Position numbers and translations under genes: made by a program. Positions 1-64,000 of a DNA stretch of 64,000 nucleotides are shown in pieces. The stretch's first letter is position 1. Every line of letters begins with the position of its first letter. The notes beneath the pieces are model-generated. The model was not told where the DNA came from. It was given only the letters and a program-made list of their open reading frames with translations, and ran no database searches. Origin of the DNA: an uncultured Gemmatimonadales bacterium (lineage in GTDB: Bacteria > Gemmatimonadota > Gemmatimonadetes > Longimicrobiales > RSA9); assembly GCA_963783305.1 (NCBI GenBank), contig CAWAMW010000007.1, positions 32,001 through 96,000 on the forward strand, given 5' to 3'.

Positions 1-427
1 AGCTGCCGCCCCCGTCCCGGCTCCGGTAGACCCCGTCGCCCCAGCCCACGTGCCGGCCGCTCACATTCTCGCCCGTGCCCACCCACACCACCTCCGGGTT
101 CGTCGGGTCGATGGCCACCACGCCGATGGAGTACGACGGCTGCTGGTCGAAGACGGGGTCGAACGTGACGCCGGCGTTCGTCGTCTTCCACAGGCCGCCC
201 GACCCGACGGCCACGTACCACGTGCTCGGGTCGGTGGGGTGCACGGCCACGTCCGCGATCCGCCCGCCCATGGCCGCCGGGCCAATGCCGCGGAGCTGGA
301 GCGCGGCCGCCGCCGTGGCCTCGGGCGAGACCTCCTGGGCGGCGGCCGGGGCCGGGATCGTGAGCGTGAAGAGCGCCGTGATGGCGCACGCGAGGGCAGT
401 GAAAGTCAGGCGCGACCGAGCGGACAT
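1..427 (-). CDS. Secreted BNR/Asp-box (VPS10/sortilin-like) beta-propeller glycosyl hydrolase-like protein, N-terminal part (runs off the window start)
   Basis: Not in the ORF track; my translation reads MSARSRLTFTALACAITALFTLTIPAPAAAQ (signal peptide) ... LRGIGPAAMGGRIADVAV ... GGLWKTTNAGVTF ... GDGVYRSRDGGGS (Asp-box repeats); GAGGA RBS upstream. Confidence 0.85.
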   Translation of the reverse strand, partial: MSARSRLTFTALACAITALFTLTIPAPAAAQEVSPEATAAAALQLRGIGPAAMGGRIADVAVHPTDPSTWYVAVGSGGLWKTTNAGVTFDPVFDQQPSYSIGVVAIDPTNPEVVWVGTGENVSGRHVGWGDGVYRSRDGGGS

Positions 428-631
428 GGCGTCATCCTCGAGTGGAATCCGTGCGTGGAGCACGGCCAAGATGGGGGGCGGGGGCCGTGATGGCGAGTGG
501 GGATCGGCGGCCAGAGGCGTATCAGCGCCAGGCCGCATCAGGACTCCGGTCGAAACCGCCTCTGGCGGTGTGCCGTACGGCGGCCGAGACTTGAGCTGGA
601 GTCTGAATCGGATCCGAATCGCGCTACTGCC

Positions 632-1711
632 ATGAATAGAACCCCGTGCGTCCTCATCCTCGTCGTTCTCCTGAGCCTGGCGGCGATACCTGCCCCGGCA
701 CAACAGGCAACGGCTGCATCGCGGCTCGCCCTCGAGCCGGACCAGGCCCGGGCCACGCTGGCGATCCTGGCCGCGCGCGCCGCCGGCCAACCTGTCCCCG
801 ACTCGCTCTGGACCCGACTCCACGCGACCGAAGGCTACCGGCGGGTCATGGAGCGGGAGCGGGGGATGGACGCGCGGTTCGGACTGGATCGCGGGATCGA
901 CGATGCGTCCTTCCGCGAGTGGGCGAAGTCCGATGCCGCGCTCGACGGGCTGGAGGACCGCGGTGCGGCCCTCACCGCCTGGGAGGCCGTGGACCCGGGA
1001 CGCGCTGCGGTCCGCGCCCTCGCCTACCTCCCACCGGGAACGCGGCTGCACGGGACCATCTACCCGATCGTCCGGGAGCAGACCAACAGCTTCATCTGGG
1101 ACCTGGGGACCGATAATCCGGCCATCTTCATGTACGTCGAGCCGGGCAAAGGCGCCGCGGAGCTCGAGCACATCCTCGCCCACGAACTCCATCACATCGG
1201 CTCGGCCGTCGCGTGCGCCGATTCACCGACTCCACAGGCCGGTGAGGGCCCTGCCTCCGCGGCCGCCAGGCGCTGGCTCGGGGGCTTCGGGGAGGGGGTG
1301 GCGGTGCTGGCCGCTGCGGGCGGGCCGGATGGCGATTCGCACCCCTACGACCCGCCGGAGATACGCGCCGCGTGGGCGGCCCGCCTCGACAGTGTGGATC
1401 ACGACATGGCCGAGATCGAGGACTTCTTTACGGGCCTTCTGGATGGCCGCCTCTCCGGCGACGAGGCCGGCCGCAGCGGCATGACGTTCCTCAACCGACC
1501 CGGGTCGCCGCAGGGGCCCTTCTATACGGTGGGCTGGCACATGGCCGCCGCGGTGGAGCGGGAGCGGGGACGGGATGCGGTGATCGCCGCCGTATGCGAC
1601 CCGGCCCGACTACTCCTGGATTACCAGGAGGCCGCCAGCCAGGGCGAGCTGCCGACGTGGTCGGACGCGTTCATCGAGCGGATCCGGCTCCTCGGCAGCG
1701 GCCCGAACTGA
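632..1711 (+). CDS. Secreted putative Zn-dependent protease (DUF5700-like, HExxH)
   Basis: Signal peptide MNRTPCVLILVVLLSLAAIPAPA; AHELHH motif, downstream EGVA and GPFYTVGW. Confidence 0.7.
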   Translation: MNRTPCVLILVVLLSLAAIPAPAQQATAASRLALEPDQARATLAILAARAAGQPVPDSLWTRLHATEGYRRVMERERGMDARFGLDRGIDDASFREWAKSDAALDGLEDRGAALTAWEAVDPGRAAVRALAYLPPGTRLHGTIYPIVREQTNSFIWDLGTDNPAIFMYVEPGKGAAELEHILAHELHHIGSAVACADSPTPQAGEGPASAAARRWLGGFGEGVAVLAAAGGPDGDSHPYDPPEIRAAWAARLDSVDHDMAEIEDFFTGLLDGRLSGDEAGRSGMTFLNRPGSPQGPFYTVGWHMAAAVERERGRDAVIAAVCDPARLLLDYQEAASQGELPTWSDAFIERIRLLGSGPN

Positions 1712-1879
1712 ACGCGCCTCTGAGGGGTCCGACATGCTCGGGCCCGGGGGAAACCGCAGGAATCGTCTGATCCCGTACAGCGGACGGCGTGAACGCCCGG
1801 CGTTTGCGCGCCGCCGCGCTCGGCGTGAAATTGGTCCCTGCCCCTCCCACCACCTGACACGCCCTACCGGGAGTCCCCG

Positions 1880-3835
1880 ATGAGAGGTCCTGTCCGCTGC
1901 CGCAGGCTCGCCGCCGCGGCGCTCGTCTTCGCCGCCACCCTCACCGCCGGTTCGGCGTCGGGGCAGGGGGCAGACAGCGCCCTCGTCGCCCGCCGCCACG
2001 CCCTCGAGGCGGAGCTCCAGTCCATCGCGGTGGTGGAGCGGAAGCTCATGATCCCCATGCGCGATGGCGTGCGCCTGGCCACGGACGTCTACCGGCCCCG
2101 GAACGCCGCCGGGCCGGTGCCGACCGTCTTCGTCCGCACGCCCTACAACTTCAACTACTGGGACGTGCGGAACGGCGCGCCCCGGGACATGGGCGCGGCG
2201 CTGGACGCGGTACGGCGCGGCTACGCGTACGTGGCCCAGAACGAGCGCGGTCACTTCTTCTCCGAGGGGAGCTGGGACATCCTCGGTCCGCCCACCACGG
2301 ATGGCGACGACGCGCTGACCTGGATCGCGGCGCAGCCGTGGTCCAACGGCAAGGTCGGGCTCACCGGGTGCTCGTCCACCGCGGAGTGGCAGATGGCCGT
2401 GGCGTCCCGCGGCCACCCCGCCCTCGCGGCGCTGAACCCCCAGGGATTCGGCGCCGGTGTGGGCCGGGTCGGCGGCTGGTACGAGCAGGGGAACTGGTAC
2501 CGCGGCGGCGCGGTGCAGATGCTGTTCATCGCCTGGCTCTACGGCGAGCAGAACCAGGTGCGCCCAATGTTCCCCGCGAACACCTCGCGCGAGGAGCTGC
2601 TGCGGGTCTCGAAGTCGTTCGACCTGGCGCAGCGGCTCCCGCCCGTGGACTGGTCCCACGCCCTCGCGCACCTGCCCGTCCAGGACATCCTGGCCGCCGT
2701 GGACGGCCCCCGCGGCATCTTTGCCGACTCCATGCCCGTCGCCACCGGCGGCCGCATGATCCAGCGCACGCCGAACGACCCGGCGTGGTACCGGGGCGGC
2801 CTCTACCACGACGACATGCCATTCGACGTGCCCGCGCTCTGGATGATGTCCTGGTACGACGTGTCGGTGGGCCCCAACCTGGCCATGTTCGAGCACGCGC
2901 GATCCGTAGCGTCGCCGGACGTGGCCGAAGGGCAGTACGCGGTGATCGCCCCCACCCTCCACTGCGGCTACCGCCGCGCCACCGAGGAGACGGTGGTGGG
3001 GGAGCGCAGCATGGGCGACGCACGGCTCGACTACGAGGCGCTCCTCTGGGGATGGTTCGACCTCCTGCTGAAGGGCGAGCATAACGCCGTCATGGACACG
3101 CTCCCGAGGGTCCAGTACTTCACCATGGGCGCCAACCGCTGGCAGAGCTCCGACACCTGGCCGCCAGAGGGCGCCGAGCCCAGGACCCTCCACCTCGTCA
3201 GCTCCGGCCGAGCCGGGACCTCCATGGACGACGGACAACTCGTCGCCGACCCGCCCGCCCGCGACCGCCCGGACCGCTTCACCTACGACCCCATGAGCCC
3301 CGTCCCCTCCCACGGCGGGAACGTCTGCTGCACCGGGAACGCCGTGCGGGGCGGCGCGCTGGACCAGAGCGAGATGGAGGAGCGGCCCGACATCCTGGTC
3401 TACAGCACCGATCCGCTGTCGGAAGGCGTGGAGGTGAGCGGCCCGGTGGAGGTGGTGCTCTACGTCTCGTCCGACGCGCGGGACACCGACTTCACCGTGA
3501 AGCTCATCGACGTCCACCCCGATGGGCGGGCGTACAACCTGGACGAGACCATCCAGAGAATGCGCTATCGGGAGGGGTACGACCGGGTCGTGTGGATGGA
3601 GGACAACCAGGTCTACCGGGTCACGCTGGGCCCGCTGAACACCAGCAACTGGTTCGCGCCCGGACACCGCATCCGCATCGAGGTCTCCAGCAGCAACTTC
3701 CCGCGCTTCGATCGAAACCTGAACACCGGCGGGAACAACTACGATGAGACCGAAGGCACCGCGGCGAGGAACGCCGTTCACCATTCGGAGCGGTACCCCT
3801 CGGCCGTGACGCTGACGGTGGTGCCCGGCGGCTGA
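1880..3835 (+). CDS. CocE/NonD family hydrolase (peptidase S15)
   Basis: [33 protein letters not shown] nucleophile region, C-terminal PepX_C-like [19 protein letters not shown]; signal peptide. Confidence 0.93.
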
Positions 3836-3927
3836 CGGCACCAATGGTGTTCCAGGATTCCGTGCCGTAGCCCTCGTGGGGGCGCCGTTCGTGTTCACGA
3901 CCCCCTTTTCCGATCCGGAGGACACCA

Positions 3928-4371
3928 ATGAACGCGCGATCGGCCAGGGCCACCTCAGGACTGGCAGCCGCACCGCTGGCTCTGATGATCGCTGGATGCG
4001 CCGGCGGGAACGACGTTTCCTCGACGCCGGACAGCTGGCTGGTGCATGAGGTCACGGTGGTCATGGATGGGACGCAGTTCAGCATAACGTCCGAGCTCCG
4101 GAACACGGGCGATGCCCCGGTGGAGCTCGAGGCTCGGGCCTGCTTCCTCCAATCCTCGGACCTGCGGGGCGAGACCGGAGGGGTCGAGATCTACGAACCC
4201 CTGATTCAGTGCGCGGCGGACACCATGATGCTGACGCTCGCGCCCGGCGAGTCGAGCGAGCCCTTGGTGATGGAGGGTCGGGTGGTTTCCGGCGGCAGCC
4301 AGGCCGTGGAGCTGCGCCACGCTCTGGATCCTGAAATCTGGTCCCCACTGAGCCTGGGTGGAGACGGATAA
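3928..4371 (+). CDS. Hypothetical lipoprotein
   Basis: GGAGG RBS; lipobox-like MIAGC; beta-rich mature part. Confidence 0.65.
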   Translation: MNARSARATSGLAAAPLALMIAGCAGGNDVSSTPDSWLVHEVTVVMDGTQFSITSELRNTGDAPVELEARACFLQSSDLRGETGGVEIYEPLIQCAADTMMLTLAPGESSEPLVMEGRVVSGGSQAVELRHALDPEIWSPLSLGGDG

Positions 4372-4511
4372 CCAGGGTCGGCGCCCTGATTCGTGCGCCC
4401 CCGGTGCGCGCGGATTGGAGACATGGTACGCCCGTCGGCGACGACAACGCTGCTCCATCCTCCACCGTTGTGATAGGTTCCGGAACAGCCCCGCCTCAGC
4501 ACCCAAATGCC

Positions 4512-6788
4512 ATGGTTGATATGACCAGGACCCTGCTGGTTCTTTACGCCACGCTGGTGACCACGCTGGCGCTCGGATGCGCTGCGCCGACCTCCGACCC
4601 CGGTGGCGGCCCGCCGTCTCCCGCGCCTGCCGTCGCCGAAACCGGCGCCTCCCCTGACTCGACGGCGATCGAGCTCGGGACGGCCTCCGCTGCGACCGTC
4701 CTGGAGGCGCCGTCGGCGCCGCCATCGCTGCTGGACGAGGGCGACCCGGCGTCGCTGCGGACGGCGGTCGCCAGCAGCCTCGACTTCCTGGCCGCGCTTC
4801 CGGGCGACTCACTGCTCGAGTTCGGCGTGCGCACCGTTCCGGCGAAGCGCCTGCGTGCGGGGCTGTCAGCCCTCTACGATTTCCTGGGCACGGACCCCGA
4901 TCCCCAGGCGCTCGCGGACTGGATCGCGGCGCGGTTCGACGTGGTCGAGTCGGTCGGAAACACGGAGGGCGAAGTGCTGTTCACCGGCTATTACGAGCCG
5001 GTAGTCCCCGGCTGCCGACAGCGGACCGAGCGGTGCATGGTCCCGGTCTACGGACCGCCGGCCGACCTCGTCCGGATCCCCATCGGGGCGTTCGGCCCCG
5101 ACCTGCCGGACCGCCGCCTCACGGGCCGGGTCACGGACGCGGGCGTGGTGGTGCCGTACTACACGCGGCGCGAGATCCGCGAGCAGGAGGTCCTGGCCGA
5201 TCGCGGGCTCGAAATCGCATGGGTCGAGGACCGGGTCGACCTGTTCTTCGTGGAGGTCCAGGGCAGCGGCGCGATCCGGTTCCCGGACGGCAGCGAGCTG
5301 GGGATCGGCGTCGGCGCGAGCAATGGCCGCCCGTACCGGAGCATCGGGCGTTTCCTGATCGACGAAGGGCTGGTGCCCGCCGAGGAAATGTCCATGCAGG
5401 CGATCCGGCGGTATCTGGCCGCGTACCCGGAGGAGGTCCCGCGGGTCCTCAACCACAACGAGTCGTTCATTTTCTTCCGCACCCGGGATACGCCGCCGAT
5501 CGGATCCCTCGGCCAGCCGGTCACTCCGGTGCGAAGCATCGCCACCGACTACCGGATTTTCCCTCGCGGCGCGCTCACGTTCATCGACACCCGCCGGCCC
5601 ACGGTCGATTCGGACGGGCGCGTGGTGGATGGCGAGCCGCTCCGGCGGTTCATGCTGAACCAGGACACCGGCGGCGCGATCCGCGGGCCCGGCCGGGTGG
5701 ACGTCTTCTGGGGAAGGGGCGATGACGCCGCCGAAACCGCCGGCCGGATGCAGCAGACCGGTCGGCTCTTCTTCCTGGTCCCCCGGTCGGACGCCTTCGA
5801 CGGGGCCGCCGCGGACGCGGTGAGGCCGGGGCCGGGGGCTGCCGGAAGGGCCGGCCCACTCCGGGTCGTCGTCATGAGTGACCTGAACTCCGCCTACGGC
5901 TCGACCCGCTACGAACCCGAAGTCCACATGGCCGTCCGCAGGACCGTCGAACAATGGCGCCCCGGCCTTGTGCTCATCGCGGGGGACATGGTGGCCGGGC
6001 AGAAGCCGTCGTTGTCGGACGAGCGGGTGCGCGCCATGTGGGCAGCGTTCGACTCGGCCGTCACGGAGCCGCTCCGCCGGGCGGGCATCCCGTTCGCCTT
6101 CACGGTCGGTAACCACGACGCCTCGGGACACCCCGCCCACGAACGAGACCGGCGGGAGGCGGCGCGGCACTGGCAGCCGTCCGACCTGGGGGTCCAAGTC
6201 CTGGAGGGCGGCCGCTTCCCGTTCTACTACGCCTTCACGCAGGGGGACGTCTTCTTCCTCGTCCTCGACGCCAGCACTGGAGCCGTTGCGGCAGACTCGG
6301 CGCAGATGGCGTGGGTGCGGCGCACCCTGGCCAGCGAGCCGGCGCGGTCGGCGGGGATGCGCGTCTCGATGGGCCACGTTCCCCTCTACCCGGTGGCCCG
6401 GGGCCGCGACCGGCCGGGTGAGGTTCAGGCGCAGGCGGATTCGGTCCGCCATGTCCTGGAGCGCGGCGACGTCCGGGTCCACGTCTCCGGGCACCACCAC
6501 GCCTATTTCCCTGGCCGCCGGGGAGACCTGGAACTGCTGCACGCGGGCGCGCTGGGCCAGGGCGCCCGGCCGCTGCTGGCCGAGGGGGCGGGCGAGCCGA
6601 TCCAGACGGTTACGGTACTGGAGCTGTTCCCGGCGGAGGACCGGTGGGCGGAGCGCACCTACCGGGTCGGCGGCGCTATGGTCGGGCCGGTGGATCCGTG
6701 CGGCCTGCCCGCCCAGGTGGGCCCTTCCCGTGATCGCCTCGACCGGGTCCAGCGAGTTCTTTTCAGGGTCCGTTGCCAGCAGCGGTAG
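4512..6788 (+). CDS. mltA: MltA lytic murein transglycosylase (MltA + 3D domain) fused to a C-terminal calcineurin-like metallophosphoesterase; lipoprotein
   Basis: Lipobox LALGC; FTGYYEP, FFVEVQGSG, NGRPYRSIG, QDTGGAIRGPGRVDVFWG (MltA); then SDLN, AGDMV, GNHD, GHVP, SGHHH (metallophosphoesterase); start could be 4512 or 4521. Confidence 0.85.
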   Translation: MVDMTRTLLVLYATLVTTLALGCAAPTSDPGGGPPSPAPAVAETGASPDSTAIELGTASAATVLEAPSAPPSLLDEGDPASLRTAVASSLDFLAALPGDSLLEFGVRTVPAKRLRAGLSALYDFLGTDPDPQALADWIAARFDVVESVGNTEGEVLFTGYYEPVVPGCRQRTERCMVPVYGPPADLVRIPIGAFGPDLPDRRLTGRVTDAGVVVPYYTRREIREQEVLADRGLEIAWVEDRVDLFFVEVQGSGAIRFPDGSELGIGVGASNGRPYRSIGRFLIDEGLVPAEEMSMQAIRRYLAAYPEEVPRVLNHNESFIFFRTRDTPPIGSLGQPVTPVRSIATDYRIFPRGALTFIDTRRPTVDSDGRVVDGEPLRRFMLNQDTGGAIRGPGRVDVFWGRGDDAAETAGRMQQTGRLFFLVPRSDAFDGAAADAVRPGPGAAGRAGPLRVVVMSDLNSAYGSTRYEPEVHMAVRRTVEQWRPGLVLIAGDMVAGQKPSLSDERVRAMWAAFDSAVTEPLRRAGIPFAFTVGNHDASGHPAHERDRREAARHWQPSDLGVQVLEGGRFPFYYAFTQGDVFFLVLDASTGAVAADSAQMAWVRRTLASEPARSAGMRVSMGHVPLYPVARGRDRPGEVQAQADSVRHVLERGDVRVHVSGHHHAYFPGRRGDLELLHAGALGQGARPLLAEGAGEPIQTVTVLELFPAEDRWAERTYRVGGAMVGPVDPCGLPAQVGPSRDRLDRVQRVLFRVRCQQR

Positions 6789-6843
6789 GTCTGCCTCACG
6801 GAGGCAGCGGAACGATGTCGTCTCGAACCATGGAGCCCGGGTA

Positions 6844-6992
6844 AGCGGCGGCGGAGAGGTGCCGGCTTCGGAGGACGGCGAGCCGGTGCAGATCGGCGCC
6901 GGGGACCACCCCCCCCCCGAGGTGGCCACGTTCACAGGGAGCGCCACGGTCCGCTGCGGCGGAAGCCGGGACCTCCCGTCTTGCCCGCCGCT
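6844..6992. ncRNA. Candidate structured RNA (long irregular hairpin, 6S RNA-like size and shape)
   Basis: AGCGGCGG 6844-6851 pairs with CCGCCGCT 6985-6992; GAGGT/ACCTC and CCGGCTTC/GAAGCCGG form the closing stem; inner GGCGC/GCGCC and CCACC/GGTGG stems; intergenic. Confidence 0.4.
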
Positions 6993-7118
6993 CGTTCTGC
7001 CGTGAAGTTGGAGCGGCGTCGCGGTCCCAGGCCCATACCGGATGTGCGAATTCAGGTGTGAGTCCAGCGGCGGCACAGCTAGCTGGTCGCCCCTGAAGGC
7101 CAAGGGGTGACGTCACCT

Positions 7119-7202
7119 GGAGGGCTAGTCCTAATTGGTAAGGCAGCGGTCTTGAAAACCGCCGGGCGAAAGCCCATCGGGGTTCGAATCCCCGGCCCTC
7201 CG
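7119..7202 (+). tRNA. tRNA-Ser(TGA)
   Basis: Acceptor stem GGAGGGC/GCCCTCC, anticodon arm GCGGT-CTTGAAA-ACCGC, long variable arm GGGC-GAAA-GCCC, GGTTCGAATCC T-arm, G discriminator; CCA not encoded. Confidence 0.96.
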
Positions 7203-7270
7203 CTTTCCAGTAACGGCGCGGGTTTTCGGCTTTTCGCCGGTGGTCCGCGCCCCTGGCAACTTCTTGGAGC

Positions 7271-7292
7271 TTGGTCACCGATTTGGTCACCG
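7271..7292 (+). repeat. Direct repeat TTGGTCACCG x2 (12-bp period) downstream of the tRNA
   Basis: ttggtcaccg-at-ttggtcaccg read directly. Confidence 0.8.
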
Positions 7293-7389
7293 GAGCTCTC
7301 CACGCCAGCTTTCTCCTGCCCTGCCAGTCCGTCGAATCGCGTTGGCCCGCGTGCCACTTCATACTGGAACGACGGCATTAGAGGTGGAG

Positions 7390-7449
7390 TCGAGGGAGGT
7401 CGCGGCGCTGATCCCATTCGACGACGACGAGGTGCTGGCTGAGTTCTAG
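7390..7449 (+). pseudogene. Possible remnant of a chemoreceptor (MCP) C-terminus
   Basis: Reads ...EVAALIPFDDDEVLAEF*, resembling the acidic Phe-ended tails of MCPs; no gene body upstream. Confidence 0.35.
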
Positions 7450-7570
7450 CGGTACCTGAACGACGGCGGCCGTCGGCAGCCCACGGGCCCGGCGGCCGTC
7501 GTCATCCATCCATACCCGCTTGCTCGCCAGACCCCGAACGCCCCGTCCTGTGATCGTGATTCGCGTGGAT

Positions 7571-8914
7571 TCAGCGGGCCCTTGGAGTCGCCCCCACCTT
7601 CCCTCCCAACCACGTCCCCACCTCCGAGTCGTACCGGAAGTGAATCCCCAGGTACAGTCGTGAGAGCGAGCACTCGACGGCCGCGTCGTTGAAGCTGTCG
7701 AACGCGCGCGTCGCCGGGTCCATGCGCATCTTGCCGGAGAACGGCCCGGCGGAGTCGACGAGAGGGATGGTCATTTCGAACGGGCGGTCCTCGCCAAAGA
7801 CGTCCCCGAGCACGACGGCCGCCGCGGCGCACGCGGTGCCGTGGGCGGACGGATACGATGGGAACGCGTACGTGTGGTCGTGCAGGTTGGTCCACGCGCT
7901 GTCGGGCTCGGTGCCCGGGTTGCCGTCGTGGGCGGCCCAGCGGATGGCGGTGTACGGGCGCCAGTGATTGTAGTGGAATTTGGCGTCGAAGACCGCCACA
8001 TAGCCATCGAAGACGACGGCATTGAGCAGCGCGAACAGGCGCGCGGCCTGCCACGCGTCCAGCTCATCGGCCGTCGCCAGTTCGCGCGCCAGTCGGTTGT
8101 GTGAGCTCTCGACGAACTCCTTCCACCACATGGCCAGGTGTGTCTGGTCGGCCGTCCGCGTCGCGCTCTCCCGGGCGCCGACCCTTTTCACTTCGTCGAA
8201 TGCGCGCCTATAGGCGTCACTGTCGATGGCGGGCGGCGGTCCCGGTCGGAACTGGCTGGCGCTGTCGAGCAGGAACGGCCGCGCCTTCGCCCAGCCCGCG
8301 CCGAACACGAAGCCCTCGGGCGTGCCGCTGTGCGCATTGAACGCGGCATAGACGCCCGGCCCCATGGGATGCCATACGTACTCCGCCTCGCCCGCCCAGC
8401 CGTCGTCTTCCCTCCCGATCAGAATCGCGGCGGCGGCGCGCTCGCCCAGGGCGCGGGCGACCGTGTCGGCGGCGTCGCTCCAGCGCGCTCGCTCCGCGTC
8501 CCATGTGGCCAGTCGGTCCGGGTACTGGGACACGACGACGGCGTACGCCGCTTCGTTCGCGGCGGCCACCGGATGCACTCCCTGCGCGCCGTCGAGGGCC
8601 GTCTGGAGCGCGAACGGCGCGAAGCGCGGGTCGATGGCGTTGAGCGCGTCGTGCATGGCCATGTGCGCCATGGTCGCCGTTCGCACGCCCTTGAGCGTGA
8701 GGAACCCGTCTTCCTCTTCGGCCGCGCCAAGGATGCGTTCGTTCCAGGAGACGACGACATCGCCGGACGCGCGCGCATCCGCGTGGTCGCTTCCAGGGCC
8801 GGGCTCGACTCCGGGATTTGCGCAGCCGGCGAACGCGGCGAAAGCGAGAACGAGGAGTGGGCCGGCCGCGGCGGCGCGGACCAGCATCGACAGACGCGAG
8901 CGAACGACAACCAT
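7571..8914 (-). CDS. Vanadium-dependent haloperoxidase / PAP2-superfamily lipoprotein
   Basis: KFHYNHWRP, YPSAH, SRLYLGIHFRYD active-site motifs; AMHDALNAI; RTADQT...W; lipobox FAGC; GGAGG RBS. Confidence 0.88.
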   Translation of the reverse strand: MVVVRSRLSMLVRAAAAGPLLVLAFAAFAGCANPGVEPGPGSDHADARASGDVVVSWNERILGAAEEEDGFLTLKGVRTATMAHMAMHDALNAIDPRFAPFALQTALDGAQGVHPVAAANEAAYAVVVSQYPDRLATWDAERARWSDAADTVARALGERAAAAILIGREDDGWAGEAEYVWHPMGPGVYAAFNAHSGTPEGFVFGAGWAKARPFLLDSASQFRPGPPPAIDSDAYRRAFDEVKRVGARESATRTADQTHLAMWWKEFVESSHNRLARELATADELDAWQAARLFALLNAVVFDGYVAVFDAKFHYNHWRPYTAIRWAAHDGNPGTEPDSAWTNLHDHTYAFPSYPSAHGTACAAAAVVLGDVFGEDRPFEMTIPLVDSAGPFSGKMRMDPATRAFDSFNDAAVECSLSRLYLGIHFRYDSEVGTWLGGKVGATPRAR

Positions 8915-8971
8915 GATGACGCCTCCGGTAGGGGTACTCGGAGACGCTAGGGCGGGTGCGCGACGTTTGCT

Positions 8972-8993
8972 ACTACAAAAAATGTAGTTGACA
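8972..8993 (+). promoter_or_regulatory. Palindromic operator ACTACA-N5-TGTAGT overlapping a TTGACA -35 box
   Basis: Perfect inverted repeat 8972-8988 in an AT-rich patch between divergent genes; TTGACA at 8988-8993. Confidence 0.7.
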
Positions 8994-9022
8994 GTCGACG
9001 CTATCGGACGAACCGTGGGGGC

Positions 9023-9751
9023 ATGTCGAACGGATACGGGCAGTACTGTCCTCTGTCGCTCGCGAGCGAACTGCTGTGTCGGCGCTGGTCGCTGCTGGTG
9101 GTCAGCCGCGTGATGCTGGGCTGCACGCGCTTCAACGCGATCCATCGCGGGCTGCCGCAGATGTCTCCCACCCTGCTCAGCCGGCGGCTGGACGAGCTGG
9201 TTGGCGCGGGCGTGCTGACGGCCACGCAGTCGTCGCGTGGAGACTGGCGCGAGTACGGCCTGACGGACGCGGGCGCGGAACTCGGGCCGCTGGTCGAGGC
9301 CATGGCTACGTGGGGTCAGCGCTGGGCACGCGAGATGGAGCTGGACGACCTCGACCCGGCGTTCCTCGTGTGGAGCATGCACACGCGCGTGGCTGTGGAC
9401 GCGCTGCCCGCGGGCCGTACGGTCATCGCGTTCCTCTTCTCGGCCGCGCCGCCCGACTGTCGTCGCTTCTGGCTGGTGTGCGAAGAGGGCGAGGTAGAGA
9501 TGTGCCTGAAGGACCCGGGCCACCACGTGGATGTGCGCGTGCGCGCGGACCTGCGCGTATTCATTGAGACGTGGCGCGGCTTCCGCGATCTGCGCTGCGA
9601 GATCCGCGCGGGCCGCATCCAGCTCATTGGCGCGCGCTCTCTCCGCGAAGACTTCCCCACCTGGTTCCTGCTGCATTCGCACGCTCACGTCGAACGCATG
9701 CGACCCGGTCGCGAGCGGCGGCTATCGCGCGTAACGGGGCCGCGCACGTAG
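9023..9751 (+). CDS. HxlR/DUF24-family winged-helix regulator with C-terminal SCP2-like domain
   Basis: YGQYCPLSLASELLCRRWSLL...TRFNAIHRGLPQMSPTLLSRRLDEL...YGLTDAGAELGP...WG; C-terminal MCLKDPG motif. Confidence 0.9.
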   Translation: MSNGYGQYCPLSLASELLCRRWSLLVVSRVMLGCTRFNAIHRGLPQMSPTLLSRRLDELVGAGVLTATQSSRGDWREYGLTDAGAELGPLVEAMATWGQRWAREMELDDLDPAFLVWSMHTRVAVDALPAGRTVIAFLFSAAPPDCRRFWLVCEEGEVEMCLKDPGHHVDVRVRADLRVFIETWRGFRDLRCEIRAGRIQLIGARSLREDFPTWFLLHSHAHVERMRPGRERRLSRVTGPRT

Positions 9752-10154
9752 TTCGCCGCCGGCTGTCCAACGGCGCCTCCCCCGGGCCTCCCGGCCCCCC
9801 CGCGCAGGTCGTGCCCACGAGCACGGCTCACTCCACCCCGCCGGGCGCCATCCAGCGCTCCAGGTACCCAGCCTGGGCGGAGAAAGAGATGTCACGACCG
9901 ACGCCTGCGGCCATGCTCTCGCCGTAGCCGACCATTTCCCAGGCAAGGGCCCGCGCTCCCCTCAGACGGGGATGACATGGTTTCGGTTCCGTGTCGGGTC
10001 GGGCAACCGGGTTGCGGACGTATTGTTCCCGTAGCCGGTTGCCCCGCCCGGTATGCGGATACAGTGCCGGACAAGGACGTACACGATCCTGGGCTCGCCC
10101 TCGGGCGGGCCCAAATCATTGGCGAATGGGCCCTATCAGCCCGAGCAGAACAGG

Positions 10155-10544
10155 TCAGTTCCAGATCCCGAGACGGCTCACCACGAGAACGGCCAGCGTC
10201 AGCCATATCAGCACGACCGCGACCGCCGCGGCGACCCCCAGGCGTCCTTCCGGTTCGCCGGCCTTGCGCGTGGCCGCGGCCCTGGCCTCTTCCCAGACTG
10301 CCGGTGGTGTGAGCCGGATGAACAATGCCACGCCCAGGGGCACGAGCACGAGGTCGTCGAGATACCCGAGGACCGGGATGAAGTCCGGGATGAGATCGAT
10401 GGGGCTGAACGCGTAGGCGGCGACCGCGAGCGCCAGGGTCTTCGCGTACCATGGCACCCGCGGATCATGCCCCGCGAGGTATACCGCATGGACTTCGATC
10501 TTCATCCGGCGGGCCCACGACTTCCACCGATCGAGGGTGCTCAC
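10155..10544 (-). CDS. YkvA / DUF1232 family membrane protein
   Basis: DPRVPWYAK...[25 protein letters not shown] start overlaps the upstream TGA (GTGA). Confidence 0.9.
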
Positions 10545-11455
10545 GGAGGGTCCTGCCTCCGATCGATGCTCACGTCCTCCCAGGCCACGGGATCTTCGAT
10601 CGGCTCCAGGTGCGTGAACACCGTGATCCGGGGGACGGCCTCCCGGATCTCGGCCTCGATCCGCTCCAGGAGGTCGTGGCCCTCCTGGACCGTCCAGTCG
10701 CCGGGTACGAGCACATGCACCGACATGAAACGGCGCCTCCCCGACCGACGCGTGCGGAGGGCGTGAAACTGGATTCCCTCTTTCCTGTGGCGGTCGAGAA
10801 CCTCCCGGATGGAATCCTGGACCTCCACCGGAAGCGCCGTGTCCAGAAGTCCCAGCATGGACCGCCGGAGGAGCGACACGCCGACGCGGGTGATATTCGC
10901 GGCGACGAGCAGGGCCACCAGCGGGTCCAGCACATTCCAACCCGTGAGGCCCACCAACCCGACCCCCGCCAGGACCCCCACCGAGGTCCAGACGTCCGTC
11001 ATCAGGTGATGGGCGTCGGCTTCGAGGGCGATGGACTCGTGCTCGGCCGCGGCACGCAGGAGGAGTCGCGCCACCACGAGATTGACCATTGAGGCGACGA
11101 CCGATATGGCCAGTCCGATCCCGACGCGCTCGAGCGGTTGCGGGTCGAACAGCCGATCGACGGACGTGACCGCGATCATCACCGCCGCGACCAGAACGAG
11201 CGCGCCCTCGAACCCGCTCGAGAAGTACTCGGCCTTCGTGTGGCCGTAGGCGTGCTCCTCGTCGGCGGGGCGGCTGGCGACGGCGAGGGCGCGAAGGGCT
11301 ACAATGGCCGCCGCCAGATTGACCAGGGACTCGAGTGCGTCCGAGAGCAGCCCGACGGAGTCGGTCAGGACGTATGCGCCACCCTTGAGCGCGATGGTGA
11401 CGAGCGCCGCGGCAATGGAGAGCCACGCGTAGCCGGTGAGGCTTCTCTGTTCCAC
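10541..11455 (-). CDS. Cation diffusion facilitator (FieF-like) transporter
   Basis: [40 protein letters not shown]-terminal ZT-dimer domain (HLEP); GTG start after GGAGGAAG. Confidence 0.93.
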
Positions 11456-11636
11456 CTTCCTCCAATCCACTCGGATCCGACTATCCGCCAGAAGCTGCCC
11501 ATCGAAGCGGTGCTCCAGGAGGCGGAATCGGTGCTGGAGCTGGCGCTCGTGCGGCTTCGAGTGCGCGGTCACCCGGCTCGAGCCGTGCTCCGCCCCTCAG
11601 TTCCGCCGAAACCTCGGTAGGGGCTCCCTCGGCCCC

Positions 11637-12230
11637 TCAGCGGCCATGGGGCGTGTCACCCAGCACCAGGACCAGGCCCACACCGAGCGCCAGATAGGAG
11701 GTCGTCGTTTCCGCCGTCTCACTCGCGCTCTTCACTTCGAACGAATAGCGGCGGTACCGCACGACCGGTCTCACGAAGAGTACGCGGCGCGCAACGGCGA
11801 TATCCACGCCGGCACCCCCCTCGATCGTTCGCAGTCCGTTCGTGTCCACCCGGGCGAACTCCGGTCCGGCGATGGGGGCATCCAGATCATGCCAGCCGAT
11901 GCCGACTTGCGCCCAGGGGCGAATGCGCGTGTCCTCCCGGGACCGAAGCCACAGCTTCAGCCCGGCTCCCAGGCCGCGATCGGTCCAGGTCTGCGCCCGG
12001 TCCTCGATGTTGAAGGAGGTTCGCTCGTACGATCCGTAGAGGCCCAGCGCCCGGGTGAGCCGAATCGTGACGGATGTGCTCCACCCCCACCCGAGCTCCG
12101 CCCCATCGTCCGCGAACTCGCCCAGAGGAATCGCCGGAACGAGGTCCGCGGCCAGGGCGACGGTGGGAGCGCGCTGGGCGGTTGCGGACGTAGCCAGCAG
12201 CAGGAAGGGAACCGCAAGGAAACGGCGCAT
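11637..12230 (-). CDS. Outer-membrane beta-barrel (OmpA-like 8-strand) protein
   Basis: Signal peptide MRRFLAVPFLLLATSATA; alternating amphipathic strands (LGLYGSYE, PWAQVGIGW, GGAGVDI, YLALGVGL). Confidence 0.7.
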   Translation of the reverse strand: MRRFLAVPFLLLATSATAQRAPTVALAADLVPAIPLGEFADDGAELGWGWSTSVTIRLTRALGLYGSYERTSFNIEDRAQTWTDRGLGAGLKLWLRSREDTRIRPWAQVGIGWHDLDAPIAGPEFARVDTNGLRTIEGGAGVDIAVARRVLFVRPVVRYRRYSFEVKSASETAETTTSYLALGVGLVLVLGDTPHGR

Positions 12231-12253
12231 GGCTCGGGATCTCTCGGTGTGCG

Positions 12254-12772
12254 TCAGGCCCGCCGGATGGCTCGTATGCCGAGGAACAGCAGTCCGGTGG
12301 ACAGAAGGAGCAGAAGGGATGGCTCCGGAACGCGTGTAGGACCCACATCCGCACTACCGACTCCGGCACCGGCGGCGAGCGGGCCCAGGAGCCACAACGG
12401 ACTCACGCCCTGAGCCGCCACGACGGGCTGGCTCCGCACGGGCCGCACGAGCGCATGCTCGTACAGGGACTGGGAAGGCGAGTACCGCACGGAAACCTCA
12501 GGTGTGGGCAGGCCGCCCTTGATGACCAGCGGAAGCTCTGCGAAGGGCCAGTCGGAAACGGCCAGGCGGGCCGGGAGAGTGTCGGGCGGAGCCGACTGCA
12601 CTACGGTTACGGGGGTGTCGGGCCTGACGGCCTGCTGAGGGCTCAACGTCTCGTCTCCCACAGCCCCCGCCGTCTCGCCAGGAACCTCTTCGGCCACACC
12701 GACCAGCCATCCGACCCCGAGTATCCCCACAAGGACGACCAGCAACGCGGCGCCCCACTTGAATCTATTCAT
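12254..12772 (-). CDS. PEP-CTERM sorting-domain protein
   Basis: C-terminus VPEPSLLLLLSTGLLFLGIRAIRRA (PEP motif, TM helix, basic tail); hydrophobic N-terminus. Confidence 0.85.
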   Translation of the reverse strand: MNRFKWGAALLVVLVGILGVGWLVGVAEEVPGETAGAVGDETLSPQQAVRPDTPVTVVQSAPPDTLPARLAVSDWPFAELPLVIKGGLPTPEVSVRYSPSQSLYEHALVRPVRSQPVVAAQGVSPLWLLGPLAAGAGVGSADVGPTRVPEPSLLLLLSTGLLFLGIRAIRRA

Positions 12773-12806
12773 CAGATACCGCCTTTCACCATCAGACGGA
12801 CCGGCG

Positions 12807-13580
12807 TCACTCGATCAGCACCGCCGTGCCCGTTTCCACCAACTCGAACAGCCGCTCCACGTCCGCGGTGCGCATTCGAATGCAGCCATGGCTCGCTGCG
12901 CTCCCGATGGACCCCCTGTTATACGGAGTCGTGCCGTGGATCAGGTACCCCTCTCCCATGTCCAGAGCCCGTGTTCCAAGCGCGTCCGGAACCTGTCGCT
13001 GCCTCGTCCCGATCGGCGGCATGAACAACACACCATCGACGATGATCTCGCGCCCCGTTGGAACGCTCCAGAAGCGGTCACCAAGCACCCGTACCACATT
13101 CGAACCCCGGATCTCCAGCCGACTTCCATCGGCCAGAGTATACTGCGAACCCCGCGCCAACCGAACCAGATCCAAATGCTCGTAGGCCGCACGCTCGTAA
13201 TAGTGCCACTCGGGAACCGTCCAGACCGGGTCCCGTCGCTTCGCCAGAATCGACCGCTCTCCCCGAGGCGTCTGCCAGTCGAAGGTCCGACCCCCATACC
13301 GGAAGGTCTCCCGGCGCCCTATGGCCACGGAAGCGTCCATGAGGGTGTCCGGCCCCTGCACCAGCCACAGGCGGTACTCGTCGAGGGAGATAATGATCCG
13401 CTTCGCGTCCGTCGAATTCTGGGCGTGAACCGAGATCGGAGTGGCAGCGATCGCTGCCACGATGCACGAGAATGCCACGAGAGCACGCACGCGTGCCGCC
13501 GCCCCGGACCCCCGTCGTGTCAGGGGGATCGCGGCTGGCTCCCGCTTCTTCGCCTTGCGACTTGCTTCTATGCGACGCAT
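12807..13580 (-). CDS. L,D-transpeptidase (YkuD family)
   Basis: IIISLDEYRLWL, VAIG, TPRG, DPVWTVP, YLIHGT...SIGSAASHGCIRM catalytic His/Cys; signal peptide. Confidence 0.93.
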   Translation of the reverse strand: MRRIEASRKAKKREPAAIPLTRRGSGAAARVRALVAFSCIVAAIAATPISVHAQNSTDAKRIIISLDEYRLWLVQGPDTLMDASVAIGRRETFRYGGRTFDWQTPRGERSILAKRRDPVWTVPEWHYYERAAYEHLDLVRLARGSQYTLADGSRLEIRGSNVVRVLGDRFWSVPTGREIIVDGVLFMPPIGTRQRQVPDALGTRALDMGEGYLIHGTTPYNRGSIGSAASHGCIRMRTADVERLFELVETGTAVLIE

Positions 13581-13918
13581 TCTCGACTATGTCGGTCCGC
13601 AGGATTGATGCTCCACGCGGAGAGGCTCCAGGCCCGACATCGGGCCGAGCCTGCCCGCGGTGGGCAGCAAGAACAGTGCGCGTCGCCAGCGGCGCTGCGG
13701 ACGGAGCCGCGGGGTCACAGAATTACACTCGAAAGCCATGGCGTCCCGGAAATGCGTTGCGTGGCCGCCGCACCCGTGGGGGCTGGACCATAGCGCGAGC
13801 ACGTCGTCTGAAAAGTAACACAGCCATGGCGCCGCGGCGGATCCACCAGGCCTGGACAGCTGAACGCCGTTTCCTTTCCTGACCTCCCGGTCGCTTTCGT
13901 CACAGGGACACAGACCAC

Positions 13919-15028
13919 ATGCGCGCCGAAAAGATCGTCCTCCGAACCATCCAGCTCCGTCTGCGCGAGCCGTTCCGCATCTCGTCGGGGGTGACCCACG
14001 ATCGGACGATCATGCTGGCGTACGTGGATTTCGGCGGTGTGGAGGGTGTGGCGGAGTGCGTGGCGGGGGAGACGCCGCACTATTCGCCGGAGACGGTGGA
14101 GACGGCGCGCTGGGTGATCGAGCGGCACCTGGCGCCGGCGCTGCTGGGGCGGGAGCTGGGGCACCCGTCGGAGGTCACGGCGGTGCTGGAGGAGGTGGCG
14201 CGGGGCCATCGCATGGCGAAGGCGACGCTGGAGATGGCGGCGTGGGAGGCGTGGGCGCGGGCGGAGGGGACGTCGCTGGCGGCGGTGCTGGGCGGCGTGG
14301 CGGCGGCGGTCCCGGCGGGGGTGAGCCTGGGGATCCACGAGGACAGCAGCGCCCTGATCGACAGCATCGCCGGCTACGTGGAGCAGGGCTACCGTCGCAT
14401 CAAGCTGAAGGTGAAGCCGGGGCGGGACCTCTCGGTGCTGGAGGCGGTGCGGGCCGCGTTCCCGGACGTATCGCTCACGGTGGACGCGAATGCGGCCTAC
14501 ACGGCGGCCGACCTGGACCGGCTGGAGGCGCTCGACCGGTTCGGTCTCTCGTACGTGGAGCAGCCGTTCGACGAGGACGCGCTGCTGCTGCACGCCGAGC
14601 TCCAGGCGCGACTGAGCACCGACGTCTGCCTGGACGAGAGCATCACCAGCCCGGAGCGCTGCCGGGAAGCGCTGGAGCTGGACGCCGCGCGGGTGGTGAA
14701 CATCAAGCCGGGCCGACTGGGGGGACACGGCCCATCGCTCCAGGTCCACGACCTGTGCGAGCGGGCGGGCGTGCCCGTCTGGTGCGGCGGCATGCTGGAG
14801 TCGGGTGTGGGCCGGGCGCACAATGTGGCGCTGGCGAGTTTACCGAACATGCGGCTTCCGGGGGATACATCCGCGAGCGCCCGGTACTGGGAGCGTGATG
14901 TCGTCGTGCCGCCGTTCGTGCTCGCGCCCGATGGCACGGTGGCGGTGCCCACGGGCCCCGGCCTCGGCGTGGAGCTGGACGAGGACTTTCTCCGCGCCAT
15001 TGAGATCGACCGCGTGGAGCTGCGGTGA
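13919..15028 (+). CDS. menC: o-succinylbenzoate synthase / N-succinylamino acid racemase (NSAR/OSBS subfamily, enolase superfamily)
   Basis: GYRRIKLKVKPG, VDANAAY, EQP, CLDESI, NIKPGRLGG, WCGGMLESGVGRAHN, PGDTSASARYW. Confidence 0.92.
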   Translation: MRAEKIVLRTIQLRLREPFRISSGVTHDRTIMLAYVDFGGVEGVAECVAGETPHYSPETVETARWVIERHLAPALLGRELGHPSEVTAVLEEVARGHRMAKATLEMAAWEAWARAEGTSLAAVLGGVAAAVPAGVSLGIHEDSSALIDSIAGYVEQGYRRIKLKVKPGRDLSVLEAVRAAFPDVSLTVDANAAYTAADLDRLEALDRFGLSYVEQPFDEDALLLHAELQARLSTDVCLDESITSPERCREALELDAARVVNIKPGRLGGHGPSLQVHDLCERAGVPVWCGGMLESGVGRAHNVALASLPNMRLPGDTSASARYWERDVVVPPFVLAPDGTVAVPTGPGLGVELDEDFLRAIEIDRVELR

Positions 15029-16125
15029 GCGGGGCGCTGGAGCGGCTCCGGCGCCTGGTGGAGCTGGAGTCCCCATCCGACGACGAGGCGCGGCTCCGGG
15101 CCGTGGCCGCCGAGTTCGCCGCGCAGCTCACCGATGTCGGCGCACGGGTGGAGAGCGTGGACGTGTCCGGTGTGGGCGTGCACGTGATCGGCCGGCTGCC
15201 GGGGTCGGACGTCGACGCCCGCCCGGTCCTGGTTCTCGGCCACCTCGACACCGTCCACCCCATCGGCAGCTTCGACCCGGTGTTCCGGGTGGAGGATGGC
15301 CAGGCCCGCGGCCCCGGGGTGCTCGACATGAAGGGCGGCCTGGCGTGCATGCTGGAGGCGCTGGCCGTGATCGGGGCGACCGGGCGCCGCCCGAGCCGCC
15401 CGGTGGTGGTGCTGGCCACCTGCGACGAGGAGACCGGTTCCGACACCTCGCGCGCGCTGATCGAGTCGCTGGCCGCCGACGTCCGCGCCGTGCTGGTCCC
15501 GGAGCCGCCGCTCCCGGGCGGCGCCGCCAAGACGCGACGGAAGGGAGTCTCGTGGTACCGCCTCGACGTGCGCGGCCGGGCGTCGCACGCCGGGCTGGAG
15601 CCGGAGGTGGGAGTGAACGCCATCGTCGAGCTGGCCCACCAGGTCCTGGCGATCACCGCGCTCGGCGACCCCGAGGCCGGCACCTCCGTCAGCGTCTGCC
15701 AGAGCTCCGGCGGCACCGCCTCCAACGTCATACCGGCCACGGCGTCCGCCATCCTCGACGTGCGCTTCACCACCGCGGCGGAGGCCGAGCGCGTGGACAT
15801 GGCGCTCCGGTCGCTGTCGCCGCGGCTGCCGGGCGCCGAGCTCGCCCTGGCTGGCGGTGTCAACCGCCCGCCCATGGAGCGGACGGCGGCGCTGGTCACG
15901 CTGTACGAACACGCCCGGTCGCTGGCCGGGGAGGACGGCTGGCGGCTGGATGAGGGCGACTCGGGCGGCGCCAGCGACGGCTCGTTCACCGCGGGGATCG
16001 GTGTCCCCACGCTGGACGGCATCGGCCCCCGGGGCGGCGGCGCGCACGCGCTCGACGAGCACGTGGCGGTCGACGATCTGGACCGCCGCGTTACGCTCTA
16101 CCGGCGCCTGCTGGAGACGCTGTGA
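15025..16125 (+). CDS. M20 metallopeptidase (putative N-succinyl-L-amino acid desuccinylase)
   Basis: GHLDTV, GPGVLDMKGG, DEETGS, SHAG, GGASDG, GAHA; 4-nt overlap with the upstream gene. Confidence 0.88.
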   Translation: MSGALERLRRLVELESPSDDEARLRAVAAEFAAQLTDVGARVESVDVSGVGVHVIGRLPGSDVDARPVLVLGHLDTVHPIGSFDPVFRVEDGQARGPGVLDMKGGLACMLEALAVIGATGRRPSRPVVVLATCDEETGSDTSRALIESLAADVRAVLVPEPPLPGGAAKTRRKGVSWYRLDVRGRASHAGLEPEVGVNAIVELAHQVLAITALGDPEAGTSVSVCQSSGGTASNVIPATASAILDVRFTTAAEAERVDMALRSLSPRLPGAELALAGGVNRPPMERTAALVTLYEHARSLAGEDGWRLDEGDSGGASDGSFTAGIGVPTLDGIGPRGGGAHALDEHVAVDDLDRRVTLYRRLLETL

Positions 16126-16946
16126 GCGGCGCCGCTCCGGTCATCCGGCCGCTCGAGACGCTCGAGGAGCGGGAGGCGTGCGTCGCGCTCCAGGAAGAGA
16201 CCTGGGGCCGCGATTTCCGCGATCGCGTCCCGGGCTCGATCCTCATGGTGGCGCAGGAGGTGGGTGGCGTGGCCAGCGGCGCGTTCCAGGGCGATGAGCT
16301 GGTGGGCTTTGTCTTCGGGCTGACCGGCGTACGGGAGGGCCGCCTCGTCCACTGGTCCGATATGCTGGCCGTCCGCCCGTCGCAGCGAGGGAAGGGGCTC
16401 GGCCTGGCGCTCAAGCTCCACCAGCGGGAGCGACTCCTGGGCGTGGGGGTGGAGACCGTGCTCTGGACCTTCGACCCGCTGGAGTCCAGGAACGCGCACC
16501 TGAACCTGCGTCGCCTCGGCGCCATCGCCCGGACCTACCACCGCGACCTCTACGGCCCGCCCGACTCCCCCCTCCATACCGGGCTCGGCACCGACCGACT
16601 CGTGGCCGAGTGGCCCATCGCATCCGAGCGCGTGCGGCGCCGGCTCGCTGGACGCCCCGCCGACCCCGTGGAAGACGCCACGCTCCTCAACCCGCCCCGC
16701 GCAGGCGGTCCGTTCCCGCGCCCCTCCGAGCGCGTGGCCGCCCCCGCCGGTCCCGCCGTGCGCGTGGCGGTCCCGCGCGACATCCAGCGCCTGAAATCCG
16801 AGGACGGCGACCTCGCGGGAGCGTGGCGGTCGAACGTGCGGGACGCCCTGGAACGGTCGTTCGTCGCCGGCTACATCGCCACGGACGTGGTGCGCAGCGG
16901 CGGGACATCCGAGTACATCCTCACGCTGGACGTGGATTCGAGCTGA
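16122..16946 (+). CDS. GNAT acyltransferase (putative D-amino acid N-succinyltransferase)
   Basis: HWSDMLAV...RGKGLGLALKLHQR, WTFDPLESRNAHLN, TDRLVAEW; overlapped with the M20 gene. Confidence 0.85.
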   Translation: MSGAAPVIRPLETLEEREACVALQEETWGRDFRDRVPGSILMVAQEVGGVASGAFQGDELVGFVFGLTGVREGRLVHWSDMLAVRPSQRGKGLGLALKLHQRERLLGVGVETVLWTFDPLESRNAHLNLRRLGAIARTYHRDLYGPPDSPLHTGLGTDRLVAEWPIASERVRRRLAGRPADPVEDATLLNPPRAGGPFPRPSERVAAPAGPAVRVAVPRDIQRLKSEDGDLAGAWRSNVRDALERSFVAGYIATDVVRSGGTSEYILTLDVDSS

Positions 16947-17030
16947 CAGGCGGGCGCTCGCCCCCCCGCGCCAGCGGGTCCCGAGGGAGCGAAGCGACCG
17001 CAGGGATCGACCCTCGACTGCCTCCGCAGC

Positions 17031-20006
17031 CTACGACCCTTCCCGCCCGAACCAGATCCCCCGCACACGCCCCGCGTCGAGCGTAAACCCCACCACCCGG
17101 TCCCCCTCGCGCTGGAACCGCAGCGTGAGCGGTCCGCGCCGAAACACGCCCGGCCCCGTGGGGGCCATGGCGCCGTCCATCCAGTTGCCCACGTGGAGGT
17201 GCAGCGCGCCGTCATCCAGCGTGACGCGGTAGATGGCGTCGAGCTCAGCGGCACGGTAGGCGCCCTCGTACGTGCGCAGCTCTTCGGTGCGGAGCGAAAT
17301 CGTGTCCACTGGCTCCCGCCCCGTACGTCCGGCGGCCCCGCCTTCCACGGCCGGCCCCATACGGTCGCCCAGTACCGCCGCGCCCACGTCCAGGCTCAGC
17401 CCGGACGGGTCGGCGTCCGCGCGGTTGCAGAGCGTGTAGATCGACACGCCCTCCTCCGGGTAGCGGAGCGATGCCGCGCGGTAGCCCACGAACGCGCCGC
17501 CGTGCGAGACCGTCCGGAGCCCGCGGTGGGTCCCGTGGACCAGTCCGAGCGCGTAGGAGATCGTGTCGCCGGTGCTCAGGACCCCCCGGTCGTGCATGGC
17601 CTCCACGAACCCGGCGCCGCCGACGACCGCGCCGGCATCGAGGTTCCGGTCCCAGGCCGCCAGGTCCTCCACCGAGGTGAAGACGCCGCCATCGCCGATC
17701 ATGGGCAGCGTGGTCATGCTGATGCCGTAGCCGCCCTCCTCGTCGGGGGCGTAGCCCATGGCGCGGTTCGGGACGATGAGGGTGGGGTCGTCGTGGAAGT
17801 GCGTGTGCCGCATCCCCAGCGGCTCGAACATGCGGTCCCGGGCGTACTCCGCCAGCGTGAGCCCGGTCACCCGCTTCACGATCTGCGACAGCAGGAAATA
17901 GCCCGAGTTGCTGTACAGGTGCTCGGAGCCCGGCTCGAAGTTGGGCGCGGTCTGGCGGGCGAGCATGGCGAGGACGTCGTCGTCGGAATACCAGTCGGCG
18001 TCGCGCTTGCCGGCGAGGGACATGAGGGTGAGGTAGTCGCGGACGCCGCTGGTGTGGTGCAGCAGCGACCGGATCGTGAAGCGGGGTCCGAAGTCCGGCA
18101 GCTCCGGGAGGTGCCGGCGAACGGGGTCGTCCAGCGAGATCGAGCCCTCCTGCGCCAGGAGCGCCATCGCCGCCGCGCTGAACTGCTTCGACACTGACCC
18201 GATGCGGAACACCGACGTCGGGCCGAGGCCGATGCCGTGGTCCAGGTCGGCCATGCCGTAGCCGCGTCCGAACACGAGCTCGCCCGCGGCCATCACGCCC
18301 ACCGCGCACCCGGGCGACCGGGTCGAGTCATAGGCGCGGAAAACCGAGTCGATCCCGGCGGTGTCGAGGGTCAGCGGCACGATCGACTGCGGCCGCGCGG
18401 TCGCCCCCATGCTCGCTGGCATCGTTCCGGCGGCCTCCCCGCGCCGCACCACGCGTCCCGGACGGGCCCCCGTGGTCTCACCGTTCTGGTAGACGACCGC
18501 GCCGTTCACCCAGACCCGGTCGATCCCCACGCTGCGGGCGTGCGGCGACTCCGGTGTGGCTCGGTCGCTCACGGCCGCGGGGTCGAACAGGACCAGGTCT
18601 GCGAACGCCCCGGGTCGGATTACGCCCCGTCCCTCGATCCCGGTGTGCGCCGCGGACAGGGCGGTCATCCTGTGCACCGCCGTCTCCAGCGACAGGTGCC
18701 CCGCGCGGACCATGGGCCCCAGGACCCGGGTGAAGGCGCCAAACCCCCGCGGGTGCGCGCCGTCGAGCCCGCCATCGGACGAGACGTTCGTGTGGGGCCA
18801 CTGAAGCAGCCGGGCCACATCGGCCTCGTCCATGCTCGTGGCGATGATGCTCTCTTCGGCGTCCCCGCTCTGCGACCGCTCGATCAGCGCCATGTACGTG
18901 TCGACCGGGTCCTCGCCGCGCTCGCCCGCGACGTCGGCCAGCGTGCGCCCCTCGTACCGGGGCTCCGCCGCGTACCGGGCGATGAGCATGCCCTCCGGGG
19001 GCGCCAGCTCCTCCAGCGCGAAGGTGGCGGCGTCCCGGTCGTCGAACCGACGCTCGGGGAAGAGCACGGTCATGGTGGACTGCCAGTAGGTGTACGGATA
19101 GACGTCCGCCGTGATATCCACGCCCTCCGCGCGGGCGCTGTCCAGGACCGCGATCAGCTCGTCCGCCCGCCCCCAGAGCGACTTCATGGCGAGCTTCATG
19201 TGCGAGACCTGCACCGGAATATCCGCCGCCCGCCCGATGGCGATGGTCTCCCGGATGGCGTCGAAGAGCGTCCGGTCCTCGCTCCGCATGTGGCTGATGT
19301 AGCGACCGCCGCGCTCGCCCGCCGCCCGCGCCAGCGTCACGACCTCGTCGGTGGTGGAATAGATCCCCGGGTCGTACTCGAGCCCCGTGGAGAGACCGAG
19401 AGCCCCGGCGTCCATGTCCCGGCGCAGCAGCCGGGTCATGGCGGCCACTTCGTCCGCCGTGGCGGCGCGTCGGAAGTCGTCCCCCATCACCGCTTCGCGG
19501 ATCGTCCCGTGACCCGCGTACGATGCCACGTTCACCGCGACCCCCGTCTCCTCCACCTGCCGAAAGAACTCCGAGATCGGCAGATGGGAGCCGCCATCCT
19601 GACCGGCGATGATGGTGGTGATGCCCTGGCTCACCGCGCCCGCGGCGTCGGGCAGCCGGAGCAGCGCGGCATCGTGATGGCTGTGGGTGTCGATGAAGCC
19701 TGGCGCCAGCGCCCGGCCGGCCGCGTCCACCACACGCTCCCCCGGCCGCGGCTCCAGACGGCCCACATCGGCGATGCGGTCGCCGTCGATGCGTACATCC
19801 GCTGTCCGCGCGGCCGCGCCGGTCCCGTCGATCAGGCGCGCGCCGCGGATCAGCGTGGTCTCCGCACGGTCCGGGGCCGGTCTCGCGGCGGCGACAGCGG
19901 GGTCGCCCGGTACTCCGCCGGCCGCGCAGCCGGCGAGCACCACCGCGAAGGCGAGGAGCGAGGGGATGGAGCGGGGAGCGGTGGGGTGGCGGCGGTATTC
20001 GCCCAT
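17031..20006 (-). CDS. Lipoprotein fusion: N-acyl-D-amino acid deacylase (amidohydrolase) + beta-lactamase-related serine hydrolase (D-aminopeptidase-like)
   Basis: Lipobox LAGC; PGFIDTHSH, GQDG, SHMRSE, SHMK, DVYPY, HPRGFGAF; then FRIGSVSKQF (SxxK), YSNSGY, HGG. Confidence 0.88.
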   Translation of the reverse strand: MGEYRRHPTAPRSIPSLLAFAVVLAGCAAGGVPGDPAVAAARPAPDRAETTLIRGARLIDGTGAAARTADVRIDGDRIADVGRLEPRPGERVVDAAGRALAPGFIDTHSHHDAALLRLPDAAGAVSQGITTIIAGQDGGSHLPISEFFRQVEETGVAVNVASYAGHGTIREAVMGDDFRRAATADEVAAMTRLLRRDMDAGALGLSTGLEYDPGIYSTTDEVVTLARAAGERGGRYISHMRSEDRTLFDAIRETIAIGRAADIPVQVSHMKLAMKSLWGRADELIAVLDSARAEGVDITADVYPYTYWQSTMTVLFPERRFDDRDAATFALEELAPPEGMLIARYAAEPRYEGRTLADVAGERGEDPVDTYMALIERSQSGDAEESIIATSMDEADVARLLQWPHTNVSSDGGLDGAHPRGFGAFTRVLGPMVRAGHLSLETAVHRMTALSAAHTGIEGRGVIRPGAFADLVLFDPAAVSDRATPESPHARSVGIDRVWVNGAVVYQNGETTGARPGRVVRRGEAAGTMPASMGATARPQSIVPLTLDTAGIDSVFRAYDSTRSPGCAVGVMAAGELVFGRGYGMADLDHGIGLGPTSVFRIGSVSKQFSAAAMALLAQEGSISLDDPVRRHLPELPDFGPRFTIRSLLHHTSGVRDYLTLMSLAGKRDADWYSDDDVLAMLARQTAPNFEPGSEHLYSNSGYFLLSQIVKRVTGLTLAEYARDRMFEPLGMRHTHFHDDPTLIVPNRAMGYAPDEEGGYGISMTTLPMIGDGGVFTSVEDLAAWDRNLDAGAVVGGAGFVEAMHDRGVLSTGDTISYALGLVHGTHRGLRTVSHGGAFVGYRAASLRYPEEGVSIYTLCNRADADPSGLSLDVGAAVLGDRMGPAVEGGAAGRTGREPVDTISLRTEELRTYEGAYRAAELDAIYRVTLDDGALHLHVGNWMDGAMAPTGPGVFRRGPLTLRFQREGDRVVGFTLDAGRVRGIWFGREGS

Positions 20007-20013
20007 GGGCCTC

Positions 20014-21615
20014 CTAGTAGCGTGCGGGTCGTGCGCCCGCCTCGATGGACTGTCGGATGAATTCCCGGATGTCCTGATTGGCCGTGGCCAGGTCCTCCTT
20101 GCGGAGATACATCATGTGTCCGCTGCGGTAGCCCTCGAACCGGAGACGGTCCCGCAGCCGGCCGCTGGGGTCCAGGTTCCACAGGGTGTACTTCGCCGAG
20201 AAATAGTCCGTGGCGCCATCGTAATAGCCGGACTGCACCATGACGTGGAGGAACGGGTTGGCGGCCATGGCCTGGCGCAGGTTCTCGCCCGTGCGGTCGC
20301 CGTCGCCGTTCCAGGGGTGGACGGGGCCGAAGACCCAGTACTGTAGGTCGGTCTGGTAGCCCAGGTCCTGACGCAGGTACTGGTTGATGGCCGGGGCGAA
20401 CGCGTGGTTCCAGGAGATGAGCTCCTGGTTGTGGTCCGGCCGCGTCCCCGCCGCCTGCCGATCCAGCCCGCGGTAGCGAGAGTCCAGCCGGCCCACGGTG
20501 TACCCCTCATCGCGCAGCAGGTCCTTCCAGAAATACGACGTCGGCACCGCCAGGTTGTGATCCAGCACGTCCCGTTCGTCGATCCCCGAGTAGTAGGCCA
20601 CCTGCCGAGCGATCTCCCGTTTCCGCCCGTCCTCCAGCGAGCCGCCGCGCGCCAGCGCCGGGATGTACTCGTCCACCGTGAACCGCTCCACCTCGGGCAG
20701 GATCGCTTCCAGGTCCTGGGACTGCAGTGCCGGCGGGAGCTGATTGTGGTACCACGCGGCGGCCGTGTAGTAGGGGAGCGTCAGCGCATCGCCCACCGGG
20801 CCCGCCCGCTCCACCCCGAGCTCCGTCGGTGAGACCAGGATCACGCCGTTCAGGTACATCCAGTGCGCGTTCTGGAGCTGTGCCGCGAGCCCAGCCACCC
20901 GCGTGGTACCGTAGCTCTCGCCAATCAGGTACTTCGGCGACGCCCACCGACCCTGCCGCGAGACGAACGTGTCGATCCAGCGCGCCAGGTACGCAATGTC
21001 CTCGTTCACCCCGAAGAACTGGCCGCGGTCCGCGTCGTTCAGGATCCGCGAGAAGCCGACGTTCACCGGGTTCACGTACACGATGTCCGCCACGTCCAGG
21101 ATCGAGTGCGGGTTCTCCTCAACGCCGTACGGCTGGATCGGGTATCCCTCGTCGTCGATCCGCACGAGCCGCGGGCCCGTGTAGCCCAGGTGCATCCAGA
21201 CCGACGCCGAGCCGGGCCCGCCGTTGAACGAGATCACCAGCGGCCGCGTGGCCCGGTCCTCCACGTCCGTCCGCTCGTAGTACGTGTACAGCAGTGTCGC
21301 GATCGGCCGCCCGTCCTCGTCCCATACGGGCTGGTTGCCCACCGTCGTCCGGTACGGGACCCGCCGCCCCTCGATCGTGGCCGTGTGGCTGCTGGTGATG
21401 GCGGTGTCCACCATCACCTCACGCGTCTCGCCCTGCTGCGGCCCACGCTCCCCCGGCGACCGCCCCGCACCCCGCTCCTGCGCCAGCGCGGACCCCGGGA
21501 GCACGAGGCAGAGGAGAAGCGCCACGGCAGCGCCGACCCCGGCGCGGGGCCACGTCCACGGGGCGACCCGGGGACCGTCAGCATTCACGCGCGTACGCGC
21601 TGATGTGCTCATCAA
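20014..21615 (-). CDS. Serine carboxypeptidase (peptidase S10)
   Basis: FNGGPGSASVW, GESYGTTR, GYYDGAT, SGHMMY; signal peptide; exact start uncertain. Confidence 0.92.
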   Translation of the reverse strand: MMSTSARTRVNADGPRVAPWTWPRAGVGAAVALLLCLVLPGSALAQERGAGRSPGERGPQQGETREVMVDTAITSSHTATIEGRRVPYRTTVGNQPVWDEDGRPIATLLYTYYERTDVEDRATRPLVISFNGGPGSASVWMHLGYTGPRLVRIDDEGYPIQPYGVEENPHSILDVADIVYVNPVNVGFSRILNDADRGQFFGVNEDIAYLARWIDTFVSRQGRWASPKYLIGESYGTTRVAGLAAQLQNAHWMYLNGVILVSPTELGVERAGPVGDALTLPYYTAAAWYHNQLPPALQSQDLEAILPEVERFTVDEYIPALARGGSLEDGRKREIARQVAYYSGIDERDVLDHNLAVPTSYFWKDLLRDEGYTVGRLDSRYRGLDRQAAGTRPDHNQELISWNHAFAPAINQYLRQDLGYQTDLQYWVFGPVHPWNGDGDRTGENLRQAMAANPFLHVMVQSGYYDGATDYFSAKYTLWNLDPSGRLRDRLRFEGYRSGHMMYLRKEDLATANQDIREFIRQSIEAGARPARY

Positions 21616-21831
21616 AGACTCTCGGATGTGGGTGGTGGAAGATCGTCGCGGGGAGCCGCCCGACGGGCGCCGGTGCTACCTTAGACCGGGCGTCGGGAGG
21701 TGTCAAGAAAGCGCGGACGCACGCCGGGCTGTGCAAGGGACTGGACAAACGGGCCATGCGGGTGCAGAATCGCTCAATGTGCGCCGGTTCGACAGGCGGA
21801 GCTGCGGGCGGGACCGAGGGTGGAGGCTGCA

Positions 21832-22197
21832 GTGCCACGCGTGATACTTCTGGTGGATGCGGACAGCGACAGCAGGACGATCCTCAAGGCGTATCTCGAG
21901 CACCACGGGTACGGCGTGCTGGATACACCGGATGGCGGCGAGGCGCTGGACCTGGCACGCAGTCACGCACCCGACCTCATCATCGGCCCCTTCCCGCTGG
22001 ACGTCCCCGGTCACTCGCCCTTCACGCGCGCGGTGCGGCGCGAGAGCGGCTACGACGGGCCGATCCTGACCGTCTCCGCCAGGGCGCGGCCCGAGGACGT
22101 GGAGGCGGCGGAGTCCATCAGCGATGGCGTCCTCCTGAAGCCGGTCCAGCCGTCCACCGTGCTCGAAGCGGTCCAGCGGCTCCTCGGCGACGGCTAG
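21832..22197 (+). CDS. Stand-alone atypical receiver-domain protein
   Basis: GGAGG RBS + GTG; ILLVDADSDSRTILKAYLEHHGY...PDLIIG...PILTVSA...LLKPV. Confidence 0.8.
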   Translation: MPRVILLVDADSDSRTILKAYLEHHGYGVLDTPDGGEALDLARSHAPDLIIGPFPLDVPGHSPFTRAVRRESGYDGPILTVSARARPEDVEAAESISDGVLLKPVQPSTVLEAVQRLLGDG

Positions 22198-22217
22198 GCC
22201 GTCTCCACCTGGCCCCG

Positions 22218-22718
22218 ATGGACGAAGCCATGCGGAAGATCGAGGCGGAGGGCGCGCGGCTCCACACCGAGCGCCGGGTGGTGCGGTTCCAGGAGGTCGA
22301 CGCCGCCGGGATCGTGTTCTACGCCCGCACGTTCGACTTCTTCCACGACGCCTACGTGGCGTTCCTCCGGGCGCGTGGTGTGCCGCTCGAGGCCGCCCTG
22401 CGGGATGGCACCTGGGCGGCGCCCCTGCGGCACGCCGAGGCGGAGTACCTCCGGCCGCTCCGCTTCGGCGATGCCATCGCCGTCTCCCTCGTCCGCGTCA
22501 ATGTGGGCGAGTCCGACTACAGTATCGGCTACCGCATAGACCTCGACGGCGAGACCGCGTGCGTCGGCCGCACCCACCACGTCACCGTCGACCCCGACAC
22601 GTTCCGCCGCGCACCGGTCCCGCCCGCGCTCCGGCAGGCGCTCGAGGGGGCGGGGCCTGACCGAACGGAGGGGCGCGGCGGGCCCGCGGGGGCTCACGGG
22701 GGAGGACGGCCCGGCTGA
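22218..22718 (+). CDS. Hotdog-fold acyl-CoA thioesterase, probable 1,4-dihydroxy-2-naphthoyl-CoA hydrolase (MenI role)
   Basis: VRFQEVDAAGIVFY...HAEAEYLRPLRFGD; convergent with the men operon. Confidence 0.8.
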   Translation: MDEAMRKIEAEGARLHTERRVVRFQEVDAAGIVFYARTFDFFHDAYVAFLRARGVPLEAALRDGTWAAPLRHAEAEYLRPLRFGDAIAVSLVRVNVGESDYSIGYRIDLDGETACVGRTHHVTVDPDTFRRAPVPPALRQALEGAGPDRTEGRGGPAGAHGGGRPG

Positions 22719-22882
22719 TCACCGCGGCTCCGACGGCTAGTTTCAGCCATAACGGTGCTGTCCACCGTCAGGGCTGCAACCGCCGTCCCGCGACGGCGTG
22801 GTCTTCACCCCTGACGACTGCCGGCGACGGGTCTGCTGAACTCGCAGGCGGAACGACGCACCACTTCAGCGGCAACGTCGCC
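22714..22882. repeat. Dispersed ~170-bp palindromic intergenic repeat, copy 1
   Basis: Homologous to the reverse complement of 41633-41806; units of GCTGAA-N~23-TTCAGC. Confidence 0.75.
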
Positions 22883-22930
22883 TGGCGCTGCGGGACGAGG
22901 AGGGTATGGGCCACGCGGCCGGACCACGGT

Positions 22931-24385
22931 CTACCCGCGGACGGGTCGCAGCAACGGCGCCGCCCGACGCGCGGTGTCCGCCCGGTCCACCTTTCCGGTG
23001 GCGTTCACCGGTAGGGCCTCGAGTACGGCGATTCGCCGGGGGACCTTGAACGGAGCGAGCACCTCCCGCAGCCCGGCGACACGGTCGTCCAGCGACTCCG
23101 GCCGCTCGGCCGCCTCTCCCGACGCGTCGCCCGCCGCCTCCTCGCCCACCGTCACCGCCGCGCAGACGACCTCGCCCCACTCCTCGTCGGGGACGCCGAA
23201 GACGCACGCCTGCCGCACGCCCGGCAGGCGCTCCAGGGCCTGCTCGACCTCCACGGGGTCCACGTTCTCCCCGCCCGTTATGATCCGGTCACCGCGGCGG
23301 CCGAGGACGTGGAGGTTGCCCCGGTGGTCCAGGCGGCCGCGGTCGCCGGTGGCGAGCCAGCCGCCCTCGAGGAGCGGGTCCACCGCGCGGGCGGCGCCGG
23401 TGTCGTCGGGAACGAGGTAGCGGGAGAGGAGGGTGGGTCCGCGAACGAGAATGGCGTCGTCGTCGATCCGGATCTCGGTCCCGGGGAGCGGTGGGCCGGA
23501 GCCGCGCTCGCCGCGCTGGGTGGTGCCGTACGGCTGGGTCGTGACCTGGGAGCAGGCTTCGGTGAGGCCGTAGGTGGTGAGGATGGGCCAGCCGTCATCG
23601 GCGGCGCGTTCGAGGAGGGCGGGGGAGGAGGCGGCGCCGCCCAGGAGCACCGCGCGGAGGTGGTCGGGTGGCGGCGCGGGCGGGTCGAGGTCGAGGATCC
23701 GCTTGAGCACGGTCGGCACGAGCGAGAGGAGCGTGACCCGGTGGCGCCGGACGGAGTCCAGGAGGGTGCGGGGGTCCGTGCCGGGCGCCAGCACCACGGC
23801 GCGCCGGGCCAGCAGGCACCGCGTCACGATGGAGAGCCCGCCGACGTGCCCGACGGGGAGCGGCAGCAGCCATCGGTCGTCATCGTGCCAGCGGAGGTTG
23901 GCCGCGCTGGCGCGGGCGGACGCGGCGAACGCGCGCCGCGACAGGACCACGCCCTTGGGCCGCCCGCTCGTGCCCGACGTCTGCACGATGGCCAGCGGCC
24001 GCTCGTCATCGGGCGGCGGCGCGGGGTCCGGCGCCCGGTCCGCCGCGGTCTCCGCCCGGTCCACCACAATCTCCGCCCGGTCCACCACCCCCGCGGGCGC
24101 GACGGCGGCCACGACCGCGTCGCGCTCGGCGGCCGTCAGCCGCGGGTGCAGGAGGAGGACCGGAGTGCCGAGCGCGATGAGCGCGTGAAGAGTCTCGATC
24201 GTCGCCAGGTCGTTGTGGGCGAGGAGCGCGACGGGCGCATCCCCGGCGAGCCCACACGACCGGAGCCAGCCGACGACCGGTCTCACGCGCTCGGCGAGGT
24301 CGGTGAACGTGAGGGTCTGATGGTCGGTGACGAGCGCGACCCGTTCGGGGGAGTCGGCGGCGGCCGCGAACACCGACAGCGACAC
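22931..24385 (-). CDS. menE: o-succinylbenzoate-CoA ligase
   Basis: TSGTSGRPKGV, TYGLTEACSQ, TGDRG, IITGGENV, GKVDR; men operon context. Confidence 0.9.
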   Translation of the reverse strand: MSLSVFAAAADSPERVALVTDHQTLTFTDLAERVRPVVGWLRSCGLAGDAPVALLAHNDLATIETLHALIALGTPVLLLHPRLTAAERDAVVAAVAPAGVVDRAEIVVDRAETAADRAPDPAPPPDDERPLAIVQTSGTSGRPKGVVLSRRAFAASARASAANLRWHDDDRWLLPLPVGHVGGLSIVTRCLLARRAVVLAPGTDPRTLLDSVRRHRVTLLSLVPTVLKRILDLDPPAPPPDHLRAVLLGGAASSPALLERAADDGWPILTTYGLTEACSQVTTQPYGTTQRGERGSGPPLPGTEIRIDDDAILVRGPTLLSRYLVPDDTGAARAVDPLLEGGWLATGDRGRLDHRGNLHVLGRRGDRIITGGENVDPVEVEQALERLPGVRQACVFGVPDEEWGEVVCAAVTVGEEAAGDASGEAAERPESLDDRVAGLREVLAPFKVPRRIAVLEALPVNATGKVDRADTARRAAPLLRPVRG

Positions 24386-24386
24386 G

Positions 24387-25328
24387 TCAGGCCCCCAGCG
24401 CTATTCCCAGGGCGAACAGCGCGCCGAACACCACGCCCAGCAGGGCCGTGCGTCCCAGCGTAGGGTTGAGCGCCCGGCCGCGGTCGCGGTGCACGCTTCG
24501 GAGGAGTGGGAGTGCGGCCGGGAGCGTGAGGAGCGGGAGCAGCACCCAGGCGGAGAGGCGGTGGGTGAGGAAGAGGATGGGCGGGACCGCGTAGGCAGCC
24601 AGCAGAAGCAGTGCGTATTCCACCACGACCGCTCGTCGGCCGAAGCGCACGGCCAGGGTGCGCTTGCCGGCCACCTCGTCGGTCTCGATGTCCCGCACGT
24701 TGTTCACCACCAGGATCGCCGTCACGAGGGTACCGACGGGTACGGCGGCGATCCACGCCAGCACCGGGACCGCGCCCACCTGCACGAACGCGGTCCCGCA
24801 GACGGCCACCAGGCCGAAGAAGATGAACACCGCGATGTCGCCCAGACCGTTGTAGCCCAGGGGGTACGGCCCGCCCGTGTAGGCGATGGCCGCCGCGATG
24901 GAGAGGAGCCCGATGGCCACGATCACCCAGCCCGCGACCCAGACCAGGTAGACGCCCACCAGCAGCGCCAGGAGGAACGTCAGCGCCGTCGCCCGCCGGA
25001 CCGCGGCTGGAGCGAGCAGTCCCGATTGCACCACCCTCGTGGGGCCGAGTCGGTGCTCGGTGTCGGCACCCTTCTCATAGTCGAACAGGTCGTTCGACAG
25101 GTTGGCGCCCACCTGCAGGAGGAGCGCGCCAAGCAGCGCCGCGAGCGCCGGGCCCCAGCGGAACCCGCCGGCGGCGAACGCGGCGGCCGTGCCCACCACC
25201 ACGGGGGTCACCGCCGCAGGGAGCGTGGCCGGCCGAATGGCCATGACCCAGCGGCGCACGGTGCCCGGCGCGGGCGTCGCGGCGCCCGGCGCCCCGGCGA
25301 CGGAACCCGCGGTGGAACGCGCGCTCAC
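24387..25328 (-). CDS. menA: 1,4-dihydroxy-2-naphthoate polyprenyltransferase
   Basis: [59 protein letters not shown]. Confidence 0.96.
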
Positions 25329-25341
25329 GCCGCGCTCTTCG

Positions 25342-26202
25342 TCAGGGATAGCGCGGGAACTTGTTGAACTCGGGCTTCCGCTTCTCCAGGAACGCGTTCC
25401 TGCCTTCCTGTCCCTCCTCGGTGAGATAGAAGAGGAGAGTGGCGTCGCCAGCGAGCTGCTGGAGCCCGGCCTGTCCGTCCTCGTCGGCGTTCATGCCGGC
25501 CTTGATCAGGCGGATGGCCATGGGGCTGTTCTGGAGGATCTCCCGGGCCCACTGCACCGACTCCTCCTCCATCTTCGCGTAGGGGACGACGGCGTTCACG
25601 AGCCCCATTTCCAGCGCCTCGTCCGCGGTGTACTGACGGCACAGGAACCAGATCTCCCGCGCCTTCTTCTGGCCGACGATGCGCGCCATGTGCGACGACC
25701 CGTAGCCGCCATCGAAGCTCCCGACCTTCGGACCGGTCTGGCCGAAGATGGCGTTGTCGGCGGCGATGGTGAGGTCGCAGATCATGTGCAGGATGTGCCC
25801 GCCGCCCACGGCGTACCCCGCCACCATGGCGATCACCGGCTTCGGCAGCGTCCGGATCTGCCGCTGCAGGTCCAGCACGTTCAGGCGCGGGATCTTGTCC
25901 GTCCCCACGTACCCGCCCGTGCCCCGGACGCTCTGGTCGCCGCCCGAGCAGAACGCCTTCTCCCCCTGACCCGTGAGCAGCACGACGCCGATGCCACCAT
26001 CGTCCCGGGCGTCATCGAACGCCCGCTTCATCTCGTCGACGGTGAGCGGTGTGAACGCGTTCCGCTTTTCGGGGCGGTTGATGGTGATCTTGGCGATCCC
26101 CTCGTCCGCCTTCTCGTAGATGATCTCCTCGAACCCGAACTCCTCCTGGACCTTCCAGTCGGCGGGGCCCGTACGGTCGACTTCGACGGTGGTGATGCTC
26201 AT
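25342..26202 (-). CDS. menB: 1,4-dihydroxy-2-naphthoyl-CoA synthase
   Basis: [46 protein letters not shown]. Confidence 0.98.
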
Positions 26203-26966
26203 GCGCTCATGTCCTCTCGTAGCAACTCTGCGATTTCCAGTGGGTGCTCCAGCACCAGGTTGTGTCCCGCATCGGCGACGACGGTGACGGTCGCCCGCGG
26301 CAGCCGCTCCGCCATCTCCGCGGCCAGTCCGCGGAACTTGGCGTCGCGCTCGCCCACGATGATGCGGACCGGCAGGTCGATCTCGGGCAGACGCGGCCGG
26401 TAGTCCGGCATCCGGGCCAGCCCCACCGACCGCAGTGAACGGGCCAGCCCGGTCGCGTCGTGCGCGTGGCGGATCCGGCGCTGATGCGCGACGGCCTCCT
26501 CCGGGAGCCGGGCCTGGGAGGCGAAGAGCGGCAGCGACTCCCAGGCGGCGACGAAGCTATCCAGACCCTCATCGTCCAGCAACCGCGCCCACTCCTCGTC
26601 CCATTGTGCCCGGGCAGCCCGCTCCCCGGAGTCGCCGAGGCCCGGGCTCGCGCCGATGAGCGTTGCGGAGCGGAACAGATCGGGGTGCCGGATCAGGAGC
26701 CCGAGCGCCAGCCGCCCACCCATGGAGTAGCCCGCCAGGTGCGACCCCTCGAAGCCCGACTCCCGAACCCGCTCCGCGAGCCGGTCCAGCTCGGCGTTCC
26801 AGTCCGACGCCTCCGCCTTCGCCTGTCCCGCTGCCGCACCGTGGCCCAGCGCGGCCGGCGCCAGCACCGCGGGCGGCGCCCCGGCCCGGGCCAGCGCATC
26901 CACCACCGGGTCCCACGACCGGGGGGAGCCGGTGAAGCCGTGGAGCAGGACCAGCGACCGCGTCAC
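26199..26966 (-). CDS. menH: SHCHC synthase (alpha/beta hydrolase)
   Basis: [28 protein letters not shown]. Confidence 0.93.
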
Positions 26967-28768
26967 GGCCGGAGCTCGGCTTCGAGCCGACGCCGGACCT
27001 CCCGCTGGTGCTCCGTGGTCCCCCCCGCCGGGATGATGACCTCCAGCACGCCGCCCGTCTCCCGCAGCTCCTCCTGAGCGGCGGCGAGCGATCCCGCATC
27101 ATGGGCGCGGGCGAAGGGCAGCCCGAACGCGGCGGCGGCCGCGCCGAAGTCCACCCCGGGCGGCGTCAGCCACGCGGCGTGGGCATCCGGGTGGGCGGCC
27201 AGTGTATCGGCCAGCGGCAGACGCTCGAAGATGCGCCCGCCCCCGTTGTTCAGCACCACGACCGTTAGGGGGGCGGGGAGGTCGCCAGCGCTGGCGAGGC
27301 CGCCAATGTCGTGCGTGAAGCTGACGTCGCCCAGCAGCAGCGTCGTGGGCCGGCCCGTCGCTGTGGCGGCCCCCGCCGCGCCCGAGATGAGGCCATCGAT
27401 CCCGTTGGCGCCGCGCTGGAACCACACCCCGAGGCCGCGATCGCCCGCGGGCACGAACGTGTCCACTTCCCGGATCGGCAGGCTGTTGCCCAGCGCCAGC
27501 ACGGCGCCCCGGGGCAGCCCGTCCACCACCGCCCGCACCGCGGCGCCCTCGGAGAACCCATCGGCGAGGGCGTTCTCGATGATCGACCGGGCGCGGCCGC
27601 TCCGCTGACGGAGCTCGTCCTTCCACGAGGTCCGGTCGGCCGCGGCGTCGCTGCTTTCGGCCCCGATGGCCCGGCCGCCGCCCTCGAGCTCACGGACCAG
27701 CGCCCGGAGTGTTTCCTCTACCGCCCCGTGAATGACGGCCGTGGCCGTGCCCGACGGGTCCGGCCAGCCGTGCGCGGCGAGGATGTAGCGGTCGGTCCCG
27801 GTCCAGCGGTCCACCGCCGCGTGCCAGGCGGACGCGGTGGGTGGGCGCCCGACCTGGAGGACGAGATCCGGCGCCAGCGCCTCCACGAGTGCCGGCACCT
27901 CCAGCAGCGATCCGAAGGCGTCCATGAGCGCACTCGCCTCCAGGCCGCCGAACGGAAGCTGGCTGGCGGCCTCGGCGGCCACCGGGAACCCTGTCGCTCG
28001 CGCGACTTCGGCGATGGTCTCCGGCGTCACCGCCTCGGGCGGCGTGGCCGGGCCGCACACAATCAGGCCCCGGCGCGCGTCCCTGCACGCGACCGCCAGG
28101 GCGTGGACTGCGTCGGTGTCGGGTGGGGCCGCGCCGGGGCGCGCGCCGGCCGGCACTCGATCCAGGAGGCTGTCCACCGCGGCCCGCAGCGTCCGCTCCG
28201 GTTCCGTGCCCGGTTCCACGGGGTCCAGCGGTTTCCGGGCGCGGGCGTTCAGGTGCACGGGTCCTGGCACCGGCGAACGCGACGCGAGCACCGCCTGCGC
28301 GGCGATCCGCGGGATCGCCCGGAGCACGCGGGGGTCCGGGTCGGGGGTCCCCAGGTCGAAGTAGGCCCGGGCGAAGTCGCCGAACATCTTCACCTGGTCG
28401 ATGGTCTGGGGCGCGGCGGCCGCCTGGAGCTCGAGGGGCCGGTCGGCGGTGAGGACCAGGAGCGGGATCGCGCTCTCGGCGGCCTCTACCAGGGCGGGGA
28501 AATAGTTGGCGGCCGCGCTCCCGGAGGTGCACACCAGGAGGACGGGTCGGCCGGTCATGCGGGCGTGGCCCAGGGCGAAGAACGCAGCGGAACGCTCGTC
28601 GATCAGCGTCCGGCAGCGGAGCCCCGGCTCCCGAAGCGCGGCCCAGGTGAAGGGCGTGGAGCGGGAGCCCGGGCTCAGGACCACGTCGCGCAGCCCTGCC
28701 GCACGGAGGCTCCCCAGCAGGAGCCGCGCCCACTCGGTGAGGAGCGTCGCCGGGGGCGTCACTCCCAC
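26963..28768 (-). CDS. menD: SEPHCHC synthase (ThDP-dependent)
   Basis: SPGSRSTP, IDERSAAFFALG, CTSGSAAAN, TADRP, QRGANGIDG, GDVSF...NNGGGRIF. Confidence 0.97.
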   Translation of the reverse strand: MGVTPPATLLTEWARLLLGSLRAAGLRDVVLSPGSRSTPFTWAALREPGLRCRTLIDERSAAFFALGHARMTGRPVLLVCTSGSAAANYFPALVEAAESAIPLLVLTADRPLELQAAAAPQTIDQVKMFGDFARAYFDLGTPDPDPRVLRAIPRIAAQAVLASRSPVPGPVHLNARARKPLDPVEPGTEPERTLRAAVDSLLDRVPAGARPGAAPPDTDAVHALAVACRDARRGLIVCGPATPPEAVTPETIAEVARATGFPVAAEAASQLPFGGLEASALMDAFGSLLEVPALVEALAPDLVLQVGRPPTASAWHAAVDRWTGTDRYILAAHGWPDPSGTATAVIHGAVEETLRALVRELEGGGRAIGAESSDAAADRTSWKDELRQRSGRARSIIENALADGFSEGAAVRAVVDGLPRGAVLALGNSLPIREVDTFVPAGDRGLGVWFQRGANGIDGLISGAAGAATATGRPTTLLLGDVSFTHDIGGLASAGDLPAPLTVVVLNNGGGRIFERLPLADTLAAHPDAHAAWLTPPGVDFGAAAAAFGLPFARAHDAGSLAAAQEELRETGGVLEVIIPAGGTTEHQREVRRRLEAELRP

Positions 28769-28772
28769 CTCG

Positions 28773-30182
28773 TCACGCCGACTCCAGCGCGTCCATCATG
28801 GTCCGCAGCTTGACTTCGGTCTCCTCGTACTCGGCGGCGGCATCGGAGCCCGCCACGATACCGGCGCCGGCGAACAGGTGCGCCCGGCCGTCGTGGATCA
28901 GCGCGGAGCGCAGCGCGACGCCGAACTCCCCATCACCCCGGTCGTCGAACCAGCCCACGGGGGCCGCGTACCACCCCCTCGACCCCGACTCCTCCCGGTC
29001 GATCCACTCCAGCGCCTCCGACCGCGGCCAGCCGCCTACCGCGGGGGTGGGGTGCATCCGCTCCACCAGGTCCAGGACGTGGACCGCGCTCCGCAGCCGC
29101 CCCACGAACGGCGTCTGGAGGTGCAGCACGTGCCGCAGCCGCTGGACCCGCGGCTCGGCCGGATATTCCAGGAGGTCGCAGAGCGGCTCCAGAGCGTCCA
29201 CGATCGCGCGCACCACGTAGTCGTGCTCGACCTCCTCCTTCAGGCTCTTCAGGAGTCGCTCCTCCCGCTCCGGCGAGTCGGCCGAGACCGATCCTGCCAG
29301 CGCCTCCGTACGCACCTCGTCCCCGAAACGCCCCACGAGCCGCTCCGGGGTGGCTCCCAGGAAGATGTCGCCACCCATCAGGAAAGCGAAACGCGCGGCC
29401 GTGGACGACTCGAGCTTCAGCCGCCGAAGCATTCCCACCACGTCCGGATCCCGCGATACCGCCACGTCGCGGCTCCGCGCCGCGACGATCTTCTCCGCCT
29501 GCCCCGCGGCGATCCGCTCCTGGATGGACTCCACCGCCCGCGCCCACGCCTCGCGGTCCTGGGGATGCGGCCGAGCCGACGCTCCGCCGCTCCGGCTCCC
29601 CGCCGACGCCGCGTCCTCCCGCAGCTCGCGCTCGCGCGGGTCGTCGGGCGCGTTCAGCTCCCCCAGGACCTCGCGGACGTCCTCGGCGATCTCCGCCGCG
29701 CCGCGTCCGTGGAGCTCGTCGTGGGCGACCGCGATCGACACGAGGGCGCGCTCTCCATCGAGCGTGTAGAGGAGGCGGGGAAGGATGAACGTGGCGTCGC
29801 CGAACGCGCGCCAGTGGCCGGTCGGCGACCCGGGCAGGAAGGACAGCCCACCGAAGAGGCGCGGCCGCAGCTCCGGGGCGTCCGGGTGGGTGATGCGGTC
29901 AATGCGCGGCCAGAGCGATGCGGCCCCTTCGCGAATATCGCGGAACCGATCCGCGCCGGTCGCCGCGAGCGTGTGCGCGGACCCGAGCCCGGTCTGGATG
30001 GGAGCGCCCGGCGTCGTCCAGAAGACCGCCGGCTCAGCGCGCCGCACCAGCCGCTCCGGCGCGCCCGCCGGGGCAGGAACGGTGATCATCGTGATCCGGT
30101 CGCGCCCCGCGTCCGCCCCCGCCCCCTCCTCGGCGACCCGCTGGAGCGTGGCCTCGATGAACCGGGCCGCGGCCGCGGTCAT
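28773..30182 (-). CDS. menF: Isochorismate synthase
   Basis: KIVAARS, GATPERL, EALAGS, EH..VV, HLQTP, MHPTPAVGG, RGWYAAPVGW, ALRSAL, FAGAGIV. Confidence 0.93.
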   Translation of the reverse strand: MTAAAARFIEATLQRVAEEGAGADAGRDRITMITVPAPAGAPERLVRRAEPAVFWTTPGAPIQTGLGSAHTLAATGADRFRDIREGAASLWPRIDRITHPDAPELRPRLFGGLSFLPGSPTGHWRAFGDATFILPRLLYTLDGERALVSIAVAHDELHGRGAAEIAEDVREVLGELNAPDDPRERELREDAASAGSRSGGASARPHPQDREAWARAVESIQERIAAGQAEKIVAARSRDVAVSRDPDVVGMLRRLKLESSTAARFAFLMGGDIFLGATPERLVGRFGDEVRTEALAGSVSADSPEREERLLKSLKEEVEHDYVVRAIVDALEPLCDLLEYPAEPRVQRLRHVLHLQTPFVGRLRSAVHVLDLVERMHPTPAVGGWPRSEALEWIDREESGSRGWYAAPVGWFDDRGDGEFGVALRSALIHDGRAHLFAGAGIVAGSDAAAEYEETEVKLRTMMDALESA

Positions 30183-30895
30183 GGACGCGGCCGCTCGGCG
30201 ACGTAGAGGTGGCAGACGCCCAGGATCATCCGCTCGATCCGCACCATCTCGAGACCCGCCTCCTCCATGGTCCTGGCGAACTCTTCGGCGGGCGGGAAGG
30301 CCGCGATCGACTGCTGGAGGTAGCCGTACTCGCGGGCGCCGGACAGGAGCCCGCCGATCCATGGCACGAGCCGGTGGACGTGGAACCGGGCGATGCGGCT
30401 GATGAGCCCCCCCCGGGGCTCCGAGAGCTCGAGCACCGCCACACGGCCCCCCGGTCGCGTCACTCGCCGCATTTCCCGCAGCGCGCGCGGCCGGTCCGGC
30501 ACGTTCCGGATTCCGAACGCGATGGTTACGCCGTCGAAGCTGTCCTCGGGGAAGGGGAGCTTCTGGGCGTCGCCCGTGATGAGCTCCACGCGGTCGTCGA
30601 GGTGGGCCCGGGCGGTCTTCTCCCGTCCGACCGCAAGCATCCGCTCGGCGGGGTCCAGTCCAACCACGCGGACGGCTGGTCCCTGCCGGGCGATGAGGAG
30701 GGCCAGGTCGGCGGTCCCCGTAGCCAGGTCGAGCACCCGGGAGGGGCCATCCAGCGCCAGCGCGCGCACGGTGCGGCGGCGCCAGCGCTGGTCGATGCCC
30801 AGCGACAGGACGCGATTCAGCAGGTCGTATCGGTGGGCGATCCGGTCGAACATCTCGCCGGACCCCGCCCGCGGCTCCGGCCGCTCCGGCGTCAC
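30179..30895 (-). CDS. menG: Demethylmenaquinone methyltransferase
   Basis: [49 protein letters not shown]. Confidence 0.93.
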
Positions 30896-31872
30896 GATCG
30901 GGTCCCGCCGAGCACGGCCGTAGCCAGCTCGGCGAAATCGTCGAGCGGAAGCGCCTGCGAGGCGTCGCTCAATGCGCTCCCGGGGGTGGGGTGTGTCTCC
31001 ACCATGACGCCGGCGGCGCCCGCGGCGATGGCGGCGCGGCTCAGCGGCAGCAGCAGGTCGCGGCGGCCGGTAGCATGAGACGGGTCCACAATGACAGGCA
31101 GCCCGTAAACGCCCGCGAGCAGCGCTACGGCGCCCAGGTCCAGCAGGTTCCGGGTGCTGGGGTCGAAGCTGCGGATCCCGCGTTCGCAGAAGACCACGCC
31201 GCTCGCGCCATGATTCAGACAGTACTCCCCCGCCAGCAGCCACTCCTCGATCGTGGCGGCCATTCCGCGCTTGAGCAGGATCGGCCGCCCCTGCTCGGCG
31301 GCCGCCGCGAGCAGGACGGAATTGTGCATGTTCCGGGACCCGATCTGGATCATGTCGGCCTCACGCCCGAGCCGCTCCGCCTGATCGGCGCCCAGCAGTT
31401 CCGTCACCACCTTCAGCCCCGCCGCATCGGCCGCCTCGCGCATCCACGTGAGCGCGCTCGCGCCCCGCCCCTGGAACGCATATGGCGACGTGCGCGTCTT
31501 GAACGCGCCGCCCCGCAGGAACGTCACGCCCAGCTCGCCCAGCCGCGTCGCCACCGTGTGGATCTGCTCCTCGGACTCCACGCTGCACGGGCCCGCCATG
31601 AGGACCGGGGCGCCGGCGCCGTCGATGGTCACGCCCGACACGTCCACGGCCGCGCCCTGCGCGTCCACGAGCGGATGCGGCGAGGCTTCCGCGGTCACGG
31701 TCCCCACCCCGTCGATCGATCGGAGCGCCGCAATGGCCACGCGCGCCGAGCCCGGTTCCACGTAGTACTGCACCCGGCCGCCGGCCTCCAGGCGCCGGAA
31801 CCAGAGCCCCAGCCCGGCCAGCTCCCGCTGCACCGCCGCCGGCTCCGCTTCCGGTGTGAGTGTGACGATCAG
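30892..31872 (-). CDS. aroF: Type I-beta DAHP synthase with N-terminal ACT-like domain; probable CTG start
   Basis: [59 protein letters not shown]. Confidence 0.92.
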
Positions 31873-31929
31873 TTTCGGCCTCTTTCCCCTCGTGCTCGCG
31901 CCGCGGTCGCTCCGCGGGGCGCGTGGCGA

Positions 31930-31957
31930 AACGTACCATAGAGAGGGGTCGCGTCAA
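31930..31957 (-). promoter_or_regulatory. Candidate sigma70 promoter of the aroF-men operon
   Basis: Minus strand TTGACG-N16-TACGTT with an extended TGn element. Confidence 0.5.
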
Positions 31958-32051
31958 CCCCGCCGCCCGCGCCTCGCGCTGGCGCGGCGGCCCCCCTATG
32001 ATTCCTCGGGACCATCGACCATTGACGCGGGCTTTCCCGCTGGAGGCGCAT

Positions 32052-33503
32052 ATGACGTTCGTCCGAGACCTCGAGCCCCAGGCTCTCTGGAGCCACTTCG
32101 ACCGCATCCTCGAAATCCCCCGCGGCTCCAAGGAAGAGGACGCCATGCGGGCGTACGTCGTGGAAGTGGCCGATCGAAACGGGCTGGACCACCAGGTGGA
32201 CGGGGCCGGGAACGTCGTCGTGAAGAAACCCGCCGCCCCGGGGCACGAGGACGCCGCCGTCACCATCCTCCAGAGCCACTTGGACATGGTGAACGAGAAG
32301 AATGCCGACGTGGATCACGACTTCGGCTCGGATCCCATCCGGCCCGATCGCGCGGGCGAATGGCTGAAGGCGCAGGGCACCACGCTCGGCGCTGACAACG
32401 GCATCGGCGTTGCGGCCATGCTCGCCATCATGGAGGCGGACGACATCCAGCACGGCCCCCTCGAGCTCCTCTTCACCATCGACGAGGAGAGCGGGCTCAC
32501 CGGCGCGGCGCAGCTGGACGGCTCGATCCTCGACGGCCGCCAGCTCCTCAACCTCGACACCGAGGAGGAGAACGCCGTCACCGTGGGTTGCGCGGGGGGC
32601 GGGGACAGCCACCTGAAGCTCCCCGTCACCCGCACCGATCCACCCGCTGACGCGGCGGCCGTCACGCTCTCGCTCCGCGGCCTCAAGGGCGGCCACTCCG
32701 GGATCGACATCAACCTCCAGCGCGGGAACGCCGTGCGACTCCTGGCGCGGATCCTCGAAATCGCGGGCCGCGGCGCCACGCTGCACCTGGCCGCTTTCGA
32801 CGGCGGGGACAAGCACAACGCCATCCCACGCGAGTCGCGCGCTACGGTCGTCCTGCCGGCCGCGCAGGTGGAGGAGCTCCGGAAGTGCGCGCAGGACGAG
32901 TTCAGCGCCATCCGGAGCGCGTTCGGGGCCGCGGAGCCGGACATGGAGATCGTCGTGGAGGAGGCCGCCGTTCCGGACGCGGTCCTGGACGAGGCCAGTA
33001 CGTGGACCGCGCTCCATCTGCTCACCGCGCTACCGCACGGCGTGGAGTCCATGAGCTACGACATCCCGGGGCTCGTGGAGACGAGCAACAACGTGGCCCG
33101 GGCCACTCTCGGGTTCGACACGCTCGAGATCCTGACCAGCACGCGCTCCTCCGTGTCCAGCGAGCTGGAGGCGCTCCGCGGCCGCATCCGCGCCATGGCC
33201 CACCTGGCCGGCGCCGACATCGAGGAGGCCGACGCCTACCCGGGCTGGAAGCCGGATCTGGGATCCCACGTCCTCCAGGTGCTCAAGGACGCGTTCGAGG
33301 AACAGCGTGGGACGGAGCCGCACGTCGAGGCGGTCCACGCGGGACTCGAAACCGGGATCATCGGCGAGAAGGTGCCCGGGATGGACATGGTCTCCTTCGG
33401 GCCCCAGATCGAGTCGCCCCACTCGCCGGACGAGCGGGTTCACATCGATTCCGTCGGACGCTTCTACACCCTCCTGCTCGGCACCCTGGAGCGGCTGGCG
33501 TAG
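32052..33503 (+). CDS. pepD: Aminoacyl-histidine dipeptidase (M20C)
   Basis: IPRGSKEE, QSHLDMV, GTTLGADNGIG, DEESG, LNLDTEE, GGHSG, HAGLE, SFGP, HSPDE; GGAGG RBS. Confidence 0.95.
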   Translation: MTFVRDLEPQALWSHFDRILEIPRGSKEEDAMRAYVVEVADRNGLDHQVDGAGNVVVKKPAAPGHEDAAVTILQSHLDMVNEKNADVDHDFGSDPIRPDRAGEWLKAQGTTLGADNGIGVAAMLAIMEADDIQHGPLELLFTIDEESGLTGAAQLDGSILDGRQLLNLDTEEENAVTVGCAGGGDSHLKLPVTRTDPPADAAAVTLSLRGLKGGHSGIDINLQRGNAVRLLARILEIAGRGATLHLAAFDGGDKHNAIPRESRATVVLPAAQVEELRKCAQDEFSAIRSAFGAAEPDMEIVVEEAAVPDAVLDEASTWTALHLLTALPHGVESMSYDIPGLVETSNNVARATLGFDTLEILTSTRSSVSSELEALRGRIRAMAHLAGADIEEADAYPGWKPDLGSHVLQVLKDAFEEQRGTEPHVEAVHAGLETGIIGEKVPGMDMVSFGPQIESPHSPDERVHIDSVGRFYTLLLGTLERLA

Positions 33504-33509
33504 CGGGCG

Positions 33510-33545
33510 GGAAGCTGGACGGGCTGGCGGCCCGTCCAGCTTTCC
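33510..33545 (+). terminator. Hairpin after pepD (probable terminator)
   Basis: 12-bp perfect stem AGCTGGACGGGC/GCCCGTCCAGCT with only a short T run. Confidence 0.55.
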
Positions 33546-33625
33546 ACGACGGGAACGTTTGTTGCCAATGTTCCGGTGAGGCTGAAGGGGACCCGCCCCG
33601 GAGGCGCTGACCGTGAGCGCGTGGA

Positions 33626-36253
33626 ATGGAACTTCGGGAAAGCGTGGTCCGGTGGGGGTGGATCCTCCCATTGGTGGCGCTCGCGCTGCTGCTCGCGGGC
33701 ACGATCTACCTGGATCGGCAGAGTCATCAGCAGCTGGAGGCGCGGCGGTCCGCCGCATCGGCGGAGGCGGAGCGGGAGGCGGCGGCACTCGCGGAGGGGA
33801 TCGCCTCGGAGGTGTCCGGACGCGTGGGCGCCCTGGCAGCCGCCAAGCTCCAGTTCACCCAGGTCGAGGACTCGCTCTCGCAGCAGACGTTCGTCGAGGC
33901 CGTGGACAGCGTCATCGGACGGCTCCCCGGCCTGATGGCGGTGTCCATCGTCTATCCCAGCGGCTGGATCGTCTCGTCCCGCATGTCCGCGCTGGACCCG
34001 CGGAGCGATCCGCTCGCGCTCCCGGACCTGAAGGCCGCGTATGCGCGGGCGGCCGCGACCCGGCAGCCCGCCGCTACACCGGTACTCCCGCTCGGCGGAT
34101 ACCGTCGCGTAGTGCTGTTCGACCCCGTTGCACCCTCCGACACCGTCCCCATCCAGGCCATGCTCATGGCCGAGATCGAGCCGCTCCCCATCCTTCGCGC
34201 CGCCCTCGAGCAGGGCGGCAAGAAGCTGAGGCCGGCCTTCTACGACCTGTTCGACCCGTCGGGCCGCCGCATTACCACCGTTCCGGCCCCGGAGGGTTGG
34301 CCGTCCGTGCGCCACGACGTGAAGGTGGCGGACACCGAATGGAGCCTGTACGTGGCGCATCAGCCGGTGAGCGAGCGCTCCTTCCTCGCCACCATCACCG
34401 CGATCCGGGTGGCGGGCGGGCTCCTGGCGGTCGCGTTCTCCCTGCTCCTGCTCCTGCTCTGGCGGATGGTGACCGCCCAGCACGGCGAGATCCGGCTCCG
34501 GCGCGTGGCGGAGACGCAGGCGCGGGAGGTGAGCGATCAGCTTCGGGCCGCACAGGAGGCGTCGCTCCGTCTGTCCGGCGCCATGGACCCGGACCGTGTC
34601 ATCGAGGAGTTCCTCGGCGCGGTGGGGGTTGAGATCGGCGCGGACGTGGGGCGGATCTACGCCTTCGAGGAGAACGGGGACGTGCTCGTGGGCCGACGGC
34701 TGATTGTGCTGGACCCGGAGCTGTGGGAGGGCGCGGGGCCCAGCGAGCACGGCTTTCGGGATGTGCGCGTCCCCCTGGGCCTGATGCCCCACCTGGCTGA
34801 GCCCGTGGCAACGGGAGAGCCCTACCTGGCGGGCCCCGAAGCCAACATTACGCCGGGGTCGGAAGGTCGACCTTCCGCCAGCTCGACCCTGGTCGTGCCC
34901 CTGGCGCTGGGCGGGAACCTGGTGGGGCTCGCGGTCTGGGAGCGGCACCGGCCGGACGGTCGCTTCGAAGACCGCGCCATTCCGTTCGCGCAGGGCGTTG
35001 CCGCGCACGCCGCCGCCGCGCTCCAGGCCGCAGAGCTCATGGATGGCGTACGGCAGGCGCGCGAGAGGGCGCACAAGGAGGCCGTTCGGCTCGCCACCGT
35101 GCTGGACCAGATGGGCGATGGCGTCATCCTCTTCGATCAGGAGGGATATCCCGAGCGCGTGAACGCCGCCGCCGAGGCACTCCTCGGCCCCGCACTCTCC
35201 GATACGCACCTCGCCGACTGGCCGGGCGTGTTTCGGATCTCGAATACCGCTTCGGCCGGGTTCCCGCCGCTGCACGCCCTCGAGGGTCGGGCGGTAGAGG
35301 ACGTCCGGCTCACCATGCGGCACCACGGGCTCGAGCGGTACCTCGCCGTTTCCGCCGCGCCGATCCGTGGAGCGGAAGACTCCGTCCGCGGTGCCGCGCT
35401 CGTGTTCCGGGACGTCACCGCCGAGCACGAGTACGCGGAGATGCTGCGGTACACCAATCAGGAGCTGCGACAGCAGGCGACGTTGCTCGAGCGCACGAAC
35501 GATGAGCTACGCGCGGCCACCGCCGCCAAGGACCAGTTTCTCGCCATGATGAGCCACGAGCTGCGCACCCCCATCAACGCCATCATCGGCTACAGCGAGC
35601 TTCTGGCACTGGGGATCCATGGTGAGCTGGGCGAGCAGCAGCAGTGGATGCTCGGACGCGTACGCGACACGTCAGGACACCTTCTCGGGCTCATCGAGGA
35701 CGTGCTCGACCTGGCCAAGATCGGCGCGGGCCGCATCGACATGGAGATCCGCGAGGTCGAGCTCGCCCCGGTGCTGGAGCGGGCCAGCGCCCAGGTGCTC
35801 CCGCTCGCCGCGGAGAAGGGGCTCAGGATCGAACGCGCCGGCGCGGCCGGGATCCGCGTCATGGCCGACGAGATGCGGCTCCTCCAGATCCTGATCAATC
35901 TCGCCTCCAACGCCGTGAAGTTCACCGAGGAGGGCGGGGTCACCGTCCGGATCCGGGAATCCGACTACCACGCGTTGATCATCGTGGAGGACACCGGCCC
36001 GGGGATTCCACCCGACCAGCTGGAGCGCGTCTTCGACGAGTTCCATCAGGTGGACTCGGGACTCGCCAGGAAGGCCGGCGGGACCGGACTCGGCCTCACC
36101 ATCTCCCGGCGTCTCGCTCGCCTCATGGGCGGCGACCTCACTGTCGAGAGCACGGTCGGTTCGGGCACCGCATTCACCGCCCACGTGCCCCTCGTCCACA
36201 GACGCCCGACGGTCGTTGATGAACCAGCGGCACGGGGCAGGGACGCGGCCTAA
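33626..36253 (+). CDS. Membrane sensor histidine kinase (extracytoplasmic sensor, GAF, PAS, HisKA, HATPase)
   Basis: Two TM helices; FLAMMSHELRTPINAI H-box; NLASNAVKFT; DTGPGI; GTGLGL. Confidence 0.93.
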   Translation: MELRESVVRWGWILPLVALALLLAGTIYLDRQSHQQLEARRSAASAEAEREAAALAEGIASEVSGRVGALAAAKLQFTQVEDSLSQQTFVEAVDSVIGRLPGLMAVSIVYPSGWIVSSRMSALDPRSDPLALPDLKAAYARAAATRQPAATPVLPLGGYRRVVLFDPVAPSDTVPIQAMLMAEIEPLPILRAALEQGGKKLRPAFYDLFDPSGRRITTVPAPEGWPSVRHDVKVADTEWSLYVAHQPVSERSFLATITAIRVAGGLLAVAFSLLLLLLWRMVTAQHGEIRLRRVAETQAREVSDQLRAAQEASLRLSGAMDPDRVIEEFLGAVGVEIGADVGRIYAFEENGDVLVGRRLIVLDPELWEGAGPSEHGFRDVRVPLGLMPHLAEPVATGEPYLAGPEANITPGSEGRPSASSTLVVPLALGGNLVGLAVWERHRPDGRFEDRAIPFAQGVAAHAAAALQAAELMDGVRQARERAHKEAVRLATVLDQMGDGVILFDQEGYPERVNAAAEALLGPALSDTHLADWPGVFRISNTASAGFPPLHALEGRAVEDVRLTMRHHGLERYLAVSAAPIRGAEDSVRGAALVFRDVTAEHEYAEMLRYTNQELRQQATLLERTNDELRAATAAKDQFLAMMSHELRTPINAIIGYSELLALGIHGELGEQQQWMLGRVRDTSGHLLGLIEDVLDLAKIGAGRIDMEIREVELAPVLERASAQVLPLAAEKGLRIERAGAAGIRVMADEMRLLQILINLASNAVKFTEEGGVTVRIRESDYHALIIVEDTGPGIPPDQLERVFDEFHQVDSGLARKAGGTGLGLTISRRLARLMGGDLTVESTVGSGTAFTAHVPLVHRRPTVVDEPAARGRDAA

Positions 36254-37431
36254 CGCCGCCGACCCCGCAGTCGCACCAGCTCGTCCACCGAGAAGACCCG
36301 TCGACGGCCGTCCTCGCTCTCGTACAGGACCCGCGTCCACCCCTGCGTCCCCACCGGGACCCACCGTCGACCGTCCGCGACCAGCGGGCGCCGCGTGACG
36401 GCGTCCCGCATCGCCTGCTCGTACAGCGAACGGGGGATCGGGCGCCACAGGTCCGGCTCCCGCCATTCGCACAGACGTCCCACGTTTTCGTACGCCGCCG
36501 GCCGGTCCTCGAGGTCCAGTAGCGATGGGTGCTTGCCGAGGATGATCCGCTCCATCAGGTCCGCCGTGTCCGGCGCCGCCACCTCCCGGATTCGCGACCA
36601 CAGCCCGGCCACGGTCACCCGCGCGATCTCCCGGAGCGACACCCGCCGCCCGTCCCGCGTCGACCAGCGGTCCTCGTGCGGCGGGGTGGCGAACGGGTTC
36701 GCCTCGAAGCTCCCCGCCTGCGCCAACCAGCCCTTTCGCGATGTGTGCGGCACCGGCGTAAGCGTGCGGAGCCGCGGAAAGCCCCGCCGCTCCACCTCCT
36801 CCAGGTCGTGCCGGTCCCACGAAGCCACCTCCTGGACCGCCGCGACGATGAGCGCCGTTGCAGCGCTCATGAGCGCCGGGTCCGGTGTGAAGTCTACCGT
36901 CACCTCCATCCGGCCCGGCCGCGGGCGGAGACCCACGCCCGTGGAACGCCTGTTCGCGGCGAAGAGCATGACCGGGAACGGGAGCATGTGGACCAGCACC
37001 CACGCCATCTCCGAGAGCCGCGCGCCGTTCCGCAGCCGCGGGAGCGAGACGTTGTAGTGCGCGCTGAAGCCCACCAGCCGCGCAGCCCGCCCGTCGCCGT
37101 CCGTCCACCGATCCAGACCCTCCCGCACCGTCGCGATTCCCTCCCAGAGGGACCGCACCACCCGCGACGGCGCCCCGCTCTCCAGCTCGATCACAGGCGT
37201 GACCAGCTCGATCACACCGGTATCGAAATACACCGCACCCGCGGTGGGCAGGTGGTAGGACGTGCCGATCCGGTGCATTGCCTCGGCACCGATGAAGGTC
37301 CGCGGGTCACCGAACGCTTCCGCCGGGTCCACCGGCTCCTCGTCCAGCAGGCAGACGAACTCCGCCTCCAGACCCACCGCCGCCCGCTCCGGCTCCTCGC
37401 TTCCGCGCCCCGCTGCCTCGTGCTTCTTCAT
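36250..37431 (-). CDS. PafA/Dop-like carboxylate-amine ligase (glutamine synthetase / gamma-glutamylcysteine ligase fold)
   Basis: VGLEAEF (GxExE), LPTAGAVYFDTGVIELVTP, GFSAHYNVS, LRPRPGRMEVT. Confidence 0.7.
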   Translation of the reverse strand: MKKHEAAGRGSEEPERAAVGLEAEFVCLLDEEPVDPAEAFGDPRTFIGAEAMHRIGTSYHLPTAGAVYFDTGVIELVTPVIELESGAPSRVVRSLWEGIATVREGLDRWTDGDGRAARLVGFSAHYNVSLPRLRNGARLSEMAWVLVHMLPFPVMLFAANRRSTGVGLRPRPGRMEVTVDFTPDPALMSAATALIVAAVQEVASWDRHDLEEVERRGFPRLRTLTPVPHTSRKGWLAQAGSFEANPFATPPHEDRWSTRDGRRVSLREIARVTVAGLWSRIREVAAPDTADLMERIILGKHPSLLDLEDRPAAYENVGRLCEWREPDLWRPIPRSLYEQAMRDAVTRRPLVADGRRWVPVGTQGWTRVLYESEDGRRRVFSVDELVRLRGRRR

Positions 37432-38033
37432 TGTGGCTCTTCCATGTGCTCCGGCCGCGGCACCAGCGTCAGATACCCCAGGTCCAGGTGGAGGTGGTCG
37501 AACGAGCGGCCCGGGACGTCACCCGTCGGCCGCACCCACACGCCGGCGACCGCGTCCCGGGCGATCCGGGCGTACCGCTCGATCCGGTCCAGGTCGTCCA
37601 TGCTGTCATCGCCGATCCGGTAGATGTCCGCGGCCGCCCCCCACAGATGCGGGGAGGTGTCCACCGACAGCGCGTGCGCCGGAGACCGGTAGCCGCCGTT
37701 CGCCGCGATCCGAACAGGGACACCCACCACGTCGCGGAAACGGTCCATGGCCGCCGCGAACGCCACCACCGCGCACGGCAGGTAACGCGGGAAGTCCGAG
37801 AGCGGTTCCGCTTCCCTCAGGTCCGTGTCCAGGAACTCGAACGCCCCGAAGTGCCGTGAGACCCGCGTCTCCAGCGCCGACTCCCACGACGGGATCTCGT
37901 AGAAGTACCGCGGCAGCTGCACCATCCGCCCCGCGGGATGCTGCGCCACCTCGCCCGGCCGAAGCGCGCTACGATACGACGGACCAAGACGGAGCCCGTC
38001 CACGATCCGGAGTCGCGGTCCCACGTCAGCCAT
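37428..38033 (-). CDS. Peptidase M15A-like Zn D-Ala-D-Ala carboxypeptidase domain protein
   Basis: SRHF..FEF, GGYRSP, SPHLWGAAADI (H...D), HLHLD; no signal peptide. Confidence 0.82.
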   Translation of the reverse strand: MADVGPRLRIVDGLRLGPSYRSALRPGEVAQHPAGRMVQLPRYFYEIPSWESALETRVSRHFGAFEFLDTDLREAEPLSDFPRYLPCAVVAFAAAMDRFRDVVGVPVRIAANGGYRSPAHALSVDTSPHLWGAAADIYRIGDDSMDDLDRIERYARIARDAVAGVWVRPTGDVPGRSFDHLHLDLGYLTLVPRPEHMEEPQ

Positions 38034-38868
38034 CCGCCGCCTCCAGCAGGTCGCTCAGCAGCATCCGCGACACGTCCGCAATCAGGCTCCGCCGCGGCCC
38101 CGCGTCTCCCTCCTCCGACCACTCCGACAGCACCACCAGCACATACGGACGCCGACCCTCCAGATACACGATGCCGGCATCGTGCGTTACGGTGGAGATC
38201 TCCCCCGTCTTGTTCGCCACCCGCGCGCCCCCCGGCGCTCCGGCCGGGATCCCGCTCACGTACTCCTGGTCGTGCAGGATCTCCAGCATCTCCCGCGACG
38301 CCGCCGCCGACACCGCTCGCTCCTCCGCCACCGACTCCAGCAGCGTCGCCAACCCGTTCGCCGTCACCCGATTGCTGATCCCCGCCGCCCACGCCCGTTC
38401 ATCCTCCACGCCCCGACGGAACTCGAATCCACCGACCCCGTGCCGCTCCAGTGTGCCCCGGATCCCTTCCGGGCCCAGCAGCTCCACCAGCACATTCGTC
38501 GCCAGGTTGCTGCTCGTCACGATCATGTGCCGCGCCAGGTCCCGCACCCGCATGGTACGACCCACATGCCGATGCACCGCCTGGTTCCCGTCCCGCGACG
38601 ACGCCACCCGGAAATACCGGCCGTCCGCCAGGCTCGTGAACTGGTTACGCACGTGCAGCCGCGAGTTCTCTCGCAGCGATTCCCGCTCGATCGCGTCGTA
38701 GAGCCCCAGCAGCACCGCCAGCTTCATCGTGCTCGCCGCGTGAAACCACCGGTCCCCGTCGATCGCTCCGGACTCCCCCGTCTCCAGGTCCCGGTACGAC
38801 ACCGCCACCGCCGTCGCCCCGGACTCCCGCGACCGCTCCCGTATCTCCCGCTCCCGTTCCTCGTTCAT
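38026..38868 (-). CDS. Class A beta-lactamase-like serine hydrolase without signal peptide
   Basis: FHAASTMK (SxxK), MIVTSSNLATN (SxN), ANKTG (KTG), HDAGIV. Confidence 0.9.
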   Translation of the reverse strand: MNEEREREIRERSRESGATAVAVSYRDLETGESGAIDGDRWFHAASTMKLAVLLGLYDAIERESLRENSRLHVRNQFTSLADGRYFRVASSRDGNQAVHRHVGRTMRVRDLARHMIVTSSNLATNVLVELLGPEGIRGTLERHGVGGFEFRRGVEDERAWAAGISNRVTANGLATLLESVAEERAVSAAASREMLEILHDQEYVSGIPAGAPGGARVANKTGEISTVTHDAGIVYLEGRRPYVLVVLSEWSEEGDAGPRRSLIADVSRMLLSDLLEAADG

Positions 38869-38959
38869 GCCGGGCGAGGCTCGCAATTCCGAGGCCCAGC
38901 AGACGACGTCCCCGATGAACCCCCCGGCCCTCGGCCCTCGCCCCTCGATTTCCCCACTC

Positions 38960-39001
38960 TTGACAGCATCTCCAGTCTTATACATCCTTCTATCCGGATA
39001 T
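38960..39001 (+). promoter_or_regulatory. sahR promoter (-35 TTGACA) and candidate SahR operator ACATCC-N8-GGATAT
   Basis: TTGACA 38960-38965; 20-bp imperfect palindrome 38982-39001 abutting the ATG. Confidence 0.65.
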
Positions 39002-39946
39002 ATGAATGAAGCCACGGTCTTCCACCGCCTCACGTCCCTCGCGGACGCCACCCGCGGCCGGCTGCTCCACGTCCTGGAGTCGCACGAGCTGACCGTGTCG
39101 GAGATCTGTGCGGTCGTGCAGATGCCACAGTCTACGGTGAGCCGCCACCTGCGGATCCTGTCGGACGAGGGGTGGGTGACGAGTCGGGCGGAGGGGACGA
39201 GCCGGTACTACCGCGGCGCGTCGCGCCTGGATCCGGGGGCGGAGCGGCTCTGGTCGGTGGTGCGGGAATCGCTGGCGGATAGCCTGGCGGCGGCGCAGGA
39301 CGCGGATCGGGCGGTGGAGGTGGTGGCGCGGCGCCGGACGCGGTCGCAGGAGTTCTTCCGGACGGCGGCGGGCCAGTGGGACAGCGTGCGGCGCGAGCTG
39401 TTCGGCGCGCACCCGGAGCACCCCGCGTTGCTGGCGCTGCTGGACCCCGAGTGGGTCGTGGGGGATCTGGGCTGCGGGACGGGACAGCTGGCGGAAATCG
39501 TGGCGCCGTACGTGGCGCGTGTGGTGGCGGTGGACGAGTCGCCGGATATGCTGGAAGCGGCGGGCCGGCGGCTGGGGGGCTCTGACGTGGAGGACCGGAT
39601 CGAGCGGCGGGAAGGCCGGCTCGAGGCGTTGCCCGTGTCGGACGGCGAGCTGGACGTCGCGCTGCTCTCGCTGGTGCTGCACTACGTGCCACACCCCGAG
39701 GCCGCGCTGTCGGAGGCGGCCCGGGCGCTGCGTCCCGGCGGTCGTCTGCTCGTGGTGGACATGGTCGCCCACGACCGTCAGGAATACGCCGAGGAGATGG
39801 GCCACCGCTGGAGCGGCTTTGCCGAGGACCAGCTCCGGCTCTGGCTGGACGAGTGCGGCTTCGACGCCGTGCGCTACCGCCACCTCCCCATGGACGAGGA
39901 AGCGAAAGGCCCCATGCTGTTCGTCGCGACCGCCAGGACCGCGTAG
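39002..39946 (+). CDS. sahR: ArsR-HTH + SAM-methyltransferase-fold regulator (SahR-like)
   Basis: LADATRGRLL...ELTVSEI...QSTVSRHLRIL; SQEFFRTAAGQWD; DLGCGTG; directly upstream of ahcY. Confidence 0.88.
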   Translation: MNEATVFHRLTSLADATRGRLLHVLESHELTVSEICAVVQMPQSTVSRHLRILSDEGWVTSRAEGTSRYYRGASRLDPGAERLWSVVRESLADSLAAAQDADRAVEVVARRRTRSQEFFRTAAGQWDSVRRELFGAHPEHPALLALLDPEWVVGDLGCGTGQLAEIVAPYVARVVAVDESPDMLEAAGRRLGGSDVEDRIERREGRLEALPVSDGELDVALLSLVLHYVPHPEAALSEAARALRPGGRLLVVDMVAHDRQEYAEEMGHRWSGFAEDQLRLWLDECGFDAVRYRHLPMDEEAKGPMLFVATARTA

Positions 39947-39995
39947 CGCCGCAGGCATGGAGCCCGACCAAGACAATGCCCGTGATCAGCGATTT

Positions 39996-41536
<1,541 letters not shown>

Positions 41537-41568
41537 GCGCAGCGGAGCACAGGTCGCGAGGCGCGGAG

Positions 41569-41607
41569 GGCCGGTCGCTCACCGTTCGGTGGGGCGGCCG
41601 GCCTTTT
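41569..41607 (+). terminator. Rho-independent terminator after ahcY
   Basis: GC-rich stem GGCCGGTCGCTCACCG/CGGTGGGGCGGCCGGCC followed by TTTT. Confidence 0.75.
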
Positions 41608-41632
41608 CCGTTAAGACGACGAGGCTGGCCGC

Positions 41633-41806
41633 GGCGACGTGGCGGCTGAAGCGGTGCGTCATTCCGTCGCTGGATTCACCGTACGCGTCGCTGAGAGCCG
41701 TTGCCGCTGAACGCCACGCTGTCCGCGGGTGGCGTTCAGCAGCCCCCACGGCTGGCATCGCCGTCACGACTGAATCCCACCCTCCGGAACCGCGCAAATT
41801 CAGCAG
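41633..41806. repeat. Dispersed ~170-bp palindromic intergenic repeat, copy 2 (inverted relative to copy 1)
   Basis: Reverse complement aligns with 22714-22882; 30/34 identities in the best block. Confidence 0.75.
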
Positions 41807-41911
41807 CGCCGCCTCACCCCTCGACCCAGCCGGGAACACGAGGGGCCTCACACGAAAAGGCGGACGTGGACGCGGACCCCGGGATCCCAACGGAAACGGG
41901 CTCCAGCGGAC

Positions 41912-41960
41912 CCCGGATCCCGAACCCCGAACCCCGAACCCTGAACCCTGAACCCCGCAC
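41912..41960 (+). repeat. Heptamer tandem repeat (CCYGAAC-like)x7
   Basis: cccggat cccgaac cccgaac cccgaac cctgaac cctgaac cccgcac. Confidence 0.9.
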
Positions 41961-41994
41961 CGGCCCCCCCGGCGCGGAGGAGTGTCAGCCCAAA

Positions 41995-43620
41995 TCAGAG
42001 CGCGTTCAGCTCCCGCGTCATGGTGTCGGCGATCCCGTGCCAGTCGTACTCTTCCACCGCCGCGTTCCGGAGCGCGTCGGCCACATCGGCGTCGGCGTCG
42101 AGGGCGGCGTTCACGTTGGCGACGATGTCGGCGGCGGTGTTCTCGGCCTCGGGCGCGAGTCGCATGAGCCGGGCGAGGTCGTCGGGGAGGCGGGGTGCGA
42201 GGCTCTGGAGGGAGTGGTGCATGCCGGCGAAATCGGTGCCCATGGGCAGGCACCCGCACGCGGCCGACTCCGGCACGACCAGCGGCGACGCCTCGGGCAC
42301 CGCGGACGGGAACACCGCCACGTCCGCCAGCGGGAACACGTGAGCCAGGAGCGAGTGGTCGAGGTAGCCGGTGAAGATCACGCGGTCGGGGGTCAGGCGC
42401 TCGGCGGCGGAGGTGGCGTAGTCGTCGTACTCCCCGCTGTCGCGCAATCGCTGGAGGTACGCGGACGCCGAGGGACGCGCCCCCTCCTGCTTCCGCTCCC
42501 CGGCCCAGTCGATGATCCGCGCGGCCAGCTCCCCGTGCCCGCGGGACAGCGCCAGTACGAACGCCTCCATGTACTCCCTCAGCCACCCGGCGCCCACCAG
42601 CACCACGCGCGCGTCCGGGTGTCGCTCCAGGATCCTGGGCAGGGCGACTACGATGGCCGCAACCCCCTTCGCCGGGATCAGCCGACCCACGAACGTCAGC
42701 ACCCGGTCCCGCTCCCAGTCCACCGAGCGCAGCTTCTCCTCCAGCCCCGCGTCGGGGTGGCCGGTGTCGTAGTCGAGGGCCGGCTCCAGCGCCCGCTGGA
42801 ACGCCTCGTGGTCGAGATCGTCCTCGGCGGCGGACTCCACGGCCCGGGCCAGCGCCTCCGAGTGCCCCGGCCCGTGTCCACGCTCCACCCCGGTCAACGC
42901 CGACGCCAGCCGCTCCACGCTCTCCGCCCGCTCGCTCCGCGCCACCGGTCGGAACCGCTCCGTGTCCACGCCCACCCGCACGGTCACCGTCTTCGGCTCG
43001 AGGTCCAGGTCGGGGAAGTAGTCCTTGAGACGGTCACGGATTTCCTGGTTCAGCGCGAACACCGCGTCGGCTGACTCCACGGCGCGCCGGGCGATGGGCT
43101 GCATCCGTTCGTCGTGGCGGACAATGTACTCGAGCGCGCTCCCGTGCGGCATGACCGCGTACGCCAGCCCGTCCTCCTCCTGGAGCCGCCGGAGCGCTTC
43201 CGACAGCAGGATGGTGTGATTCACGTGCCACGCCCGAATCCCGGAATCCGCGGCGATCCGGCGCAGCGCCGCCACGTTTCGCCGGAGGTATTCCTCGAGC
43301 GGTGCCATGTCCAGGTCGAGAATCGACCGCACGTAATCGGATTCCCGGTCCGGCCGCACGTACGTGGGCAGCACGTTCAGCTCGGGCTTGTGCAGGATGC
43401 AGCGGCCCGGGTAGTCGACCTCACGCGAGAACCGTTGCTCCGGCTCGTCGTTCTCCCGGTGGATCCACAGCTCCGAGACAAAGTCGAACCGGTCAGGATA
43501 GGGCTCCTGGCACATCAGGTGCACGGTCTCGCCGTTGTCGCACAGCGCGGCGACCGTCTCGCGGGTCCATAGATTGCTTCCGGCCCCCGCGAGGCCGTAT
43601 CCGTGCACCATACCGATCAT
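41995..43620 (-). CDS. GT4 (GT-B) glycosyltransferase
   Basis: HGYGLAGAGSN, MPHGSALEY, GVDTERFRP, FVGRLIPAKG, FTGYL, VFPSAVPEASPLVVPESAACG. Confidence 0.88.
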   Translation of the reverse strand: MIGMVHGYGLAGAGSNLWTRETVAALCDNGETVHLMCQEPYPDRFDFVSELWIHRENDEPEQRFSREVDYPGRCILHKPELNVLPTYVRPDRESDYVRSILDLDMAPLEEYLRRNVAALRRIAADSGIRAWHVNHTILLSEALRRLQEEDGLAYAVMPHGSALEYIVRHDERMQPIARRAVESADAVFALNQEIRDRLKDYFPDLDLEPKTVTVRVGVDTERFRPVARSERAESVERLASALTGVERGHGPGHSEALARAVESAAEDDLDHEAFQRALEPALDYDTGHPDAGLEEKLRSVDWERDRVLTFVGRLIPAKGVAAIVVALPRILERHPDARVVLVGAGWLREYMEAFVLALSRGHGELAARIIDWAGERKQEGARPSASAYLQRLRDSGEYDDYATSAAERLTPDRVIFTGYLDHSLLAHVFPLADVAVFPSAVPEASPLVVPESAACGCLPMGTDFAGMHHSLQSLAPRLPDDLARLMRLAPEAENTAADIVANVNAALDADADVADALRNAAVEEYDWHGIADTMTRELNAL

Positions 43621-43720
43621 AGGGTTCGTGCTCCCATCTGCGATGATGCGAGCCGCACCCGCCGCCCGCTGCACGGGGCTACCGTTCAGACACCGTGCCA
43701 CAGGAAGGAAACCGACGCTC

Positions 43721-44431
43721 GTGGATGCCATGATTCTCGCCGCAGGACTCGGAACCCGACTCCGACCCCTCACCCACGAGGTGCCCAAGGCCCTCGTCGA
43801 CATCGGCGGCGAGCCGGTGCTCGACAAGGTCGCACGCCGCGTCGTCGCCGCCGGCGCCGACCGGATCGTGGTGAACGTATCTCCCCACGCAGACCGGATC
43901 CGCGAGCACATCGACGCCAGCGACGGGTGGGGCGTCGAGGTTCTCGTATCCGAAGAGCCCGACGGCCCGCTCGAGACCGGCGGTGGCCTCCTCAAGGCCG
44001 CGGACTTCTTCCGCCGCGACCGCCCCATCCTCATCCACAATGCCGACATCCTCACCGACGTGGACCTCGAGGCGCTCTACGCGGCCCACGACGACGCCTC
44101 CCTCGCGACCATGGCGGTCCGCGACGCCGACAGCGACCGCTACCTCCTCTTCGATGCCGAGGGCCTGGTCGGCTACGCGTATGGCGGCGAGGAGCACCGG
44201 GCGCGGGAGCCCGTGGGCGAGGAGCACCGTCGCGACTACCTGGGCGTCCAGGTCATCTCGCCCCGACTCCTCGATCGCTTCGAGGAGGAGGGGAAGTTCT
44301 CCATCTTCACCCCCTACATGCGGCTCATCCGCGAAGGTGAGCGCGTGGCCGCCTTCGAGGCGGGCGACGTCCGCTGGTCCGATATCGGCACGCACGAACA
44401 GCTGGAGGCTGCGCGCGAGGAGTGGGGCTGA
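43721..44431 (+). CDS. Nucleotidyltransferase (MurU / NTP_transferase family)
   Basis: AMILAAGLGTRLRPLT...PKALV, LETGGGL, NADIL, WSDIGT. Confidence 0.9.
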   Translation: MDAMILAAGLGTRLRPLTHEVPKALVDIGGEPVLDKVARRVVAAGADRIVVNVSPHADRIREHIDASDGWGVEVLVSEEPDGPLETGGGLLKAADFFRRDRPILIHNADILTDVDLEALYAAHDDASLATMAVRDADSDRYLLFDAEGLVGYAYGGEEHRAREPVGEEHRRDYLGVQVISPRLLDRFEEEGKFSIFTPYMRLIREGERVAAFEAGDVRWSDIGTHEQLEAAREEWG

Positions 44432-45291
44432 TGGCCGAGAAGATCCTGGTAACGGGTGCCACCGGGAAGGTGGGGCGAGAGCTGGTGAGGCGGCTGCTGG
44501 ACGACGGCCTGGAGGTGAAGGCCGGCACGCGCAGCCCCGTCCTCGCGGCGGACCTCTTCGGCCCTGGGGCGGAGGTCGTGGAGCTGGATTACGACGTCAC
44601 GGCCACGTGGGACGAGGCGGTGCAATGGGCGGACCGGGTGTTCCTGGTGCCCCCGGCGTTCGACCCCCACGGCGATGACCGCCTGGTCCCGTTCCTGGAC
44701 TGGGCCGTGCAATCCGGGGCCCGTCACCTGGTGCTGCTCTCCGCCATGGGCATCGAGGCGCGCCAGCGCCTGGCCCTCCGACGCATCGAGCAGCGCGTGG
44801 AGCAGACGGGTGTGGACTGGACCTTCCTGCGCCCCAACATCTACATGCAGAACTTCGCCCGCGGCTTCGTGTCCCGGTCCATACGCGACAATGGCGTGAT
44901 CCGGCTCCCTGTGGGCGACGCGCCCGTCAGCTTCGTCGATGGCCGCGACGTGGCCGCTGTCGCGGCTCGAGTGCTGCAGGAGGACCACCACTTCGGCCGC
45001 GCCTACACGTTGACGGGGCCGGAATCGCTGGACCACGGCGAGGTGGCGCGCCTGATCTCCGAGGCCGCCGGCCGCGACGTACGCTACGAGCACGTTCCCT
45101 CCGACGAGACCCGCGACTTCCTCGCCAGCGCCGGCTGGCCGGCCGAGCAGGCGGAGACCTTCGCCAGCCTCATGGCCGCCATCCGCGAGGGCCGTCGCTC
45201 CGATGTGACCGGAGATGTCGAGCAGGTGACGGGCTCCACGCCCACTCCGTTCACCCGCTTCGCCCGGGAGCACGCCGACGCCTGGAGCTAG
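44431..45291 (+). CDS. NmrA-like NAD(P)-binding oxidoreductase
   Basis: ILVTGATGKVG, WTFLRPNIYMQNF, SFVDGRDVAAVAA, YTLTGPE. Confidence 0.9.
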   Translation: MAEKILVTGATGKVGRELVRRLLDDGLEVKAGTRSPVLAADLFGPGAEVVELDYDVTATWDEAVQWADRVFLVPPAFDPHGDDRLVPFLDWAVQSGARHLVLLSAMGIEARQRLALRRIEQRVEQTGVDWTFLRPNIYMQNFARGFVSRSIRDNGVIRLPVGDAPVSFVDGRDVAAVAARVLQEDHHFGRAYTLTGPESLDHGEVARLISEAAGRDVRYEHVPSDETRDFLASAGWPAEQAETFASLMAAIREGRRSDVTGDVEQVTGSTPTPFTRFAREHADAWS

Positions 45292-45493
45292 AGCTCACGG
45301 TCGGGCCCACCCCACATGTCTGGCGGACCGTCGGCGGTGAAAATTCCGACGCCCTGGCGGGCGAGTCCGCGGCGCTGCTCGCGGAGACGGTCGCCGTGGT
45401 CGAATAGCCGCACCGGCCAAAACCGGCAACTGGTGCACCGTCCGCTGCGGAATTGGCAGTTCCGTCGCCCGCCCGACCCCTGACCGGCCCCCG

Positions 45494-45546
45494 GACTCGC
45501 GACCCGCGGCTGGCGACCGGGACTGGGGACCGGGACTGGCGACCGG
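45494..45546 (+). repeat. Degenerate 13-bp tandem repeat (GACTGGCGACCGG) x~4
   Basis: Read directly in the intergenic region. Confidence 0.7.
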
Positions 45547-45600
45547 TGCACCGTCCGCAGTACAGTGCACCCTCACCACCCCCGCAACCACGGAGAATCG

Positions 45601-46371
45601 ATGGCCGACGAGATCGAATACCGCGTGATCGGCGATGACATGCAGCTGGTGGAAGTCGCCCTGGACCCCGGTGAGGCGGTGCGTGCCGAGGCCGGCGCCA
45701 TGCTCTACCTCACCGATGACGTCGAGATCCAGACGTCCACCGGTGGCGGGGTTTTCAAGGGTCTGAAGCGCGTATTCACCGGTGAGACCTTCTTCATTAC
45801 GTCCTTCATATACACCGGGACGGGCAAGGGCGTGGCCGCCTTCGCGGCGCCGTATCCGGGCAAGATCATCCCGCTCGACCTCACCCAGTACGGCGGCAGC
45901 ATGCTCGTGCAGCGCGATGGCTTCCTGGCCGCGGCCGCGGGCATTGAGATCGAGGTCGCCTTCACCAAGCGTCTGGGCGCCGGCCTCTTCGGCGGCGAGG
46001 GCTTCATTCTCCAGCGACTCGAGGGTGACGGCCTCGCGTTCGTGCACGCCGGCGGCACCGTAGTGCGGCGCGACCTGGAGGCGGGCGAGTCGCTGCGTGT
46101 GGATACCGGCTGCCTCGTGGCCTTCCAGGAGTCCGTGGATTACGACATCCAGTTCATCGGCGGGGTTCGGAACGCACTCTTCGGCGGCGAGGGGCTCTTC
46201 CTGGCCACCGTGAAGGGGCCCGGGACGGTGTTCCTCCAGAGCCTGCCGTTCTCGCGCCTCGCCGACCGCGTGATGCAGGCGGCGCGTTTCGAGCAGAAGG
46301 GGGAGAAGAAGGGTGTGGGTGGCCTCGGGGGTAACCTGCTCGGAGGTCTCCTGCAGGGAGATCGCAGCTAG
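45601..46371 (+). CDS. TIGR00266 / AIM24 family protein
   Basis: GDDMQLVEVALDPGEAVRAEAGAM, FAAPYPGKI, FGGEGFILQ, VDTGCLVAF, LQSLPFSRLADR. Confidence 0.93.
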   Translation: MADEIEYRVIGDDMQLVEVALDPGEAVRAEAGAMLYLTDDVEIQTSTGGGVFKGLKRVFTGETFFITSFIYTGTGKGVAAFAAPYPGKIIPLDLTQYGGSMLVQRDGFLAAAAGIEIEVAFTKRLGAGLFGGEGFILQRLEGDGLAFVHAGGTVVRRDLEAGESLRVDTGCLVAFQESVDYDIQFIGGVRNALFGGEGLFLATVKGPGTVFLQSLPFSRLADRVMQAARFEQKGEKKGVGGLGGNLLGGLLQGDRS

Positions 46372-46452
46372 CAACCGGAGCACCGCCAGGGGATCGGATC
46401 TTGCGCCGCTGAACGCGCGTCGTCCGCCGTCCGAATTCGTCGAGGGAGAGCC

Positions 46453-47580
46453 GTGTCGGAATCCGATCGATCGCAGGATGCGGTGGGCTACGCAGTCGTG
46501 GGGCTGGGCTGGATCAGTCAGGCCGCCATGCTCCCGGCGTTCGCCAACGCCCGTGACACCTCGCGGCTGGTGGCCCTGGTCTCCGGCAGCGAGGAAAAGA
46601 GACGGGTCCTGGCAGACCGCTATGGTCTCGATCCGGAGCGTGACACGTATGGGTACGATGACCTGGAATCGTGCCTGGAGCGCGACGACGTGGACGCCGT
46701 CTACATTGCCGTCCCCAACCACCTGCACCGGGAGTTCACCGAGCGCGCCGCGGCCATGGGTGTGCACGTGCTCTGCGAGAAGCCCATGGCCCCGAGCGTC
46801 GAGGACTGCCGCGCCATGATCGACGCGTGCGAAACGGCGGGCGTCCGGCTCATGATCGCGTACAGGCTGCACCTGGAGCCCGCCAACCTCCACGTGGTGG
46901 AGCGCGTCATGCGCGGCGACCTCGGCGACCTGCGGGTGTTCACCGCCACGTTCGCGCTCCAGGTCGCCGACGACGATATCCGCCTCGTCCCGCCCGAGCA
47001 GGGCGGTGGCCCGCTCTACGACATCGGCGTCTACTGCATCAACGCCGCACGCTATTTCTTCCGGGCGGAGCCCGAGGCGGTGTGGGCCACGCCAGCGGCG
47101 CGCGAGCAGCCGCGGTTCCACGAGATCGAGGAAGCGGTGAGCTGCGTGATGCGGTTCCCGGGCGAGCGCCTGGCCACGTTCACCTGCAGCTTTGGCGCCC
47201 ACGATGTCTCGTTCCTGACACTCGTGGGCGACGAGGGCTCGCTTCGCATGGACAACGCCTTCACGTTCCAGGGCGATCGGACGATGGAGCAGGAGGGCGG
47301 TCAGGGGCCCGGGAGCCGCATGTTCCCGGAGTCCGACCAGTTCGGCCCTCAGCTCGCTTACTTCTCCGGCTGCATCCGCGAAGAGCGCACCCCGGAGCCG
47401 GACGGCGAGGAGGGGCTGGTGGACGTGCGCATCATACGCGCACTATACGAGTCCGTGGAGACGGGACGGCCGGTCGATCTCGATCTCGAGCGCGAGCACC
47501 GGCCGGTCCCGGACATGGCCGTGCGGTACCCGGCCCTGGAATCACCCGGGATGGTGGACGTGAGCAGCTCGTCCGCCTGA
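46453..47580 (+). CDS. Gfo/Idh/MocA oxidoreductase (glucose-fructose oxidoreductase-like)
   Basis: YAVVGLGWI, VYIAVPNHLH, HVLCEKPMA, AYRLHLEP, GGGPLYDIGVYCINAARY. Confidence 0.92.
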   Translation: MSESDRSQDAVGYAVVGLGWISQAAMLPAFANARDTSRLVALVSGSEEKRRVLADRYGLDPERDTYGYDDLESCLERDDVDAVYIAVPNHLHREFTERAAAMGVHVLCEKPMAPSVEDCRAMIDACETAGVRLMIAYRLHLEPANLHVVERVMRGDLGDLRVFTATFALQVADDDIRLVPPEQGGGPLYDIGVYCINAARYFFRAEPEAVWATPAAREQPRFHEIEEAVSCVMRFPGERLATFTCSFGAHDVSFLTLVGDEGSLRMDNAFTFQGDRTMEQEGGQGPGSRMFPESDQFGPQLAYFSGCIREERTPEPDGEEGLVDVRIIRALYESVETGRPVDLDLEREHRPVPDMAVRYPALESPGMVDVSSSSA

Positions 47581-47614
47581 CCATACCTGTACAACAACAG
47601 AAGAGGAGAAACAC

Positions 47615-48046
47615 ATGGCGATACGCAAGGCGAACGCGACCTGGAACGGCACCCTGAAGGATGGCGATGGCAAAATGCGACTGGGCGGTGGCGCCTACGA
47701 GGGCGCCTATTCCTTTCAGTCCCGCTTCGAGGAAGGGGAGGGCACGAACCCGGAGGAGCTCATCGCCGCGGCGCATGCCGGCTGCTTCTCCATGGCGTTC
47801 TCGGCCGAGCTCGGCAAGGCCGGCCACGACCCCAAGCGCGTCTCCACAGAGGCCCGCGTCAGCCTCGTCAAGGGGGACGAGGGCTTCTACATGAACCGCA
47901 TCACGCTGGTGACCGAGGCGGAGGTGCCCGGGATCTCCGAAGACGAGTTCCAGAAGATCGGCGAGGCCGCGAAGAAGGGCTGCCCCGTCTCCCGCGCCCT
48001 GGCCGGGGGGCCGGAGATCAAGCTGGAGGCGACCCTCCGCAGCTGA
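47615..48046 (+). CDS. osmC: OsmC-family peroxiredoxin
   Basis: [38 protein letters not shown]. Confidence 0.96.
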
Positions 48047-48084
48047 CCCGCGGGCGGCCGCTCCCTCTCGGGGGCTCGCTGGCC

Positions 48085-48255
48085 GCCATACGGCGGTCGC
48101 GTCGATCCGCGCGGTGAACCGGTCGGGGTGGAGCAGTCCGGCGAGGACCTCCACCCCGTCCACCACCCGCGGTCCCGACCGGTTTAAGTACGACGATCCA
48201 TCCACGATGAACGCCCGCCCGATTTCCACCGCGCGCGGCGCCCCCTCGTACTGGC
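48085..48255 (-). pseudogene. C-terminal remnant of a cobalamin/siderophore-type (BtuF-like) ABC substrate-binding protein
   Basis: Minus-strand reading ...RAVEIGRAFIVDGSSYLNRSGPRVVDGVEVLAGLLHPDRF...; no room for the N-terminal part; boundaries approximate. Confidence 0.7.
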
Positions 48256-48295
48256 GCTCCACTTTCGGAATGGAACCTGCCGCGCTGGCGTCGCC

Positions 48296-49090
48296 ATGAG
48301 CCGATATCCGGATCGAAGGGACGAGAACAGGAGCGGCTGGGACGCGGTCTGGAACGCGATCTACACCCTGCTTCGGTTCATCGCGCGGCACGCTCGTGGC
48401 TTCTTCGGGGCGGTGTTCACCTACGTCTCGGTCAGCTTCATCGTGCTGGTTGGCGCCATCTGGGGCTTCGCCGAGATCTCGAGCGAGGTGCTGGCGGGGT
48501 CGACGCAAGCGCTGGATGAGTGGGTGCTGACCTATGTCGCCTCGCACCGATCGGATCTCCTGGATCACGTGGCGCTCGAGATCACTGCCCTCGGCAATTT
48601 CGCCACTCTGACCGTTCTCGTGCTCGTCGTGTCCGTCTTCCTCTGGGAAACGCGCCACCGGATCTCGGTAGCGCTGCTGTTCGCCGCCATGGCCGGCGGC
48701 GCCCTCCTCAATACGCTCCTCAAGGACATTTTCGATCGGCCGCGACCCACGGTGGTGGAGGCGAGCACCGAAGTCATGACGCAGTCGTTCCCCTCCGGTC
48801 ACGCCATGGGGGCGTTCATCGCATACGCGGGCGTCGCCTACCTGGCCGGCAGGCTCGGACCCACACGCACGCTCCGGGTCCTTACGTGGGCCTTCGCCGC
48901 CCTCCTCATCGTACTGGTGGGCGCAAGCCGCATCTACCTGGGCGTACACTACCCGAGCAATGTGCTCGCCGGCTACCTCGGTGGCCTCGCCTGGCTCGCG
49001 TTCGTCATGTCCGGCATCGCCGCCGCACGCTATTTCGCCCGACGCGAGCCGGCGGAGGCTGCCCGACACGAGCAGGACCTCGAGGCGTAG
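48296..49090 (+). CDS. PAP2-family membrane phosphatase
   Basis: LKDIFDRPRP, SFPSGHAM, SRIYLGVHYPSNV; several TM helices. Confidence 0.9.
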   Translation: MSRYPDRRDENRSGWDAVWNAIYTLLRFIARHARGFFGAVFTYVSVSFIVLVGAIWGFAEISSEVLAGSTQALDEWVLTYVASHRSDLLDHVALEITALGNFATLTVLVLVVSVFLWETRHRISVALLFAAMAGGALLNTLLKDIFDRPRPTVVEASTEVMTQSFPSGHAMGAFIAYAGVAYLAGRLGPTRTLRVLTWAFAALLIVLVGASRIYLGVHYPSNVLAGYLGGLAWLAFVMSGIAAARYFARREPAEAARHEQDLEA

Positions 49091-49197
49091 ACGCCGAGAC
49101 TCGGACCCGGCGCAGAGCCGCGCGATCTCGCCTTGTTGTTCGGCGGCCGCCGTCGCAGATTCAGGCGACGATCGCCGTTTCTCCTGGAGGTTTCCAC

Positions 49198-51858
49198 GTG
49201 CGCCAGTTCCAGGGCACTGCCCTGATGCCGCGCGGCACCTTGCTGCTCGCGCTGCCAGCCCTCGCCATGACCCTCGCCTCGACCCTCGACCCAGCCCCAC
49301 TGGCCGCGCAGCAGAGTGCTGCGCTCACGGACCCCGGCGTTTCCCTCGATCTGGCTCGACACCGCGCCGCCACACTCTCTGACATCCGCTACGACGTCGC
49401 GTTCCGAATCCCCGCGGACCGGGACGCCGACGTGACTGGCACGGTCACCATTTCCTTCGATCGCGCCGGTGCCGACCCCCTGGTGCTCGATTTTGCGGAT
49501 CCTGCGAAGGTTCGAGAGGTTCGCGTGGGCAGCCGCGCCGTCGACCACGAGTCCATCCACGACCACCTCGTGATCCCGCCCGGCGACCTGCCGGCGGGGC
49601 GCGGCGCGGTGACCATCGACTTCGTGGCGGCCGACGCCCCGCTGAATCGGCGGGACGACTTCCTCTACACCCTCTTCGTACCGGACCGCGCCCACGAGGC
49701 GCTCCCGTCGTTCGACCAGCCGGACCTCAAGGGCCGGTTCCGCCTTCGGCTCACGGTTCCCGCGGAGTGGACAGCGGTGGCCAACGGAGCGGTGGAGGAG
49801 CAGGAGAGGCGTGGCGATGAGGTCGTCTATCGATTCACCGAGACGGAGCCGCTGCCGACCTACCTGTTCGCATTCGCAGCGGGTGAATTCGAGGTGGAGG
49901 AGGCCGAGCGGGACGGGCGCCGCCTCCGGCTGATTCACCGGGAGACCGATGGCGAAAAAGTGGCGCGAAACCGCGATGCCATCTTCGACCTCCACGCCAC
50001 CGCCCTTGCCTGGCTCGAGGACTACACCGCCATTCCATATCCGTTCGGAAAGTTCGATCTGGTGGCCATCCCGTCCTTCCAGTACAACGGCATGGAGCAC
50101 CCGGGCGCCATCCTGTATCGGGCGTCCACCCTCTTCCTCGATGAGAGCGCCACCCGCAACCAGGAACTGGGGCGCGCCAGCGTGATTGCGCACGAGACCG
50201 CCCACATGTGGTTCGGCGACCTCGTCACCATGCGCTGGTTCGATGACGTATGGATGAAGGAGGTGTTCGCCAACTTCATGGCGGCCAAGATCGTGAACCC
50301 CTCGTTCCCGGACCTCGACCACGAACTGCGCTTCCTCGTCGCCCACTATCCGTCCGCGTATGGAGTGGATCGCACCGCAGGCGCAAACCCGATCCGGCAG
50401 CCGCTCGAGAACCTCGACGATGCGGGTAGCCTCTACGGCGCCATCATCTATCAGAAGGCGCCCATCGTCATGCGACAGCTGGAGCGACTCACGGGGGAGG
50501 AGCCCTTTCGCGCCGCACTCCGCTCCTACCTCGACGCGCACCGTTTCGGTAACGCCGGCTGGCCCGCGCTCGTGGAGGAGCTGGACCGTGTGACCGACCT
50601 CGACGTAGGGGCCTGGAGCCGCGTCTGGATCGAGGAGGCGGGGCGGCCCGTCATCGACCTCGAGGTCCAGCGCGCCGACCCATCGCCGCGGATCGTCCTC
50701 CGGCCCCGCGACCCGGCGGGGCGGGGAAGGGTCTGGCCGCAGCGAAGCGTCGTCTCTACCCTCGGCCGCGATGCCGTCGAGCCTCCCCACGGCCTCGCCT
50801 CCACCGCCCCGCCCCTCCAACCGCGGCCGCTCTCGACCGAACCCGTGACCCTCGCCGCGGACACCGTCACGCTACCGGAACCGCCCGGGACCCATGTGGT
50901 CCTGCCGAACGCGGACGGCCTGGGATACGGGCTGTTCCGACTCGACCCGCGATCGCGTCATGGGCTGATCGACGGCCTCGAAGAGCTCCCGGAGCCCCTC
51001 GAGCGCGCCGTCGCGTGGCTGGACCTGTGGGAAATGATGCTGGAGGGGGAAGTGGCGCCCGCGGCGCTCATGGAGACGGGGCTCCGGGTCGTCGCTCGTG
51101 AGTCCGATGAGCTGGTGGCGCAGCAGGTCCTCGGGGATCTGACGGAGCTCTTCTGGCGCTACCTGGACCCCGGCGTTCAGCGCGCCCGTGCCGCCGAGCT
51201 CGACCGGCTGCTCTGGAACCGAATCGAGGCCGTCGAAGGGGCGTCGGCGAAAGCGGCGTATTTCAACGCGTGGCGGTCCACGGCCCTCACCCCGGCCGCC
51301 CTCCAGCGGATGCGCGAGGTGTGGAGCGGCGAGCGCGTCATGGACGGCCTCCCACTCTCCGAGCGCGACCGTACGGAGCTGGCCCTCCAGCTCGCTGTGC
51401 GCGATGTGGAGGGCGCCGAAGCGCTCCTCGATCGGCAGGAGTCCCAGATCGAGAACCCGGACCGGCGGGAGCGCTTCGCATTCATCCGCAGAGCCGCATC
51501 GCCGGACCCGGCCGTCCGCCGCGCCTTCTTCGAGTCGCTCTCCGACCCGGCGAACCGGGCGCGGGAGGAATGGGTGGTGAGCGCGCTATCGCTGCTCCAC
51601 CACCCGCTGCGCGCCGACCAGTCCCTCGAGTACCTTCGACCGGGATTGGACCTCCTCCTGGAGGTGAGGGCCACGGGCGACATCTTCTTCCCCACCCGCT
51701 GGCTCGCTGCCACACTCGCGGGGCACTCCTCCGCCGCGGCCGCGGCCGTCGTGCACGACTTCATCGACAGCCACCCGGACTACCCCCCGCGCCTCATGGG
51801 CAAGCTGCTCCAGGAAGCCGATCCGCTCTTCCGGTCCCAGACCCTGCGGCAGCCCTAG
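49198..51858 (+). CDS. Secreted M1 aminopeptidase (aminopeptidase N-like)
   Basis: FDQPDLKG, PYPFGKFD, GMEHPG, AHETAHMWFGDLVTM...WMKE, YQKAP; GGAGG RBS; start 49198 or 49225. Confidence 0.93.
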   Translation: MRQFQGTALMPRGTLLLALPALAMTLASTLDPAPLAAQQSAALTDPGVSLDLARHRAATLSDIRYDVAFRIPADRDADVTGTVTISFDRAGADPLVLDFADPAKVREVRVGSRAVDHESIHDHLVIPPGDLPAGRGAVTIDFVAADAPLNRRDDFLYTLFVPDRAHEALPSFDQPDLKGRFRLRLTVPAEWTAVANGAVEEQERRGDEVVYRFTETEPLPTYLFAFAAGEFEVEEAERDGRRLRLIHRETDGEKVARNRDAIFDLHATALAWLEDYTAIPYPFGKFDLVAIPSFQYNGMEHPGAILYRASTLFLDESATRNQELGRASVIAHETAHMWFGDLVTMRWFDDVWMKEVFANFMAAKIVNPSFPDLDHELRFLVAHYPSAYGVDRTAGANPIRQPLENLDDAGSLYGAIIYQKAPIVMRQLERLTGEEPFRAALRSYLDAHRFGNAGWPALVEELDRVTDLDVGAWSRVWIEEAGRPVIDLEVQRADPSPRIVLRPRDPAGRGRVWPQRSVVSTLGRDAVEPPHGLASTAPPLQPRPLSTEPVTLAADTVTLPEPPGTHVVLPNADGLGYGLFRLDPRSRHGLIDGLEELPEPLERAVAWLDLWEMMLEGEVAPAALMETGLRVVARESDELVAQQVLGDLTELFWRYLDPGVQRARAAELDRLLWNRIEAVEGASAKAAYFNAWRSTALTPAALQRMREVWSGERVMDGLPLSERDRTELALQLAVRDVEGAEALLDRQESQIENPDRRERFAFIRRAASPDPAVRRAFFESLSDPANRAREEWVVSALSLLHHPLRADQSLEYLRPGLDLLLEVRATGDIFFPTRWLAATLAGHSSAAAAAVVHDFIDSHPDYPPRLMGKLLQEADPLFRSQTLRQP

Positions 51859-52917
51859 TCGCTGTACAGCGCCTCCAGCTCGTAGACCGAATCGGCCGGA
51901 CCGATCAGGATCATGGTCTCGCCCGGCTCGATCGTCCGCTGCGCCGCCGGTGTCAGGTCGAAGGAGCCATCCGGCCGACGGATCGCGAGGATCGATACGT
52001 TCCGCATCCGGCGGAGGTCGCAGCCCGCTATGGTCTGACCCGCGAAGGGGGAATCCCCGGCCACGGTGATCTGCCCCACATCCACGTCCGGGTCCGCACC
52101 GACCCGGAAGATCCGGCCGAAGAAGTCATGAACCGCGGGTCGGAGGAGCGCCAGGGCCAGGCGGTGGCCGCCGATGGAGGAGGGCGTCACGACCCGGTCC
52201 GCGCCGGCCCTGAGCAGCTTGCTCTCCAGCGTCTCGGTCCCCGAGCGGGCGATGATCAGGAGCCGCGGGTTCAACTCCCGGGCCGTAAGGACGGTCAGCA
52301 CGTTTTGCGCGTCACCGTCCAGCGCGGCGACCAGGCCGCGGGCGGTTTCGATCCGGGCCTGGCGCAGCGTTTCCTCGGAGGTAGCGTCCATCGAGAGGTG
52401 CGGGATGTTCCCCTCCAGCAGCTCTTCCTCCAGGCCCTCCTCCCAGTCCACGACCACGAAGGGCTCGCCTCGCGCCTCGAGGTCCCGCAGGATCTGCCGG
52501 CCGAGACGGCCATAGCCGCAGATGATGTAGTGCTCCCGCATGTCGCCGACCATGTCCCTGTTCCTCCTGCGCTGGACCGATACCCAGAATGTCTGGCCGA
52601 GCATGACCTCGGCGGCGTTGCTGATCGCCCACGCGGCCACGCCGACGCCGACGATGATGAGAAAGGTGGTGAAGAGCATCCCCGGCGCATCCAGCTCCAC
52701 CACCTCACGGAACCCCACCGTGGCCAGGGTGATGACCGTCATGTACAGCGCCTGAACGAAGGTCATGCCTTCGAGCAGGATATACCCGGCGGTGCCGAGC
52801 GCGATCAGGCCCAGGAGGAGGAGGAGGGAGAGCTGGAGCTGACGGATCGGCTCCGAGAGAGCCGATCGCAGACGCTGGACCAGTCTCGCCAGGGGGCTCG
52901 AGCGCGATCGACTCATG
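51855..52917 (-). CDS. Potassium channel protein (2-TM pore + TrkA-N/TrkA-C RCK domains)
   Basis: ALYMTVITLATVGF, HYIICGYGRLG, AGADRVVTP; start may be further upstream (ORF track 52979). Confidence 0.9.
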
Positions 52918-52947
52918 CCCGGACCGCGCCGATCCGGTAGACGTCCC

Positions 52948-53349
52948 TCACTCGTGTTGCTGCGCGCGCTCTGCGTCACGAGCGGCCCGCGCCTGCTGCC
53001 GCGCGCGGTCTTCCAGCACCACGTGCCGCTGCGCGTGCTCGACCTGGAATCTCATCGAACCCACACCCTCCCGCAGAATCCGGCTCTTCGTCGACAGGGA
53101 TCCGCCGCGCCCGGCCGCGATCTCCATGGCGCCCGCGAGCTGCGACAGCGCGTCGAAGCCGGCCCCCATGAACTCGATCTTCAGCCGGCCGAACGCCCGC
53201 TTGAGCGGCATGGTGAGCATTTCCGCCTGCTTGGGGTTCCTGGTACCCGCATAGCGCTCGACCTGGCCGTAGAGGCTCTGGACCTTGGTGAGCATCGCGT
53301 CGAGGGCCGCGAGCTGCATCTGTGCCTGGGGACTGAGAAGACCGGCCAT
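52948..53349 (-). CDS. Hypothetical helical protein, possibly HPt-like without the phospho-His
   Basis: All-helical; LKRAFGRLKIEFMGAGFDALSQLAGAME pattern. Confidence 0.6.
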   Translation of the reverse strand: MAGLLSPQAQMQLAALDAMLTKVQSLYGQVERYAGTRNPKQAEMLTMPLKRAFGRLKIEFMGAGFDALSQLAGAMEIAAGRGGSLSTKSRILREGVGSMRFQVEHAQRHVVLEDRARQQARAARDAERAQQHE

Positions 53350-53365
53350 CCGGCAACCTACGACC

Positions 53366-53446
53366 GCCGGGCGGCCGCGGCTACCGACCGGCCGGAGCCA
53401 CCGGGCGGTTGCGGCTACCGACCGGCCGGAGCCACCGGGCGGCTAC
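53366..53446 (+). repeat. 34-bp tandem repeat, ~2.4 copies
   Basis: GCGGCTACCGACCGGCCGGAGCCACCGGGCGG at 53377 and 53411. Confidence 0.85.
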
Positions 53447-54783
53447 TCGCCCGTGCTCGGCAGCCTCAGCCTCGCCACCGCGCCGCTGCGGTCGCGCCTG
53501 TCATGGAGCGTGAGCTGCCCCCCGTGCGCCTCGGCGATCTGTCGGCTCAAAGCGAGACCGATACCCGACCCCTCCGGCTTCGTGGTGAAGAAGGGGACGA
53601 AGAGGTTGGTGCTGTCTCCGATTCCGGGGCCCGCATCCCGCACCAGCACCTCCACGGAGCCGCCATCCCGCCGCCACTGGATCTCCACACCGCCGCCCGT
53701 CTCGAGGGAGGCGTCCACGGCGTTCGTGACCAGGTTGATCAGGAGCTGGTCCAGCTGGTCGCCATCGGCGGCGATCACCATCTCCGGTCCTCCAAGCACG
53801 GCCACCGGCAGGCGCGTCTCGAGCTCCGCCACGCGCCGGATCCAGGGCCGCACCTCCATCGGCTCCCGGTCGGGCGCCGGCAGCCGGGCAAGGTGCGCGT
53901 AGGACGCCATGAAGCGGTTCAGAGCCTTTGCGCGACCCGCGATGACGCCCAGCCCCTGGCGCACGTCGTCCTCCGCGTCCGCCGGCCGCGGCTCCCGCTC
54001 CAAAATCCGCTGCAGGCTCTCCGTCAGCGACAGGATGGGCGCCAGCGAGTTGTTGATCTCGTGACCCAATACCCGGACGAGCCGTTTCCACGCCTGCCGC
54101 TCCTCTTCGCGAAGAGCCCGACTCAGGTCCGCCAGCACGACCAGGTGGTGCCGCAGCCCCTCCTGCCGGAACGTGGTCCGACGCAGTTCCCAGCGACCGG
54201 TGCCCCCGGGGTAGCGGGAGTCCAGCGTGCGGGGCGTCTCGCCCGTCAGCGTCTCGCCAAGCCCCAACTCGTCCGCGCTCCGCTCCAGCAGGCGGTCCGC
54301 CGGGCGGCCCAGGAGCCTCTCGCCCGCGCGGTTGACGAGCTTCAGTCGCCCGTCGCCATCGAACGCGAAGACCGCCACCTCGATCTCCGCCATGACTTTC
54401 CGGAGCAGGGTGCTGGCCTCTACGGCGCCCAGTCGCTGCTCGCGGAGCGTGTAGCCCAGCGAGTTGATCTCCAGCAGGGCGAGGCCGAGTGCGTTGTCCG
54501 GTTGCGCGTTGCGGGCGCGGATCGAGAAGTCGCCCTCGCGGAGCGCGCCCAGGAGGTTCGACAGCGTCTGGAGCGGGCGAGCCACGCGCTCGCGGAGGAT
54601 GGTGGCCGCGCCCAGCCACACGACGATGATCAGCGTGGAGAGGGTCCACTGAACCCGCGGTGCGAAGGCGCCCGTCCACAGGAGGACCAGCGCCGTGACG
54701 GAGCCGGGCAGGCCCGCGAAGAGCGCCAGGAGGAACACGCGGCGCTCATGGGAGAAGCGCCCCGCCGGCCGCTCCGTCTTCAC
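53443..54783 (-). CDS. Sensor histidine kinase (NtrY-like; TM, PAS, HisKA, HATPase)
   Basis: AWKRLVRVLGHEINNSLAPI, INLVTNAVDA, DAGPGI, FVPFFTTKPEGSGIGLALSRQIAEAHGG. Confidence 0.93.
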   Translation of the reverse strand: MKTERPAGRFSHERRVFLLALFAGLPGSVTALVLLWTGAFAPRVQWTLSTLIIVVWLGAATILRERVARPLQTLSNLLGALREGDFSIRARNAQPDNALGLALLEINSLGYTLREQRLGAVEASTLLRKVMAEIEVAVFAFDGDGRLKLVNRAGERLLGRPADRLLERSADELGLGETLTGETPRTLDSRYPGGTGRWELRRTTFRQEGLRHHLVVLADLSRALREEERQAWKRLVRVLGHEINNSLAPILSLTESLQRILEREPRPADAEDDVRQGLGVIAGRAKALNRFMASYAHLARLPAPDREPMEVRPWIRRVAELETRLPVAVLGGPEMVIAADGDQLDQLLINLVTNAVDASLETGGGVEIQWRRDGGSVEVLVRDAGPGIGDSTNLFVPFFTTKPEGSGIGLALSRQIAEAHGGQLTLHDRRDRSGAVARLRLPSTGE

Positions 54784-54856
54784 CGGTCGTGCCTCGCGAG
54801 CGGCACGCGCGCGCGTCGGCCCCGATCGCCGGTCCTCGAGTACCGCGTCCGGTCGC

Positions 54857-56206
54857 TCACAGGTCGTGCTTCTGGAGCCTCCGATAAAGAGCGCTCCGGC
54901 TGAGGCCCAGGGCCTCAGCCGCCCGGCTCACGTTGCCGTCGTAGCGGGTGATCGCCTTCTGGATGAGGACGCGCTCGGCATCATCGAGGGTCATCTTGTC
55001 GAGCCGGTCCAGCGTCTCGGCCGGCAGCCGCAGGTTGAGATCGGCCTCCTGGACCTGCCGCTCCCGCGCCATCAGCACCGCTCGCTCCACCACGTGCTCC
55101 AGCTCCCGCACGTTGCCAGGCCAGGGGTGGTCCAGCAGCGCCTGCATCGCAGGCTTCTCGAAACCGGTCAGCTCTTTCCCGTAGTGGTCCGTCTGCCGCT
55201 GGAGGAACCGCGCCGCCAGCACCGGGATGTCCTCCCGCCTGTCCCGCAACGGCGGGAGCCGGATCTCCACCGTGTTGAGCCGGTAGAGCAGGTCCTCCCG
55301 GAACTCGCCCGCCGCGATCGCCTTGTCGATGTCCGCGTTCGTGGCCGAGATCACCCGCACGTCCACGTTTCGCGCCTTCGACGAGCCCACCCGCTGCACC
55401 TCGCCGCTCTCCAGGACCCGCAGCAGCTTCGCCTGCTGCTTCGGCGTGATGTTCGCGATCTCGTCCAGGAAGAGCGTTCCGCGGTCCGCCAGCTCGAAGC
55501 AGCCCACGCGATCCGTCTTGGCGTCCGTGAAGGCACCCTTCACGTGCCCGAACAGCTCGCTCTCGAACAGCGTCTCGCTGAAACCGCCGGCATTCACCGC
55601 GATCAGTGGCCGATCGCTTCGCCGCGACGCCGCGTGCAGCCACCGCGCCACGACTTCCTTCCCCGTTCCGTGCTCGCCCGTGACCAGCACGTTCGCGTCC
55701 GACGGGCCCACCCGCTCCATCACCCGCAGGACCGGATGCATCGCCCGCGACGACGCCACGAAGTCGGGCAGGTTCTGCTTCCGCAGCCGCTTGTTCTCCC
55801 CCTCCAGCGTATGCTTCTCACGCACCGTCTTCGCCAGCTCGATCTGCGTGCGCAGCATGCTCAGCAGCCGCATGTTGTCCCACGGCTTCTCGATGTAGTC
55901 GCGGGCCCCCAGCCGCATCGCCTCCACCGCCCCCTCCACGCTCCCCCACGCCGTCATCACGATGATCGGCAGCGTGTGGTCCAGCGCCCGCAGCTTCGAC
56001 AGCACGTCGAGTCCCTCGCGCCCGGACGTCGTGTCCCGCGCGTAGTTCAGGTCCATCAGCACCGCGTCGAAGTCGCGCGCGGAAACCAGCTCGAGGATCT
56101 CCTCCGGCGAAGACGCCGTCTGGATCAGGAATCCCTCCCCCTTCAGCAGGAGGCGGAGCGCCTGGAGCACGTCGGGCTGGTCGTCGGCGATAAGGAGGTT
56201 CGGCAT
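54857..56206 (-). CDS. Sigma-54-type (NtrC-family) response regulator
   Basis: LIADDQ, LMDLNY, GEHGTGKE, ESELFGHVKGAFTDAK, LFLDEI, FREDLLYRLN, WPGNVRELEH, C-terminal HTH. Confidence 0.95.
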   Translation of the reverse strand: MPNLLIADDQPDVLQALRLLLKGEGFLIQTASSPEEILELVSARDFDAVLMDLNYARDTTSGREGLDVLSKLRALDHTLPIIVMTAWGSVEGAVEAMRLGARDYIEKPWDNMRLLSMLRTQIELAKTVREKHTLEGENKRLRKQNLPDFVASSRAMHPVLRVMERVGPSDANVLVTGEHGTGKEVVARWLHAASRRSDRPLIAVNAGGFSETLFESELFGHVKGAFTDAKTDRVGCFELADRGTLFLDEIANITPKQQAKLLRVLESGEVQRVGSSKARNVDVRVISATNADIDKAIAAGEFREDLLYRLNTVEIRLPPLRDRREDIPVLAARFLQRQTDHYGKELTGFEKPAMQALLDHPWPGNVRELEHVVERAVLMARERQVQEADLNLRLPAETLDRLDKMTLDDAERVLIQKAITRYDGNVSRAAEALGLSRSALYRRLQKHDL

Positions 56207-56290
56207 CGGTGTCCGATTACGGGATTGATGAGTTAATCTACGGGCACGGCGCCGTGACGCGAGTGCCGCGGACCCAGAGAGAGCGATCCC

Positions 56291-56456
56291 GGACCGCCCG
56301 AGCACACCGCCCGAGTACGCCGCCCAGGTCCGCCGTCCAGGTCCCCCGCCCGAGTCCGCCGCCCGAGTCCGCCGCCCAGGTCCGCCGCCCAGGTCCGCCG
56401 CCCAGGCCCGCCGCCCAGGCCCGCCGCCCAGGCCCGCCGCCCAGGCCCGCCGCCCA
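56291..56456 (+). repeat. 13-bp VNTR (CCGCCGCCCAGGY / CCGCCGCCCGAGT), ~12.8 copies
   Basis: Counted directly; variant units cluster together. Confidence 0.95.
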
Positions 56457-56765
56457 TTCACTCCGCCTGGACCTCGATCGTTCGAGGCGAACCTTCGGCG
56501 CGCAGGTCGGAAGCCTGGCCGTCGAAACTCCTTCAGTCCGGGGTGGATTCGCCATTGGAGGGGGCTACCGGTGCGTTTCCCGTTATCCCCCGGATACCGG
56601 GGTCAACCCGGCGCCCCTCGTGCGAGACCTCATCCCCAGTCCATTATCCACCGAATACCGAGGGCGATTGCACAACGGGCTGGTGTGACGGTAGGAGCCG
56701 GGCCGGCGCTCGCTGTCGGGGTCCAAATAGGTTCCAGCGCCCCGCGGAGCGGGCGCATCATGCCG

Positions 56766-57458
56766 TCAGGTGGTTTCCGCCAGTTCCTGGCGCCCGGCGA
56801 TCCAGCCATCCAGGAGCTCGATGACGCGATCCCCGTAGGCCGCCATCTCGTTGGAGTGTGTGACCTGGATGATGGTCGTGCCCTCCTGGTTCAGACGGGT
56901 GAAGAGCTCCATGATCTCATGGCTCTGCTTCGAGTGCAGGTTCCCCGTGGGCTCGTCGGCGAGGATCAGCTTGGGGCTCGCGATGATCGCGCGGGCCACG
57001 CCCACCAGCTGCTGCTGCCCGCCCGACAGCTGGCTGGGGAAGAGGTCCTTCTTCGCCACGATGCCGAAACGGTCCAGAACGTCGGCCACCAGCGCCTGGC
57101 GCTCGGCGCGCTTTACGTTCCGGTAACTCAGCGGGATATCCAGGTTCTCCTCCACCGTCAGATCATCGATCAGGTGGTACTGCTGGAAGACGAACCCCAC
57201 GTGCCGTTTGTTCAGCTCCATGCGGGCGCGCGGCTTCAGCGCGTGGACCGGCTCACCCGCCAGCCAGTACTCGCCGTTCCAGTCGTGGTCCAGCATGCCG
57301 AGAATGCTGAGCAGCGTCGACTTGCCCGCGCCGGAAGGGCCCATCACGGTGATGAACTCGCCCTCCTCGACGTCCGCCGTGATCTGACGGAGCACATAGC
57401 TCCGCCCGGCCTTGGTCTCGAAGTGCCGTTCGACGTTCCTGAGCTGGATCAGCGCCAT
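56766..57458 (-). CDS. ABC transporter ATP-binding protein (MacB/LolD family)
   Basis: [29 protein letters not shown]. Confidence 0.95.
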
Positions 57459-57477
57459 CGGTTCTCCCTGTTCGTGC

Positions 57478-58212
57478 TCAGACCTCGAAGCCCGCTTCCT
57501 CCAGCTCGTGCGCCTCACGGCGATCCTCGTCCTCTACGATCCGGCCGTCGAACAGATGGATCGTGCGCTGCGCGTGCTGCGCGTACCGCGGGTCGTGCGT
57601 TACCATGCACACCGTCGCACCGCCCGCGTGCAGCTCCTCCATCAGGCTCATGACCGACTCGCCGTTGGCCGAGTCCAGGTTCCCCGTCGGCTCGTCCGCC
57701 AGCAGCATGAGCGGGTCGCCCACGATCGCCCGGGCCACGGCCACACGCTGCTGCTGACCGCCCGAGAGCTGCGACGGGTAGTGCTTCATCCGATGCGCCA
57801 TCCCCACCCGCTCCAGCGCCTCCTCCACCCGCTGCTTCCGCTCCTTCCCAGGCATGCCCCGGTACGTCAGCGGGAGCTCCACGTTCTCGTAGACGTTCAG
57901 GTCACCGATCAGGTTGAAGGCCTGGAAGATGAACCCGATGGCCCGGTTCCGAATGTGCGCCCGCTGACTCGCCGTCAGGTTCGCCACCGGCCGACCATCG
58001 AGGATGTACTCCCCGCTCGTAGGGGAGTCCAGCAGCCCCAGCAGGCTCAGGAGCGTCGTCTTGCCACACCCCGACGGGCCGGCGATCGCGACGTACTCGC
58101 CAGGCCGGATGTCCAGGTGCACGTCGTTCAGCGCGTGGGTCTCCACCTCCTCGGTGTAGAAGACCTTCGTCACGCCATCCAGCTTGATCATCGGCTCCAT
58201 CTGCGTTGCCAT
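57478..58212 (-). CDS. ABC transporter ATP-binding protein (MacB/LolD family)
   Basis: [42 protein letters not shown]. Confidence 0.95.
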   Translation of the reverse strand: MATQMEPMIKLDGVTKVFYTEEVETHALNDVHLDIRPGEYVAIAGPSGCGKTTLLSLLGLLDSPTSGEYILDGRPVANLTASQRAHIRNRAIGFIFQAFNLIGDLNVYENVELPLTYRGMPGKERKQRVEEALERVGMAHRMKHYPSQLSGGQQQRVAVARAIVGDPLMLLADEPTGNLDSANGESVMSLMEELHAGGATVCMVTHDPRYAQHAQRTIHLFDGRIVEDEDRREAHELEEAGFEV

Positions 58213-58269
58213 CAGGGCTCCAGGATTGGGGGATCGAGATCGGGATCGGGTTGTGAACCGCGAAGCGCG

Positions 58270-58324
58270 ATCTGTTCTCTGTAATCTGTTCTCTGTAATC
58301 TGTTCTATGTAATCTGTTATATAA
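58270..58324 (+). repeat. AT-rich 14-bp tandem repeat (ATCTGTTCTCTGTA) x~4
   Basis: Two exact copies plus two variants between the adaptor and ATPase genes. Confidence 0.9.
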
Positions 58325-58405
58325 GACGCCACGACCGCCCGCGTGGTTGGCTCCGCCTCCACCCCCGCCGCGCGTCCGGGGCCAGTGAAGAGATCGTGTC
58401 CGTCC

Positions 58406-59719
58406 TCACTTCAATCGCACTCGGTCGTAGGTGTCCCAGTTGGACATGTCGGACAGGATCACGACATCGCCCTCCTGGAGGCCGCTACGCACTTCCACCT
58501 CGTTCACCGACGACTGCCCGAGCTGTACAGTGACGCGTACCGCCTCATCGCCGTCCACCAGCTTGAAGAGGCCCACCGAGCTGTTCGCGGAGCCAATGTG
58601 GGGGCGCGGCATGTGCAGCACCTCGTCCAGCCGCGCCACCTCCACCGTGCCGTCGACGCTCAGGTCCGGGCGGGCGCCGCGCGGCAGCTCCTCGACGTCG
58701 AGCGCCACGTCCACGGTCACCGAGCCGCCCTGCGCCGCCGGGTCGATCCGCGTCACGTGGCCGGGGATCACACCGCTGCGGATGTCGATGCTCGCCGGCT
58801 GACCCACGGTCACGTCCTTTGCCTGTACCTCTGGGATCCTGAGGACCGCTTTCAACCGCCCGGGCTGCACCACCTTCGCCAGCGTCGCCCCGGGCTGCAC
58901 CCACTGGCCCGGCTCGAAGTTCAGCTCCTGAACGACGCCATCGCTCCCGGCCACGACCTGCATGGAGCCGAGCCGCGCCCTCTGGAAGTCCACGATCTGC
59001 TGCAGTCGCTCCACCTGCGACTCCTGTACGGCCACCTGCCGGGTGATGTTTCGCTCCATGAGGTCCAGTCGCTGCCGCTCCAGGTCCAGCCGCTCCTCGA
59101 GTTCAGTCACCTGGTCGCTGGACTGCTGGAGCACGTTCTGAGCGATCAGGTCCTTCTCCGCCAGCTCCTGGTTCGACCGGTACGTGCGCTCCGCCTGCTG
59201 ATACTGAGAGCGGGTCTGCGCGACGATCCCCGCCTGGGTCAGACGCTGCGTCCGCAGGTTGGTCGCCACCTCCACCAGCCCCGCCTGCGCGGCCGCGAGC
59301 TGCCGCTCCGCCTCGAGAGCCTGCAGCTGCACGTCCGGATTCGACAGCTCCATGATCACGGTGCCGGCGCTCACCTCGGCCCCCGCCTCCACCAGCTTCT
59401 GCTCCACCCGGCCGGCTGTGACCGCCGAGACCCACCGGATCTGCTCCGGCACGAGCGTGCCCGGGCCGCGCACAGCCCGGATCATGGTGCCGTGCTCCAC
59501 CTGACCGGTGAAGATCACGTCCCTGTCCACACTGGGCGCGGCCGGCTCCAGCCGCGCCACGGCCACCGCCGCGAGGATCAGCAGAAGCGCCGCGGCACCG
59601 CCCAGGATCCACCGCTTGCGCGTACGCCCGCGGCTCTCACGCGGCACGTCCATCATGATCCGGTGGGTCCTGGGCTCCCCCTCGGTGGCCCGATCCGCCT
59701 TCTCTGCCGCCATGTTCAT
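58406..59719 (-). CDS. Efflux periplasmic adaptor (MFP / HlyD family)
   Basis: N-terminal TM; VRGPGTLVPEQIRW; coiled coil; GARPDLSVDG; GLQEGDVVILSD. Confidence 0.92.
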   Translation of the reverse strand: MNMAAEKADRATEGEPRTHRIMMDVPRESRGRTRKRWILGGAAALLLILAAVAVARLEPAAPSVDRDVIFTGQVEHGTMIRAVRGPGTLVPEQIRWVSAVTAGRVEQKLVEAGAEVSAGTVIMELSNPDVQLQALEAERQLAAAQAGLVEVATNLRTQRLTQAGIVAQTRSQYQQAERTYRSNQELAEKDLIAQNVLQQSSDQVTELEERLDLERQRLDLMERNITRQVAVQESQVERLQQIVDFQRARLGSMQVVAGSDGVVQELNFEPGQWVQPGATLAKVVQPGRLKAVLRIPEVQAKDVTVGQPASIDIRSGVIPGHVTRIDPAAQGGSVTVDVALDVEELPRGARPDLSVDGTVEVARLDEVLHMPRPHIGSANSSVGLFKLVDGDEAVRVTVQLGQSSVNEVEVRSGLQEGDVVILSDMSNWDTYDRVRLK

Positions 59720-61308
59720 CGAACGCTCTCATCTGGAGTACGGCTTTCGGCCCGCTCCGGCCGGAGCGGCCGTCCCACCGCCGCTTCGAGGTCGGCCAGC
59801 GCTTCGTGGAATGTATACACCGCCGCCAGGTACGACTGGTCCGCCTGCGACTTCAGCGTCGTGGCTTCCGTCAGGCTGACGAATGAGTCCAGGCCGACCC
59901 GGTACCGCTCGCGCGCCTGCTCCAGCTGGTCGGCCCCCAGCACGCGGTTCGTTCTCTCGATCTGGACCGCCTCGTAGGCCGCCTCCAACCGGAGCAGCGC
60001 CGCCCCCACATCCGCGGTAAGCCGCAGACGTTCGGCCCTCAGCCGATGCTCCGTGTCCTCGGCCGCCGCGTCCGCCTGCGCCACCTGCCGCTGCCGCGAG
60101 AACCCGGTGAAGACCGGCACCGAGACCGCCAGTGACACGGTCAGAGGCTGTTGCTGGAAGTCGAAGGGGAACGCGCGGTTGGTCATTCGCACCGTCGCCT
60201 CCAGCGAGTCCAGCCGCACGGGCGTCAGTTCGTACGTCGAACAGTCCTCCGCCGGGTATGGGTCCGCAAGGCGCGAGTTCAGGTCGTTCCACTCCTGGCA
60301 CGACTGCATCTGACTCTCGTACGCCTGCCGGCCCTGCGACAGGAGGTAGGCGTCATCCCCCACCTGCCGCGTGAAGCCGGAAAGCCCGGCCTGCGCGGTG
60401 ATGGTGGGGAGGTACGCCGACCAGGCCGTCCGTGCGGCCGCCCGCTGCGCCCGGGAGGCAGACTCCAGCGACCGCAGCGCCGGATGTGACGACAGCGCGA
60501 TCCCCAGCAGCCACTCCCTCGTCCACTGCGGCTCGAACACCTCGAGATCTGTCGTAAGACGGAGGTCCCGGTCCAGCTCCAGCCCGATCTGCTGCATCAG
60601 CCGCAGCCGCGACGCCTCATACTCGCTCCGCGCCGTCAGCGCCGCGACGCGCGCACGACCCCACTCCACCTCCGCCTGCTTCGCGTCCAGGGTGATGGCG
60701 ACACCCGCGGATGCGCGGGTCCGCGCGAGCGTCAACGTCTCTTCCGCGCTTTCCTGCTGCTGCCGCCTCAGCTCCACCTGGTCGCGCGCCCGCAGCACCG
60801 TGACGTAGGCCCGCTTCACCGCGTTCTGGAGCGTAGTTTCCACCGCCTCCACGTTTGCCCTCACCGCACGGCGGTTCGCCCGCTGCTCGGACAGCGTGAA
60901 CCACGTCTGCGGACTCAGGCTCCACCGGGCGCTCGCCGAGTAGCTCGAAAAGTAGTACGACGGCGTTTCCGTCACCCCGATGTCCGCCGCCGTGAAGCTG
61001 CCGAAGAGCGCCGAGCCCTGGTCCTCGTACCGCACTCCGCCCAGGACGCTCGCCTGCGGCATGAAGGCGCCATACGCCTCCCGCACACCCCAGTCGGCCG
61101 CCGACTCGTCGTTCCGGGTGGCCAGATACGACGGGTTGTGCCGGATCGCCAGCGCCAGCGCCTCGTCCAGCGTCAGCGCCACCGGCTTCGGACCCTCCGG
61201 TCCCTCTCGCTCCTGCGCCCACGCGCCAGCGGGCGACAGCCCGCATGCGAGCGCCGCACACACCAGCGCCGCTGGCCCCGCGCGGTGGATCCTGATCCTC
61301 GTCGACAA
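59716..61308 (-). CDS. TolC-family outer membrane efflux protein
   Basis: TTG start after GAGGAG; signal peptide; LTLDEALALAIRHNP, VPVFTGF, ARERYRVG, LEAAVGRPL. Confidence 0.88.
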   Translation of the reverse strand: MSTRIRIHRAGPAALVCAALACGLSPAGAWAQEREGPEGPKPVALTLDEALALAIRHNPSYLATRNDESAADWGVREAYGAFMPQASVLGGVRYEDQGSALFGSFTAADIGVTETPSYYFSSYSASARWSLSPQTWFTLSEQRANRRAVRANVEAVETTLQNAVKRAYVTVLRARDQVELRRQQQESAEETLTLARTRASAGVAITLDAKQAEVEWGRARVAALTARSEYEASRLRLMQQIGLELDRDLRLTTDLEVFEPQWTREWLLGIALSSHPALRSLESASRAQRAAARTAWSAYLPTITAQAGLSGFTRQVGDDAYLLSQGRQAYESQMQSCQEWNDLNSRLADPYPAEDCSTYELTPVRLDSLEATVRMTNRAFPFDFQQQPLTVSLAVSVPVFTGFSRQRQVAQADAAAEDTEHRLRAERLRLTADVGAALLRLEAAYEAVQIERTNRVLGADQLEQARERYRVGLDSFVSLTEATTLKSQADQSYLAAVYTFHEALADLEAAVGRPLRPERAESRTPDESVR

Positions 61309-61452
61309 GACGGCTCCTCTTTCCGGGACTCCGTTTCCGCCCTTGTTCAAAGGCGAGTACCGTGCCGGAGGTGAATCAACGCGTAAAGGGTTGTACCACA
61401 AGAGCATAGACATAATATACCGGACGGTGGCCGGTCGGTTTCGGGGCGGTTG

Positions 61453-61470
61453 GTGTCCGATTCCGAACAC
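61453..61470. promoter_or_regulatory. Palindromic site GTGTCCG-N4-CGAACAC upstream of the TolC gene (candidate activator site)
   Basis: Imperfect inverted repeat; GGTGTCCGATT also occurs at 56208-56218 directly upstream of the response regulator. Confidence 0.5.
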
Positions 61471-61646
61471 TTGGCGGCGCGCCGCCGGGGATGGATCCAG
61501 CACCGCGCTGTGGCGCCGGCTCCGCCGGGCGACCCCGCGGCCAGCGTCAGGACCGCCAGGCCGCCGACCGATGTCGCTCGGCACTTGCACGGGTGGAGAG
61601 GGGTAGGGTAGATAGCGAAAGGGCGAATCCAACAGCGGAGGCGATC

Positions 61647-62198
61647 ATGATGAATCGGAGAGCCAGGCGCGGAGCGTCGGTCGGGAGCGGGATCCGGGTG
61701 CGACTCGGCCGGGGGCGGGTGCTGGCGGCGTCCGGTGTGCTCGGTGTCGCAATCGTGGCGGCCGTGGGGGGTGCATGGTCCACGTCCGGCCCCTCGGCGG
61801 CGGTCGTGGCCTCCCCGCAGGACCCGGCGGAAGCGGTGATGGTGGCTGCGGGCCAGTGGGCCCTCGAGCGGGTGGCGGGCGGCGAGACGCGCCTGGACCC
61901 CCATCGTTCGGGAGCGGGGAAGGATGCGGCGCGGGTGAGCAGCGTGGCGCGGTCGCTTGGGGCGGGGCTCGGCACGCTCGATGAGCTGCGTCAGTGCACG
62001 GACCCCCTGAATTCCGCGAGCTGCCGTCTCGGCGTGGATCGCCTGCTTGCCATCTCTGCACCGCAGGTGGACGGGGATGAGGCGCGAGTGAAGGTGTACG
62101 CTTGGTTCCGCTCGAGCTCGCCGCCCGTGGCGCAGCGGAGCTGGGATCTGGTGTTGCGCCGCGAAGGCGGGAGCTGGCGGGTAGTATCGGGAGGGTGA
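61647..62198 (+). CDS. Hypothetical exported or membrane-anchored protein
   Basis: GGAGG RBS; N-terminal hydrophobic helix; Cys pair; LRREGGSWRVV C-terminus. Confidence 0.65.
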   Translation: MMNRRARRGASVGSGIRVRLGRGRVLAASGVLGVAIVAAVGGAWSTSGPSAAVVASPQDPAEAVMVAAGQWALERVAGGETRLDPHRSGAGKDAARVSSVARSLGAGLGTLDELRQCTDPLNSASCRLGVDRLLAISAPQVDGDEARVKVYAWFRSSSPPVAQRSWDLVLRREGGSWRVVSGG

Positions 62199-62293
62199 GG
62201 CGCACCGCCACACCGTGATCGCCGGATGGGAACGGGGAAGGGCGCCGACCCCGCTTCAGGCCGACGCCCCGTCCCCGTACTCGCCTGGCCCCA

Positions 62294-64000
62294 TCAGGCA
62301 GGCTGGAGCGGCATCTCCTCCGTCGGCTCCGGAGCCTCCCCAGTCTCCGCGGGCGGTACCCCCCGCAGGATCGGGAACAGCTTCACGATCACCAAGTATC
62401 CCATGATCTCCCCCGCCACCAGCCCGATCGTGACCGCCAGCTCGGGCAGCGCCGGTACGTACGACCACTCCGGCCCCGGGTTGAAGGCGAAGATATAGGT
62501 GGAGAAGCGGTAGAGCGCGCCCGCCAGGATCACCGCCGCGCCGATCCCCGCGAAGAACCGCGCCCCTGCCGTCTGCCGGAATCGGAGCAGGGCCAGCGCC
62601 GGGATCAGGAACAGCAGCATCTCCAGCTGGAAGAGCAGGCTGTAGCCGTCGAAGGCGAACGCGGCCCCGAGCTGTCCGCGGTGGTAAATGTCCACCGTCC
62701 GCAGCACCACGTACGCCAGGAGGACGTAGGCGATGGGCCGCCCGAGCGCCCGCAGCATCGGCGTCTCCTGCGGTCGGCGGAACATCTTCGCCGACAGCGT
62801 CGCCTCCAGCGCCACCGCCGCGTACCCCATCCCCACCACGCTCACCAGGAAGAGGGCAGGGAGGAGGGGTGTGTGCCAGAGCGGGTGCAGCTTGTGTCCC
62901 GCGATCAGCATCAGGCTCCCCAACGACGACTGGTGCATCGTGGGAAGCAGCAGGCCGAGCGCGATGAAGTACGGCATCGCCTTCTCCAGCTTGGGCGACA
63001 CGAACAGCGCCAGATTCCTCAGCCCGCTCGCGTCGCTCTCGCGCCACTTCTCCAGGAACGCCGGGGACAGCTCGATCCACAGCACCATCGTGTACAGCAT
63101 GATGCAGAGCGCGATCTCAAGAAGGACCGAGTTGAAGTTCCAGTTCGGGAAGAAGAAGATGATCTTGTAGAAGTTCCAGAAGCGGCCCAGGTCGATGAGG
63201 ACGCTCAATCCACCCAGCGTGTAGCCCAACGCGCTCGTGACGATGGCCGCCCGCACCAGCGGATGGTACTTCCCGCGATTCAGCAGATAGACCAGCAGCG
63301 CCACCGCGTAGCCGCCGCACGCCAGCGCTGTCCCCGTCACCACGTCGAAGGCGATCCAGATCCCCATGGGATAGCCGTCGCTCAGGTTGGTCGCGGCCCC
63401 GAGCCCCGCGGTGAACCGCAGCCCGACCGACACCAGGCCGCCCATCGCCAGGACGAACAGGGCAGCAAACGGCCACGTGAACAGCACGCCGCCCACAGGC
63501 TCCGAGTGCTCCACCGCGTGATGCGCCGCCTCCTCCTCGTGCAGCTTCTTCGCGTTGCGGTTCACCACCGCGGCGAAAACGCCGAACAGCGCCAGCGGGG
63601 CGATGAAGCCCTTGTAGAGCGTATGCTGGATGTTCTCCGTCAGAGAGGGCGCCGCCGTTTCGCCCAGATCCGGCAGGCCCATCGCCTCGAACGGCAGCCC
63701 CGCCTGCGTCAGATACAGCATCTGCGTCCCGCCAATGTCGTGCTCGCCGTACACCTTGGGGTTGTAGCGCTCCGGGGCGCGACGGATCCGACGGTGCGCC
63801 TCCGCCAGAATCTCCTCCCGTGTGCCGTACGTGAGCGCGCCCTCCGGACACGCCTCCACGCACGCCGGCTGCAGCCCCGCGGCGCGCCGCTCCGGGCACA
63901 ACTCGCACTTGTGCAGCTCCGGCGCGGGCGTGTCCCATTCGAAACGAGGCACGTTGAACGGGCAGGCGATCTCGCAGTACCGGCACCCCACGCACAGGTC
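62294..64000 (-). CDS. Fused HybA-like 4Fe-4S ferredoxin + HybB-like (NrfD-family) membrane subunit; 5' end outside the window
   Basis: CVGCRYCEIACPF, KCELC...PACVEACP, ENIQHTLYKGFIAP (HybA); then GLGAATNLSDGYPMGIWIAFDVVTGTALACGGY, IDLGRFWN, LPTMHQSSLGSL (HybB) with no intervening stop. Confidence 0.88.
   Translation of the reverse strand, partial: DLCVGCRYCEIACPFNVPRFEWDTPAPELHKCELCPERRAAGLQPACVEACPEGALTYGTREEILAEAHRRIRRAPERYNPKVYGEHDIGGTQMLYLTQAGLPFEAMGLPDLGETAAPSLTENIQHTLYKGFIAPLALFGVFAAVVNRNAKKLHEEEAAHHAVEHSEPVGGVLFTWPFAALFVLAMGGLVSVGLRFTAGLGAATNLSDGYPMGIWIAFDVVTGTALACGGYAVALLVYLLNRGKYHPLVRAAIVTSALGYTLGGLSVLIDLGRFWNFYKIIFFFPNWNFNSVLLEIALCIMLYTMVLWIELSPAFLEKWRESDASGLRNLALFVSPKLEKAMPYFIALGLLLPTMHQSSLGSLMLIAGHKLHPLWHTPLLPALFLVSVVGMGYAAVALEATLSAKMFRRPQETPMLRALGRPIAYVLLAYVVLRTVDIYHRGQLGAAFAFDGYSLLFQLEMLLFLIPALALLRFRQTAGARFFAGIGAAVILAGALYRFSTYIFAFNPGPEWSYVPALPELAVTIGLVAGEIMGYLVIVKLFPILRGVPPAETGEAPEPTEEMPLQPA

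Follow-up and report, generated by a model that had tools for sequence, protein, structure and literature searches.

Members of the superfamily of carboxylate-amine ligases share a GS-fold cradle and a signature in which strand 1 carries GhExE, strands 2-3 carry acidic residues, strand 4 carries [HD]x[NH] and arginines lie near strand 5 (PMC2588565). The known enzymes closest to the one studied here are Dop, a depupylase/deamidase, and PafA, the Pup ligase (PF03136; 7OYH, 7OY3, 4BJR, 9CKU). Dop binds its metals through E8, E10, Y92, E99 and H155, and a small C-terminal domain has been described as unique to the pupylation enzymes (PMC8599861). PafA has been reported to be capable of both removing and transferring Pup (PMC5358908). 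GS-fold ligases encoded beside peptidases, without Pup, have been interpreted as peptide-metabolite enzymes (PMC2588565). In the E. coli Mpl/LdcA/AmpD/MpaA route, stem peptides are trimmed in the cytoplasm for Mpl (PMC13046382, PMC10862554). Here we analyze a trio of genes, found in a 64,000-nucleotide window of a Gemmatimonadales genome, whose products are a predicted PafA/Dop-like enzyme and two signal-less relatives of cell-wall peptidases.

Gene architecture and conservation of the locus

The trio consists of three overlapping minus-strand open reading frames (Table 1) that were confirmed as real coding genes, with a GC3 of 0.87-0.89 giving a gene-like codon-position GC. As the first-pass annotation had described, the genes are co-oriented and overlap by 8 nt at the hydrolase/M15 junction (ATGGCTGA) and by 4 nt (ATGA) at the M15/ligase junction. 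We placed the hydrolase start at the ATG at 38868, and its homologues begin there too; a possible GTG extension to 39051 would cross the divergent ArsR gene. Scanning the trio for promoters revealed no sigma-70 site, and the single terminator-like match, located within the ligase gene, is no more than chance predicts. The earlier description of all three proteins as signal-less was supported by a simple hydropathy test (not SignalP; threshold 1.8), in which a hydrophobic segment exceeded the threshold in 0/62 hydrolases, 1/74 M15 proteins (marginally) and 0/79 ligases, compared with 10/10 solute-binding proteins and 5/5 subtilases used as controls.

Table 1. Positions of the three genes and of selected features within their products
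Feature	Position	Strand	Description
Serine hydrolase	38026-38868	-	280 aa, signal-less, class A beta-lactamase / PBP-A fold
M15A-like zinc-peptidase (LAS) protein	37428-38033	-	201 aa, signal-less
H129-x6-D136 zinc-ligand motif	37626-37649	-	Asp here; Asn in 63/67 matched homologues
H180-L-H182 motif	37488-37496	-	first His is Gln in 7/78
Orphan PafA/Dop-like carboxylate-amine ligase-fold enzyme (by model)	36250-37431	-	393 aa
Lys-Lys in disordered N-terminal tail	37423-37428	-	KK in 85/97; 17-24 residues ahead of GxExE in most homologues
G20-L-E22-A-E24 strand-1 metal-binding signature	37360-37374	-	invariant in 98 sequences; aligns with PafA GLETE
Small C-terminal beta domain, ~residues 336-392	36256-36426	-	invariant G364-W365; structural alignment to PafA 4bjr

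The expectation that the trio would recur in other genomes was borne out. Its order, hydrolase-M15-ligase, is kept in 75/75 GTDB loci with room for all three genes, and the arrangement is therefore not due to chance. The M15 gene lies beside the ligase gene in 78/78 loci, and metagenome loci keep the arrangement in 64/66 and 50/52 cases. Within the phylum, the ligase and the M15 protein occur in the identical 11 of 251 genomes; the trio is inherited as a single unit. It is present in soil bacteria from several phyla, including 3 of 201 genomes in the family of Ramlibacter. The ligase family is large, with at least 4069 relatives among the 8000 candidates scored. Two diverged stand-alone ligases (L090 and L092) each adjoin a Peptidase_M74 murein endopeptidase, one of them also being near a CHAP protein. 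Our neighbourhood survey found no regulator, tailoring, export or dehydrogenase/racemase gene conserved around the trio. We rejected a MurU-like gene (43715-44431) as a further member, as it scores below both cut-offs and has no relative in 160 related loci. A mobile or defence element was likewise rejected, with no plasmid, viral-contig or PADLOC match.

Predicted fold and motifs of the ligase

Searches of the ligase against Pfam, NCBIfam, PADLOC and PDB sequences returned zero matches. The comparison with the Pup_ligase and GCS2 profiles, suggested in the first-pass annotation, failed to place it in either family: PF04107 did not match, and PF03136 matched neither the ligase up to an E-value of 1 nor 17 diverse family members. 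The AlphaFold (AF2) model has a pLDDT of 93.8 and its best Foldseek matches are Dop and PafA (E 4e-9). Structural comparison (VIA) gave Z-scores of 19.2 to Dop, 19.0 to PafA and 17.9 to YbdK-like enzymes, within a range of 8-19 for the whole carboxylate-amine ligase superfamily. By this model, the protein is a GS-fold carboxylate-amine ligase nearest to Dop/PafA, in line with the original proposal.

The GxExE, Y-F-D...E...TP and SAHYN pattern noted at first pass is present at E22/E24, Y68-F-D70...E75...TP and S-A-H125-Y-N127. Eight residues (E22, E24, D70, E75, H125, R169, R171 and R174) are invariant in 98 ligase sequences, and N127 and R161 are kept in at least 90% of them. In a profile alignment to PafA/Dop homologues, the Dop metal ligands E8, E10, Y92, E99 and H155 correspond to E22, E24, Y68, E75 and H125 of the ligase. 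An hhalign comparison with six PafA/Dop homologues reached 47% probability over 22 columns, a local, low-confidence alignment that is misaligned past strand 4. The ligase has the GS-fold cradle of the superfamily, and is predicted to perform ATP-dependent acyl-phosphate chemistry. PafA 4bjr aligns structurally over model residues 16-392 (chain residues 10-468), and this alignment, together with W365, points to the presence of the small C-terminal domain that closes the nucleotide site in PafA/Dop. We infer that W365 is the counterpart of Dop W453. At the other end of the protein, residues 1-9 have a pLDDT below 50.

The ligase shares with Dop/PafA the cradle, the GxExE, YxD..E..TP and HxN motifs, and a structural alignment that continues through the C-terminal domain. 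Yet it is only 10-13% identical to them and unmatched by PF03136, has Ala66 where Dop has R90, reads R-M-E176-V-T-V-D rather than [QH]x4D on strand 6, and is shorter in the region ahead of strand 5. In contrast to Dop, it has no long Dop-loop (40-65 residues before beta2); the equivalent segment is an ordered hairpin no longer than that of PafA L177. The ligase also seems to lack the segment that grips the terminal residue of Pup in Dop (alpha-loop/T217), and therefore a glutamyl donor is not assured. Its partners are cell-wall-type peptidases instead of Pup, ARC and a proteasome. The GCS2/YbdK enzymes (PF04107; 1TT4, 1R8G) have the same fold and size, and the Glu on strand 6 of the ligase recalls their Ex[RK]x2D motif (PMC2588565). 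The E, T and D of E176-V-T-V-D180 are invariant, and we assign this motif to strand 6 from motif order and secondary structure. However, the [RK] position is occupied by Thr178, invariant in the 98 sequences, and the alignment with GCS2/YbdK ends at residue 322, ahead of the C-terminal domain, with PF04107 unmatched. An Atlas lead to GCS2/YbdK scored only 0.85.

The serine hydrolase and the M15A-like protein

The hydrolase is matched by PF13354 (E 6.9e-48) and carries the SxxK/SxN/KTG motifs recorded at first pass, as S46TMK, S119SN and K220TG. Among its homologues, STIK is found in 70/74, SSN in 72/74, K[TS]G in 74/74 and RGVED, an omega motif specific to the family, in 65/74. The nearest solved structures are 4hes, PBP-A Tll2115 (2j7v) and 4ewf. 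With PBP-A (Tll2115, 2J7V) and the class A-like hydrolases (4HES, 4EWF) it shares the three motifs and a hydrophobic residue at the Glu166 position, here Val154, aligned with the Leu by which 2j7v and 2j9o differ; this column is taken as class A position 166. It differs from them by having no signal segment, fixed ligase and M15 partners, and the RGVED motif. Because the class A Glu166 is missing, we consider the hydrolase, which has the beta-lactamase fold assigned to it at first pass, to be PBP-like rather than a beta-lactamase. A true class A beta-lactamase was ruled out by the missing Glu166, the missing signal segment and an NF033103 score of 96.5 bits, below the cut-off of 200. This genome also encodes a paralogue fused to an amidohydrolase, so hydrolases of this type serve other contexts too.

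The M15A-like protein contains R116, H129-x6-D136 and H180-L-H182. The intact zinc ligands reported at first pass hold for this copy but not for most homologues (Table 1), counted in the 67/78 that could be matched to the motif (11/78 were unmatched). Copies with Asn in place of Asp may work more slowly or serve in part a structural role. PF08291 scores it at 20.2 bits, below the cut-off of 23.2, and matches 9/34 members of the family. The sole PDB match of the family profile was the zinc DD-carboxypeptidase 1lbu (E 2.2), while Atlas assigned the protein to M15A clusters (0.96-0.97); prediction from the single sequence with no alignment gave a pLDDT of 31. Like M15A peptidases (Streptomyces Zn DD-carboxypeptidase 1LBU; MepK/YcbK), it has GG[FY]RS, H-x6-D and HxH in the same order. 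Unlike them, it is cytoplasmic, has a conserved N-terminal extension of ~90 aa and mostly Asn for Asp across the family, and falls below the Pfam cut-off.

Association with mpl and cell-wall recycling genes

An Mpl-like gene (TIGR01081, best E <1e-75) was found in 11/11 trio genomes versus 17/240 other genomes of the phylum, with two of the 11 matches (in G073 and G247) below the curated cut-off. Within one family, the counts are 7/7 trio genomes versus 2/46 others. Related genomes are not independent, and therefore the Fisher significance of this co-occurrence is overstated. The mpl gene lies within 7 kb of the trio in 29/80 loci, 25 of them convergent and 4 divergent at a distance of 89-164 bp. 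It is absent from the other 51/80, many of which are short; where at least 4.5 kb is available downstream, it is present in 24/51 loci. It is always on the strand opposite the trio and never co-transcribed with it. A single ancestral adjacency followed by inversion could explain both arrangements. In the genome studied here, mpl scores above the cut-off and is unlinked to the trio, on contig C15, and two trio genomes have a second, unlinked mpl-like lineage. All five Ramlibacter trio genomes have mpl (5/5), a gene expected to be common in that family regardless of the trio.

An Opp permease is co-oriented upstream of the trio in 16/80 loci, all from close kin (permeases 82-100% identical). This genome also has AnmK, Amidase_2, two S66 proteins, DapF and a DNPR-type MurE; AmpG was not found in it. 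S66/LdcA is kept by 14/14 trio genomes tested, which rules out the trio as a substitute for LdcA. Given that 17 genomes have mpl without the trio and that all 14 trio genomes tested have S66/LdcA, the module is accessory. The idea that the trio goes with hosts whose own walls lack mDAP found no support, with DapF in 42/42 and DNPR in the MurE of this genome.

Proposed function

We consider it somewhat probable that the trio is a cytoplasmic module, as predicted here, that edits peptidoglycan stem peptides for reuse by Mpl. Among the substrates raised at first pass, the mpl link, the Opp transporter and the M74 neighbours support cell-wall peptide editing, while a Pup-like tag gained no support. 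Peptides would enter through an Opp-type transporter, and the SxxK hydrolase and M15A-like protein would cut D-Ala-type or cross-link bonds beyond LdcA. The ligase, using ATP/Mg, or bound ADP and phosphate, would then make, break or exchange a gamma-D-Glu-diamino-acid amide via an acyl-phosphate intermediate. That it acts on exactly this bond is a tentative prediction; against it, PafA/Dop use L-Glu and stems contain D-Glu. Since the bond mimics the Pup-Glu-gamma-Lys isopeptide, foreign stems (Lys, Orn or amidated) could become L-Ala-gamma-D-Glu-mDAP. The proposed setting, cytoplasmic trimming of stem peptides, is the same as in the E. coli Mpl/LdcA/AmpD/MpaA route; that route, however, has no GS-fold enzyme, and the trio comes in addition to LdcA. 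If this reading is true, recycling gains an ATP-dependent editing step, and soil bacteria reuse foreign cell-wall peptides.

A bolder version, possible but doubtful, is that the family represents a third Pup-ligase/Dop branch that has no tag or proteasome and acts on scavenged stems, swapping or deamidating their third residue via a gamma-D-glutamyl phosphate. The two cytoplasmic peptidases would prepare its substrate, and peptides from other species would become the host's own mDAP-type precursors. This would link cell-wall metabolism with the beginnings of pupylation chemistry.

Alternative explanations

It is unlikely that the module instead works outside cell-wall metabolism, producing and degrading a small peptide metabolite of gamma-glutamyl or D-amino-acid type or detoxifying some amine. 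Comparable ligase-peptidase operons have been interpreted in this way (PMC2588565), YbdK/GCS2 is nearly as near in fold (Z 17.9), and the amidohydrolase-fused paralogue places such a hydrolase in another context; but both partner folds, and the partners that replace them (M74, CHAP), belong to cell-wall-peptide enzymes, mpl accompanies the trio in 11/11 genomes versus 17/240 others, and its surroundings hold no conserved gene for tailoring, export or regulation.

We regard as rather improbable a Pup-independent protein tagging system, in which an amino acid or cell-wall peptide is put on protein lysines, possibly the N-terminal KK of the ligase itself, with the hydrolases processing the tag or taking it off. 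The nearest folds, C-terminal domain included, belong to protein-modifying enzymes, the KK in the disordered tail is kept in 85/97 sequences, and an M15-ligase in-frame fusion exists (P0271), but only as a single sequence that may reflect a lost stop. Against tagging, 0/977 short ORFs at 80 loci end in GG[EQ] and no small ORF is conserved. One of the trio proteins acting as the tag was rejected, as their C-termini are not conserved. The first-pass annotation saw no tag or proteasome gene in the window, and our searches extended this to the genome, which is 96% complete: there was no match to PF03136, no convincing Pup-like ORF (acidic, short and GG[EQ]-ending) among the best 15 of 53 candidates, and no 20S proteasome, the sole PF00227 match being HslV-like and adjoining a tyrosine recombinase gene. 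No ARC ATPase was found among the trio neighbours.

Reprogramming of precursors is improbable as well. Here the ligase would give UDP-MurNAc-peptide an altered stem or terminus and the peptidases would remove the normal D-Ala-D-Ala forms, protecting against wall-targeting agents or lytic enzymes. The known vanHAX/vanY system reprograms precursors, and the trio matches it in architecture (one ligase and two cytoplasmic D,D-peptidase folds). The patchy spread of the trio (11/251; 3/201 in the family of Ramlibacter) and its transfer as a unit between phyla also favour this reading. However, no regulator or dehydrogenase/racemase is conserved nearby, plasmid, viral-contig and PADLOC searches gave no match, the hosts are diderms and the hydrolase has no Glu166. 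A conventional PafA or Dop whose tag and proteasome lie at other loci, although agreeing in fold and N-terminal motifs, is highly improbable and was largely ruled out by the absence of a PF03136 match in ligase and genome, of a convincing Pup-like ORF among the best 15 of 53 candidates and of a 20S proteasome (the HslV-like gene aside). In addition, none of the 7 genomes of the phylum that carry Pup ligases is among the 11 that carry the trio ligase.

Our literature search, mostly of open-access papers, found no paper on the ligase family, the operon or the recycling route; alignments in earlier amidoligase surveys could list the family. This is an abundant ligase family of soil bacteria with neither a Pfam nor an NCBIfam model, which bears a pupylation-type C-terminal domain, as modeled, yet occurs without Pup or proteasome. 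It offers an experimental entry to the origin of PafA/Dop chemistry and to its further capabilities. The trio proteins are all small and soluble, and one carrier, Ramlibacter paludis XY19 (L015), is in culture.

A conserved three-gene module

The first-pass annotation described three co-oriented genes with overlapping stop and start codons, and we find all of them on the minus strand with overlaps of 8 and 4 nt in the window sequence: a serine hydrolase, an M15-like protein and an orphan ligase. The ligase gene and a convergent histidine kinase gene also overlap at their stop codons. The source genome is 96% complete, and its closest named relatives belong to the Longimicrobiales (Gemmatimonadota). 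The trio is a real, conserved and uncharacterised module, representing a new family inside a known superfamily. Our literature search, whose scope did not extend to the supplement of PMC2588565, found no paper on the ligase family or the operon.

Coordinates of the trio and of other features discussed (window positions unless a locus is named)
Feature	Location	Strand	Remarks
Serine hydrolase, 280 aa	38026-38868	-	ORF
M15-like protein, 201 aa	37428-38033	-	ORF
Orphan ligase, 393 aa	36250-37431	-	ORF
ArsR-HTH + SAM-methyltransferase gene, then S-adenosylhomocysteine hydrolase	38867-41536	+	divergent from trio
Enolase-family OSBS/racemase (TIGR01928), M20 peptidase, unassigned 274-aa gene	13919-16943	+	overlapping
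PepD-like dipeptidase	31923-33503	+	TIGR01893 above cut-off; 2.7 kb from ligase
Nucleotidyltransferase	43715-44431	+	best NCBIfam matches are MurU models, below cut-offs
YkuD L,D-transpeptidase-domain protein	12810-13580	-	
Menaquinone-biosynthesis-like cluster + DAHP-synthase-like gene	22934-31833	-	from translations
Stand-alone ligase with adjoining Peptidase_M74 (MepA-like) gene	L090:4674-8284		
Stand-alone ligase with adjoining Peptidase_M74 (MepA-like) gene	L092:6959-10368		
Amidohydro_3-PF13354 fusion, 884 aa	L198:37-2688 (source genome, C13:102936-105587)	+	exported-looking

The trio is conserved in other genomes, as the earlier reading required. Among the best 80 of 461 GTDB matches, the M15 gene precedes the ligase in 78 loci, the contigs of the other two stopping within 72 bp, and the hydrolase precedes M15 in 75, all five exceptions lying on truncated contigs. 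In the 80 of 516 metagenome loci analyzed, those with room keep the M15-ligase and hydrolase-M15 order in 64 of 66 and 50 of 52 cases, respectively. M15 and ligase mark the identical 11 of 251 phylum genomes (10 of 250 without G093, an unpublished carrier). Named carriers are Gemmatimonadota, Ramlibacter (3 of 201 genomes of its family) and Thermoanaerobaculia, and Atlas protein clusters extend the range to Verrucomicrobiota-rich clusters. Across the window and 29 of 60 complete loci, tree distances for hydrolase, M15 and ligase are correlated (rho 0.53-0.83). For each gene the Ramlibacter sequences fall beside one and the same set of Gemmatimonadota loci, suggesting that the module moved as a block. 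A single 733-aa sequence joins M15 and ligase in frame, which may reflect a lost stop.

The orphan ligase resembles PafA and Dop

Neither as a single sequence nor as a profile did the ligase match Pfam, NCBIfam, PADLOC or PDB sequences. Its relatives number 4069 among 8000 candidates scored and 627 among 50%-identity representatives, and the named ones are all labelled 'hypothetical'. With an AlphaFold2 model built from 98 sequences (pLDDT 93.8), Foldseek placed Dop and PafA on top (E 4e-9 to 2e-6), followed by YbdK-like proteins and glutamine synthetases. VIA-align gave Z 19.2 for Dop (274 aligned, rmsd 3.2), Z 19.0 for PafA (330 aligned, rmsd 4.1, model residues 16-392) and Z 17.9 for a GCS2-like structure, the last alignment ending at residue 322. 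The PafA alignment thus includes the small C-terminal domain that is unique to pupylation enzymes according to PMC8599861. E22, E24, Y68, D70, E75 and H125 fall on Dop metal-site residues in a weak profile alignment with six PafA/Dop homologues from phylum genomes. Beyond strand 4, placement by motif order and PMC2588565 puts R174-M-E176-V-T178-V-D180 on strand 6; it has the Glu found in GS/GCS, whereas their Arg is absent, as is the strand-6 His of PafA/Dop. The position of Dop R90 is Ala. The protein is therefore predicted to work like a PafA/Dop-type enzyme, yet it lies outside PF03136.

In one ligase clade (P0123, P0125, P0126, P0128 and the M15-ligase fusion P0271), a long insertion of low complexity, in which the RR-x-x-RR motif recurs, immediately precedes the C-terminal domain.

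The two hydrolases

A hydropathy test (15 of 15 secreted controls positive) agreed with the annotated lack of signal peptides, finding signal segments in none of 62 hydrolases or 79 ligases and one marginal case among 74 M15 proteins. The trio hydrolase matches PF13354 with SxxK, SSN and KTG, in keeping with the annotated beta-lactamase fold, but has Val at the position of class A Glu166, and its closest structures are 4hes and PBP-A; it is PBP-like and not a beta-lactamase by the Glu166 criterion. The M15 protein matches PF08291 weakly; as to structure, the Zn DD-carboxypeptidase 1lbu (E 2.2) offers the sole clue. Its annotated Zn ligands are intact in the window copy (R116, H129, D136, H180, H182), but Asn takes the place of the Asp in 63 of 67 motif-matched homologues, 11 of 78 homologues having no motif match, which makes catalytic activity across the family uncertain. 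The source genome also encodes an amidohydrolase (Amidohydro_3) fused to a PF13354 domain that shares 42% identity with the trio hydrolase.

Association with mpl and a proposed link to cell-wall recycling

The only outside neighbour recurring across lineages is mpl, found within 7 kb in 29 of the best 80 loci (25 convergent, 4 divergent). With mpl-like defined as a best TIGR01081 E below 1e-75 (MurC-like background starts at 1.6e-68), such a gene occurs in 28 of 251 phylum genomes, including all 11 trio genomes, and within one family in 7 of 7 trio genomes versus 2 of 46 others; these counts include kin and are not independent. Nine of these trio genomes score above the curated cut-off; in the remaining two, the mpl-like gene belongs to a separate, unlinked lineage. 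The adjacency could stem from one ancestral event, and in the source genome mpl lies on a different contig from the trio. An Opp permease lies upstream in 16 of the best 80 loci, all close kin.

The source genome carries AnmK, Amidase_2, two S66 peptidases, DapF and a DNPR-type MurE; AmpG was not found there. Replacement of LdcA by the trio is ruled out: S66 is retained in 14 of 14 trio genomes tested, so the trio is additional to LdcA.

Two diverged loci, L090 and L092, set in low-GC regions that resemble islands, have ligase copies without the trio peptidases; a Peptidase_M74 gene adjoins the ligase in each, and L092 additionally encodes a CHAP protein. Their M74 genes are alike, so both adjacencies may be a single event.

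In Gemmatimonadota genomes without the trio (loci L185, L186, L187, L189, L190, L194 and L195), mpl often occurs with a membrane-gene pair, which we take to be SpmA/SpmB-like, and in several an S66/LdcA gene directly adjoins. Together these genes possibly form a peptide-uptake module.

Proposed role and alternatives

In the stem L-Ala-gamma-D-Glu-mDAP, Glu has a free alpha-carboxylate and is joined to the diamino acid by an amide at its gamma-carboxyl. Pup-Glu-gamma-Lys is connected in the same way, and Dop cleaves or deamidates this type of bond. According to the sources cited, PafA is capable of making, cleaving and transferring such a bond (PMC5358908), Mpl joins tripeptide to UDP-MurNAc and untrimmed peptides mis-ligated by Mpl are harmful (PMC13046382, PMC10862554), and an environmental bacterium uses exogenous muropeptides (PMC11652737). 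From Mpl's need for tripeptide, the shared connectivity and PafA/Dop chemistry, we infer, as a somewhat probable reading, that the trio processes stem peptides for Mpl in the cytoplasm. Both hydrolases would trim imported stems and cross-links, the ligase would make, break or exchange a bond, tentatively that of gamma-D-Glu, and the output would be a tripeptide usable by Mpl. Against this role stand the D versus L stereochemistry of glutamate, the Asn of most M15 homologues and the loop gripping Pup's terminal residue in Dop, which is apparently missing from the ligase.

That the trio makes a peptide metabolite unrelated to the wall seems unlikely beside the recurrent mpl. Pup-independent protein tagging is less likely again: its only hint is a conserved N-terminal KK of the ligase (85 of 97 sequences), and no short ORF within 1.5 kb of the trio (977 ORFs, 80 loci) was conserved or ended in GG[EQ]. 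Van-like precursor reprogramming is more doubtful still. An ordinary PafA/Dop is highly improbable: the proposed search for pupylation genes gave no PF03136 match in the source genome and a single, HslV-like proteasome-fold gene, and among 251 phylum genomes the 7 with Pup ligases and the 11 with the orphan ligase do not overlap.

The PafA/Dop-family genes of those seven genomes (L170-L177) are partly clustered, with three to five copies that have atypical ends (G186, G220).

Other genes in the window

The pair divergent from the trio, presumably SahR-ahcY-like, does not recur among trio neighbours in the loci compared; the likely start of its ArsR-HTH gene is an ATG near 39005, with TTGACA at ~38960. 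The nucleotidyltransferase has a paralogue on contig C2; no counterpart was found in related loci. The OSBS/racemase, M20 peptidase and unassigned genes together resemble, we assume, an N-succinylamino-acid racemase operon (D-to-L amino-acid conversion). PepD acts at a late step of E. coli stem-peptide breakdown.
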